Of a DNA stretch of 44,766 bases, positions 1 through 44,766 are shown piece by piece (position 1 is the first letter of the stretch; each line of letters opens with the position of its first letter). The notes below the pieces were generated by a model that was not told the DNA's origin, ran no database searches, and was given only the letters and a program-made list of their open reading frames with translations. Position numbers and translations under genes: made by a program. Origin of the DNA: Desulfobacterales bacterium (GTDB lineage Bacteria; Desulfobacterota; Desulfobacteria; Desulfobacterales; Desulfosalsimonadaceae); NCBI GenBank assembly GCA_029933295.1, contig JAOZOL010000001.1:1-44766 (forward strand). The letters are read 5' to 3'.

Positions 1-66
1 CGTTAAATGCCTTGCATATGGAAGCCTCCGACTCGTGCAAAATTCAGGTAATAAAAGGAAACTATC

Positions 67-1233
67 ATGACACATGGCCATAAAACTAACACAGCATTTG
101 ACGAATATTTTAACAGCGAACACGATATGGTTCGAAAGGCAATGCGGGAGTTTATAAAAAACGAGATTACCCCGAATATCGACGAATGGGAGGAGGCCGG
201 TGAATTTCCCCGCGAAATTTATAAAAAGGCAGCAGACCTTGGTTATTTAGGAATCGGTTTTCCCGAGGATCTTGGCGGAAGCGGTGGAGATATTTTTATG
301 GGCATCGTATCAAACGAAGAGTTAATGCGAAGCACTTCCGCCGGGTTTGTCGCCAGCCTGGGGTCCTATGGCATCGCGTTGCCGCCCATTGTCATGAAAG
401 GAACACGGGAACAGCAGAATCGATTTGTTAAACCGGTGCTGGCTGGTGAAAAAATCGCAGCGCTCGGCATTACAGAGCCGAGTGGCGGATCGGATGTGGC
501 AAATATTAAAACCACAGCAGTGCGTGACGGTGATCATTATATGGTAAACGGGAGCAAAACTTTTATCACGAGCGGTGTCCGTGCTGACCAGCTAACCTGC
601 GCCGTCCGGACAGGAGGTGAAGGAGCCCACGGGATCAGCTTTCTGGTTATTGAATCCGACACTCCTGGTTATTCAGTGAGCAAAAGTTTGAAAAAAATGG
701 GCTGGTGGGCATCGGATACCGCTGAAATTTTTTTTGATAACTGCCGCGTTCCGGCGGAAAATCTCATCGGAGAGGAGAATCAGGGGTTTTATATCATTAT
801 GGAAAATTTCCAGATGGAACGGCTTCAGCTTTGCGTTATGGCCAACATGACGGCCCAACTGGCTTTGGAAGAGTCCATCAAATACGCCAGGGAACGGGAA
901 GCCTTTGGAAAGCCTCTGAAAGGATTTCAGGTAACCCGGCATAAACTGGTGGATATGGCAACGATGGTTGAGGCGAGCCGTGAATTTACATACCGGGTTG
1001 CCGCCAAGATAAACGCGGGCGTAAATCAGATTAAGGAAATATCCATGGCCAAAAACTTTGCCTGTCAGATAAGCGATCAGGTCACCTATGACGCGGTTCA
1101 GATATTTGGCGGTTACGGTTACATGCGGGGCTATATTGTCGAGCGGCTTTATCGCGATAACCGGATTCTTTCAATCGGCGGTGGGACCACCGAGATTATG
1201 AAGGAGATCATCTCCAGTATAATACTAAAATAG
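67..1233 (+). CDS. acyl-CoA dehydrogenase
   Basis: 388-aa ORF with ACAD-family motifs (GITEPSGGSDV, FITSG, C-terminal YRDNRILSIGGGTTEIM). AAGGA Shine-Dalgarno about 8 nt upstream of the ATG. Confidence 0.9.
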   Translation: MTHGHKTNTAFDEYFNSEHDMVRKAMREFIKNEITPNIDEWEEAGEFPREIYKKAADLGYLGIGFPEDLGGSGGDIFMGIVSNEELMRSTSAGFVASLGSYGIALPPIVMKGTREQQNRFVKPVLAGEKIAALGITEPSGGSDVANIKTTAVRDGDHYMVNGSKTFITSGVRADQLTCAVRTGGEGAHGISFLVIESDTPGYSVSKSLKKMGWWASDTAEIFFDNCRVPAENLIGEENQGFYIIMENFQMERLQLCVMANMTAQLALEESIKYAREREAFGKPLKGFQVTRHKLVDMATMVEASREFTYRVAAKINAGVNQIKEISMAKNFACQISDQVTYDAVQIFGGYGYMRGYIVERLYRDNRILSIGGGTTEIMKEIISSIILK

Positions 1234-1256
1234 CATACAAATTAAGGAGGAAGTCA

Positions 1257-2135
1257 ATGGATTTAACAAATAAAGTTGTTGTTACCTGTGCTATAACCGG
1301 CGTACTCACAAACCCGGAAAAATTCAATGTGCCGGTGACACCGGAAGAAATGGCAGATGCCACCCGGCAGGCCTTTGACCAGGGCGCCAGCATCGTTCAT
1401 GCCCATTTCAGATCTCAGAAGCCCGGCCTGGGCATGTGGCCCACGTGGGATTTAAAAGAAGTCGGCGATATTCTGTCAGCCATCCGGGAAAGGGTGCCGG
1501 AAATAATAATTAATATGAGTACCGGTCTGATGGGCAGCGACATTTCGGAACCGCTGGCATGCCTTGAAGCCTTTAAACCGGAAATGGCGGCCTGCAATGC
1601 CGGTTCGTTGAATTATCTCAAAATCCGCAAAGACGGTCAATGGGCATGGCCGCCCATCCTGTTTGACAATCCGGTGGAAAAGGTAAAAGGATTTGCCGAC
1701 ACCATGACGAAAAATAATATTGTTCCGGAATTTGAATGTTTTGACACCGGCATTGTACGGAGCGTGGGCATGTACAAGGCAAACGGCATGTTTGAGGGAG
1801 ATCCCCATCTGTCTTTTGTCATGGGCGTTGATTCCGGCATGCCGGCCAGGGCTGATCTTCTTCCCATATTAAAGGATGAACTGCCTGAAAATGCTCACTG
1901 GCAGGTAATCGGTACAGGAACAGGCCGTGAAAAAATATGGGATCTGCATCGGGCCTGTGTCGAACTTGGTGGAAATGTTCGGACCGGCCTTGAAGACACT
2001 TTTTATCTGCCCGGCGGGGAAAAGGCAACCAGCAACGGCCAGCTTGTTGAAGCATTGGTAAACATCGTGCGTGAAACCGGCAAAGAGCCGGCAACGCCGG
2101 CAGAAGCGCGACAGATTTTAGGGATTAATCGATAA
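1257..2135 (+). CDS. 3-keto-5-aminohexanoate cleavage enzyme family protein (BKACE/DUF849)
   Basis: 292 aa. N-terminus VVVTCAITGV...PVTPEEMA...GASIVHAHFR is typical of BKACE TIM-barrel enzymes. AGGAGG SD lies just upstream, 23 nt after the ACAD stop. Confidence 0.8.
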   Translation: MDLTNKVVVTCAITGVLTNPEKFNVPVTPEEMADATRQAFDQGASIVHAHFRSQKPGLGMWPTWDLKEVGDILSAIRERVPEIIINMSTGLMGSDISEPLACLEAFKPEMAACNAGSLNYLKIRKDGQWAWPPILFDNPVEKVKGFADTMTKNNIVPEFECFDTGIVRSVGMYKANGMFEGDPHLSFVMGVDSGMPARADLLPILKDELPENAHWQVIGTGTGREKIWDLHRACVELGGNVRTGLEDTFYLPGGEKATSNGQLVEALVNIVRETGKEPATPAEARQILGINR

Positions 2136-2178
2136 TTGAATCAAATTTATATTGCTTCCCGATCTCCCTGGAAACCGG

Positions 2179-2240
2179 GGGACGGTCACGCAAAAATGCA
2201 TAAGTATGATCACCTTTACACATTTATGCATGACCGTCCC
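2179..2240. repeat. 20-bp imperfect inverted repeat between convergent genes (possible factor-independent terminator or REP-like element)
   Basis: GGGACGGTCACGCAAAAATG (2179-2198) pairs with CATTTATGCATGACCGTCCC (2221-2240) with 2 mismatches. An alternative inner ATGCATAA/TTATGCAT pairing exists. No flanking T-run. Confidence 0.4.
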
Positions 2241-2257
2241 TATTCCCACACATGAAA

Positions 2258-2857
2258 TTATCTAATTCGATACAAAGGCTTATTAGTTTCTTTATCGATT
2301 TCCGTAAAGTTTTTATGGTACTCGGTGACTTCAAACAGCCCCATAAAACGATTACAAAGGGGATATCCTGCCTCGAGCCATCCTACGATACCGTCCTTAT
2401 ACCACCATATATTGGTGTAACCATATTGTGCGAGCCGCTCGCCTACGTAAGCCCCGCGTTTGTGTGTCCTGCACCACAACACGATTTTAGCGTCTTTATT
2501 TTTAATTTTTTTGGGAACCGTATACATCTGACCGGCATGAATATTGTCCGTACCGGCAATGTGACCGGCATAAAATTCAGGATGAGTCCGAAGATCAACC
2601 AAATAGGCATCTTCCTGTCCGGCCATAACCTTGTCGTAAAGCTCTTTGAATTGCTGAACATTTAGCTGACGTTCCACAGGAAAAACTTTGGCTGCCGTTT
2701 CCCAGGCCTTTTTCTCATTGGCTTTAAGCATTGCTGAATCATCAGAAACAGCTGAAACAGCTGAATTTTCAGAAGCAACAAGACGGTTACCAACAGCACA
2801 ACCAGCCGCAGCTACAATAAAAACAACAACAAACGCAAAAATAAACAATTTTTTCAT
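2258..2857 (-). CDS. rhodanese-domain sulfurtransferase, predicted lipoprotein
   Basis: 199 aa. Signal peptide with lipobox (VAAAGC). Rhodanese fold motifs LVDLRTHPEFYAGHIAG and the active-site loop CRTHKRG. Confidence 0.8.
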   Translation of the reverse strand: MKKLFIFAFVVVFIVAAAGCAVGNRLVASENSAVSAVSDDSAMLKANEKKAWETAAKVFPVERQLNVQQFKELYDKVMAGQEDAYLVDLRTHPEFYAGHIAGTDNIHAGQMYTVPKKIKNKDAKIVLWCRTHKRGAYVGERLAQYGYTNIWWYKDGIVGWLEAGYPLCNRFMGLFEVTEYHKNFTEIDKETNKPLYRIR

Positions 2858-2871
2858 GCTTTTAACTCCTG

Positions 2872-3402
2872 TTATAGATTTTTAATTACAGAACTTACAA
2901 TCTCTCCTGTGCCAACATCTTCAACCCAAACACTGCAGTACCAGATATTGAAGAGCCAACTTTTGCGATCACCTACTTTATATTTAATGACATATTTTCT
3001 GCCGGCAACAACAAAAACTTTTAAGAAAAACTTACTCCCCTCACCAAATAAAGTAAAATCGACCACTATCTCGTGACTGCCTGGCATTACTGCAACATTA
3101 TAATATTCAGATCCTAAGTCATTTTGAGGCCTAACATTAATTTCCGTATCATCAATCTTGAGTATGTAAATGTCTTCGGAAGGTTCAATAATGCCTGGAT
3201 TGTTATTAGATAAAAAAAGAGTCTGTGAAGCGCGTGTACAACCGATTGAGATGACAATAAAAAAGATTAATCCATAAAATTTATAATTATTTATACACAA
3301 AAAATATCGCTCTATAATCATAGCTTTAATTTTGAATAGATTTGAACGTGAATATTCTTTGTTGTTGATCAAAGGATGATCAAAATGAAAAGGCCCGCCC
3401 AT
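2872..3402 (-). CDS. hypothetical lipoprotein
   Basis: ORF of 176 aa. AAGGTGG lies 9 nt upstream of the 3402 ATG. An internal Met at 3321 gives a classical lipoprotein signal (…FFIVISIGC). No family recognised. Lies 14 nt upstream of the rhodanese gene, so probably in the same operon. Confidence 0.5.
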   Translation of the reverse strand: MGGPFHFDHPLINNKEYSRSNLFKIKAMIIERYFLCINNYKFYGLIFFIVISIGCTRASQTLFLSNNNPGIIEPSEDIYILKIDDTEINVRPQNDLGSEYYNVAVMPGSHEIVVDFTLFGEGSKFFLKVFVVAGRKYVIKYKVGDRKSWLFNIWYCSVWVEDVGTGEIVSSVIKNL

Positions 3403-3644
3403 ACATTAACGCCACCTTACAGATGGCGATATTGCGTTCCTGATAGATAAATTCATAAAAAAATAAAACTTGCTTTTAGTGATTGAATGTATCTCACGAA
3501 TCTGCTTGTATGTCAAGTTTTAACAGGCATGTTATGTTGTGGATGGAGTAATGGTGGTTCTCGGTAAATCAGCCGGTTGTGACAAAAAAAATGCGGTTAT
3601 CCTGAGACATCCATCTTGACAGCTTGAAAATAAAAAGCTTTTCA

Positions 3645-3715
3645 TGGTAATGAATTACCACTGTATGAGAAAAATAACTTATCAATCATTCCAAATGATT
3701 ATAAATAAGTTATTT
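3645..3715. promoter_or_regulatory. two palindromes upstream of the ABC exporter operon (candidate operators)
   Basis: TGGTAAT-GA-ATTACCA (3645-3660). AAATAACTTAT (3672-3682) pairs with ATAAGTTATTT (3705-3715) and encloses a nested AATCATT/AATGATT pair. Confidence 0.25.
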
Positions 3716-3823
3716 GAAAGTAAAAAATGCCTATACAACCAAAGATGATGAGTATGATTACGAAGTTGCATACAAACTCAAAAATTTTAAATATACCTTG
3801 CAAACATAAATATAACCCATTTC

Positions 3824-5572
3824 ATGAATTCATTTAAACTTATTTCCCCCTATTTCTATCAGCGGCGACACCTGATAGCAACCGGCATTGCCTGCCTGAT
3901 GGTGGTGGATACGCTCCAGCTGTGCATCCCCCGTGTTATCAAGTGGGCGGTTGATGACCTGACATCCCTGCAGATTGATACCAGGCAACTGGCCATATAT
4001 GCCGCAGAAATCCTGTGCATCGCTCTGCTCATGGCCGCGCTCCGCTTTGTATGGCGCAGGTTTTTGATCGGCACGGCACGGGTGGTGGAAAAAAAACTTC
4101 GCGACAAATTGTTTGCACATATCCAGACCCTTTCGGCCGGCTTTTTCGACCGGACCAAAACCGGCGACTTAATGGCCCATGCCACCAATGATATCGCCAA
4201 CATCCGCATGGCTGTGGGCATGGGAATGGTTGCCATGACCGATGCCATTTTCCTTGGCAGCGCCGCCATCTGCTTTATGGCATATATTAACGTAAAGCTG
4301 ACCCTGTTTGCAATAATTCCTATGCCTGTAATTGTCTTTGTTACCCGGAGTTTTGGAAAAAAAATGCATAAAAGATACACAAGGGTTCAGGCGACATTTT
4401 CTGATTTAACCGAATCGGTTCGAGAAAGCTTTGCCGGAATTCGTGTGGTCAAGGCTTTTAACCGCCAAACCGATGCTGCTGATCGGGTGGCAGCCGACTC
4501 TAAAAAATATATCCGGGAAAATCTCAACCTGGTTAAAATTACCGGCACGTTTTTCCCTATGATGATCCTTTTTACAAACATCAGCCTGGCCATTGTATTG
4601 TTCTTAGGAGGACACCAGACCATTACCGGCGTGATCACAACCGGTGATTTTGTCGCCTTTATCAGTTACCTGAATCTGCTGACCTGGCCCATGATGGCTA
4701 TGGGCTGGGTGACCAATCTGATCCAGCGGGGGGCGGCGTCCATTGACCGCTTAAACAGAATATTGCAAACACAGCCGGAAATTATCGAACGCCCGGACGC
4801 GGTGTCTCAAACCGAATTCTCGGGAAAAATTTCATTTCAAAATATTTGCTTTGCATACCCCTCCGACAGCCGGCCGGTATTACATAATATTGATTTTACA
4901 GTATGTCCCGGATCTGTCCTGGGAATAGTCGGCCCCCAGGGCAGCGGAAAAACAAGTATATTACGATTGATCCCGAGAATTTATGAAATCAGTTCCGGCA
5001 AAATCACCATTGATGATATCAACATTCAACAGCTTAAACTTACGGATTTAAGAAAAAATATCGGGTTTGTGCCCCAGGAGCCGTTTTTGTTTTCCGGCAC
5101 CATCCGCGACAACATTACCTTTGGAGAAAACATTGACGATAAAAAAATATTTGAATCCACAAAAGCCGCCTCGCTTTATAAAACCATCTGCGCGTTTCCA
5201 GACGGCCTTGACACCATTGTGGGTGAAAAGGGGGTCGTGCTTTCCGGCGGACAAAAACAGCGCATCGTCCTGGCCCGGGCCCTGATCTGTAACCCGCCGA
5301 TCCTGCTGATGGATGATCCCATCGGCCAGGTGGATACCCAGACCGCTGCCGCCATTATCGACACGATCCGGTCTCTGTCTTCGACAAAGACAATAATTAT
5401 CGTATCCCACCGGCTTGCTGCGGTCAGGTTCGCCGACCACATCATTGTATTGAACAACGGACGGATTGCCGAATCCGGAACCCATGAGACGCTCATCGCT
5501 CGAAATAATTATTACTCAAATTCATATAAGATTCAAAGCGCTGAAGAATTGGAAGAACAACCTGAAAAATGA
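3824..5572 (+). CDS. ABC exporter, fused permease/ATPase subunit (degenerate-site half)
   Basis: 582 aa with 6 predicted TM segments followed by an NBD. Walker A GPQGSGKTS, signature LSGGQKQR, H-loop SHR. Walker B reads LLMDDP, so Asp replaces the catalytic Glu. Confidence 0.9.
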   Translation: MNSFKLISPYFYQRRHLIATGIACLMVVDTLQLCIPRVIKWAVDDLTSLQIDTRQLAIYAAEILCIALLMAALRFVWRRFLIGTARVVEKKLRDKLFAHIQTLSAGFFDRTKTGDLMAHATNDIANIRMAVGMGMVAMTDAIFLGSAAICFMAYINVKLTLFAIIPMPVIVFVTRSFGKKMHKRYTRVQATFSDLTESVRESFAGIRVVKAFNRQTDAADRVAADSKKYIRENLNLVKITGTFFPMMILFTNISLAIVLFLGGHQTITGVITTGDFVAFISYLNLLTWPMMAMGWVTNLIQRGAASIDRLNRILQTQPEIIERPDAVSQTEFSGKISFQNICFAYPSDSRPVLHNIDFTVCPGSVLGIVGPQGSGKTSILRLIPRIYEISSGKITIDDINIQQLKLTDLRKNIGFVPQEPFLFSGTIRDNITFGENIDDKKIFESTKAASLYKTICAFPDGLDTIVGEKGVVLSGGQKQRIVLARALICNPPILLMDDPIGQVDTQTAAAIIDTIRSLSSTKTIIIVSHRLAAVRFADHIIVLNNGRIAESGTHETLIARNNYYSNSYKIQSAEELEEQPEK

Positions 5573-7584
5573 CGACTTCGGCCAAAAACATATTTGAAGA
5601 GAAAAAACTCGGCAAAGCCCAGGATTTAAGGCTTTTAAAAAAGCTGTATCCGTTTATTAAACCATACCGGGTTTTATTTGCAGCCACCCTGGTGCTGATC
5701 ATTCTGATTACCGGGCTGGAATTAACCATACCGTATATCACCAAAATCGCCATTGACCGGTATATCGTGCCGGAAAATATCAGTCCGATCGTAGCCCCGG
5801 ATATCAGCCCAGATATCAGCCCAGAGATAAAACCGGATACACACCGGCCATATCACACCAGGCACCTTGAAGTTGACGGCTCAAATCAGAAAACAGCAAA
5901 AATTATCAATGCTCATCCAGCACTTTTTCAGACCGATGGCACATCGGCATACATTGCCTATGAAGACTTGCCCGAACTTAATTCTAAAACAATTTTTCAG
6001 TTGCGCAAAAAAGATATCACGGGCGTCTCCCTTGCGGCGGCCGTCCTTTTGATCATTGTAATCATAAGCTTTGGCTTGAATTTTGGCAAGGTCATACTCA
6101 TGGAGTATGCCGGACAAATGATGATGCACGATCTGCGGATAAAACTGTTCTCCCATATCCAGCAATTGTCTGTCCATTTTTTTACTAAAAATCCGGTGGG
6201 GCGGCTTGTCACCCGTGTTACCAATGATACCCAGAACATGCATGAAATGTTCACATCTGTTCTGGTATTTGTAGTCAAGGATTTGTTTATGCTGGCAGGA
6301 ATTACGGTGGTTCTTTTTTCCATCGACTGGCAGCTGTCGGTTGCGGTCTATACGGTGTTTCCGCTTGTTTTTTATGCATCCTATAAATTCTCAAAAGCCG
6401 CACGGGGAGCATTTCGAACACTTCGCATCAAAATGGCTGAAATCAACTCCAAATTTTCTGAAACCATCGGCGGCATGCAGGTAATTCAGCTTTTTGGCCG
6501 GGAACAATCCAACTTAAACCAATTTAAACGCATCAACAAAGAACATTATAACGCCAACATGCAGCAGGTAACGATCTTTGCCTTATTTATGCCGATAATA
6601 GAAATGATGAGCTCTGTTGCCCTGGCGGTTGTTATTTTCCACGGCGGTGAAAGCCTGATCGCCCATAGGATTACACTTGGAACCCTTGTGGTATTCATCT
6701 CATATATCAAAATGTTTTTCAGGCCCATTCGAGATATTGCCGAAAAATATAATATCACTTTAAACGCTTTATCATCGGCAGAAAGATTGTTTCTGATTTT
6801 TGAAGACACGGACAGGCTCCCGGAAGCGGATGCGGCACACCGGGCGCTGATCCCGGCAAAAATGGATTCAATCCTTTTTGATAATGTTTCTTTTTCATAT
6901 GTGGCCGGAGAAAAGGTCCTAAAAAATATCTCGTTTGAGGTTCATGCGGGTGAAACAGTGGCCATTGTCGGGCCCACCGGTGCGGGTAAAACATCCATCG
7001 TCAATCTGATGATCCGGTTTTATGATCCGGATTCCGGCAATATACAAATCAATAAAACAGATATCCGACAGTTTGTAACCGCTGACATCCGATCAAAAAC
7101 AGCCATTGTCATGCAGGACCCGTATCTGTTTTCAGGCAGCATTAAAGACAATATTTTCACTAAACATCATCAAACAACAAAAAAAGAGATCAATGCCGTC
7201 CTGGACGCATCCTGCTGCCGATCCCTGATCGAAAAACTTCCCCGAGGCATCGACTCAGAACTTTCAGAAAGCGGAGCGACCCTGTCAAGCGGTGAACGGC
7301 AGCTTATATCCATTGCAAGGGCTCTGGCCCATAATCCTGATTTAATTATTTTCGATGAAGCCACCTCATATATTGATTCGGAGACGGAAGACAAAATTCA
7401 AAACGCGCTGGCCAACCTCATGAAAAACAGAACATCCGTGATCATCGCCCATCGCCTCAGCACCTCCCGTATAGCGGACAGAATCATGGTGCTGCGCTCC
7501 GGCCGGATTATAGAAACCGGCACTCACAGGGAATTGATTGATCAAAAAGGCTTTTATTATCGCTTGAACCAGCTTCAGGGGTGA
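5569..7584 (+). CDS. ABC exporter, fused permease/ATPase subunit (consensus-site half)
   Basis: 671 aa with ATGA overlap onto the upstream gene. Walker A GPTGAGKTS, Walker B IIFDEAT with canonical Glu, deviant signature LSSGERQ. About 90 aa of extra loop after TM1 containing the PDISPDISPEIKPD repeat. Confidence 0.9.
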   Translation: MTTSAKNIFEEKKLGKAQDLRLLKKLYPFIKPYRVLFAATLVLIILITGLELTIPYITKIAIDRYIVPENISPIVAPDISPDISPEIKPDTHRPYHTRHLEVDGSNQKTAKIINAHPALFQTDGTSAYIAYEDLPELNSKTIFQLRKKDITGVSLAAAVLLIIVIISFGLNFGKVILMEYAGQMMMHDLRIKLFSHIQQLSVHFFTKNPVGRLVTRVTNDTQNMHEMFTSVLVFVVKDLFMLAGITVVLFSIDWQLSVAVYTVFPLVFYASYKFSKAARGAFRTLRIKMAEINSKFSETIGGMQVIQLFGREQSNLNQFKRINKEHYNANMQQVTIFALFMPIIEMMSSVALAVVIFHGGESLIAHRITLGTLVVFISYIKMFFRPIRDIAEKYNITLNALSSAERLFLIFEDTDRLPEADAAHRALIPAKMDSILFDNVSFSYVAGEKVLKNISFEVHAGETVAIVGPTGAGKTSIVNLMIRFYDPDSGNIQINKTDIRQFVTADIRSKTAIVMQDPYLFSGSIKDNIFTKHHQTTKKEINAVLDASCCRSLIEKLPRGIDSELSESGATLSSGERQLISIARALAHNPDLIIFDEATSYIDSETEDKIQNALANLMKNRTSVIIAHRLSTSRIADRIMVLRSGRIIETGTHRELIDQKGFYYRLNQLQG

Positions 7585-7728
7585 TGTTTTTGTAAAAATC
7601 ATATAAATTGCTCTTGTCAAAATCATTTTTACATGATAATGAATTGAACTTTATAAATATAATTGTCTAACCACCCAATAATATTCATACTTGATACTTT
7701 CAACTTAAACAAAAGGAGATAAGAAAAA

Positions 7729-9492
7729 ATGGCTTACGATGCAGTTAATATGGCAGACTGGCAAATTTCCGAAGCAGCTGAACCAAACATGCCGACACCC
7801 GATGCATGGCGAGATAAACTGGGCCTGGAAAAGGACGAAATCCTGCCCATGGGCAGACTGGCAAAACTTGACTTTCTCAAAATCATCAACCGTCTTTCCG
7901 ACAAACCGGACGGCAAATACATTGAGGTCACAGCAATTACCCCGACGCCGCTGGGAGAAGGAAAAAGCACCACCTCCTGCGGTCTTATGGAAGGCCTGGG
8001 CAAACGTGGCGTGAATGTTGGCGGCGCTCTTCGTCAACCCTCCGGCGGCCCCACGATGAACGTCAAAGGAACGGCGGCCGGCGGCGGAAACTCTCTGCTG
8101 ATCCCCATGACCGAGTTCTCTTTAGGTCTGACCGGGGACATCAATGATATAATGAACGCCCACAACCTGGCCATGGTGGCCATGACTTCCCGTATGCAGC
8201 ATGAAAGAAACTATAATGACGAGCAGCTTGACAGGCTCACCGGCATGCGTCGGTTAAACATCGACCCCACCCGCGTGGAACTGGGATGGATCATGGACTT
8301 CTGTGCTCAATCGCTGCGTAATATCGTTATCGGCATGGGCGGTCGCTTTGACGGGTTTACCATGCAGTCCAAGTTTGGGATTGCCGTTGGATCCGAATGC
8401 ATGGCGATTCTGGCCGTAATCCGGGATCTGGCGGATCTGAAAGAACGCTTAAACAACATTACCGTGGCTTTTGATAAAAGCGGAAAACCGGTAACCACCG
8501 GTGATCTGGAAGTCGGCAATGCCATGACGGCATTCATGCGTAACACCATCAACCCCACCATGATGTGTACCGCCGAATATAACCCCTGCATGGTCCATGC
8601 CGGTCCGTTTGCCAATATCGCAGTGGGCCAGTCATCCATTATTGCTGACCGTGTGGGCCTGAAACTGTTCGACTATCACGTCACCGAATCCGGATTTGCC
8701 GCGGACATCGGTTTTGAAAAATTCTGGAACGTAAAATGCCGGTTCTCCGGTTTAAAACCCCATGTTTCCGTTCTGACAACGACCATCCGCGCTTTGAAAA
8801 TGCACGGCGGCGGACCCAAGGTCGTAGCCGGTATCGCCCTGCCTGAAGAATACACCAAGGAAAACCTGGAACTGGTGGAAAAAGGCGTTGAAAATATGGT
8901 TCACATGATCAACGTTATCCGAAAATCCGGCATCAACCCGGTTGTCTGTATCAACCGCTTTTACACGGATACGGATGCGGAATGCGCCGTTGTCAGGAAA
9001 GCGGCCGAAGCTGCCGGCGCCCGTTGCGCTGAGTCCAAACACTGGGAACTGGGCGGCGAAGGTGCCCTGGAATTTGCCGATGCCGTTATCGACGCCTGCA
9101 ACGAAGAAAACGATTTCAAATTCCTCTATCCCCTGGAAATGAAACTGCGCGATCGTGTTGATACTATCGCCAAGGAAGTTTATGGTGCAGACGGTGTAGA
9201 CTGGTCTCCTGAGGCCGAAACAAAAGCCAAAATGCTTGAAAATGATCCCCAGTACGCAGATTTTGCCACCATGATGGTTAAAACCCATTTAAGCCTGACC
9301 CATGATCCGGTTCTAAAGGGCGTTCCCAAGGGCTGGCGTCTGCCTATCCGCGACGTTCTGATCTATTCCGGAGCCAAGTTCCTCTGCCCCTGCGCGGGTG
9401 CCATCAGCCTGATGCCTGGAACAGGTTCCAATCCGGCATTCAGAAGAATTGATGTTGACACTGAAACCGGAAAGGTATCCGGTCTGTTCTAG
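7729..9492 (+). CDS. fhs: formate--tetrahydrofolate ligase
   Basis: 587 aa with diagnostic FTHFS motifs ([35 protein letters not shown]). GGAG SD upstream. Confidence 0.97.
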
Positions 9493-9527
9493 AATTCCAA
9501 TACGAAATTTTAGTCAACCGATGATAA

Positions 9528-9567
9528 TAAAAAAGCCCGGCGGGGATTTCCCTGCCGGGCTTTTTTA
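9528..9567. terminator. bidirectional rho-independent terminator
   Basis: AAAAAAA-GCCCGGCGGGGA-TTT-CCCTGCCGGGC-TTTTTT. A GC-rich stem flanked by an A-run and a T-run, sitting between convergent fhs and the sigma-54 regulator. Confidence 0.8.
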
Positions 9568-9610
9568 TGAAAGAACAAACAATCTGCGTCAGTTCAGAGT
9601 TGATGAGACG

Positions 9611-11014
9611 CTACGGCCGTTTCATCGGAATATTCCACTTATTCATATATTTCCAAATTGACGCCCTGCTGAACCCGACCCGGCGGGCGACCTCGGCCTT
9701 ATTCCAGTTGCTGGCTTCAAGGGTTTCAAGCAAAAACGACCTGGTCAGTTTTTTTCGCAAAACCCCGGCCCGTTCATCATCTGGCTGTAATTTTAAAAAA
9801 TTCATCCGGTATTCCATACGCCGGATTTCAACCGGAAGATCAAAAATATCGATGTGATCTTTCTCGCACAACACAAACGCATGCTCAATGGCATTTTCAA
9901 GCTCACGCACATTGCCCGGCCAGTTGTAATCCAGCAGAATCCGCATTGCCGCCTGGGTTACACCTGCAATACACTTTCCGGTTTTATGGTTCTGAGACTT
10001 AATAAAATGACTGACCAGAATGGGAATATCCTTTTTCCGTTTCCGTAACGGCGGGATATTTATGGGAAACACTTTAAGGCGATAATACAGATCTTCCCGG
10101 AATTGCCCGCTTTCAACAAGGCTGTACAAATCCCTGTTTGTGGCCGTAATGATCCGGATATCGATTTTGCGTTTTTTTGATTCCCCCACCCGCTCCAATT
10201 CACGCTCCTGGAGAACCCGAAGAAGCTTCACTTGAATAAACGGACTCAAATCTCCAATTTCATCTAAAAACAGAGTGCCGCCTTCCGCATCTTCAAACCG
10301 GCCTGTCCGGTCGCGAACCGCACCGGTAAACGCGCCTTTCACATGGCCGAAGAGTTCACTTTCTAAAAGTGATTCGGAAAGGGCACTGCAATTGACCGTT
10401 AAAAAAGGCATATCAGAGCGGCTGCTGTTGTAGTGAACAGCGCCTGCGACCAGTTCTTTGCCGGAGCCGCTCTCACCCTGGATTAAAATGGTGGCATCGC
10501 TTGAAGCCGCCGATTCGATAGTGGAAAAAACACGCTGCATGGCGCTGCTTTTACCGATAATATTGTCAAACCGATAAATTTCGCCCATTTTCCGGTTGGC
10601 TTCTTCGACTTCCCGCCGGGCTTTGTGCAACTCCGTCAAATTGGTCACTGTTTCCACAACGCCTCTGACGTTGCCATTTTTGTCTCTAAGAATCCTCGCA
10701 CTTTTAATAACCGGCACATCATTACCATTTTTATGTTTGAGAAAGCATTCCTTACCGTCAATGCGTCCTTGTTTGTAGATTCCGCACTCACTGATCCCGG
10801 CAGGACAGGCTTTGCTGAAGCAGCGGTTAAAATTAAGCAATGTACAGGATTTTCCCATAGCCTCTTTTACGCTGTAACCTGAGATTCGTTCCATCGCCGG
10901 ATTCCAGGATGTGATTTTTCCATTGCCGTCAAGGGTGAATACACCATCTGCCATTGATTCAAGAAGCAGGCGTTCAAATTCAGGGTCCAGAATATCAGGG
11001 AGATTTTTGTTCAT
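9611..11014 (-). CDS. sigma-54-dependent transcriptional activator, PAS-AAA+-HTH (no receiver domain)
   Basis: 467 aa. Cys-rich N-terminal PAS domain, AAA+ core ([32 protein letters not shown]), C-terminal Fis-type HTH. Confidence 0.9.
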
Positions 11015-11053
11015 TATATTTCCTTATATATCCTTTTTTAAAAATGCTACCAT

Positions 11054-11083
11054 GGCGCTACTAAACAGAGAAGTAGCGCTACT
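11054..11083. promoter_or_regulatory. candidate UAS: 12-bp perfect palindrome plus an upstream half-site
   Basis: AGTAGCGCTACT (11072-11083) is self-complementary. A GCGCTACT half-site sits at 11055-11062. Location is about 140-165 bp upstream of the sigma-54-like promoter. Confidence 0.3.
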
Positions 11084-11221
11084 TTTAAAATAATTCTATT
11101 TATTCACTTGTCAATAAAAAATGCTGCTTATTTTTCCCTGTTTTAAATTTATCAAATATCTCAAGTGATTATTCATAAAATAAATCACACGGCGCATTAA
11201 AAATACAATTTAAGATATATA

Positions 11222-11237
11222 TGGCATAAGTATTGAA
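11222..11237 (+). promoter_or_regulatory. sigma-54-like promoter (imperfect -12)
   Basis: TGGCAT-AAGTA-TTGA has the same -24/-12 spacing as the clear promoter at 19167. The -12 element reads GA instead of GC. Lies about 60 nt upstream of trx and divergent from the activator gene. Confidence 0.35.
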
Positions 11238-11294
11238 TAGTAAGAATGTCTGAATGCCAATGACAACTGGATTGTAAAAAGCGATGGAGGAAGC

Positions 11295-11615
11295 ATGGAG
11301 CCAAAAGAAATAACGTCAAAAACTGAATTTGACAGCACGATTCAAAACGGTGTTACGCTGGTAGATTTTAATGCACCATGGTGCGGACCGTGCCGTTCAC
11401 AGGAACCCATACTTGAAAGAATTGCCGATCAGTTTGACGGCCGGGCCCTTGTAGCTGCCATGAATATTGACAATCACCAGATGATCGCTATGGAGCTGGG
11501 CATTCAGAGCATCCCGACCCTGATAATTTTTAAAAATAATAAAGAAATTCAGCGGTTTATCGGACTTCAACCGGAAGCAACCTTAACCAGCGCTTTGGAA
11601 AAGTTACTTGATTAA
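11295..11615 (+). CDS. trxA: thioredoxin
   Basis: 106 aa with the WCGPC active site and thioredoxin-fold motifs (IPTLIIFKNNK). GGAGG SD. Confidence 0.9.
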   Translation: MEPKEITSKTEFDSTIQNGVTLVDFNAPWCGPCRSQEPILERIADQFDGRALVAAMNIDNHQMIAMELGIQSIPTLIIFKNNKEIQRFIGLQPEATLTSALEKLLD

Positions 11616-11644
11616 TATTGAATTGATACCAGGATAAAAATCTC

Positions 11645-13732
11645 ATGGGAAAATGTATCAATCATCCGGACAGGGAAACCAATTTTTTATGCATGAAGCA
11701 CAATATCTACTTGTGCGAAGAATGCTTAAAATGCCGCGACCCTGAAATTCATTGCAAATTTCGTTCTTCATGCCCCATATGGTTCATGGATAAAAGGGGC
11801 GGGAAAAGCATCGATGAGATTTCCGATAAAAAAACCGAGACCCAATTCAAAGTTCTTTTCAAACCTGACAATAAGGAAATAACTGTTTCAGAAGGTACCA
11901 CCCTGCTTGAAGCGGCAGTGGCAGCGGATGTCCCTTTAAACGCATCCTGCAACGGTAAAGGTTCCTGCGGCAAGTGCAAACTGATTCTAGAATCCGGCAG
12001 TATTGAAAGTGCTGACACCCCTCTTCTAAGTATGGAAGAAAAAGAAAATAATTATATACTGGCTTGCCAGACAACTGTTCACGGCGATATTTCCGTCAGG
12101 ATACCCGAAGAAACACTGGAAAAAAAATTAAAAATTGCGGGTATGGGCAAAGAAGCGACAGATCGGTTAAAAGGCATGGTAACAAAAATTACGCCCATGC
12201 TTGAAAATTTTTCCCTCGAACTTGCCCCGCCCACCCTTGATGATTCCATCAGCGACCTGGATCGATTGATCCGGGGACTTTCCAAAAGCGGCTGCGATAC
12301 TGACAGGATAACGACCGGCCTTAAAGTAATGCGGGAACTGGCCGCAGCCATGCGGGATGAAAACTGGAAGGTTTCAGCCTCGGTTATTAAAAAAAGAAAT
12401 TCAAGCGAAATCGTGCATGTTGCTCCCGGTAATGGCGGCACAACTTCCATGGGGCTTGCCATTGATATCGGGACTACATCCATCGTGGTCTACCTGGTTG
12501 ACATGGCAGACGGGTCAATTCTGGCCGCAACATCGGGCCATAACCGGCAGTCAGCCTGTGGTGATGACGTGATTAACCGGATTGTATGCGCGGAAAAAGA
12601 CGGTGTTAAAAAACTCAGCCGCATGGGGCTTGCCACCATTAATGGTCTTATCAACGAAGCCATTGAAAGCGCCGGCGTCAAAGCAGACCGGATCGACAAT
12701 GTAGTCATTTCCGGAAACACCACCATGACCCATTTGATCCTTAAAATTGAACCGCGCAATATCCGGCGGGAACCTTATATCCCTTCTGTTTCGGCCTTTC
12801 CCATTTTAAAGGCCGGCAATATCGGCCTTAAAGTCAACCCGACTGCGGCCGTATTTGTCATGCCCGGACCGGCCAGCTATGTGGGTGGCGATATAGTTTC
12901 CGGCCTGATTTATACGGGCTTTCACAGGGAAAAAGCTCTTACTCTATTTATTGATGTGGGCACCAACGGAGAAATTGTTTTAGGCAATAAAGACTGGCTG
13001 ATGACGGCTTCGTGCTCGGCGGGTCCTGCCTTTGAAGGCGGCGGTGTGCGCTGGGGGATGCGGGCGGAAGACGGAGCCATTGAAAAAATTGCCATTGATC
13101 CTGAAACTTTTGTTCCGACCTTTTCGGTTGTTGGGGATACGCAGGCAAGGGGAATCTGCGGATCAGGCATGATCGATCTGATTTCCGAAATGCTGTTAAC
13201 CGGCATCATTGCACCAAACGGAAATTTCAATATAGACGATACCCATCCCCGAATCACGAAGGACGGAGACGAAACAGCCTATATCCTGGCGTTTGCCGAA
13301 GAAACGTCCGTTGATAAAGACATCCTTTTTATGGAATCGGATATTGACAATATCATCCGAAGCAAGGGCGCGGTCTACGCCGGTTTCAAGGTCCTTTTAA
13401 ATCAGGCTGGATTTGATTTTTCAATGATCGACCGGATTATCATAGCCGGCGGTTTCGGCCAGTACCTTGATTTAGACAAGGCGATCATCATCGGCCTGTT
13501 ACCGGATATTGATAAGGACAAATTTAAATACATCGGCAACAGTTCCATCGCCGGCGCTTATCTGGCCTTGCTTTCCGAAGATTTTCGGAAAGAAGCCATC
13601 GATATCTCAAACAAGATGACCTACATCGATTTTTCCAGCAACACACAATTTATGAATGAATTCACCTCCGCGCTGTTTTTACCGCACACGAACATAGAGG
13701 ATTTTCCCAGCGTGAAGAAAATCATTCGCTAA
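11645..13732 (+). CDS. RACo-like corrinoid reductive activase (2Fe-2S ferredoxin + ASKHA ATPase, DUF4445) with an N-terminal B-box-like zinc finger
   Basis: 695 aa. Plant-type ferredoxin motif CNGKGSCGKCK...ACQT. ASKHA phosphate motifs (AIDIGTTS, FIDVGTNGE, GGFG). Extra N-terminal stretch CINHPDRETNFLCMKHNIYLCEECLKC...HC. Confidence 0.8.
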   Translation: MGKCINHPDRETNFLCMKHNIYLCEECLKCRDPEIHCKFRSSCPIWFMDKRGGKSIDEISDKKTETQFKVLFKPDNKEITVSEGTTLLEAAVAADVPLNASCNGKGSCGKCKLILESGSIESADTPLLSMEEKENNYILACQTTVHGDISVRIPEETLEKKLKIAGMGKEATDRLKGMVTKITPMLENFSLELAPPTLDDSISDLDRLIRGLSKSGCDTDRITTGLKVMRELAAAMRDENWKVSASVIKKRNSSEIVHVAPGNGGTTSMGLAIDIGTTSIVVYLVDMADGSILAATSGHNRQSACGDDVINRIVCAEKDGVKKLSRMGLATINGLINEAIESAGVKADRIDNVVISGNTTMTHLILKIEPRNIRREPYIPSVSAFPILKAGNIGLKVNPTAAVFVMPGPASYVGGDIVSGLIYTGFHREKALTLFIDVGTNGEIVLGNKDWLMTASCSAGPAFEGGGVRWGMRAEDGAIEKIAIDPETFVPTFSVVGDTQARGICGSGMIDLISEMLLTGIIAPNGNFNIDDTHPRITKDGDETAYILAFAEETSVDKDILFMESDIDNIIRSKGAVYAGFKVLLNQAGFDFSMIDRIIIAGGFGQYLDLDKAIIIGLLPDIDKDKFKYIGNSSIAGAYLALLSEDFRKEAIDISNKMTYIDFSSNTQFMNEFTSALFLPHTNIEDFPSVKKIIR

Positions 13733-13776
13733 AATATAAAGAGAGCTGCAAACATGTTTTACTTATAAAAGGCGAT

Positions 13777-13914
13777 AAAGGAAGCTTGGCATACCTCCGC
13801 TTACATCTTCCTTTTTCAATTGTCGGCGGCCCATGCGTCTTCAGCAGCGCATGGTTCGCCGGCAATAATAAACTTTCAAATACAAAATTTGAGCAATAAA
13901 CAAGGGGGTTTTCT
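13777..13914 (+). promoter_or_regulatory. conserved upstream element, copy A (two hairpins plus a conserved tail reaching the start codon)
   Basis: AAAGGAAG-CTTGGCATACCTCC…ACAT-CTTCCTTT hairpin, followed by hairpin CGGCGGCCCATGCG/CGCATGGTTCGCCG, then ATACAAAATTT…TAAACA. Homologous to 15282-15417 with the same distance to the ATG. Confidence 0.5.
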
Positions 13915-14565
13915 ATGGAAAATCTATCTTTTTCAGATATGGCGATCGTTTCCTGCGGTACGTTACGTATGGAGTTAACCCGTTTAAAAGAAGAAGGATT
14001 TCTGGATACCGAACATATTTATTATACAACGCCGGGACTTCATGAGGACATCCATGAACTGGAAAGACAACTTGTTGAAAAAATTAATAAGGCAAAAGAA
14101 AAGACAGACAAGGTCATTGTGGTTTACGGGGGCAAGTTCTGCTATGTGAACGCAGATGAGCCCTTGAGAAAAATGCAGACCATCATAGAGGAACAGGGGC
14201 CGGGCGTTGTCCGGATCGAAGCGACCCATTGCATGGATATGATCGCCGATGAAGCTGAGCGGGAAAAAATTGCCAATGAACTTGCCGGGGGAGAAAAAGT
14301 CTGGTGGATGGTGCCCGGCTGGGTCCGGTTCCGGAAGCTTGTATTCAAAGGATGGGATAAAGGGCTTGCCAATGAAAATTTTCCCAGACACTCAGGAGGT
14401 GCAATTGTCTTAGACGGGATTGGATATCTTGATCAATACATGGCTGAAAATCCGGAGGATTTCTTAGACTATTGCGATTGGATGGGAATCCCCATGCAGG
14501 GGTATCCGACGTCGTTAGACAGGCTGAAATCACTCCTTCTGGATCAGGCAAAAAAATTTGATTAA
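13915..14565 (+). CDS. DUF1638 domain protein
   Basis: 216 aa. The pattern IVSCGTLRMEL…GLHEDIHELE…VIVVYGGKFCY resembles DUF1638 proteins, which are commonly encoded next to corrinoid/RACo genes. Assigned from memory of the family. Confidence 0.65.
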   Translation: MENLSFSDMAIVSCGTLRMELTRLKEEGFLDTEHIYYTTPGLHEDIHELERQLVEKINKAKEKTDKVIVVYGGKFCYVNADEPLRKMQTIIEEQGPGVVRIEATHCMDMIADEAEREKIANELAGGEKVWWMVPGWVRFRKLVFKGWDKGLANENFPRHSGGAIVLDGIGYLDQYMAENPEDFLDYCDWMGIPMQGYPTSLDRLKSLLLDQAKKFD

Positions 14566-14795
14566 ATGTAAGGGTAAAAGAACAACTATTGTTGAACCTA
14601 TTGAATATGATCTTGTGAATTAAAAAAATTACACCCGATTCATTTTAGAACCCGGCCCAAGGGGCTATTTTAAATATTGCAGAGCCGGTATTATATCATG
14701 AAAGGAGGTGAGAACAAGAGAGACAAACACCGTTAGTTAAAAGCGGTGGCGACACTATTCGCGTAAAAACGCGTTAAAAGAAGGAGGGCGAAAAA

Positions 14796-15110
14796 ATGGC
14801 TAAAATGAAAAAATACATGGCGGTTCATAATAATCCCGGTATTGATTGTGAAGTTGTTCAGGCTAACTGGCGAAAACTGGCCAGGATTGAAGCTGCTACA
14901 TGGGAAAGAACCTTTTTTAACGAAGATAAAGGAATGCGCTATTGCATATGGCTTGCCAAAGATGAAGAACAGCTGAAAAAAATTTTTACTGATATGAATG
15001 TATCCTGGGAATCAATCATTCCTGTTGAAGAGACTATACCGGACCTCTGGGGCGAAAAATGGCAGGAACATCTTGAGGCAGAAAAAGCAGCGGATACTCT
15101 TGGCGCTTAG
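14796..15110 (+). CDS. DUF4242 (SCO4226-like, putative nickel-binding) protein
   Basis: 104 aa. KKYMAVHNNPGI… and …YCIWLAKDEEQLKKIF are typical of this small ferredoxin-like family. AAGGAGGG SD 7 nt upstream. Confidence 0.6.
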   Translation: MAKMKKYMAVHNNPGIDCEVVQANWRKLARIEAATWERTFFNEDKGMRYCIWLAKDEEQLKKIFTDMNVSWESIIPVEETIPDLWGEKWQEHLEAEKAADTLGA

Positions 15111-15281
15111 GGTTCACGGTTGCCGGTTTACGGTTGTCTGAAGATACACGTTTAATCTTAGATATATTTTTTTGTAATATCGGTACGACAGATTAATGTT
15201 TTTTTCTTGATTCTCCGCCAATGTCAACTGTAAACCCGCTATGACTACAGGTAAAAATCATAACAATGAATAGTTTTGTGA

Positions 15282-15417
15282 AAAGGAAGCTTGGCATACC
15301 TCCCTATACATCTTCCTTTCTCAATAGCAGGCGGCTCACCCTTGAATACAGCGGGTGATCCGCCTGCAAAATCGACAACAAGCGGATACAAGTTTAAACA
15401 TAAACAGCACATTGGCC
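15282..15417 (+). promoter_or_regulatory. conserved upstream element, copy B
   Basis: The first ~42 nt are nearly identical to copy A. The second hairpin has a different sequence but keeps pairing (GCAGGCGGCTCACCC/GGGTGATCCGCCTGC). Tail ATACAAGTTT…TAAACA. Ends at the 15418 ATG. Confidence 0.5.
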
Positions 15418-15774
15418 ATGGGACGTAAAAATTCAGGTGGAAAACCAGAGCATACACCGAAACATACATATGATAGAATTGTTTGGGCCAGAAAAATTCT
15501 GGACCTGGCCGAGTCTGCTACAATGCAGGAAATCAAAGGTAATTACAGGGAACTGATTCATAGATGGCATCCGGACAAATGTCGTGGAGATCAAAAAAAA
15601 TGCCGCGAAATGACGAATAAAATTATCCAGGCCCATAAAATTATAATCGACTATTGCAACCAGTACAAATTTTCATTTAACAAAAATGAGGTGGAAAAAT
15701 ATCTTTCAGCCCAGGAATGGTGGTTAAAAAAATTCGGTGCCGATCCCGTATGGGGAAACAAAAAACAGATCTGA
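15418..15774 (+). CDS. small J-domain protein
   Basis: J-domain with an intact HPD motif (YRELIHRWHPDKCRGD). The ORF is open from 15355, but that part overlaps conserved element copy B. The 15418 ATG sits at the same offset from the element as the DUF1638 start does. Confidence 0.75.
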   Translation: MGRKNSGGKPEHTPKHTYDRIVWARKILDLAESATMQEIKGNYRELIHRWHPDKCRGDQKKCREMTNKIIQAHKIIIDYCNQYKFSFNKNEVEKYLSAQEWWLKKFGADPVWGNKKQI

Positions 15775-15801
15775 TTTTGAGTTATATAACAGGTTTAAAA
15801 A

Positions 15802-16437
15802 ATGACGCAGGTAAATCGAATTGAAAAATCATTCGTTCGAGGCGCTATTGCAAAAATTATTATATATGGCGGCCTAGTTGCGGGTATTAATCTAATTATT
15901 CTTGCTGACGCCTATTGGCCGTTGATTGAAAATACAAAAAAATTTACTGAAATTTCATACACGGAATTTACCCAGGAAATCTTTCTTTTTCTGACCGCCA
16001 TCACATTCTGGAGAACCGGCACTCAAACCACTCCAAAACGATCGTTTGCGTTATTGCTGTCCGGATTTGCCGCACTGGCGCTTTGCCGGGAATTTGACTT
16101 TTATTTTGATTGTATGTGGAAAGGCTGCTGGGAAATACCTGCCTTGGTGGTAACTTTTAGTTTCGGATATCTGGTTTACAGGTATAAGGACAATTTTATT
16201 TGCGATATGACTGAATTTATTAAACGGCCTGAATTTGGCATCTTCCTATGCGGCTTTTTAACGGTGTTTGTTTTTTCCCGCCTGTTTGGCATGAGTCTTT
16301 TATGGAAAGCTGTAATGACGAAGGGCTATATGGGATGCGTTAAAAACGCGGCTGAGGAAGGGGTGGAACTGCTCGGTTATCTTTTTATCACTATTGCTTC
16401 TATTAAATATTATCTGTTTAAAAGCAGGAAAAATTAA
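15802..16437 (+). CDS. hypothetical integral membrane protein
   Basis: 211 aa with about 6 hydrophobic segments and no recognised family. Lies 27 nt after the J-protein gene. Confidence 0.55.
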   Translation: MTQVNRIEKSFVRGAIAKIIIYGGLVAGINLIILADAYWPLIENTKKFTEISYTEFTQEIFLFLTAITFWRTGTQTTPKRSFALLLSGFAALALCREFDFYFDCMWKGCWEIPALVVTFSFGYLVYRYKDNFICDMTEFIKRPEFGIFLCGFLTVFVFSRLFGMSLLWKAVMTKGYMGCVKNAAEEGVELLGYLFITIASIKYYLFKSRKN

Positions 16438-16586
16438 TAAGAAAAAGAGGGACGATCATATAAAAGGTCAAGAATGCCCCCCCCCTTTTTTTTATAAAAA
16501 TCTGGACAAAACAATCGCTAATTCTGTATATTGATAAAAATTCGTATCTTGTTTTTAATATCAATATATAAAAACGATAGTTTTGT

Positions 16587-17663
16587 ATGCTTAATTTCTG
16601 TTTTTTAAATACAAAAAAATATAAATTTCTTTTTCAGCCAACCAACACCCTGTTGATTGTTCTTTTTTTCTGGATGACGCCCCCGCTTTTATATGCTGAA
16701 GAATCCGGTGGATTCAAGACATTCACTTTTTATATGGAAAACGATATTTTTGCCAGCAAGGATGGCCAATACACCAATGGATTCAAACTGACCTGGACCC
16801 GCTATGGGCTGGCAGAATTACCTGAAGATGCATGGGCACATCGATGGCTGTATCCGGTTGTCAAACGACTGGGATTTGAAAAAAAACCGGAATCGGAAAA
16901 AGCGATCACCTTTTCCTTGGGACAGAATATGTATACACCCAATGATATTGAAAAAACGGAACTGATTTCTGATGACCGGCCCTATGCAGGGATCTTATAT
17001 ATGGAATTAGGCTTTCACCATAAATATAAAAATCGAATGCACACGCTGGGACTCTGTGCGGGAATTGTCGGGCCCCATTCCTATGCTGAGGCGCTTCAAT
17101 CGGAAGGGCATGCGTTATTGCACAATAAAGAACCTAAAGGGTGGGATAACCAGCTCAAAGATGAACCGGTCATTGGCCTGATATATGATTACAAACACAA
17201 GATTTTTACATCCAATATCAATGCCGGGGCCGGGGGGGATATCATTTTTAATGCCGGGGCCGGCCTGGGTAATGTCAAGACATTTTGCCATGCCGGTTTA
17301 ATGATGCGGTGGGGATGGAATGTGCCGAATGATTGCGGGAATTTTCCCATTCAACCGGCCACTTGTTTTCACTCGGAATTCAAGCAATCGACATGTCAAT
17401 CACAGAAAAAAAAATATGGTATTCATCTGTTTTTTTCTGCCGGCAGTGAGCTTGTTTTGCATGATATTTTTTTAGACGGCAATACATTCCGTGACAGTCA
17501 CAGTGTAGATAAAAAGCCGGTTATCGGTATTTTGATGGGGGGCATTGGCCTGGTGACGGGAAGAGTAAAAACCGTCATTGCCTATGTTGCCAGGACAAAA
17601 GCTTTTGATACCCAGTCAAAAAGCGAAGCGTATGGGTCGATGAATGTTTCATTTCACTATTGA
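16587..17663 (+). CDS. LpxR-like lipid A 3-O-deacylase family (DUF2219) outer-membrane protein
   Basis: 358 aa with a signal peptide ending …LLYA-EE. Motifs FYMENDIF…DGQYTNGFKLTW and DDRPYAGILY are typical of the family. Confidence 0.65.
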   Translation: MLNFCFLNTKKYKFLFQPTNTLLIVLFFWMTPPLLYAEESGGFKTFTFYMENDIFASKDGQYTNGFKLTWTRYGLAELPEDAWAHRWLYPVVKRLGFEKKPESEKAITFSLGQNMYTPNDIEKTELISDDRPYAGILYMELGFHHKYKNRMHTLGLCAGIVGPHSYAEALQSEGHALLHNKEPKGWDNQLKDEPVIGLIYDYKHKIFTSNINAGAGGDIIFNAGAGLGNVKTFCHAGLMMRWGWNVPNDCGNFPIQPATCFHSEFKQSTCQSQKKKYGIHLFFSAGSELVLHDIFLDGNTFRDSHSVDKKPVIGILMGGIGLVTGRVKTVIAYVARTKAFDTQSKSEAYGSMNVSFHY

Positions 17664-19052
17664 TTACTCATGAATGGTTTTGTCCACATGGATATTGTAT
17701 TTTTTAAGACGATTATACAACGCAACCCGGCTGATTCCTAAAATTTTAGCCGCTTTTGATTTGTTCCCCATGGTTGAGGAAATGGCAGACATCAATTGTT
17801 TCCTTTCCTCATCACTGCCGGGTGGCTCCGGATGCTTAAATGGGGTATATTGTTTTTTTTGTTTTTTCAATAAATTGTCAGGCAAATGATCGGGAGTGAT
17901 TTCCCCTTCACGACACAACACAAAGGCGTATTCAATAATATTGATTAATTCTCGTACATTGCCCGGCCAGTGATATCCATATAACACGGCAAGAGCTTCC
18001 TTGCTCATCACTGAAACCGGTTTTCCGGTTTTAAGACGTATTCTGTTTAAAAATGTATTTATCAAAAGCGGGAGATCCTGTTTTCTTTTACGAAGCGGAG
18101 GCATATGAATGGGCAGCACACCGATGCGGTAAAACAAATCTTCACGAAAAGTACCTTTTTTAATGAGCTCCCCAAGGTCTTTATTGGTGGCTGAAATAAG
18201 CCGAACGTCTAAAGAAACGGATTGATTGTCACCCACTTTTTCAATTTTCTTTTCTTCCATGACCCGAAGCAGCTTTACCTGGGTGGACAATGGCATATCG
18301 CCTATTTCATCTAAAAAAATATCCCCTTTATGAGCCGCCTCAAACCGGCCGATACGTGTTTTCAAGGCACCGGTAAATGCGCCCTTCACATGCCCAAAAA
18401 GTTCGCTTTCAAGGAGTGATTCATTTAACGCGGCACAATTAACTTTCACAAAAGGGCCCTTTTTCCGATCACTTAAGTTATGTATAGCATTGGCAACAAG
18501 CTCTTTACCGGTGCCGCTTTCTCCATAAAGAATGACCGGAACATCAGATTTGGCAACGCTTGTAATCAGCTCAAACACCTGCTGAATGGCAGGAGATTTA
18601 CCTATCATGGACTGGAAGCTGTCTTTTGTACTCAATTCATTACGGAGATTTGAAATAACCGCTTCCATGGCCAATGCCTCGCTCAAATCCGTCAGTGTCT
18701 CCACCCCGCCGATAATTTTTCCGTCGCTGGATTTTAAAATCGTGGCATTTTTAAACACATTAACAGTGTCTCCGTTTTTTTTTTGAAGCTTACACCTGAT
18801 CTTTAAACGTTTTTTTTCAAAAAGCGCGCAAAAATGATCAGGGGATTGTTTTCTTTTAACAAAACACCTGTCGCAGTTTAATACACCGCAGGTGTTTCCC
18901 ACAAGCTCACGCTCTTTAAAACCTGTAAGGCGTACCATGGATTGATTAACGGAGATAATCATTCCTCTAGAATCGACAACCATAAGCGCTTCGGCCATGG
19001 TATCAATAATGGTTTTCCAGTACTGGTTCTGCTTAATCCCGAGTTGTTTCAT
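17664..19052 (-). CDS. sigma-54-dependent transcriptional activator, PAS-AAA+-HTH (no receiver domain)
   Basis: 462 aa. Cys-rich PAS domain, AAA+ core ([32 protein letters not shown]), Fis-type HTH. Its stop codon directly abuts the LpxR-like stop. Confidence 0.9.
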   Translation of the reverse strand: MKQLGIKQNQYWKTIIDTMAEALMVVDSRGMIISVNQSMVRLTGFKERELVGNTCGVLNCDRCFVKRKQSPDHFCALFEKKRLKIRCKLQKKNGDTVNVFKNATILKSSDGKIIGGVETLTDLSEALAMEAVISNLRNELSTKDSFQSMIGKSPAIQQVFELITSVAKSDVPVILYGESGTGKELVANAIHNLSDRKKGPFVKVNCAALNESLLESELFGHVKGAFTGALKTRIGRFEAAHKGDIFLDEIGDMPLSTQVKLLRVMEEKKIEKVGDNQSVSLDVRLISATNKDLGELIKKGTFREDLFYRIGVLPIHMPPLRKRKQDLPLLINTFLNRIRLKTGKPVSVMSKEALAVLYGYHWPGNVRELINIIEYAFVLCREGEITPDHLPDNLLKKQKKQYTPFKHPEPPGSDEERKQLMSAISSTMGNKSKAAKILGISRVALYNRLKKYNIHVDKTIHE

Positions 19053-19066
19053 CTACTTTATCCTGT

Positions 19067-19109
19067 TGTAAATATCTTTACAGTTGTCAACTGTGTAAAG
19101 CATTTACAC
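19067..19109. promoter_or_regulatory. candidate UAS: two TGTAAA-N3/4-TTTACA palindromes
   Basis: TGTAAATATCTTTACA (19067-19082) and GTGTAAAGCATTTACAC (19093-19109), with ACAGTTGTCAACTGT between them and a third TGTAAAG half-site. Location is 60-100 bp upstream of the sigma-54 promoter. Confidence 0.5.
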
Positions 19110-19166
19110 TTGTAAAGCAATAAAAAATATTTGCTGTAAAATCAACCTCATAAAAATTGCCCGTTC

Positions 19167-19182
19167 TGGCATGATAATTGCT
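19167..19182 (+). promoter_or_regulatory. sigma-54 (-24/-12) promoter
   Basis: TGGCAT-GATAA-TTGCT matches the TGGCAC-N5-TTGCW consensus with correct GG/GC spacing. Divergent from the activator gene and 35-55 nt upstream of the first gene of the hdr cluster. Confidence 0.7.
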
Positions 19183-19237
19183 TTATTATAAAATTGTAAA
19201 TCAAAATTGATTTACCGTGACATCCATTTTGGAACAA

Positions 19238-19489
19238 ATGAAAAATCAACCAAATCATATAATCGATCTCGTCGGCTTAATCGCACCTGTTGCAGCGCTT
19301 CAGGCTGTTGAGAAGTTCCGCGAAATGAAGACAGGCGAATGCCTTGAAATGATAAATTGTAATCATGAGACAAAAAAAATGATTTTACAGTTTTTTCCCA
19401 AATCATCTTATCAATTGCTCCATGAAAAAAAAATGCACCCCAATTCATTTTCGTATCAAATTGCCATACAAAAAACCGGAGAGATATAA
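19238..19489 (+). CDS. TusA/SirA-fold protein lacking the conserved cysteine
   Basis: IDLVGLIAPVAAL stands where TusA proteins carry D-x-x-GL-x-CP-x-P, so Cys is replaced by Ala. GECLEMI follows. The ORF is also open from a GTG at 19217. Confidence 0.6.
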   Translation: MKNQPNHIIDLVGLIAPVAALQAVEKFREMKTGECLEMINCNHETKKMILQFFPKSSYQLLHEKKMHPNSFSYQIAIQKTGEI

Positions 19490-19518
19490 CTGATAAATTG
19501 AAATTCAGGAGAGAATAG

Positions 19519-22509
19519 ATGTCCAAAGCAAGTACCGTCCTGATCTACGGGACCAATTTGAGCGGTTACAGAATCGCCTATGCCCTTGGCAAAATGGGAT
19601 ACAAAACCGTAATGCTGAATCGCGGGGCTTATGTTGATGAAGTCAGAAATCAGGTATTGTCCCAGCTTCCTTTTGATCTATGCTGGGCCTGTGCTTACGC
19701 GCCCCAGCGGTTGTTCGTGGGGCTTGGAGCCATGCAGATAATGTATAATGCTGAGCTTCTTGAATTAAAGGGCGAGGCAGGAAATTTTACGGCGAAAATC
19801 CGGAAGCGGGATGCGTTTGTCAATAACTACATCTGCACGGAATGCGAAAAATGCGTGGACGCCTGCCCGGTTACGGTTGAAAAAGACGGCAAAAAACAAA
19901 AGGCGATAAGTATGATGCCCAAGATGTTCTGGGAGAATATTTTTCTGATTGACGAAGAAAACTGCACCCAATGCGGGGAATGCGAAACCGCATGCCCCAC
20001 CGGAGCTTTGAAAATAAATCCACCGGTCGAGGAGGTGGAAATTGAAGCAGGCGCTGTCATCCTTGCCCCTGAATTTGATGAACCCGGCGAAGCGGAACTG
20101 TCCCATTTCGGATGGGGATCAATACCGAATGTGGTCAAAAGTTCGGATATTGCCCGGGCGGCTTTGGCCACAAATTTTACCGGAGATTCTTTTAAACGTC
20201 CGTCTGATGGAAAGCTACCCCAAAGTATCGCCATCATCGTGACACCACATTTCAATGAAAAGGGAATAGAGTATGAAAACTGCAACGCCAGTGCCCAGGC
20301 GGTATATCGCGCCAACAAAATAAAAGAGATGCATCCTGACATTGATGTGTCCCTTTTTTGCCGGGATTACAAATGTTACGGCAAGGGACATTGCCGCATG
20401 TATGAACAGGCAAAAGACAGCGGAGTTCAGATCATCAGGACGGAAAAACTGGCGTTAAGTGCGGCAAATGGCGAAAAAAACAAGATTTCATTTAAGCCCG
20501 GCGGTACAAATGACGAAAAAACAGTGGATATGACCATCCTGATCACCGGCCAGCGTCCCCCAACCACTATGGAAAGACTTTCCAAAGTTTGCGGTGTTAC
20601 TGCGGAATCCCACGGATTCTGTAATATTATGCCTTTTTCCAGTGCTAAAACCGAGGTGGACGGTATTTTTGCAGTGGGCGAATTCACATCTCCGAAGGGA
20701 AATCCCGAGACCATCTGGGAAGGATATGGCCCGTTAAGAGAAATTACTTCCTGGTTGGGGGGAAAAAGCGTTGAAAAACCCAAACCCCCTGTGCTGAGGG
20801 ATGTTTCATATGAAAAAACACGTACGGGTGTTTTTATATGTAGTTGTTTCGGAACATTTTCCGATAAAATGGACCTTGAATCACTTGCCAACCGGGTAAA
20901 AAATTTTCCCCATGTGGCCCATGCGGAGATAATTAACGGCTGCTGCACGCCGTCTTCCATCCAGGAAACTGCGGCAAAAATAAAAGAATCCGGTGTCAAC
21001 CGGGTGGTGCTGGCCGTCTGTACCCCCACCCAGAAAATGATGAAATTTAGAAAAACCGTTATGATGGCAGGATTAAATCCGCTGCTTTCCGAATTTCTCC
21101 GCCTCAGGGAGGATGTGATCCAGGTACATACGGACCCGGCAAAGATGGGAGACAAGGCAGCGGCAATGATTTATGCCGCAGCAGCCAAGTTAAAAACCGC
21201 CCGGGCCATGCCGACCTTAATGGATCATATGGGGGCAACGGTCCTGATCATTGGCGGCGGAGCATCCGGGCTTGAGGCCGCAAGATATCTGGGAGCTGCC
21301 GGATATGATGTTCAAGTGGCGGAAAAGACAGATCACATTGGTGGCATGGCGGATATTTTGCCCATAGATCTTGAGGGCCACGAAATTCAAAAATATATGA
21401 CACAACTCGTGGATGATATTGCAAAGGATACGCATATCACGGTTTATACCAATACAACAGTGTCCGATGTTTCAGGGTATGCCGGCAATTTTCATGTCCG
21501 TTTGGAAACTAAAGATGGTGAAACGGTTGTTATAGATCCGGCGCTTGTCATTATCGCCACCGGCGCTCTGGAATCAAAGCCGGATCTTTATAATTACGGC
21601 AAAGATGAGCGGGTCATGACTCAGTTGGAGTTTGAACAAAAACTGGCTAACAAACAAATCACCAGCGGCCATGTGGCCATGATCCAGTGTGTTGGGTCCA
21701 GAAATCCGAAAAAATCATACTGTTCAAGGGTCTGTTGCTCAGCGGCCTTAAAAAATGCTTTGATCCTGAGGGAACAGAACATTGATGTCACCATCTGCTA
21801 TCGTGATATGAATACATACGGGTTTAAGGATGACTATTTTCAGACGGCCATGAAAAAAGGGGTCTCCTTTTTACGGTTTGATGAAAATCAATATCCAGAA
21901 CTGGAAGCGTCCGATGATGCTCTTAAAATTAAAATCAATGATATCTCAGACGGAAAAGAAAAAAATATTTCAGCGGATTATCTGATTTTGAGTACCGGCA
22001 TGGAGCCGGACAGGGAAAACAACGAGGCCTTTTCAAAATTATTTGATTTAAATCTGGACGATGATGGATTTTTTGATGTGGAGTCATGCGCATGCCCCTA
22101 TGAAGACGCTTCAAAACGAATTATGAAACCCTTTGAACTCTCATCAAACGGCGTGTTTGTAGTGGGATGCGCCCATTCACCCCGGTCTTTTATGGAATCG
22201 GTCATGATGGCACGCCAGGCCGCGGGGAAAGCCATGGTGATTCTGCCGGCCGCCAAAATGCCGCCGCCCAATGCCATGTATGTCTCCGAAGTGGATGTTA
22301 GCAAATGTACCGGTTGCGGCTTATGTGTTGATGTTTGTCCTTATCATGCCAGGGAAATCGATCCCATACGAAAAGTGGCGGTGGTGCGGCCATTTCTGTG
22401 TGATTCCTGCGGTGCGTGTGTGGTTGCATGCCCAAGCAGTGCGGCATTTTTAAGGGATCAGCGGGAAGATCAGCTCATCAGGAGTATCGATGGACTGCTG
22501 GCGATTTAA
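19519..22509 (+). CDS. large HdrA-like flavo-iron-sulfur protein with two HdrA-type modules (HdrL-like)
   Basis: 996 aa. N-module has a degenerate dinucleotide motif (YGTNLSG) and 2x CxxCxxCxxxCP. The second module starts near VFICSCFGTF, with an intact LIIGGGASGLEAA FAD motif and a C-terminal 2x[4Fe-4S] (CTGCGLCVDVCP, CDSCGACVVACP). Confidence 0.85.
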   Translation: MSKASTVLIYGTNLSGYRIAYALGKMGYKTVMLNRGAYVDEVRNQVLSQLPFDLCWACAYAPQRLFVGLGAMQIMYNAELLELKGEAGNFTAKIRKRDAFVNNYICTECEKCVDACPVTVEKDGKKQKAISMMPKMFWENIFLIDEENCTQCGECETACPTGALKINPPVEEVEIEAGAVILAPEFDEPGEAELSHFGWGSIPNVVKSSDIARAALATNFTGDSFKRPSDGKLPQSIAIIVTPHFNEKGIEYENCNASAQAVYRANKIKEMHPDIDVSLFCRDYKCYGKGHCRMYEQAKDSGVQIIRTEKLALSAANGEKNKISFKPGGTNDEKTVDMTILITGQRPPTTMERLSKVCGVTAESHGFCNIMPFSSAKTEVDGIFAVGEFTSPKGNPETIWEGYGPLREITSWLGGKSVEKPKPPVLRDVSYEKTRTGVFICSCFGTFSDKMDLESLANRVKNFPHVAHAEIINGCCTPSSIQETAAKIKESGVNRVVLAVCTPTQKMMKFRKTVMMAGLNPLLSEFLRLREDVIQVHTDPAKMGDKAAAMIYAAAAKLKTARAMPTLMDHMGATVLIIGGGASGLEAARYLGAAGYDVQVAEKTDHIGGMADILPIDLEGHEIQKYMTQLVDDIAKDTHITVYTNTTVSDVSGYAGNFHVRLETKDGETVVIDPALVIIATGALESKPDLYNYGKDERVMTQLEFEQKLANKQITSGHVAMIQCVGSRNPKKSYCSRVCCSAALKNALILREQNIDVTICYRDMNTYGFKDDYFQTAMKKGVSFLRFDENQYPELEASDDALKIKINDISDGKEKNISADYLILSTGMEPDRENNEAFSKLFDLNLDDDGFFDVESCACPYEDASKRIMKPFELSSNGVFVVGCAHSPRSFMESVMMARQAAGKAMVILPAAKMPPPNAMYVSEVDVSKCTGCGLCVDVCPYHAREIDPIRKVAVVRPFLCDSCGACVVACPSSAAFLRDQREDQLIRSIDGLLAI

Positions 22510-22588
22510 AATAATTACGAATTAATGGCAACTATCTGTTTATGATATTCATTATGGATAAACGGGCAGAGTAGTAGGAGAAAAAAAT

Positions 22589-23020
22589 ATGGATGAAAAA
22601 AAAGAGTTTACACCGTCAATTATTTACGGGCTGTGCAGCTGGTGTGGTACGGGCGGCTCTGAGACAGCCGGGGCAATGCATCTTCAGTATGCGGAGAATA
22701 TCCGGCCTTTTCGGGTTCCCTGCACAGGCGCCATTGATCCGGTTTATATTTTAAGGGCATTAATTGAAGGCGCGGACGGATTCGCCGTCAGTGGTTGTCA
22801 TCCCGGGGACTGCCATTTTGATTCAGGTAATTATCGTGCGCGAAGACGGACGGCGGTTTTAAAGAGCCTTTTAGATACTTTCGGGCTTGATTCCGAAAGG
22901 GTCTGGCTCAGATGGGTCGGCCACGGAGAAGGGAAACGATTTGCAGACACGGTCAATGAATTTAATGACCATATAAAAGAGATGGGGGGAAACCCTTTGG
23001 CTAAAAGAAGGGACACATAG
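22589..23020 (+). CDS. mvhD: MvhD-like (methyl-viologen-reducing hydrogenase delta subunit family) Fe-S protein
   Basis: 143 aa. CSWCGTGGSE…FRVPCTGAIDP…GADGFAVSGCHPGDCHF is the MvhD signature. Confidence 0.85.
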   Translation: MDEKKEFTPSIIYGLCSWCGTGGSETAGAMHLQYAENIRPFRVPCTGAIDPVYILRALIEGADGFAVSGCHPGDCHFDSGNYRARRRTAVLKSLLDTFGLDSERVWLRWVGHGEGKRFADTVNEFNDHIKEMGGNPLAKRRDT

Positions 23021-23103
23021 ATGCCGGCCCCAAAAAATGGTAGGGGCGGATCTGAGTGTCCACCCTTCCAGTACCAGATAAAACAAACAAGGGTGAGGAA
23101 AAT

Positions 23104-24240
23104 ATGAACAAGGGACTATGGATTGAAGGGCCGATAAAAAAAGGGATTCTGGACTTTTTAAACGGGCTTTTAGCGGATCAAAAAATTAAAGCAGTATTGA
23201 TGCCGGCCAAAAATAAGGGTGGCGATTCCTACGCATGGTTTTTAATGGAAAAAAACGGCATGCTCGACTCGGCGGACCCTGCCCCGCCGGTGATGACCAC
23301 CCAGGGTGCGAATGTTGTCAGCTATTTGACTAAAAAAGGTCCGGTTTGGGAAAAAACAGCGGTTTTGCTGCGTCCCTGTGAATACAGGGCTGTCATTGAA
23401 CTGGCCAAAATAAAACAGGTTGATCTGACTAATTTGGTGTTGATCAGTTTTGATTGCCCGGGAGCATTTCCGCTGGAAAAATATATAAATGGAGACCCCA
23501 AAAAACTGGATGAAATTTTTGACACATGCCTGGAAAAACAAACCGAACTGGAAGGTGCCAGAAATGTCTGTACTATTTGCCATCGTTTCAGCGGCACGGG
23601 TGCGGACATTGAAATCGGCCTGATTGGCGGTAAAGGTGAAGGTTTCTGGCTTGTTCCCGGAAGCAGACAGGGAGAAGAACTCATAGAAGGGGTTGCGGGC
23701 AGCAAAACGGACAATTTGGACGTAAGGGAAAACGCAATCAGCGAACGCACCATTTTGCAGGAAACAAAAAGAAACAACATGCTTGATTCTTTTCAGGAAA
23801 CCGTCATGGGGCCTGAAAACTTATTAAATACGCTTTCTTCCTGCATTAATTGTCATAACTGCAGCCGGGTATGCCCCATATGCTTCTGCCGGGAGTGCTA
23901 TTTTGACTCAAAAGCGTTAAGCAGCGAGGCTGACAATATACTTCAGCGGGCGCAGCGGAAAGGTGGTCTCAGGCTTCCGCCTGATTTGCTTTTGTTTCAT
24001 CTGGGACGGATGACCCATATGAGTTTGTCCTGCGTGTCCTGCGGAGCGTGTGAAGACGCCTGCCCGGCTGATGTGCCGGTATCAATGCTGTTTGCCCTGG
24101 CAGGTAGAAACACCCAGGCGGTTTTTGAATATGAACCAGGCCGAAGTCAGGATGAAGCTGTCCCGCATACGGTTTTCAAGTTTGAGGAATTAAAGGATTT
24201 TGAAACTCCTTATATAAAAGAGTATTCAAAGGAGCAATAG
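23104..24240 (+). CDS. Fe-S oxidoreductase subunit, AsrA/FrhB-FdhB-like, paralogue 1
   Basis: Motifs LRPCEYRAVIEL, CINCHNCSRVCPICFCRECYFDS and SCVSCGACEDACP. GAGG SD 5 nt before the 23104 ATG. The ORF is open from a GTG at 23056. Confidence 0.7.
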   Translation: MNKGLWIEGPIKKGILDFLNGLLADQKIKAVLMPAKNKGGDSYAWFLMEKNGMLDSADPAPPVMTTQGANVVSYLTKKGPVWEKTAVLLRPCEYRAVIELAKIKQVDLTNLVLISFDCPGAFPLEKYINGDPKKLDEIFDTCLEKQTELEGARNVCTICHRFSGTGADIEIGLIGGKGEGFWLVPGSRQGEELIEGVAGSKTDNLDVRENAISERTILQETKRNNMLDSFQETVMGPENLLNTLSSCINCHNCSRVCPICFCRECYFDSKALSSEADNILQRAQRKGGLRLPPDLLLFHLGRMTHMSLSCVSCGACEDACPADVPVSMLFALAGRNTQAVFEYEPGRSQDEAVPHTVFKFEELKDFETPYIKEYSKEQ

Positions 24241-25332
24241 ATGGAAACAATGATTGACAGCCGAATGATAATGACGGATTTTCTTGCGGCTCTTTTTGAC
24301 AAACTGGATGTAGCAGCAGTGGCTGCCATGTCTAAACTTCCGTCCGGCGAAAAAGCGGCATATACACTTTTTACGGATAAAAGTGGCCTGAAAGAATGCG
24401 TGCCCTTTTTTCCGGCAATGCCGGCAAATGCAGCACGGGCGATTTCAAAACTTACCCGGGAAGAAGCACCGTCAAAAACGGTAGCGGTATTTTTACGCCC
24501 TTGCGAGCTAAGAGCTTTAACTGAACTGATAAAAATCAAACAGGCGTCTTTGGACAACCTTTTGATCATCAGCTATGACTGTTCGGGCGTATTTCCTTTT
24601 CAGAAGATCAATTTATCGGATGAAACAAAATTAAATGCATACCAGGATGCGGTTTCAACCGGAAAAAACAGCGAAGGGATTCGGCCGGTATGCGCCGCAT
24701 GTACCAGGTTTACGCCCCGGGGCGCAGATATTGCCATATCAATTGTCGGACGAAGCGCAGACCAGCCCCTGGTGCTTTCGTTCCCTTCGGAAAAAGGGCA
24801 GACAGCAGCAAAACAGCTGGGCCTGGATGTTTCAAAAACAGTTGAAGCATCTCCGGCGGTAGAATCCCTGGCACGGGAAAGGAAAACAGCGGAAGAGGCA
24901 CTGACTGAGCAGGTGAATGAATCGCTTTCAGGTGCACAAGGGCTGGTAAATATTTTTGACCGATGCATTTCCTGCCATGCCTGCAGCTATGTGTGCCCTA
25001 TTTGTTATTGCAAGAATTGTTATTTTGACTCCCAGACCTTTGAATATTTCCCGGAAAGTTACTTTACCCGAATGACGGCAAAAGGCACGTTGCGGATGCC
25101 GGTGGACAGGGTATTGTTTCATCTGGGCAGGTTAAGCCACATGGGGATATCCTGCGTTGCGTGCGGGATGTGTGAGGATGTTTGCCCGGTAAATATCCCG
25201 GTTTCACAAATTTTTAAAACAGCAGGGAGCAAAGCCCAGGCCGTGTTTGACTATATTCCAGGCGAAAATTCCGATGACCCGTTGCCGCTGTTGGCGTATG
25301 CGGAGAACGAACTGGAAGAATTCGAGGACTGA
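24241..25332 (+). CDS. Fe-S oxidoreductase subunit, AsrA/FrhB-FdhB-like, paralogue 2
   Basis: 363 aa, collinear with the preceding gene (LRPCELRALTEL, CISCHACSYVCPICYCKNCYFDS, SCVACGMCEDVCP). The ATG immediately follows the upstream TAG. AAGGAG SD. Confidence 0.7.
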   Translation: METMIDSRMIMTDFLAALFDKLDVAAVAAMSKLPSGEKAAYTLFTDKSGLKECVPFFPAMPANAARAISKLTREEAPSKTVAVFLRPCELRALTELIKIKQASLDNLLIISYDCSGVFPFQKINLSDETKLNAYQDAVSTGKNSEGIRPVCAACTRFTPRGADIAISIVGRSADQPLVLSFPSEKGQTAAKQLGLDVSKTVEASPAVESLARERKTAEEALTEQVNESLSGAQGLVNIFDRCISCHACSYVCPICYCKNCYFDSQTFEYFPESYFTRMTAKGTLRMPVDRVLFHLGRLSHMGISCVACGMCEDVCPVNIPVSQIFKTAGSKAQAVFDYIPGENSDDPLPLLAYAENELEEFED

Positions 25333-25371
25333 TGTGAATTACAAATTAGGAATTTCAGATGGGGAAAAATT

Positions 25372-25800
25372 ATGGCGAACAATGAAACAGATATAAAAAT
25401 TGTGGCTTTTTTGTGTAACTGGTGTACGTTTACCGCAGCCGATCTGGCCGGCACCAGCCGGCTTAAATACGCACCGAACATTAGAATTGTAAAGGTAATG
25501 TGCTCCAGCAGGATAGAGCCGGTATTTATTTTAAAAGCACTGCTTGACGGGGCAGATGGCGTATTGATTGGCGGTTGCGCCCCCGGCGACTGTCACTATT
25601 CCAAGGGAAATTTTTACGCCCGGCGAAAAATTGCTTTAGCCAAAACTCTGGCCGAAAGTGCGGGACTTGATTCTGACAGGATCAGGCTTTCCTGGATACC
25701 GGCGTCCGAAGGCCCTAAATTTGCACATGTGGTCAACGAATTTACGGAGCATATCAAAAATCTGGGGTACAATCCTGCCAGACGGGAGGTATATATATGA
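25372..25800 (+). CDS. mvhD: MvhD-like Fe-S protein (second copy)
   Basis: 142 aa. CNWCTFTAAD…VKVMCSSRIEP…GADGVLIGGCAPGDCHY. Confidence 0.85.
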   Translation: MANNETDIKIVAFLCNWCTFTAADLAGTSRLKYAPNIRIVKVMCSSRIEPVFILKALLDGADGVLIGGCAPGDCHYSKGNFYARRKIALAKTLAESAGLDSDRIRLSWIPASEGPKFAHVVNEFTEHIKNLGYNPARREVYI

Positions 25801-26342
25801 TGGCTGATTTAGTGTTACGCGACAGATTTTTTAAAAAATATCACGGACAGGAAATAGAAAACTGCATCCAGTGCGGGACATGTACCGGTAGCTGCCCGCT
25901 GGCACCGTATATGGATTACGGCCCACGGCAGTTGTTCGCCATGGTCAGGGAGGGAGACATGACAGAAGCGTTAAACGCAAATACCATGTGGTTTTGTGTT
26001 TCATGCTATAACTGCGTCGTAAAATGCCCCAGGGGGATTTCAATCACGGACCATATGTACTCTTTAAAAAAAATGGCAGCAGAAATCGGAATTAAACCGC
26101 CAAAAATGCTTCATTTGTATCAGTCGTTTAATGCACCGGTCGAAAAACACGGCAGGCTGACGGATGTGGCTGCCATGGCCGGATACAGCTTACGGCATCC
26201 CGGTGCAGCCTTCAGAAACATGCCTTTGGGGGTGAAGCTTGCCGCAAAAAAACGCTTGGAATTCAAACCCCGACCTGTTGACAATATAACGGGTTTTAAA
26301 AAAGTCATGGAAAAAGCAAAAGAGATAGAGAGGTTATCATGA
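25797..26342 (+). CDS. hdrC: heterodisulfide reductase subunit C
   Basis: 181 aa with 2x[4Fe-4S] motifs CIQCGTCTGSCP and CVSCYNCVVKCPRGI. ATGA overlap with mvhD. Confidence 0.85.
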   Translation: MMADLVLRDRFFKKYHGQEIENCIQCGTCTGSCPLAPYMDYGPRQLFAMVREGDMTEALNANTMWFCVSCYNCVVKCPRGISITDHMYSLKKMAAEIGIKPPKMLHLYQSFNAPVEKHGRLTDVAAMAGYSLRHPGAAFRNMPLGVKLAAKKRLEFKPRPVDNITGFKKVMEKAKEIERLS

Positions 26343-27181
26343 AATACGGTTTTTTCCCAGGATGCAGCTACAAGGGTGCTGCCGGATATAAAGAATCGAC
26401 CGAGGCCGTTTCACAACTGCTTGGCATTGAACTGGTTGAAATAAAAGACTGGAACTGCTGTGGAGCGACAAGTTACTGGAGTACGCAAAGTCTTGAGGCG
26501 TATGTTTTGCCGGCCCGGATTATGGCATTGGCTGAGAAGCAGGAGTTTTCCGAAATCGTCAACGTGTGTAACGCCTGTTATTCGACCCTTCGCAAGGCCC
26601 ATGAAAAATTGACTCAAGATAGTGACTTAAAGCAAAAAGTGAATCTGGCGCTTGCTGAAGAAGGGCTTACTTATTCGGGAAATCTAAAAATTCGGCATTT
26701 TATGGAAGTTATTGTAAACGACTTGAAAGCCGATGATATAAAAAAACATATCAAAAAAGACCTTTCCGGGCTCGTTGTGGCCCCGTATTATGGATGCCAG
26801 TTAAACCGGCCATGGGCGGACATTGATGATGCCTATTATCCGGTTTTGATGGATCGTCTCATTGAAATTGTTGGCGCTAAACCGCTAAAAAATTATTCTG
26901 CCAAAACAGAGTGCTGCGGCGCGGCACACATGGTTGCTCACAAGGATTTCTGCATACCGTTAAATAACCGTATCATAAAAGACGCCGTCAGCAAGGGCGC
27001 ACAAAGTATCTGCACCCTATGCCCTTTGTGTCAGCTCAATGTTGATTCCTCACAGCAAGGGCTTGGGCTTCCCAAGATGCCGGTTATCTTTTTTACTCAG
27101 TTGATGGGATTGGCTTTTGGGTTTTCTGAAAAGGATTTAATGTTAAATAAACTTTTAACGCCGTTTAAAATGGCTGTTTAA
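26339..27181 (+). CDS. hdrB: heterodisulfide reductase subunit B (two CCG domains)
   Basis: 280 aa. FFPGCSY…WNCCGA and YYGCQ…ECCGAAH…CPLCQ cysteine-rich CCG motifs. ATGA overlap with hdrC. Confidence 0.9.
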   Translation: MKYGFFPGCSYKGAAGYKESTEAVSQLLGIELVEIKDWNCCGATSYWSTQSLEAYVLPARIMALAEKQEFSEIVNVCNACYSTLRKAHEKLTQDSDLKQKVNLALAEEGLTYSGNLKIRHFMEVIVNDLKADDIKKHIKKDLSGLVVAPYYGCQLNRPWADIDDAYYPVLMDRLIEIVGAKPLKNYSAKTECCGAAHMVAHKDFCIPLNNRIIKDAVSKGAQSICTLCPLCQLNVDSSQQGLGLPKMPVIFFTQLMGLAFGFSEKDLMLNKLLTPFKMAV

Positions 27182-27201
27182 ATTTCTGGAGAATATCGAC
27201 C

Positions 27202-29211
27202 ATGAGAGAATCCATACCGAAAATAGGGGTTTATGTCTGTCATTGCGGCACAAACATTTCAGGCAAGGTGGACGTGGAGGCGGTATCTGAATATGCTTCC
27301 GGCCTTCCCCATGTAGTGGTTGCAAAAAATTTTAAATTTATGTGTTCCAATCCCGGTCAGGATCTGGTGATTGATGATATCAAGGCAAAGGGGCTAAACA
27401 GAGTAGTTGTGGCCTCATGCTCTCCAAGGATGCATGAAAAAACCTTCCGGAAGGCCTGCCAGACCGCAGGAATAAATCCGTATTATTTTCAAATGGCCTG
27501 TATCCGGGAACATGATTCATGGGTAACCGAAGATCCGGCTGCCGCCACCCAAAAAGCAAAGGATCTGGTCAGAGGTGCGGTGGCACGGGTTGCCCATCAT
27601 CAGAAATTGACTTCACGGGTGGTGGATATTAATCCCAATGTGCTGGTCATTGGAGGCGGAATTGCCGGCATACAGGCGGCATTGGATATAGCCGATGGCG
27701 GAAAGAAGGTCTATCTGGTGGAAAGGGACCCGTCCATTGGCGGGAATATGTCCAAGTTTGACAAGACATTCCCGACCCTGGATTGCGCGGCCTGTATCAG
27801 CACGCCGAAACTGGTGGCCGTGGGCCAGCATGAAAATATTGAAATGATGACCTACAGCGAGGTGGCCGATGTTTCCGGATTTGTGGGAAATTTCACCGTC
27901 AAGGTCCGGAAAAAACCAAGATATGTGGATGCTGAAAAATGTACCGGTTGCGGGGTTTGTACGGAAAAATGTCCCGCAAAGGTTCTTTCGGAATTTGACC
28001 ATGATCTGACTTACAGAAAGGCTATTTACACGCCGTTTCCGCAGTCGGTCCCCAACACCCGCGTCATTGATACGGAACATTGCCTTTTTTTCAAAAAAGG
28101 CAGATGCCGGGCGTGTGAAAAATTTTGTGAAGCCGATGCCATTGATTTTGACCAAAAAGAAGAGATTGTTGAAATCAATGTCGGCTCTATCATTATTGCC
28201 ACCGGGTTTGAAACATTTGATCCCACGCCTTTGACACAGTATGGGTTTGGACGGTATCCTGAAGTTTATTCCAGTATCCAGTTTGAGCGGATCAATAATG
28301 CCACCGGCCCCACTTCCGGCGAAATCGTCACAAAAGACGGAAAAAAGCCCAAAGCAGTCGCCATTATCCATTGCGTGGGGTCCAGGGACGAAAATCATAT
28401 GAAATACTGCTCCAGGGTCTGCTGCATGTATTCCATGAAGTTTGCGCATCTGGTCAGGGAAAAAACCGGGGCTGAAGTCTATGAATTTTACATTGACATT
28501 CGATCTCCCGGAAAAGGATATGAAGAATTTTATAACCGGCTTCAGGAAGAAGGAACACATTTTATCCGTGGCAAGGTCTCCCAGATTACCGATATGGTCG
28601 ATTCTCCAAAAGATGAGGGGAGGCTGACGGTCGTGGCGGAAGATACCCTGGCACGAAAGGTGCGACGAATTCCCGTGGATATGGTGGTCTTGAGTGTGGG
28701 CCTGAAACCATCCTCCGGAATCGAGGATATTGCGCGAATGGTGGGGATTTCCGTTGATACGGATGGATGGATTAATGAGCTGCATCCCAAGCTGGGGCCT
28801 TTGGCAACCCCGTCAGACGGTATTTTTGTTGCCGGCTGCTGCCAGGGTCCAAAGGACATCCCTGACTCCGTAGCCCAGGGCCAGGGTGCGGCAGGTGAGG
28901 CCCTATCGCTTATCAGCCGGGGTAAACTTGAGATTGAAGCGGCAGTTTCAACCATTGACCCGGAAAGATGCATGGGATGCCGCCAGTGCGAAGAAGTCTG
29001 TGTATACGGGGCTATTTCATATCACCCGGCATTAAATGTCTGCGAGGTGAATGAAGCGATCTGCAAGGGCTGCGGTAATTGTACTGCCACATGTCCGAAC
29101 AAGGCCATTGAGCTGAAGCATTTTAATAATGATGAACTCATGGCCGAGGTGGAGGGACTGATGTTTGGACCGGCTGATTTTCATCACAGCCCGGACGAGC
29201 AGGCAGCATGA
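27202..29211 (+). CDS. hdrA: heterodisulfide reductase subunit A
   Basis: 669 aa. N-terminal VYVCHCGTNISG cluster motif, VIGGGIAGIQAALD FAD motif, inserted and C-terminal ferredoxin domains. FPTLDCAACI carries Cys, not an in-frame UGA. Confidence 0.92.
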   Translation: MRESIPKIGVYVCHCGTNISGKVDVEAVSEYASGLPHVVVAKNFKFMCSNPGQDLVIDDIKAKGLNRVVVASCSPRMHEKTFRKACQTAGINPYYFQMACIREHDSWVTEDPAAATQKAKDLVRGAVARVAHHQKLTSRVVDINPNVLVIGGGIAGIQAALDIADGGKKVYLVERDPSIGGNMSKFDKTFPTLDCAACISTPKLVAVGQHENIEMMTYSEVADVSGFVGNFTVKVRKKPRYVDAEKCTGCGVCTEKCPAKVLSEFDHDLTYRKAIYTPFPQSVPNTRVIDTEHCLFFKKGRCRACEKFCEADAIDFDQKEEIVEINVGSIIIATGFETFDPTPLTQYGFGRYPEVYSSIQFERINNATGPTSGEIVTKDGKKPKAVAIIHCVGSRDENHMKYCSRVCCMYSMKFAHLVREKTGAEVYEFYIDIRSPGKGYEEFYNRLQEEGTHFIRGKVSQITDMVDSPKDEGRLTVVAEDTLARKVRRIPVDMVVLSVGLKPSSGIEDIARMVGISVDTDGWINELHPKLGPLATPSDGIFVAGCCQGPKDIPDSVAQGQGAAGEALSLISRGKLEIEAAVSTIDPERCMGCRQCEEVCVYGAISYHPALNVCEVNEAICKGCGNCTATCPNKAIELKHFNNDELMAEVEGLMFGPADFHHSPDEQAA

Positions 29212-29436
29212 ATGGATTATTCAACCTGAAAGTATAAATTTTAATTTTTTAAGTGGTTGCTATTTGTAAAAAGGTGATTAATATTAGCTGAATTATCGTC
29301 TGCATGGATATTTCATGCAGCCATATGGGCAACTCATGGCGGGTTGTTATTTTAATATTTTAAAGCTGTTACGAAATGTGTGATTGCACGGTGATTGGTT
29401 TGAATCTCATGCAGTAATCACCTGGAGGTCAAAAAA

Positions 29437-29886
29437 GTGAAATATTTTCCGGCAAAAACAAAAATTTGTTTTATTTTGGCTTTTCTTTTTTTCGCCGGCA
29501 TAGGGATTTTGTCCCTGATGGGCGCATGTCCTATAGACAAGATCGAATGCAGTAAAAAAAGAGAACCGGTGGGCTTTCCCCATGAGATGCATATGGAATC
29601 TTATGATTGTGAGGTTTGCCATCATGTATATGATGAGAATAAAAATAATGTCATAGATACCACGGAACTTTACGAAGACAATCCGGACATTATGTGTTCG
29701 TCCTGTCATGCGTCAGATAATACAATTAATACTCAGGAAGCATTTCACCGGAAATGTTTGGGATGTCACAACGAGGAAGCAACAATGGGCCAGGCTGCGA
29801 TTCCGACCATGTGCAATGACTGCCATCGTCCGGAATCCGAAGTTTTAAATGAATATGATATGATTATTAGAGGGCAAAATGATTAA
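29437..29886 (+). CDS. tetraheme cytochrome c3-family protein with an N-terminal signal/anchor
   Basis: GTG start with GGAGG 8 nt upstream. Hydrophobic N-terminus. FPHEMHM followed by four CxxCH sites (CEVCH, CSSCH, CLGCH, CNDCH). Confidence 0.8.
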   Translation: MKYFPAKTKICFILAFLFFAGIGILSLMGACPIDKIECSKKREPVGFPHEMHMESYDCEVCHHVYDENKNNVIDTTELYEDNPDIMCSSCHASDNTINTQEAFHRKCLGCHNEEATMGQAAIPTMCNDCHRPESEVLNEYDMIIRGQND

Positions 29887-30553
29887 AGCAAAGTCAAAAC
29901 CGATTGAAGAAATTGTAGATTATATTACGCCATATCGAGATGTCTTGATCGTTGGCTGCGGGGGGTGCGTGTCCGTCTGTCTTGCCGGTGGTCAAAAAGA
30001 AGTGAATATATTGCAAACCGAGCTGGAACTATTAAGGGATAAAACAAAAACAGATGGTCAGTTTTCCGGGTTTACGGTTGAGCGACAATGCAATGAACAA
30101 TACCTGGGCGTTCTAGATGATATGGTGGAAACAGCGGACTGCGTTCTCTCCATGGCCTGCGGTGCCGGTGTACAGCTTCTTGCTGAAAGATATCCCAACA
30201 AACCGGTTTTTCCGGCGGTCAACACCATTGCCATTGGTGTTGATTTGGATGTCGGTCTGTATGAAGAACGGTGCCGCGCATGCGGTGAATGTGTGTTGGC
30301 ATATACGGCAGGCATCTGTCCTGTTACTCGATGTGCCAAGGGTCTGTTTAATGGACCTTGCGGCGGGACCAATGGGGATAAATGTGAAATCAGCCCGGAT
30401 ATTAACTGTGCCTGGCATGAAATATATACCCGCCTCAAAGCCCAGGACCGGCTGGAAGATATTTTAAAAATCCACCCGCCCATGCAATGGCAAAATCAAA
30501 TCAAGCGAACCATCGTCCAAAAAGGATATGAACAGAGATATCATCAGGAATAA
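29879..30553 (+). CDS. MetV-like protein (methylene-THF reductase C-terminal domain family, MTHFR_C)
   Basis: 224 aa. VGCGGCVSVC, CRACGEC, CPVTRCAKGLFNGPCGGTNGDKCE…CAWHEIY. The ATG overlaps the cytochrome stop. Confidence 0.75.
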   Translation: MIKAKSKPIEEIVDYITPYRDVLIVGCGGCVSVCLAGGQKEVNILQTELELLRDKTKTDGQFSGFTVERQCNEQYLGVLDDMVETADCVLSMACGAGVQLLAERYPNKPVFPAVNTIAIGVDLDVGLYEERCRACGECVLAYTAGICPVTRCAKGLFNGPCGGTNGDKCEISPDINCAWHEIYTRLKAQDRLEDILKIHPPMQWQNQIKRTIVQKGYEQRYHQE

Positions 30554-30555
30554 AT

Positions 30556-31272
30556 ATGAATATGACAACTTTTTCGACAATTTTTTCCAATCCGGTTTTT
30601 TTAAATTTCATCAAAGGCCCCATGGTTTGGCTCTCTTTTATTATATTCGGCCTGGGTCTGATTGTTCAAACCTTCAGGTTGCTTAAATTAACTCAAATAA
30701 AAGAAGCTCGGAGGGTTGCACCGGAGGAGGATTTGTCCCCGCAAACCGATTTATCCGGGTGGGAACGTTTTACGAGATATCTCGCGTTTCGGAGAGTTTC
30801 CGTTCTGGGGTCCAACGCCTGCCTGGTACTGATCAGCGTTATTTTTCATGTGTGTCTGGTGGTGACCCCCATATTTGTTATGGGTCATAATGTTATGCTG
30901 GACACATCGTTTGGAATCAATTTGATATCTTTCCCCGAACAGATATCGGATATTCTGACAAAGTTTGTGATAGCCGGCGGCCTGATATTTTTAATGCGAA
31001 GGCTTTTTCTGCGGCGTGTACGGATGATTTCAACGGTAAATGATTTTATATTACTCTTTGTTGCTGTTGCGCCGTTTTTGACCGGTTTTCTGGCATATCA
31101 TCATATTTTTAACTATCAGGTAATGATTGTATTGCATATCCTTTGCGGTGAGTTGATGCTGATCCTGATACCGTTTTCAAAATTTTTTCATATGGTTTTT
31201 TTCTTTATCAGCCGGTTTATGATTGTCAGTGAACATAGTATGGGCACACCAAAACGGTCATGGCAATTTTGA
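30556..31272 (+). CDS. NarI/DsrM/TmcC-like dihaem cytochrome b membrane subunit
   Basis: 238 aa with about 5 TM helices. His pairs H-x12-H (FHVCL…MGH) and H-x17-H (LHIL…FFH) sit in predicted TM2 and TM5. Only 2 nt after the MetV-like stop. Confidence 0.6.
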   Translation: MNMTTFSTIFSNPVFLNFIKGPMVWLSFIIFGLGLIVQTFRLLKLTQIKEARRVAPEEDLSPQTDLSGWERFTRYLAFRRVSVLGSNACLVLISVIFHVCLVVTPIFVMGHNVMLDTSFGINLISFPEQISDILTKFVIAGGLIFLMRRLFLRRVRMISTVNDFILLFVAVAPFLTGFLAYHHIFNYQVMIVLHILCGELMLILIPFSKFFHMVFFFISRFMIVSEHSMGTPKRSWQF

Positions 31273-31299
31273 ATCAGAAATAATATTGTGGAGCGGTAA

Positions 31300-31680
31300 A
31301 TGGGAACAACAACAGAAATCAATACAGACACAATCCAATCAATTTTAAAACAAAACAAAAAACAAATAAAACTCGGTCTGGCCATGTGCGCCCATTGCAG
31401 CCTGTGCGCGGAAAGCTGTTTTTTATTTGTGTCACATGACAATGATCCGGAGTATATGCCGTCCTATAAATTTATCAATTCCATCGGTAAATTATATAAA
31501 AAAAAGGGGAAAGTCAGCAGACAGGTACTTGAAGATATGCGGGATCTTGTTTTTGAAAAATGTGCGCTTTGTACCCGCTGTTACTGCCCCTTCGGCATTG
31601 ATATTCCGGCATTGATCACTCTTGGCCGGAACGTGTGTCGATCTCAGGGCCTGTTTCGGGAATATGACAGGGAATGGTGA
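31300..31680 (+). CDS. 2x[4Fe-4S] ferredoxin-domain protein resembling the N-terminus of HdrD/DsrK/TmcB, without a CCG domain
   Basis: 126 aa. CAHCSLCAESC … CALCTRCYCPFGIDIP separated by a helical insert. Terminates at TGA TAA. Confidence 0.65.
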   Translation: MGTTTEINTDTIQSILKQNKKQIKLGLAMCAHCSLCAESCFLFVSHDNDPEYMPSYKFINSIGKLYKKKGKVSRQVLEDMRDLVFEKCALCTRCYCPFGIDIPALITLGRNVCRSQGLFREYDREW

Positions 31681-31710
31681 TAAAACGTTAACATCTCTGG
31701 GGTATATCAA

Positions 31711-32070
31711 ATGAAATGTGAGAGATGTAAAGAGAATATTAAAACAGGAGAGGAAAGGGAATTTCAAGGACAGACGTTGTGTGAGGATTGTTACCTTGAT
31801 GCCCTTTCTCCTGTGAAAGCGTGCGATCCATGGGCAGTACACTGTGCTAAATCTTTTTCAAAAAAAGATGGTGCTGATATTGAAATGACTGAAACCCAGT
31901 CAAATATATTACAAATTTTAAAAAATACCGACGGCCTAACTCCGGAAATCATATCAGAGAAGCTTCAAATAAAACCCTCTGACCTTGAAAGAGAAATTGC
32001 AACGCTCCGGCATATGGAGAAGGTCCGGGGTGAACTGCGGGATGGAAAGAAAATAATTCGTTTATGGTGA
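31711..32070 (+). CDS. zinc-ribbon plus FeoC-like winged-helix small protein (putative regulator)
   Basis: 119 aa. CERC…CEDC zinc ribbon and a C-terminal wHTH-like segment (ILQILKNTDGLTPEIISEKLQIKPSDLEREIATL). No firm family assignment. Confidence 0.4.
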   Translation: MKCERCKENIKTGEEREFQGQTLCEDCYLDALSPVKACDPWAVHCAKSFSKKDGADIEMTETQSNILQILKNTDGLTPEIISEKLQIKPSDLEREIATLRHMEKVRGELRDGKKIIRLW

Positions 32071-32151
32071 CTTGTTTAAAACGGTAGTGACTTTCACGGT
32101 AGCATATTTTTTTAACATATAATATTTTAAGCATATGCTCTTTCTATCAGA

Positions 32152-32178
32152 TTGACAACAAACCAAAGCTGTTATAAT
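32152..32178 (+). promoter_or_regulatory. sigma-70-type promoter candidate
   Basis: Perfect TTGACA and TATAAT hexamers, but only a 15-bp spacer. Lies 45 nt upstream of the 32223 ATG, which has an AGGAGG SD. Confidence 0.4.
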
Positions 32179-32222
32179 TTTTTTAATATTATGTCTCAGC
32201 CAAAAAACCATAGGAGGTCTAA

Positions 32223-33665
32223 ATGAAAGAATTTTCAACTGATATACTTATCGTGGGCGGCGGGCCCGGGGGAATTTTTACATCAACGGCACTGATGGCA
32301 AACAAAATAACTGATTTTAAGGTGGTATGTGATGAACCGGAAGTGGTCTGTCGTTGCAACATTCCCTATGGGATCGGTAAAAAATTTTTAAACGACATTA
32401 ACGATGCGGTAACCTCCCATAAAACATTTCTGCCCAACTTCGAAGACGTAGGGATCGTGGGCAGGATTAACCGGATTGACCATCAGAACAAGACAGCCCA
32501 TGGCACATTTCTAAAATTAGATGGTGAGTTTAAGGTTGCATACAGCAAACTCATCCTTGCCATGGGCGGCCAGGCGTCGCTTCCGCCCATCAAGGGTGCC
32601 ATTGACACGGATTATGACGGTTCCAATCCCGTGGGAGAGGTTGTATATTATAAGGGGAAAAGCTATGATAAGGCTGCGTTAAGAGATAACGTGGTCGTGG
32701 TTCGAAGTGTGACCGACGCCCGGCGTATTGATGCCATATGCGGCACCGGATTGACCGTCGCGGTGATCGGCACCGGCCTGGTGGGGATCGAAATTATTGA
32801 TAACCTGATCATCCGGGGCAACAAAGTCGAAGTGGTTGAGATATTACCCCATCTTGTGAGCTTTCTGGATGCGGACATGTCCATTTACCTGGAAGAAGCC
32901 CTAAAAAATGAAGGCGCAAATATTCATCTTGGGCAACCGTGTACCGAGGTGGGAGATGGGTATATCATCGTGGGGGACAAGAAAATTGAGGCCGACCTTG
33001 TGGTCATTGGTGCGGGTGTTGCTTCTGATATTCAGATGGCAAAACAGGTGGGGTGCGAGATTGGAAAGACCGGCGGTGTCCGGGTGAATGAACGCTGCCT
33101 CACCAGTGTACCGGATGTTTATGCCATTGGCGATCTTATAGAAATAGATGACGCCATATTTTCAGACCCGGTCCAGTTGCAGCTGCTTCCCAACGTCATG
33201 ATGCAGGGGGCGCTTATCGCCAAGCATTTTAAGGGAATTGATCTGGAAGGTCCTCTGGCTGTTGGGGCCGGTATGTCCCATGCTGCGGATTTATTCTGGG
33301 GGTTTGCCGGATACAGCGAAGGCATGGTTGAATCCCGGAATTTAAAAGTTCTGGCGGAAAAAATTGAGCTTTTTACCGCAGAACATGCATCTCCCTATGC
33401 TAAGAAGGCCTGGTACAAAATGGTGGTTTCAGCAGAAGATCAGGGTACGGTTAAGAAAGGGCAGATTATTGGTTTTCAGGCGATCACACAGGAAAAGCAT
33501 TTGGGCGACCTCATGGTCCGCTGGGCGGATATCATCGGTGAAAAAGAGACAATATGGGATCTGCCAAAGCACAATTGGATTCATCAGCCCCTGGTGGGCA
33601 ACCCAGGCAGCAATGCCTATATCCTGACGTTTTTTACCAAGTTTACGGCAAAGCTTGAAAAATAA
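32223..33665 (+). CDS. FAD-dependent pyridine nucleotide-disulfide oxidoreductase (CoADR/Nox-related)
   Basis: 480 aa. GGGPGG FAD motif, a second dinucleotide motif VIGTGLVGIE, AIGD, and a candidate redox Cys in VVCRCNIPYG. Confidence 0.8.
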   Translation: MKEFSTDILIVGGGPGGIFTSTALMANKITDFKVVCDEPEVVCRCNIPYGIGKKFLNDINDAVTSHKTFLPNFEDVGIVGRINRIDHQNKTAHGTFLKLDGEFKVAYSKLILAMGGQASLPPIKGAIDTDYDGSNPVGEVVYYKGKSYDKAALRDNVVVVRSVTDARRIDAICGTGLTVAVIGTGLVGIEIIDNLIIRGNKVEVVEILPHLVSFLDADMSIYLEEALKNEGANIHLGQPCTEVGDGYIIVGDKKIEADLVVIGAGVASDIQMAKQVGCEIGKTGGVRVNERCLTSVPDVYAIGDLIEIDDAIFSDPVQLQLLPNVMMQGALIAKHFKGIDLEGPLAVGAGMSHAADLFWGFAGYSEGMVESRNLKVLAEKIELFTAEHASPYAKKAWYKMVVSAEDQGTVKKGQIIGFQAITQEKHLGDLMVRWADIIGEKETIWDLPKHNWIHQPLVGNPGSNAYILTFFTKFTAKLEK

Positions 33666-33667
33666 AA

Positions 33668-33820
33668 ATGAAAAACAGACCCGCAACCAAAAAAAATGAT
33701 GTGATTTCTGCATCAGATACGAATTCTCCTCAGCCGCAGTCTATAAAGTCCGGCGTGTTAAAAAGATTTTTGGACTGGATTGCCAACGGCGCGGAGAAAA
33801 CAAAAACATGCCCAACCTGA
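33668..33820 (+). CDS. unannotated 50-codon ORF ending …KTCPT-UGA (speculative)
   Basis: The ATG lies 2 nt after the upstream stop. Product MKNRPATKK…GVLKRFLDWIANGAEKTKTCPT*. Too short for the ORF track. No family recognised. Confidence 0.2.
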   Translation: MKNRPATKKNDVISASDTNSPQPQSIKSGVLKRFLDWIANGAEKTKTCPT

Positions 33821-33838
33821 CAGATAAAGTATTAACCC

Positions 33839-33868
33839 CCTGCCTGGCAGGCAGGTACGGTCTTTTTT
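33839..33868 (+). terminator. rho-independent terminator candidate
   Basis: CCTGCCT-GGC-AGGCAGG hairpin followed 6 nt later by TTTTTT. Confidence 0.5.
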
Positions 33869-33954
33869 ATTAATCAGGCGTCTGCACAAGATGCCGGCGT
33901 TTTTAGTTTTTTATACGTCGCGTGCTTGTGTATTCAGGTTGTGACATTTTAGAA

Positions 33955-34010
33955 GCCGGAATTCAGAATGATGATACCCCATTATTCTGGCTTTCGGCTT
34001 CCGTTTTTTT
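33955..34010 (+). terminator. long hairpin plus T-run about 55 nt upstream of the next CDS (terminator or leader attenuator)
   Basis: GCCGGAATTCAGAATGATG-ATACCC-CATTATTCTGGCTTTCGGC forms about 17 pairs including G-U. It is followed by TTCCGTTTTTTT. Confidence 0.45.
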
Positions 34011-34062
34011 ATGCGGTTTTTTGTTTTAAAACCTTTTAATTGCAAACCAGGGAGAATCAGCG

Positions 34063-35403
34063 ATGAATTTTTTGATCATCGGAGCAGATGCGGCTGGAAT
34101 GAGTGCCGCCAGCAGGGCCAAAAGAAGCATGCCGGAGATGGCGGTCACGGTTTTGGAGATGACCCATGATGTTTCCTATAGTGCCTGCGGTATGCCGTAT
34201 AATATTGCGGCCCCGGAAAAAGCCATTGAAGACCTGGTGGTCCGGGAAGCGGATGTTTTCAGAAAAAAACAGGGCATTAATCTTTTGACCGGGCATCGGG
34301 TGGATGCCATTTTTCCCAAAGAAAAGACGGTTTCCGGGACAACACATAAAGGTGAAAAATTTGAATTTTCCTATGATAAGCTGTTGATTGCCACCGGCGG
34401 CTCACCCATTGTCCCGGATCTTCCCGGATTTGATCTCCCCGGGGTTCTGGGCCTGAAAAGTCTGGATCACGGCCGTAAAATCAAGGCCTTTATTGATGAA
34501 CACAATGTAAAAAAAGCAGTGATTATCGGTATGGGATATATCGGTCTTGAAATGTGTGAAGCCCTGCGCAGCCGTTCAATAGAAGTTGCCATGGTAAAAC
34601 CGAACCCTCGGTTTCTTCCCTGGATGACGCAGGAATTGTCTGAAAAAGTTCAAAAAGAAGTGAAAGCCAATGGGGGCAAGCTTCATCTGGGACATGCCGT
34701 CCAAAAAATTAAACCGGCAAACACCGGTTTGTCCGTTGTCTGTGAAGACCTTAGCCTTGATGCGGACATGGTGATCGTTGCCATCGGCATCACCCCCAAC
34801 AGTGAATGCGCCGTAAACGCCGGGCTTGAAATCAGCATCAGAAACAGCATCAGCGTTGATCGCGGACTCAAAACATCCGATGAAAGTATCTATGCTGCCG
34901 GGGACTGCGCAGACGCTTATCATGTGGTGACCGGTGAAAAAACATTTATACCGCTTGCTTTGCGTGCCAATCGGGCCGGGTGGGCGGTGGCGGATAATAT
35001 CTGCGGCAAACCAACCGAACTTGAAGGGGTGGTCGGCACATCCGTGTTCAAGGTGTTTAATCTTCAAATTGCACGCACCGGCCTTACATCAAAAGAATCG
35101 CTAAAGTATGGTTTTGATCCGGCAGAAGTCGTGATAAAAACCCGGTCCCGTGCCCATGCGCATCCGGGTTCAACCCCCATTCAGGTACACCTGATCGGTG
35201 ACAAAAAATCAGGCCGGTTGCTGGGCGCCCAGATGGTTGGTAAAGAAGGGGTTGCCCACCGGATTAATGCAGTGGCGGTTGCCCTGCATAACCGGATGAC
35301 GGTTGAACGGTTCAGCCAAACCGACCTTGCTTATGCCCCGCCGTTCAGCCCGGTATGGGATCCCCTGCTCACTGCGGCCAATCAGCTTTTGAAGCGGATG
35401 TAG
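34063..35403 (+). CDS. CoA-disulfide reductase / NADH oxidase family flavoprotein
   Basis: 446 aa. IIGADAAGMSAASRA, active-site SYSACGMPYNI, second GxGxxG motif IIGMGYIGLE, AAGDCA. Confidence 0.85.
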   Translation: MNFLIIGADAAGMSAASRAKRSMPEMAVTVLEMTHDVSYSACGMPYNIAAPEKAIEDLVVREADVFRKKQGINLLTGHRVDAIFPKEKTVSGTTHKGEKFEFSYDKLLIATGGSPIVPDLPGFDLPGVLGLKSLDHGRKIKAFIDEHNVKKAVIIGMGYIGLEMCEALRSRSIEVAMVKPNPRFLPWMTQELSEKVQKEVKANGGKLHLGHAVQKIKPANTGLSVVCEDLSLDADMVIVAIGITPNSECAVNAGLEISIRNSISVDRGLKTSDESIYAAGDCADAYHVVTGEKTFIPLALRANRAGWAVADNICGKPTELEGVVGTSVFKVFNLQIARTGLTSKESLKYGFDPAEVVIKTRSRAHAHPGSTPIQVHLIGDKKSGRLLGAQMVGKEGVAHRINAVAVALHNRMTVERFSQTDLAYAPPFSPVWDPLLTAANQLLKRM

Positions 35404-35437
35404 GGGGAAGGTATAAGGTGAAAGGTAGGGGCTAAAA

Positions 35438-37615
35438 TTAAAACGCGACTTCCCCACCTATGCTAAAGCACCTGCCCGGCGCCGGAAAATCGTATTCTTC
35501 TTCATAATCCGTATCAAATATATTTTCAATGCCAAGTGTGAGGAACCCGTCAAATCCATTTTTCCAGACCGGATACCGGACCAGGCAGTTGACAGTGATA
35601 AAATCATCCAGCTTTTTTAATTCTGTGGGCGTTTGGCTGAAAACAGACGTTCCATCCGGATTGGCATCACCGGTCAGCGGGTTGGTGATTGAATCATCAA
35701 GAAACGGTACTTCCCGTTCATCGACCCATTTAAAACTCAGCCGCACCAGCAGGCCATCTGTTTGTTTGTACAAAATACCGCAGTTGAATTTTTTTTCCGG
35801 CAGTTCGGACAGCGAATCAGTTAAATTGTTGCTGGCGTCCAACACATCCCCGGTCTTTTTCGTATCCTGCCAGGTAAAATTGGCAAATCCGTAAATTTTG
35901 TTAAAAATTTTACCGTCAATGTCCAATTCAATGCCTTTAAAATCCACCCGGTCGATATTGTAAATCACCCTGCTGGGTGCGTATCCGAAAATCCAGCGGA
36001 TATAGTCATCCACCTGGTAATGGTAGGCGCTTAATTTTACGGTCATATCCGGCAGGGCCTGCCACTGGCTGCCAATTTCATATTCCATGGCATCTTCATA
36101 GGATAGTTCGTTGCGGACGACATCCGTCCGTTCATCCACTTCAGGCCGGTAACCGGCATAATACCAGTAAAATGCCGGATTGTCCGGGTACCGGGTGGCG
36201 CGGGCGGCCCTGGCATACAGGTTGAGATCCGGCATTGGCCGGTACATGATCCCGGCTTTGGGCATCAGCACGGATTCGTTAAATTGCACTGTCTGCCGGT
36301 CATATCCGGCGGGCTTGCCGTTGGTATACCCGGTGACCACGTCTACCTCACGGTTCCCGTAATAATCGTCAAACCTCACCCCCATATACAAATTCAGAAA
36401 GTCCGTAACCGCCCATTCATCATCGATATACGCGCCATGAAATCGGGAGGCGTTCCATTCATCAGCTCCCTCTAAAGGGAGTTTGGTAAAATAATCCTGC
36501 CGGACAAATGTATTATCAGCGCCGCCGAATCCCTGATAATTACCATCTGCGCCAAATCCGATTAAATGCCGGGACAAAGGCCAGCAGAATTTTGCTACCC
36601 ACCCCCATGACCTGTCCGGAGCGGCTTCGCGTTCCAGTACCTTTTCCCCGAGCTCATTAGAATAGATATAATCTGTGCGGTCTTCATTGTTTAAATAAAG
36701 GGTGATGGTTGAATCCACCGCTCCCATTTGTTTTACAGACATCAAATCGATTTCGGTTCGTATTTTATTAAAATAGCTGCCGTCACCATGCCGGTCGCCG
36801 GAAGGAAATTGAATCCCCGGCCCGGTGAGATAGGTGCCCGCATGTTCCGGAAAATTACTGTCAAAATCCGTATCGGCCTCACGATTTTCCACCGGCATGG
36901 AATAATCCCCCTGCGTATGGCGGATGGAGAACTGCAATTGACCATCATTGCCCCAGTCATAGTATAACCGACCGTTGATGGTATAGCGTTCAGCCTCACT
37001 GTTTCGAAGATGTCCGTCTGTCCGGTGATATCCTGCGGAAAAAACAGACCCAAACGGCCCGGTTTTACCGGAAGCCGTTCCGGTAAAAGCAAATGTGTTA
37101 TATCGTTTATAGCCGGTATAAATCTCGGCGTGAAATGTATCCTTCGGCGGGGCGGGGCGCATATTGATGGTGCCGCCCAACGTATTGCCGTATTTTGCTG
37201 AAAAACCGCCTTTGCCGATTTCAACCGATTCAAAATTACCGGTGGAAAGGGCGCTCCAGTCCACGAAAAATCCGCCCATAACTCCGGTACCGTTTAAAGG
37301 GCGGCCATTGATCATTACCTGGGTTCGCTGTTCATCCAGGCCACGAATGCGGACCTGACTGCTTTTGGGGGTGAGGATGGATCGTCGCTGGATATCAAGC
37401 CCTGCTGCTTCGTCTAAAATGTCCGGAATCGTCGAAACAACCGGTTTTTGGGTTTCTTTTACCGGCACTTCCTGTTTGCTGACTTCTGCCGTGGGTGCCC
37501 TTTTGCCGGTCACAATAATTTCATCCAGCTCATAGGCAGAATCCTCCGCCAGGGCACAAACTGACACCAATAATATGGACAGCATGACACCAGCACGCAT
37601 TTTTAATGCTTTCAT
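35438..37615 (-). CDS. TonB-dependent outer-membrane receptor
   Basis: 725 aa with a signal peptide, a TonB-box/plug region (DEIIVTGKR…, IRGL), a long beta-barrel and a terminal aromatic residue (…GGEVAF). Confidence 0.9.
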   Translation of the reverse strand: MKALKMRAGVMLSILLVSVCALAEDSAYELDEIIVTGKRAPTAEVSKQEVPVKETQKPVVSTIPDILDEAAGLDIQRRSILTPKSSQVRIRGLDEQRTQVMINGRPLNGTGVMGGFFVDWSALSTGNFESVEIGKGGFSAKYGNTLGGTINMRPAPPKDTFHAEIYTGYKRYNTFAFTGTASGKTGPFGSVFSAGYHRTDGHLRNSEAERYTINGRLYYDWGNDGQLQFSIRHTQGDYSMPVENREADTDFDSNFPEHAGTYLTGPGIQFPSGDRHGDGSYFNKIRTEIDLMSVKQMGAVDSTITLYLNNEDRTDYIYSNELGEKVLEREAAPDRSWGWVAKFCWPLSRHLIGFGADGNYQGFGGADNTFVRQDYFTKLPLEGADEWNASRFHGAYIDDEWAVTDFLNLYMGVRFDDYYGNREVDVVTGYTNGKPAGYDRQTVQFNESVLMPKAGIMYRPMPDLNLYARAARATRYPDNPAFYWYYAGYRPEVDERTDVVRNELSYEDAMEYEIGSQWQALPDMTVKLSAYHYQVDDYIRWIFGYAPSRVIYNIDRVDFKGIELDIDGKIFNKIYGFANFTWQDTKKTGDVLDASNNLTDSLSELPEKKFNCGILYKQTDGLLVRLSFKWVDEREVPFLDDSITNPLTGDANPDGTSVFSQTPTELKKLDDFITVNCLVRYPVWKNGFDGFLTLGIENIFDTDYEEEYDFPAPGRCFSIGGEVAF

Positions 37616-37830
37616 TGGATCATAAATTCCTTTTTTTCCAGTAATCGTTAGTCAGTGGTTTATGTTCCATGCATTGCCGGTTTTTAAATTGTGCCTGAAT
37701 GAAAATCTGAAATTTTTTTCAAGTTCAAGGCGGGCTAAAATTTTAACCACAGGAATACATGAAGTATTTTGAGGATTAAAATTTGAGCCCAACGCAGAAA
37801 TTGGAAAAATTAGCGATTTTCGGTCGGCCA

Positions 37831-37889
37831 CTAAATAAAAAAGCCGGGAACGCATAAAACTCTACAGAGTCTTTGAGCCTTCCCGGCTT
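37831..37889 (-). terminator. terminator-like hairpin inside the TonB-receptor leader (minus strand)
   Basis: Read on the minus strand: AAAGCCGGGAA…(29-nt partly paired loop)…TTCCCGGCTTT followed by TTTATTTA. Lies 216-274 nt upstream of the receptor start codon. Confidence 0.45.
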
Positions 37890-38090
37890 TAATTAGATGT
37901 AATATATTGACTTATTGATATTAAAACAAATCAGGTCACAATTTCGTATTGTGATTAAAAAATATATTTATCTGCTGATTACTTGATTGTCAACTGTTTT
38001 CCAGCAAAATTTTATTGCTGAGCGAAAAGATATAAGGTATAATAAAAAATTAAATGTTACCGGCTTATTAAAGTACGACAGAATAATTTC

Positions 38091-38179
38091 CAAATGAAGT
38101 TACCCTGCTATCATAAAAATCCGCAATCAGGTGTCAGGGGCAATGCCGTGATCCGCAAAGCACCCTGCAACTTCATTTG
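38091..38179. promoter_or_regulatory. 89-bp element: 11-bp perfect inverted termini enclosing paired direct repeats
   Basis: CAAATGAAGTT (38091-38101) pairs with AACTTCATTTG (38169-38179). Inside are ACCCTGC x2 (38102, 38162) and ATCCGCAA x2 (38119, 38151). It ends 3 nt before the -35 hexamer at 38182. Confidence 0.3.
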
Positions 38180-38181
38180 TC

Positions 38182-38210
38182 TTGACTCAAAACGAAATTT
38201 ACATCATAAT
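38182..38210 (+). promoter_or_regulatory. sigma-70-type promoter candidate
   Basis: TTGACT-17 nt-CATAAT, about 75 nt upstream of the 38285 ATG. Confidence 0.45.
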
Positions 38211-38284
38211 TTCAATCTATAATAACTCATAGTTAGCTGATGCTTTACATCGTATGCAACTTTTATACGGAGATAACTTAATAT

Positions 38285-39352
38285 ATGTTTCTTTCAGAAT
38301 CCAGTTTCACCATCATCGCAAATAAAAACTGCCCGCTTTATAATCTGGGAGACGAGTTCATGCTGACCGGCAGAACACTCTCCCTTCAGGGCAAACCCGC
38401 ATGTCTGACCCTGATGGACGATGTGATGTACCACATTGAAACCTTTCGCAATATTAATGCGTTAAAAAAAAACAGGGACACTACCCATTTGTTTAACTGC
38501 AGCGGGGGCAGCACAGGATGCCCAGGGGAAATCCGTATCAAATACCAGAATGAACAATCTCCCTCTTCTGATTCCCAAAAAAATCGCGACCGTCATATTG
38601 CAGCCATTGCTTCAGAATTAAAAAGTTTTTCGATTTTCAAGACCTTAAGCAAATCCGAAATCAAGAATATCGTTTCAGAATTCAGAATCAGGCTGTTTCC
38701 AAAAGATGAGGTAATTTTACGAAAAGGAGAACCCGGCGTTAAACTGTTTATCATATTGTCTGGCAAAGTGGATGTAATCGGCGATTATGGAACAACCATC
38801 GCGACGCTTGAAAGAGGAGATGTTTTCGGTGAAATGAGTCTTCTTTCAGGCAATCCGGTAAGTATGAAGGTCAGAGTCGAATCAGATGCAAAAATCATGT
38901 ATGTACATGGCAATTATTTTAGAATGATTCTCAACCGGTATCCTTCCCTGCAGATGTATTTTGTCCAGCTTTTGGCACAAAGACTTGCCAAGTCCAATGA
39001 GGAAAGATCCAGACAGATCGCTTCCGGGATGGCCGGCAATCTTTCGGAAATTACCCCCACAGAGCTTTTACAGACCTTGAATATGACTCAAAAAACAGGG
39101 GTGCTGAATTTGCACATGTCTAACGGAAAAGCCCGGATTTCACTTAGAGATGGCGATCTCATCCGCGTGGAATATAATAAACTGACCGGTGAAGACGCAT
39201 TTTTTGAAATTTTAAAACAGATACGCGGTAGTTTCAAATTTAAGCCGGGTCTGCCTGACGAAGAGATGGACGCCCCGGAACTCGGAGACTTCATGTTTCT
39301 CCTGATGGAAGGTTTAAATCGAATGGACGAGGAATCGTTTCAGGATAGTTGA
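38285..39352 (+). CDS. Cys-containing N-domain / cyclic-nucleotide-binding-like / DUF4388 (PATAN) protein
   Basis: 355 aa. cNMP-binding fold (FKTLSKSEI…GDVFGEMSLLSGNPVSMKV). C-terminal DUF4388 pattern (LSEITPTELLQTLNMTQKTGVLNL…GKARISLRDGDLI…GEDAFFEIL). N-terminal ~100 aa include CPLYNLGDEF…CLTL…NCSGGSTGCPG. Confidence 0.75.
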   Translation: MFLSESSFTIIANKNCPLYNLGDEFMLTGRTLSLQGKPACLTLMDDVMYHIETFRNINALKKNRDTTHLFNCSGGSTGCPGEIRIKYQNEQSPSSDSQKNRDRHIAAIASELKSFSIFKTLSKSEIKNIVSEFRIRLFPKDEVILRKGEPGVKLFIILSGKVDVIGDYGTTIATLERGDVFGEMSLLSGNPVSMKVRVESDAKIMYVHGNYFRMILNRYPSLQMYFVQLLAQRLAKSNEERSRQIASGMAGNLSEITPTELLQTLNMTQKTGVLNLHMSNGKARISLRDGDLIRVEYNKLTGEDAFFEILKQIRGSFKFKPGLPDEEMDAPELGDFMFLLMEGLNRMDEESFQDS

Positions 39353-39508
39353 CACTAAAATCACCGGGGGGTCTGTTACAAAACAGCCAACAGATATTTT
39401 AAGTGATAAAAAATCTTGATTTTAATTTAATATACGGTAATAATTAAAAAATTTAGACAATATTGCATTAAACTATTTTTTATCCGAATTTAACAGGATC
39501 GGTTGATA

Positions 39509-40201
39509 ATGGATGAAGAAAATAAAAACAAAAATCAAGGCATAGACGATAAGTTTGAAATCGGTATTCAAATTGACGACACGATCGGTCCTTTTGAATC
39601 AACTGACGATCAACCGACTGACTCCCCGGACTCCATAGAACCGGAAAGTCCCATTGAAGATGAGGTGCTGTCCATACCCGGCCCCCTTGATGAAATCAAA
39701 CTAAAACTGGATGACCTCGCGAGCGACTTTGAAAGTAAAATTAAATATGATGAACACAAAAATAAAATTATTGATGATCTTCATCATGCACTTCAGGAAT
39801 ATCGTGAAGGCCTGATTAAAAAGTACTTACATCGAATTGTTATTGATGTTATCAAGATCGTTGATGATATGAGAAAATTTGCCTCCCATTATAATAACCA
39901 GCCCCATAGCGAAGAAACCGATAAATTTTTACAATATATAAAAAACATAACATCCGACATGGAAGATTTATTTTCCTGGGAAGGGGTGGTGCCGTTCACC
40001 TGCGAGGGAGACGAATTTGACCCCACCCGTCAACGGATTGTCGATAAAGTTGAGACAGATGATCCGGCTAAAGACAAAACCATCGCCCATCGCTTGCGCC
40101 CTGGTTATGAATGGGACGGCAAAGTGATTCGGCCGGAAATGATTTCCGCTTTTATTTATCCAAAAAAAGAACTGATAACAAAGGGTGATGATATATCATG
40201 A
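39509..40201 (+). CDS. GrpE-like nucleotide exchange factor
   Basis: Acidic N-terminus and a helical region, followed by a GrpE-like C-terminus (FDPTRQRIVDKVET…RPGYEWDGKVIRPEMISAFI). The ORF is open from a TTG at 39503. ATGA overlap with the Hsp70 gene. Confidence 0.65.
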   Translation: MDEENKNKNQGIDDKFEIGIQIDDTIGPFESTDDQPTDSPDSIEPESPIEDEVLSIPGPLDEIKLKLDDLASDFESKIKYDEHKNKIIDDLHHALQEYREGLIKKYLHRIVIDVIKIVDDMRKFASHYNNQPHSEETDKFLQYIKNITSDMEDLFSWEGVVPFTCEGDEFDPTRQRIVDKVETDDPAKDKTIAHRLRPGYEWDGKVIRPEMISAFIYPKKELITKGDDIS

Positions 40202-41877
40202 CGGAACAAACAAAACGAATTTTCGGCATTGATCTGGGAACTACTTATTCCTCGATTGCCTACGTGGATGAATTTGGCAAAGCCGTCATTATACCGAATG
40301 CAGAAAGCGAACGGGTGACCCCGTCGGTAGTCTTTTTTGATGAAGACAGCATTGTCGTCGGAGACGTGGCCAAGGAAAGCTCAAAGATTTATCCCAATGA
40401 AGTGGTCAGTTTTGTTAAACGTTCCATGGGCGAACCCAATTTTATCTTTGTATATAACTCCGAAGAATACCGGGCTGAAGAAATTTCCGCTTACATTCTT
40501 AAAAAACTTGCCCAGGACGCGGAGCAGCATCTTGGCGAAAAAGTGACCGATGTTGTCATAACCTGCCCGGCTTACTTTGGCATCAACGAACGGGAAGCAA
40601 CCCGCAAAGCAGGTGAAATAGCAGGCTTTAATGTCAGACAAATAATTAACGAACCGACTGCGGCGGCCATTGCCTATGGCTCTCTGGATTTAAGTGATGA
40701 ACGCGTTGTACTGGTTTTCGATCTTGGCGGCGGCACATTCGATGTCACGATGATAGATATACGCAAGGATTCCGTAGAAGTCATATGTACCGGCGGAGAC
40801 CACAACCTGGGCGGAAAAGACTGGGATGACCGGATTGTTGCCCATATCGTCGATTTATTCCAGAATGAAACCGGAACGGACGAAGACATTCTCGACGATC
40901 CGGACACATGGCAGGATTTACAGCTTTCAGCTGAAAAAGCAAAAAAAATTCTAAGCCAGCGGCCGAAAACACCCATAGCCGTGACCCATGGCGGTGAACG
41001 TGTTAAGGTCGTTCTTGAACGCAAAAAGTTTATTGAACTCACCGAAGACCTTCTGGAACGGACCATTGATTTTACAAAAGAAATGTTAGAGGAAGCGAAA
41101 AATAAAGGTTATAACGATTTTGATGAAATTATTCTGGTCGGAGGCGCGACCCGGATGCCGCAATTGCAAAGCCGGATCAAAGAGGCCTTTTCCGTAACAC
41201 CGAAAATGTTTGATCCCGATGAATCAATTGCCAAAGGCGCCGCCATATACGGCTGGAAACTGGGTCTTAATGACGGCATGATCCAGCGCCTCGCAATAAA
41301 AACCAACAAGCACATTGAAAAAATCGACGACATCCCTGAAATGATTGAAAACAAAGAGTTAAGTCCAAAAGATGTTAAAGAAGCAGCACAGGAGGTTGCC
41401 GACGAAACGGGATATACCCTGCCCAGCGTGGAGAGCTCAATGCTTACTGTGAAAAATGTAACCAGTAAGAGTTTCGGCGTGGTCGCCCATAACCCCAAGG
41501 ATGAAGAAATCGTATTTAATATTGTATTGCGAAATACAACTGTTCCGATTACCCAGAAAAAAGACTTTTATACTGCGGTGAAAGACCAAAGCACCGTATT
41601 AATACGGATCATGGAAAGCGAAACCAACCGAGTTGAATTACCGGTGGACCAGGCTGTTGATATCAAAACAGCCATTTTGAATCTTCCCCCAGGTCTGCCG
41701 GCAGATCTGCCGATTGAAATCACTTTTTCCTTAAATGAGGAAGGCAGACTTCATATCACAGCCATGGAAACCAGCGATGCCAGACAGGTCGAGGTTGTGG
41801 TCGATACCGCTTCGGTCATTCAGGGGGAAGAATTTGAAAAAGCCAAAGAAAGATCGCAGAAGCTTGTTGTGCATTAA
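40198..41877 (+). CDS. Hsp70-family ATPase, short HscC-like form without a C-terminal lid
   Basis: 559 aa with intact NBD motifs (GIDLGTTYSS, IINEPTAAAIAYG, VFDLGGGTFDVT, ILVGGATRMP). A beta-sandwich SBD is present. The protein ends where the DnaK helical lid would begin. Confidence 0.9.
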   Translation: MTEQTKRIFGIDLGTTYSSIAYVDEFGKAVIIPNAESERVTPSVVFFDEDSIVVGDVAKESSKIYPNEVVSFVKRSMGEPNFIFVYNSEEYRAEEISAYILKKLAQDAEQHLGEKVTDVVITCPAYFGINEREATRKAGEIAGFNVRQIINEPTAAAIAYGSLDLSDERVVLVFDLGGGTFDVTMIDIRKDSVEVICTGGDHNLGGKDWDDRIVAHIVDLFQNETGTDEDILDDPDTWQDLQLSAEKAKKILSQRPKTPIAVTHGGERVKVVLERKKFIELTEDLLERTIDFTKEMLEEAKNKGYNDFDEIILVGGATRMPQLQSRIKEAFSVTPKMFDPDESIAKGAAIYGWKLGLNDGMIQRLAIKTNKHIEKIDDIPEMIENKELSPKDVKEAAQEVADETGYTLPSVESSMLTVKNVTSKSFGVVAHNPKDEEIVFNIVLRNTTVPITQKKDFYTAVKDQSTVLIRIMESETNRVELPVDQAVDIKTAILNLPPGLPADLPIEITFSLNEEGRLHITAMETSDARQVEVVVDTASVIQGEEFEKAKERSQKLVVH

Positions 41878-41988
41878 TTATGAGCAGGTGTTTAGACTGA
41901 AGGCTGAAGGCTATTCAATGTTGAGGCCTGAAGGCCTCCGCCACATAAACAGTTTTTTTTATTTTTAAAAAATATCCCTTTTACAACC

Positions 41989-44337
41989 ATGGAACGAGAA
42001 AACTTTTACATACTGCTGGAACTGTCCCTGCAACCGCCGGAAACCGACGCCGAGGTTATCTGGGAAGCCATTCAAAACAAAAAAGCTGACTGGAGCCGTC
42101 TTCGCAACCATCCCACCAAAGGCCTGCAGGCGCAAAAAAATATCAATCTGATCCCCGAAATACAACGGGTGATGATGAACAACGAACTTCGGGAAAAAGA
42201 AGTTTTAAACGCACTGGAAATCCTGAAAAAGAGAAAAAAAAATAAATTTGTAGAAATCGACAGACATGTTGATATGCTCATGGCCAAAGGCTTTATCGAT
42301 AAAGAAGAAATCAGCAAGCTTGCCGAAATGCATGACATCGGCCTCAATGAGATTCAAAGCCGGGTAACCGCAAAAAAAAATGAAAATTTTGCGCGCATTG
42401 ACAGGGAAATCGGCATACATATGGCAAAAGGCTATATCACCGAGGCAGAAGTTACTAAAATCGCCAAACGACAATCCATGGCTAATGATGATATCCGACA
42501 ACGGGTCAGATGTCCCATCGTAAAAACCGAAAAGGAAAAATTAAACTTTCAGCCCCACCTGCTGGACAAATCCATTGAAAATACAATTAAAGAAAATTTA
42601 AAAGTTCACAACAAGTCTTCCCTGTATGACTTTCTTGGGTTAGCTGAAAGTGCGGATTTAAAGACCCTCCAGGAAAAAGCCGGTTTTAAAAAAAAAGAAC
42701 TGGCCAATTTCAGCAAGAAAGATGCGATTATTACGGCCGGGGGCATTCTTGCAGGCCATTGCGTTACGATATTTAAAACAGATGAAAACCGGCTTGCTTA
42801 TGACATCAGCCTTGCAAAGGCCAGACTCGCAGCTCTTGATATGGATATTAACGTCGCTGCCATTAACGGAAAAATCCATCATGAATATTTAGATGCGCTG
42901 ATAAAAAAAGCCATGGAATTCGGGATGGATGAGGAGGAAGCATCTACCTATATCCAATCATACTGCAAGCAGCATCAACTGAAAATAGAAAAAAAACCTG
43001 AAAAAAAACGCCTTGCTTACATCATGGCCGGTGCCCTGGTTCTGGGTATAATTATCATCATTGTCGCATTGACTGTTTTTTCAAAAATACATAAAAAAAA
43101 TACGCTTAAGGCTGAATATCAAAATGTACTAAAAAAAATTGACAAGCTGCCGGAACCTGCAAAACAAATAAAACAGCTTGAGGCTTATATCAGCAGCCAC
43201 GAAAAAAACGAGTACACATTAGACGCCGGCAGACAAATCAATATGATTCAGCTTCGCATCAATACAAAAGAATTTGAAAAAATTTTAAGCCAGGCGGATC
43301 AGCTCATAAAAAAAGAAAAACTGGAAGATGCCCTGTCTCTTTATAAAACACACCTTAAGACGACGACCAGAGAAAAAAACAAAAAAATTATCAACGACAA
43401 TATCAAACGAGTTATAAAACTGATTGATGACAGAGATTTTGAAAAACTCAGCGCAATCGCCCTCTCAGGGGAGCCTGACCAGAAAATTGATGCCTTTCGT
43501 GCATATCTTGCTGCACATCCGAAAGGAAATCATAATGCCCAGGTCCAGAAACTCATTAATGAGATGAGTAATGAGTTCTATCTTTTTGTCATAAAAAAAC
43601 TGGCATTATATGAAAAGACAGAGGATTGGGAACAATCCGCCAAATTATGCCAAACCTATGTCGACCTTTATATCAACAGCAGTTCAGACCGGCTGAAGCA
43701 GCTGCTGCCGGTATATGAAGAAAAAATCAAGTATGCAAAAATATATGAGAGCCTGATACAAAAAACCGCCGACAAGGGCAACGATTATGAAGGGGCCCAA
43801 AATATCTTAAAAACTTTTCTGGAAGCATACCCCAAATCACCCATCAATGATAAAGTTCAAAAAGAGATCGTTCGTCTTGCAGGGCTTAAACAAATTCAGG
43901 ATATGAAAAAGGCAATCATGGCGTTGAGCAAAAAATTATTAAAAACCAATGGCCGATTTGTGGAAAAAAAAGGCGGGGTGGCCATTGATACAAAGACCGG
44001 TCTGATGTGGGCCATCACGGATTCACACATTTCAAAACCTGATACGTGCTTAACCTATGATCAGGGGAAAACCTATGTTGAAGAGTTAAATATCGGTGGC
44101 TATACGGACTGGCGCCTGCCCACCCCCGATGAACTGGCCGGCATATATAACACGTCTCCCGCCTTCCCCACCATGACGAATACGGACACATGGTACTGGA
44201 CCTCGGAAAGCCACAAAAGCTATTCCGACGGCTGGCACATTAAAGTGAATGTTTTATCCAGGGAAAAATCAACATGGACGGTTGACGGAAAAGACGCAAT
44301 GGAATGCGGTGCTGTTCGCGCTGTTCGCAAGCCCTAA
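41989..44337 (+). CDS. membrane-spanning J-like protein: two J-like domains, TM helix, helical-repeat region, DUF1566 (Lcl C-terminal) domain
   Basis: 782 aa. N-terminal J-like helix pattern with HPT instead of HPD. Second J-like segment LYDFLGL…FKTDENRLAYD. TM helix LAYIMAGALVLGIIIIIVALTVF. C-terminal TGLMWA…GGYTDWRLPTPDEL…WYWTSE. Confidence 0.7.
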   Translation: MERENFYILLELSLQPPETDAEVIWEAIQNKKADWSRLRNHPTKGLQAQKNINLIPEIQRVMMNNELREKEVLNALEILKKRKKNKFVEIDRHVDMLMAKGFIDKEEISKLAEMHDIGLNEIQSRVTAKKNENFARIDREIGIHMAKGYITEAEVTKIAKRQSMANDDIRQRVRCPIVKTEKEKLNFQPHLLDKSIENTIKENLKVHNKSSLYDFLGLAESADLKTLQEKAGFKKKELANFSKKDAIITAGGILAGHCVTIFKTDENRLAYDISLAKARLAALDMDINVAAINGKIHHEYLDALIKKAMEFGMDEEEASTYIQSYCKQHQLKIEKKPEKKRLAYIMAGALVLGIIIIIVALTVFSKIHKKNTLKAEYQNVLKKIDKLPEPAKQIKQLEAYISSHEKNEYTLDAGRQINMIQLRINTKEFEKILSQADQLIKKEKLEDALSLYKTHLKTTTREKNKKIINDNIKRVIKLIDDRDFEKLSAIALSGEPDQKIDAFRAYLAAHPKGNHNAQVQKLINEMSNEFYLFVIKKLALYEKTEDWEQSAKLCQTYVDLYINSSSDRLKQLLPVYEEKIKYAKIYESLIQKTADKGNDYEGAQNILKTFLEAYPKSPINDKVQKEIVRLAGLKQIQDMKKAIMALSKKLLKTNGRFVEKKGGVAIDTKTGLMWAITDSHISKPDTCLTYDQGKTYVEELNIGGYTDWRLPTPDELAGIYNTSPAFPTMTNTDTWYWTSESHKSYSDGWHIKVNVLSREKSTWTVDGKDAMECGAVRAVRKP

Positions 44338-44766
44338 AAAACTTCCTCGCATAAAAGTTTCACAACCGGCCCAAGAAATCCGCTGACACTTACTGCCTCT
44401 ACGATGCGAAGTTCTTCCTGATCATCATCCGAGATTATTTTTTTTGCCTCATTTTTAATGGATTGTTTAAATTCCACAATATCTCCGACTGCCCGAAAAA
44501 TCCGGGTCAACGCGAGGCGAATATTGCTTGACCGCTTAAGGCTCATCATATCCAGGCTCTGTCTCAGCATTTTCGCATCAATCGTTTCCAGCTGTTCCAT
44601 GGCCTCTTCAATGGGTGATAAAGTGACATTTATTTCAACAGCATCAGTAAGATCAACGTCTTCTTCCACTTCAATTTCTTGCACTTCTATTGGCTTGTCT
44701 TCTGGTTCAGGTTCAGGTTCTGGTTCTGGTTCAATTTTTTTTACTTCTAATGACGTTGCTGCTGCC
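44334..44766 (-). CDS. hypothetical acidic protein with an (EP)n linker, 5'-truncated by the window edge
   Basis: The reading frame stays open to position 44766 (…EVKKIEPEPEPEPEPEDKPIEVQEIEVEED…). The (GGTTCW)n DNA repeat at 44703-44732 encodes the EP repeat. Its stop overlaps the convergent J-like gene stop by 4 nt. No family recognised. Confidence 0.45.
   Translation of the reverse strand, partial: AAATSLEVKKIEPEPEPEPEPEDKPIEVQEIEVEEDVDLTDAVEINVTLSPIEEAMEQLETIDAKMLRQSLDMMSLKRSSNIRLALTRIFRAVGDIVEFKQSIKNEAKKIISDDDQEELRIVEAVSVSGFLGPVVKLLCEEVF

Follow-up and report, generated by a model that had tools for sequence, protein, structure and literature searches.

Introduction

In acetogens, a membrane-bound, cytochrome- or quinone-linked methylene-tetrahydrofolate (methylene-THF) reductase (MTHFR) has been postulated since the 1980s. 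To our knowledge, it is still disputed in these organisms, and unknown in sulfate reducers, with which partner the enzyme exchanges electrons in vivo. With methyl-THF as donor, NAD+ reduction is endergonic, and for the acetogenic enzyme a link to the membrane or to quinones has been proposed without a membrane-integral subunit having been found (PMC9430772, PMC6895022, PMC8578096); according to reviews, there is no genome evidence for such a subunit in acetogens (PMC8578096). For Sporomusa ovata and Thermacetogenium phaeum, a reversible MTHFR linked to cytochromes and quinones was inferred from enzyme activities, again with no dedicated membrane subunit known. The MetFV-type MTHFRs, for which metV usually lies directly upstream of metF, include the 2S type of C. 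ljungdahlii, the 3S type of A. woodii (MetFV-RnfC2), the 6S type of Moorella and Sporomusa (MetFV-HdrABC-MvhD), whose Moorella form has metV and metF in one transcribed cluster with hdrCBA-mvhD, and type X (NuoEFG-MetFV). Each type described so far is either a soluble enzyme or one that associates with the membrane only peripherally, and no transmembrane or haem subunits are encoded with it (PMC8515935, PMC8578096, PMC9430772).

Sulfate reducers possess a family of membrane redox complexes, exemplified by TmcABCD of Desulfovibrio vulgaris and its larger relative HmcABCDEF, which contain a tetrahaem cytochrome c3, a NarI-like dihaem cytochrome b and, at the N-terminus of TmcB and HmcF, a cytoplasmic domain with two [4Fe-4S] clusters. 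The tmc operon begins with the cytochrome c3 gene, whose product TmcA is acidic and of type II, and TmcB carries, in addition, a disulfide-reducing CCG domain. The HdrDE-like complexes DsrMK and HmeCD also pair a NarI-type cytochrome b with a two-cluster ferredoxin domain; DsrK and HdrD harbor the catalytic CCG domain and are accompanied neither by a cytochrome c3 nor by MetV. Here we describe a four-gene module of Desulfobacterales with homologues of the membrane-spanning part of these complexes. Unlike Tmc, it lacks CCG domains, encodes the ferredoxin domain as a separate protein and has MetV at the position of tmcB; unlike the described MetFV types, its cluster also has genes for cytochromes b and c3 and for a ferredoxin of its own.

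Results

A Tmc-like gene cluster with a MetV homologue in the place of TmcB

The DNA analysed, a stretch of 44.7 kb referred to as the window, contains the following features relevant to the module:

7729-9492: fhs, a Wood-Ljungdahl gene in the same window
25372..29211, + strand: mvhD-hdrC-hdrB-hdrA (Pfam and NCBIfam matches)
29212..29436, + strand: spacer of 225 nt between hdrA and the cytochrome c3 gene (sequence scan)
29437..29886, + strand: gene for a periplasmic tetrahaem cytochrome c3, TmcA-like (PF02085, NCBIfam TmcA)
29879..30553, + strand: gene for a full-length MetV homologue (PF12225)
30556..31272, + strand: gene for a dihaem cytochrome b of the TmcC/HmcE (NarI-like) family (NCBIfam TmcC, HmcE)
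31300..31680, + strand: gene for a cytoplasmic 2x[4Fe-4S] ferredoxin-like protein (NCBIfam HmcF, TmcB, DsrK)
31711..32070, + strand: gene for a 119-aa CxxC...CxxC and winged-helix-like protein (Zn-ribbon/wHTH-like; weak Pfam matches to MarR, HTH_24 and LIM)

A first-pass annotation had described four tightly packed genes that follow mvhD-hdrCBA without a metF in the window, encoding an anchored protein with four CxxCH sites, a MetV-type protein, a NarI-like dihaem cytochrome b and a ferredoxin that stops before any CCG domain, and had interpreted them as a Tmc-type module with MetV in place of the CCG subunit, served by a MetF from elsewhere in the genome or by the neighbouring Hdr complex. 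The open reading frames, domain matches and gene-order comparisons reported below uphold the description of the genes in each of its parts and support the interpretation; none of the refuting conditions named with it was fulfilled. The ORF calls place the four genes at 29437-31680 on the forward strand. The cytochrome c3 gene starts with GTG, has a GGAGG ribosome-binding site 8 nt upstream and overlaps the MetV-like gene by 8 nt. Gaps of 2 nt and 27 nt precede the cytochrome b and ferredoxin genes, respectively, and the latter ends in TGA TAA. No gene for TmcD, the tryptophan-rich fourth Tmc subunit, was found in or beside the cluster.

The product of the first gene matches PF02085 (2.4e-10) and the NCBIfam model TmcA (1.7e-15, 57 bits; cut-off 114), which identifies it as a putative TmcA homologue, not an equivalog. 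In this respect the entire module differs from the Tmc equivalogs, as all its NCBIfam scores remain under the equivalog cut-offs. A single transmembrane segment is predicted at residues 10-28, corresponding to an N-terminal signal or anchor helix, and the four CxxCH motifs and bis-His ligands, with His49, His52, His63 and His104, are invariant in 69 orthologues. Cys31 could be part of a lipobox; it is kept only in close relatives and in 25% of the sequences overall.

The cytochrome b matches nearly the whole TmcC model (2.1e-53, 181 bits; cut-off 240), as well as HmcE (4.9e-46). Its sequence similarity to NarI, the gamma subunit of respiratory nitrate reductase, is marginal (TIGR narI, 5e-3; Pfam Nitrate_red_gam, 2.3e-4 and 21.3 bits, narrowly under the GA cut-off of 22.9), and its partners in the module are unrelated to NarGH. 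Hydropathy and the positive-inside rule predict the five transmembrane helices and the N-out/C-in orientation of NarI, and four histidines, His98 and His111 on helix II and His194 and His212 on helix V (spacings of 13 and 18 residues), do not vary among 78 orthologues, nor in an alignment of 30 sequences that includes a protein named TmcC. When an AF2 model of the subunit (pLDDT 78) was submitted to Foldseek, the top eight PDB matches were all NarI (probability 1.00), with modest structural scores (TM about 0.5). The protein is thus predicted to meet the NarI-like pattern of five transmembrane helices with two bis-His sites on helices II and V.

The ferredoxin subunit, a protein of 126 aa, aligns only with the N-terminal part of its larger relatives, namely positions 37-152 of 457 in HmcF (1.7e-28) and 20-137 of 430 in TmcB (3.4e-26), and also matches DsrK (7e-12). 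All of 71 orthologues retain its eight cysteines (Cys30, 33, 36, 40, 88, 91, 94 and 96). Neither the ferredoxin gene nor the next ORF gave a match to the CCG domain (PF02754). We considered a truncated or frameshifted tmcB and rejected it, because the four called homologues are of similar size (125-134 aa), the cysteine pattern is invariant and the downstream ORF is unrelated. As the module is devoid of CCG domains, neither DsrC nor heterodisulfide chemistry is predicted for it.

In the place that tmcB takes in a tmc operon lies the gene for the MetV homologue, a protein without predicted transmembrane segment that matches PF12225/DUF5981 with high significance (6.9e-36). It aligns end to end with two MetVs encoded directly upstream of metF (39% and 57% identity), and its 13 cysteines, conserved in 82 orthologues, are all common to metF-adjacent MetVs. 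By domain match, alignment and cysteine set, the protein is of the Fe-S (and annotated Zn) subunit type of MetFV-type methylene-THF reductases. A PDB sequence search with MetV returned no relative at E up to 1, hence there is no solved MetV structure for comparison. In the AF2 model, residues 1-118 form a confident N-terminal alpha/beta domain and the Cys-rich half has a pLDDT <50; a Foldseek search with this model yielded only generic alpha/beta folds (E >0.01) and was uninformative.

metF is part of the cluster in most relatives

For a comparative analysis, we assembled 78 non-redundant related loci from the best 80 of 533 genomic matches, all of them from Desulfobacterales and allies and most of them metagenome-assembled genomes (MAGs). 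The module was intact in essentially every one of these loci with a long enough contig, a recurrence far beyond chance. The gene-order survey that the first-pass annotation had proposed as a check thereby finds the four genes syntenic across Desulfobacterales. Within this set drawn from the best matches, metF resides inside the cluster in 42 of the 78 loci and in 41 of the 47 loci that are evaluable and lie outside the subclade of the window. The prevailing order, cytochrome c3-metV-cytochrome b-ferredoxin-metF (type A), occurs in 31 loci, in which, unlike in the usual arrangement, the cytochrome b and ferredoxin genes separate metV from metF. Type-A clusters are present in the cultured species Desulfoluna butyratoxydans, D. 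limicola and D. spongiiphila and in MAGs labelled Desulforapulum autotrophicum and Desulfosudis oleivorans. In eight further loci, the order is metF-cytochrome b-ferredoxin-cytochrome c3-metV, and three other variants also exist. Since the metF linkage survives this permutation of gene order amid unrelated flanks, the five genes are likely to represent a functional unit. The clustered metF is a bona fide MTHFR gene, as its product matches PF02219 and MTHFRs in the PDB down to 4e-13. Among the six evaluable loci outside the window's subclade that are without metF, three belong to Desulfohalobiaceae and lack the cytochrome c3 gene as well. The presence of metF in the same operon in most relatives, as read from gene order, points to the long-sought membrane-bound methylene-THF reductase.

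Alternatively, the module might be just another Tmc paralogue that connects periplasmic cytochromes or menaquinol to a general acceptor in the cytoplasm, for example ferredoxin or DsrC, with MetV acting as a mere Fe-S relay and metF being adjacent for reasons of co-regulation, without physical complex formation. The strong homology to TmcA, TmcC and the N-terminus of TmcB would fit this explanation, as would the MetFV of C. ljungdahlii, which uses ferredoxin (PMC8515935), and a variant cluster (L003/L004/L025) in which a CCG protein and an octahaem cytochrome accompany the module. However, the Desulfobacula toluolica Tol2 genome has a separate, genuine Tmc locus of the order D-C-B-A, with a CCG-containing TmcB and a candidate TmcD of 418 aa, and Desulfobacula MAGs carry the module. 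Moreover, MetV is otherwise known only as a partner of MetF, and the retention of metF through operon permutation in 41 of the 47 evaluable loci speaks against such a paralogue. We also count against it the name of the PF12225 family, which we take to derive from fusions to the MTHFR C-terminus. Altogether, we regard this explanation as improbable.

The Tol2 locus also bears on the 'TmcBCA' mentioned in the HRM2 genome paper, which we considered as a possible instance of the module; given the D-C-B-A order and the CCG-containing TmcB at the genuine locus, it probably is not. The legend of Fig. 1 of the same paper bears the label 'MetF-ABC', which the text does not explain. In Tol2, TOL2_C33270 and TOL2_C33280 are listed as MetF6 and an 'uncharacterized protein', both part of the constitutive proteome; whether they map onto the module is unverified.

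A putative membrane-bound methylene-THF reductase

We favour, with moderate confidence, the reading that the module is a Tmc-like transmembrane conduit with a MetV(+MetF) head, constituting a membrane-bound methylene-/methyl-THF oxidoreductase. This function, including the MTHFR activity, is inferred from sequence and synteny, without biochemical, proteomic or structural evidence for a complex. The conduit would be composed of the periplasmic tetrahaem cytochrome c3, the five-helix dihaem cytochrome b and the cytoplasmic two-cluster ferredoxin, whereas MetV would form the cytoplasmic head that replaces the CCG domain of TmcB. The flavoprotein MetF, whose gene belongs to the operon in most relatives and presumably lies elsewhere in the genome of the window, would complete the assembly, yielding a methylene-THF reductase or methyl-THF dehydrogenase. 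That the five proteins associate in one complex is itself an inference.

In the oxidative direction of the Wood-Ljungdahl pathway, as used by complete-oxidising sulfate reducers, methyl-THF (E0' about -200 mV) would serve as the electron source. We infer a cofactor order in which electrons would pass from the MetF flavin via the MetV clusters and the ferredoxin clusters to the cytoplasmic-side haem b (His98/His212) and on to the periplasmic-side haem b (His111/His194). The final acceptor could be menaquinone and/or the cytochrome c3 subunit with the periplasmic cytochrome pool that feeds Qrc, Qmo and Dsr; the choice between quinone and cytochrome, like any coupling to energy conservation, remains inferred. 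During autotrophic growth, the wire might run in reverse, driven by the oxidation of periplasmic H2 or formate. The scheme resembles the reversible, cytochrome- and quinone-linked MTHFR envisaged for S. ovata and T. phaeum. Unlike in those organisms, the membrane subunits are encoded next to metV, and no activity has been measured.

An operon with membrane subunits beside metV and metF makes the question of a membrane-bound MTHFR directly testable, the more so as dozens of Desulfobacterales species have conserved the operon, among them the three cultured Desulfoluna species. If confirmed, the complex would be a new type in the MTHFR classification, whose published version of five types does not contain it, and a new member of the Tmc/Hmc/Dsr family. 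It would also explain how periplasmic cytochromes are reduced in those Desulfobacteraceae that have neither hydrogenases nor formate dehydrogenases in the periplasm, and would change ATP-yield estimates for complete oxidisers, which mineralise much organic carbon in marine sediments. In the accessible full-text literature (subscription papers were outside our scope), we found no characterised complex of this composition, consistent with the first-pass annotation, which knew of none.

Hdr-type neighbours and the absence of metF in the window's subclade

No metF or other MTHFR-family ORF is present in the whole window; the Wood-Ljungdahl-related genes of its neighbourhood, fhs, RACo and DUF1638, count in favour of the reductase. 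In a neighbour-joining tree, calculated without support values, the MetVs of the module form one tight clade apart from canonical MetV, and the metF-less group to which the window belongs branches from within the diversity of the metF-linked forms. This topology suggests that metF has left the operon in the window's subclade, which has about 25 members; a metF beside the module was detected in only one of them (L012), and this copy is divergent. YjbQ is found upstream both in one metF-linked locus and in metF-less loci.

The absence of metF could mean that the window copy is a decaying, non-functional remnant of a five-gene operon. Yet the four ORFs are intact and tightly spaced with translational coupling, and all cofactor ligands are conserved. 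Among the metF-linked MetVs of the module, 97 positions show at least 95% conservation, and the window MetV has kept all 97; the subclade is not only sizeable but also includes one MAG with three paralogous copies. We thus give a remnant next to no credence.

The neighbourhood of the module in the subclade presents a more serious alternative and speaks against the favoured reading, as the immediate upstream neighbours are Hdr-type genes. In the window, a spacer of 225 nt separates the module from the end of mvhD-hdrCBA, which has the same orientation. This adjacency resembles the 6S type except that metF is missing, and MvhD-HdrABC is a candidate cytoplasmic partner. The module may thus dock onto this flavin-based bifurcating unit, resulting either in a membrane-anchored counterpart of the Moorella-type MetFV-HdrABC-MvhD or in an Hdr complex that uses MetV merely as an Fe-S adaptor and acts on a substrate other than methylene-THF. 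Consistent with such docking, the window's closest relatives (L008 and L089) have retained the entire segment from HdrL through the module, including an FrhB-like x2-MvhD-HdrCBA segment, other subclade members carry different Hdr-type, FdhA/FrhB or DsrE genes upstream, and in Moorella, Sporomusa and Thermacetogenium metVF is linked to hdrCBA-mvhD, with a membrane connection via Hdr/MvhD having been proposed. On the other hand, the upstream partner varies among members of the subclade, alternating between HdrCBA, a different HdrB-like set, HdrA pairs, FdhA-type genes and the divergent metF, and members of the Desulfosalsimonadaceae have free-standing four-gene operons with no Hdr nearby. The sequence of MetV has not shifted away from that of the metF-linked forms either, and not a single position discriminates the MetVs of the window's clade from metF-linked module MetVs. 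The spacer itself contains a terminator-like hairpin (29328-29348), though a weak one, and a perfect 7-bp inverted repeat (29300-29320). We consider coupling to Hdr unlikely; since metF is not adjacent in the window's subclade, an Hdr-linked role is not excluded.

Returning to the membrane-bound methylene-THF oxidoreductase, a bolder extension, which we put forward only tentatively, is that MetF-MetV-ferredoxin-cytochrome b-cytochrome c3 represents a sixth, membrane-integral MTHFR type widespread in complete-oxidising Desulfobacterales, to which the window variant adds MvhD-HdrABC. If true, it would provide the long-missing route for methyl-THF electrons to menaquinone or periplasmic cytochromes, and methylene-THF reduction would become a respiratory, energy-conserving step during autotrophy. 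The window variant would then represent the enigmatic Moorella-type enzyme in membrane-anchored form, suggesting a membrane carrier as the second, still unknown redox partner of the latter.

Regulatory signals and a conserved downstream neighbour

A scan for promoters and terminators between 29100 and 32300 gave counts not above the shuffled expectation and did not fix the operon boundaries. Likewise, a sigma-54 consensus search returned 18 matches, fewer than the 25 that chance would give. A single site, at 19167, looks meaningful, having one mismatch and adjoining a sigma-54 activator; it is situated upstream of hdrL, not of the module. Downstream of the ferredoxin gene, homologues of the 119-aa protein follow the module also in L011 (68%) and in L003/L004/L025 (60-61%). 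This protein, with its zinc-ribbon-like and winged-helix-like features, could be a regulator, and its gene is conserved next to the module in the window's subclade.

Predicted subunits and cofactor ligands

The cytochrome c3/MetV-like/cytochrome b/ferredoxin module combines two known kinds of enzyme, a Tmc-type membrane complex and a MetFV-type methylene-THF reductase (MTHFR), its function being inferred. The first-pass annotation had read the cluster as a Tmc-type membrane module with MetV at the place of the CCG subunit, a reading that is supported here and strengthened by synteny with metF. The four packed reading frames lie exactly where that annotation had put them, with the same spacing:

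29437-29886, + strand: cytochrome c3 (gene 1), GTG start, GGAGG 8 nt upstream
29879-30553, + strand: MetV-like protein (gene 2), 8-nt overlap with the cytochrome c3 gene
30556-31272, + strand: cytochrome b (gene 3), after a 2-nt gap
31300-31680, + strand: ferredoxin (gene 4), after a 27-nt gap, ending in TGA TAA

Profile searches confirmed the family proposed for each gene. Gene 1 matched PF02085 (2.4e-10) and the NCBIfam TmcA model (1.7e-15), gene 2 matched PF12225/DUF5981 ('MTHFR C-terminal', 6.9e-36), and gene 3 matched TmcC (2.1e-53) and HmcE (4.9e-46), the Pfam NarI model reaching only 2.3e-4, slightly below its cut-off. For gene 4, matches were confined to the N-terminal ferredoxin part of HmcF (37-152 of 457), TmcB (20-137 of 430) and also DsrK, and the profile searches found no CCG domain, in agreement with the earlier reading. 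Every NCBIfam score of the four proteins remained below the equivalog cut-off. Judged from their sequences, the module proteins are kin of Tmc subunits and not Tmc itself; the Desulfobacula toluolica Tol2 genome has a genuine TmcDCBA at a separate locus, and Desulfobacula MAGs carry the module.

The putative cofactor ligands are strongly conserved. Across 69 cytochrome c3 orthologues, four CxxCH motifs and four further His are invariant, which fits, as expected, a predicted bis-His tetrahaem c3; its single hydrophobic helix, at the N-terminus, is predicted from hydrophobicity to serve export or anchoring. The NarI-like haem ligands suspected in cytochrome b proved to be four His (His98, His111, His194 and His212) that are invariant in 78 orthologues, and also in an alignment extending to a protein named TmcC. 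Hydropathy and the positive-inside rule predict five helices, N-out/C-in, a topology that would place His111/His194 near the periplasmic and His98/His212 near the cytoplasmic face, as in NarI, the sole structural relative of the AF2 model (pLDDT 78), with modest scores. The ferredoxin, 125-134 aa long in four called homologues and with eight Cys invariant in 71 orthologues (CxxCxxCxxxC and CxxCxxCxC-P), is, as far as sequence can tell, a genuine stand-alone subunit. MetV has 13 conserved Cys and no predicted transmembrane segment. Together, the ligands make plausible an unbroken series of cofactors that leads from a flavoprotein in the cytoplasm to the periplasm.

Linkage to metF across related genomes

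The case rests decisively on comparative genomics. Relatives of gene 2 number in the thousands, and the nearest of those that bear names are annotated as Desulfobacterales, Thermodesulfobacteriota or 'Deltaproteobacteria'. In the first two neighbourhoods (Desulfoluna butyratoxydans and a Thermodesulfobacteriota MAG) the four genes are directly followed by a PF02219 metF. Scanning one genome per GTDB species yielded 533 stretches with relatives, of which the best 80 were fetched; the resulting 78 non-redundant loci were searched by tblastn with the window proteins and the Desulfoluna MetF. The proposed four-gene synteny holds: wherever the contig was long enough, the cytochrome b and ferredoxin genes accompany metV. 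The metF gene, encoding a genuine MTHFR homologue, lies within the cluster in 42 of the 78, and in 41/47 evaluable loci outside the window's subclade.

Position of metF in the module cluster
cytc3-metV-cytb-fd-metF: 31 loci
metF-cytb-fd-cytc3-metV: 8 loci
cytb-fd-cytc3-metV-metF: 1 locus
metF divergent, upstream: 1 locus
metF divergent, upstream of the cytochrome c3 gene (L012): 1 locus

The commonest order occurs in, among others, Desulfoluna limicola, D. spongiiphila and MAGs assigned to Desulforapulum autotrophicum, Desulfosudis oleivorans, Desulfotignum and Desulfobacula. From one lineage to another, the surroundings of the five-gene unit are unrelated. A linkage that persists although the gene order is reshuffled argues strongly for a joint function of the five genes.

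Some arrangements deviate. Three Desulfohalobiaceae MAGs (L068, L074, L081) have cytb-fd-metV with neither a cytochrome c3 gene nor an adjacent metF. These loci carry the module in a reduced form and lie outside Desulfobacterales. One locus, L082, has an MTHFR-family paralogue (4257-5147, 36% identity) in the metF slot and a separate metV-metF pair 4 kb away. In Desulfobacula, a divergent paralogue (23-24% identity; L080 2200-3099, L086 2163-3062, both - strand) lies near the module, beside HdrC/HdrB-like genes.

The window's subclade

As the first-pass annotation had stated for metF, no MTHFR-family gene was found anywhere in the window. The window belongs to a subclade of ~25 loci (MetV identity 68-94%) from Desulfobacteraceae, Desulfococcaceae, Desulfosalsimonadaceae and Desulfosudaceae MAGs, without adjacent metF except for the divergent copy in L012. 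A neighbour-joining tree without support values recovered it as monophyletic and nested inside the metF-linked diversity, with all module MetVs well apart from a canonical MetV (39% identity) whose gene precedes metF without membrane genes. In the Desulfosalsimonadaceae members the four genes form an operon that stands by itself; the yjbQ upstream of it, common to some metF-linked loci, suggests a simple relocation of metF. Because the window MetV keeps 97/97 positions that are ≥95% conserved in metF-linked MetVs, and no position discriminates subclade from metF-linked MetVs, there is no sequence sign of a changed MetV partner. The main rival possibility, raised by the adjacent MvhD-HdrCBA genes, is that the window module corresponds to the Moorella-type MetFV-HdrABC-MvhD enzyme but is anchored in the membrane.

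In a subclade variant (L003/L004/L025; L003 9497-12102), an octahaem tetrathionate-reductase-family cytochrome (TIGR04315, 1e-113; called as two ORFs of 85 + 349 aa) and a 399-aa Fer4+CCG protein replace the small ferredoxin. In L019 the ferredoxin is kept and the octahaem cytochrome added, without a CCG match.

Proposed electron transfer and earlier descriptions

We infer that the module looks like a Tmc whose disulfide-reducing CCG head is swapped for MetV (plus MetF). Methyl-THF oxidation lies at about -200 mV and menaquinone at about -74 mV, and complete oxidisers cannot reduce NAD+ with methyl-THF unaided, so transfer to menaquinone or the cytochrome c3 pool would solve the acceptor problem. 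Electrons would then pass to menaquinone, or through the cytochrome c3 pool to Qrc, Qmo and Dsr. During autotrophy, the same wire could deliver to methylene-THF the electrons released when H2 or formate is oxidised in the periplasm, with scalar proton separation, analogous to a measurement in Sporomusa ovata membranes (PMC9430772). Whether the acceptor is quinone or cytochrome c, and whether proton-motive force is conserved or consumed, is undecided, as the data do not discriminate. A decades-old question of Wood-Ljungdahl bioenergetics is now testable in cultured organisms.

Within the accessible full-text literature, which excludes subscription-only reviews, we found no paper that describes cytochrome subunits in a MetFV complex, and to that extent the earlier impression of an undescribed composition stands. 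Bacterial MTHFRs have been classified into five groups (E. coli type, 2S, 3S, 6S and an 'X type' with NuoEFG in Desulfobacterales and Chloroflexi); unlike the module, none includes membrane subunits (PMC8515935). According to a review, genomes yielded no evidence that MTHFR is located at the membrane, and such a location would require a membrane-integrated protein (PMC8578096). The label 'MetF-ABC', which appears without explanation in a figure legend of the paper on the Db. autotrophicum HRM2 genome, may mark an early encounter with the module that was left undescribed. In public annotations the cytochrome b is entered as 'hypothetical protein' or 'nitrate reductase gamma subunit', whilst MetV goes under 'MTHFR C-terminal domain-containing protein' or 'ferredoxin'.

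Genes surrounding the module

Upstream of the module, a sigma-54 activator and an HdrL-like gene are followed by MvhD, two FrhB-like Fe-S proteins and MvhD-HdrC-HdrB-HdrA:

17664-19052, - strand: sigma-54 activator, divergent from the HdrL-like gene
19519-22509, + strand: HdrL-like 996-aa fusion of ferredoxin and pyridine-nucleotide-disulfide oxidoreductase domains

The HdrL-like gene opens a long same-strand gene string reaching 35403. The window's nearest relatives, L008 and L089, have the HdrL...MvhD-HdrCBA block in common with it; the part ahead of the second MvhD-HdrCBA set (19519-25332: HdrL-like, MvhD and the two paralogous FrhB-like proteins) is entire in L089 and partly kept in L008. 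Within this nearest clade the genes directly upstream differ: in L007 (84-6017) they encode an FdhA-like molybdopterin enzyme, FrhB, a 596-aa Fe-S protein whose N-terminus is hydrophobic, and an HdrB-like protein; in L013 (222-6517) they encode MvhD, two proteins like HdrA, one like HdrC, and DsrE.

A sigma-54-type promoter-like site, TGGCATGATAATTGCT (19167-19182, +; one mismatch to TGGCAC-N5-TTGCW), sits between the activator and the HdrL-like gene; across the window as a whole the pattern shows no enrichment (18 matches vs 25 expected). In the hdrA-cytochrome c3 spacer (29300-29348), a perfect 7-bp inverted repeat, CTGCATG-N7-CATGCAG, is followed by a weak terminator-like hairpin; a role of these elements as operator or attenuator is possible, and a further CATGCAG lies at ~29408-29414.

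Downstream lie a small Zn-ribbon/winged-helix-like protein and two CoA-disulfide-reductase/NADH-oxidase-like flavoproteins. The former (31711-32070, directly 3' of the ferredoxin gene; 119 aa, N-terminal CxxC...CxxC, winged-helix-like C-terminal half) is a candidate dedicated regulator, since homologues follow the module in L011 (68%) and L003/L004/L025 (60-61%). The flavoproteins (32223-33665 and 34063-35403) may be where electrons from NAD(P)H enter; L008 (86%) and L019 (78%) keep the second beside the module, which in L003/L025 is preceded by a distant copy. A TonB-dependent receptor (35438-37615, -) 3' of these seems unrelated to the module, as do an acyl-CoA dehydrogenase and a BKACE-family beta-keto acid cleavage enzyme at the left end (67-2135).

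Farther upstream lie fhs, RACo (reductive activator of corrinoid proteins) and DUF1638, the latter two at 11645-14565, 16 kb from the module. RACo and DUF1638 also flank the module in the L003/L025 variant (L003 3599-5683 and 14945-15601), and DUF1638 adjoins it in L019 (5088-5732), a recurrence that ties the subclade to corrinoid and methyl-transfer metabolism.
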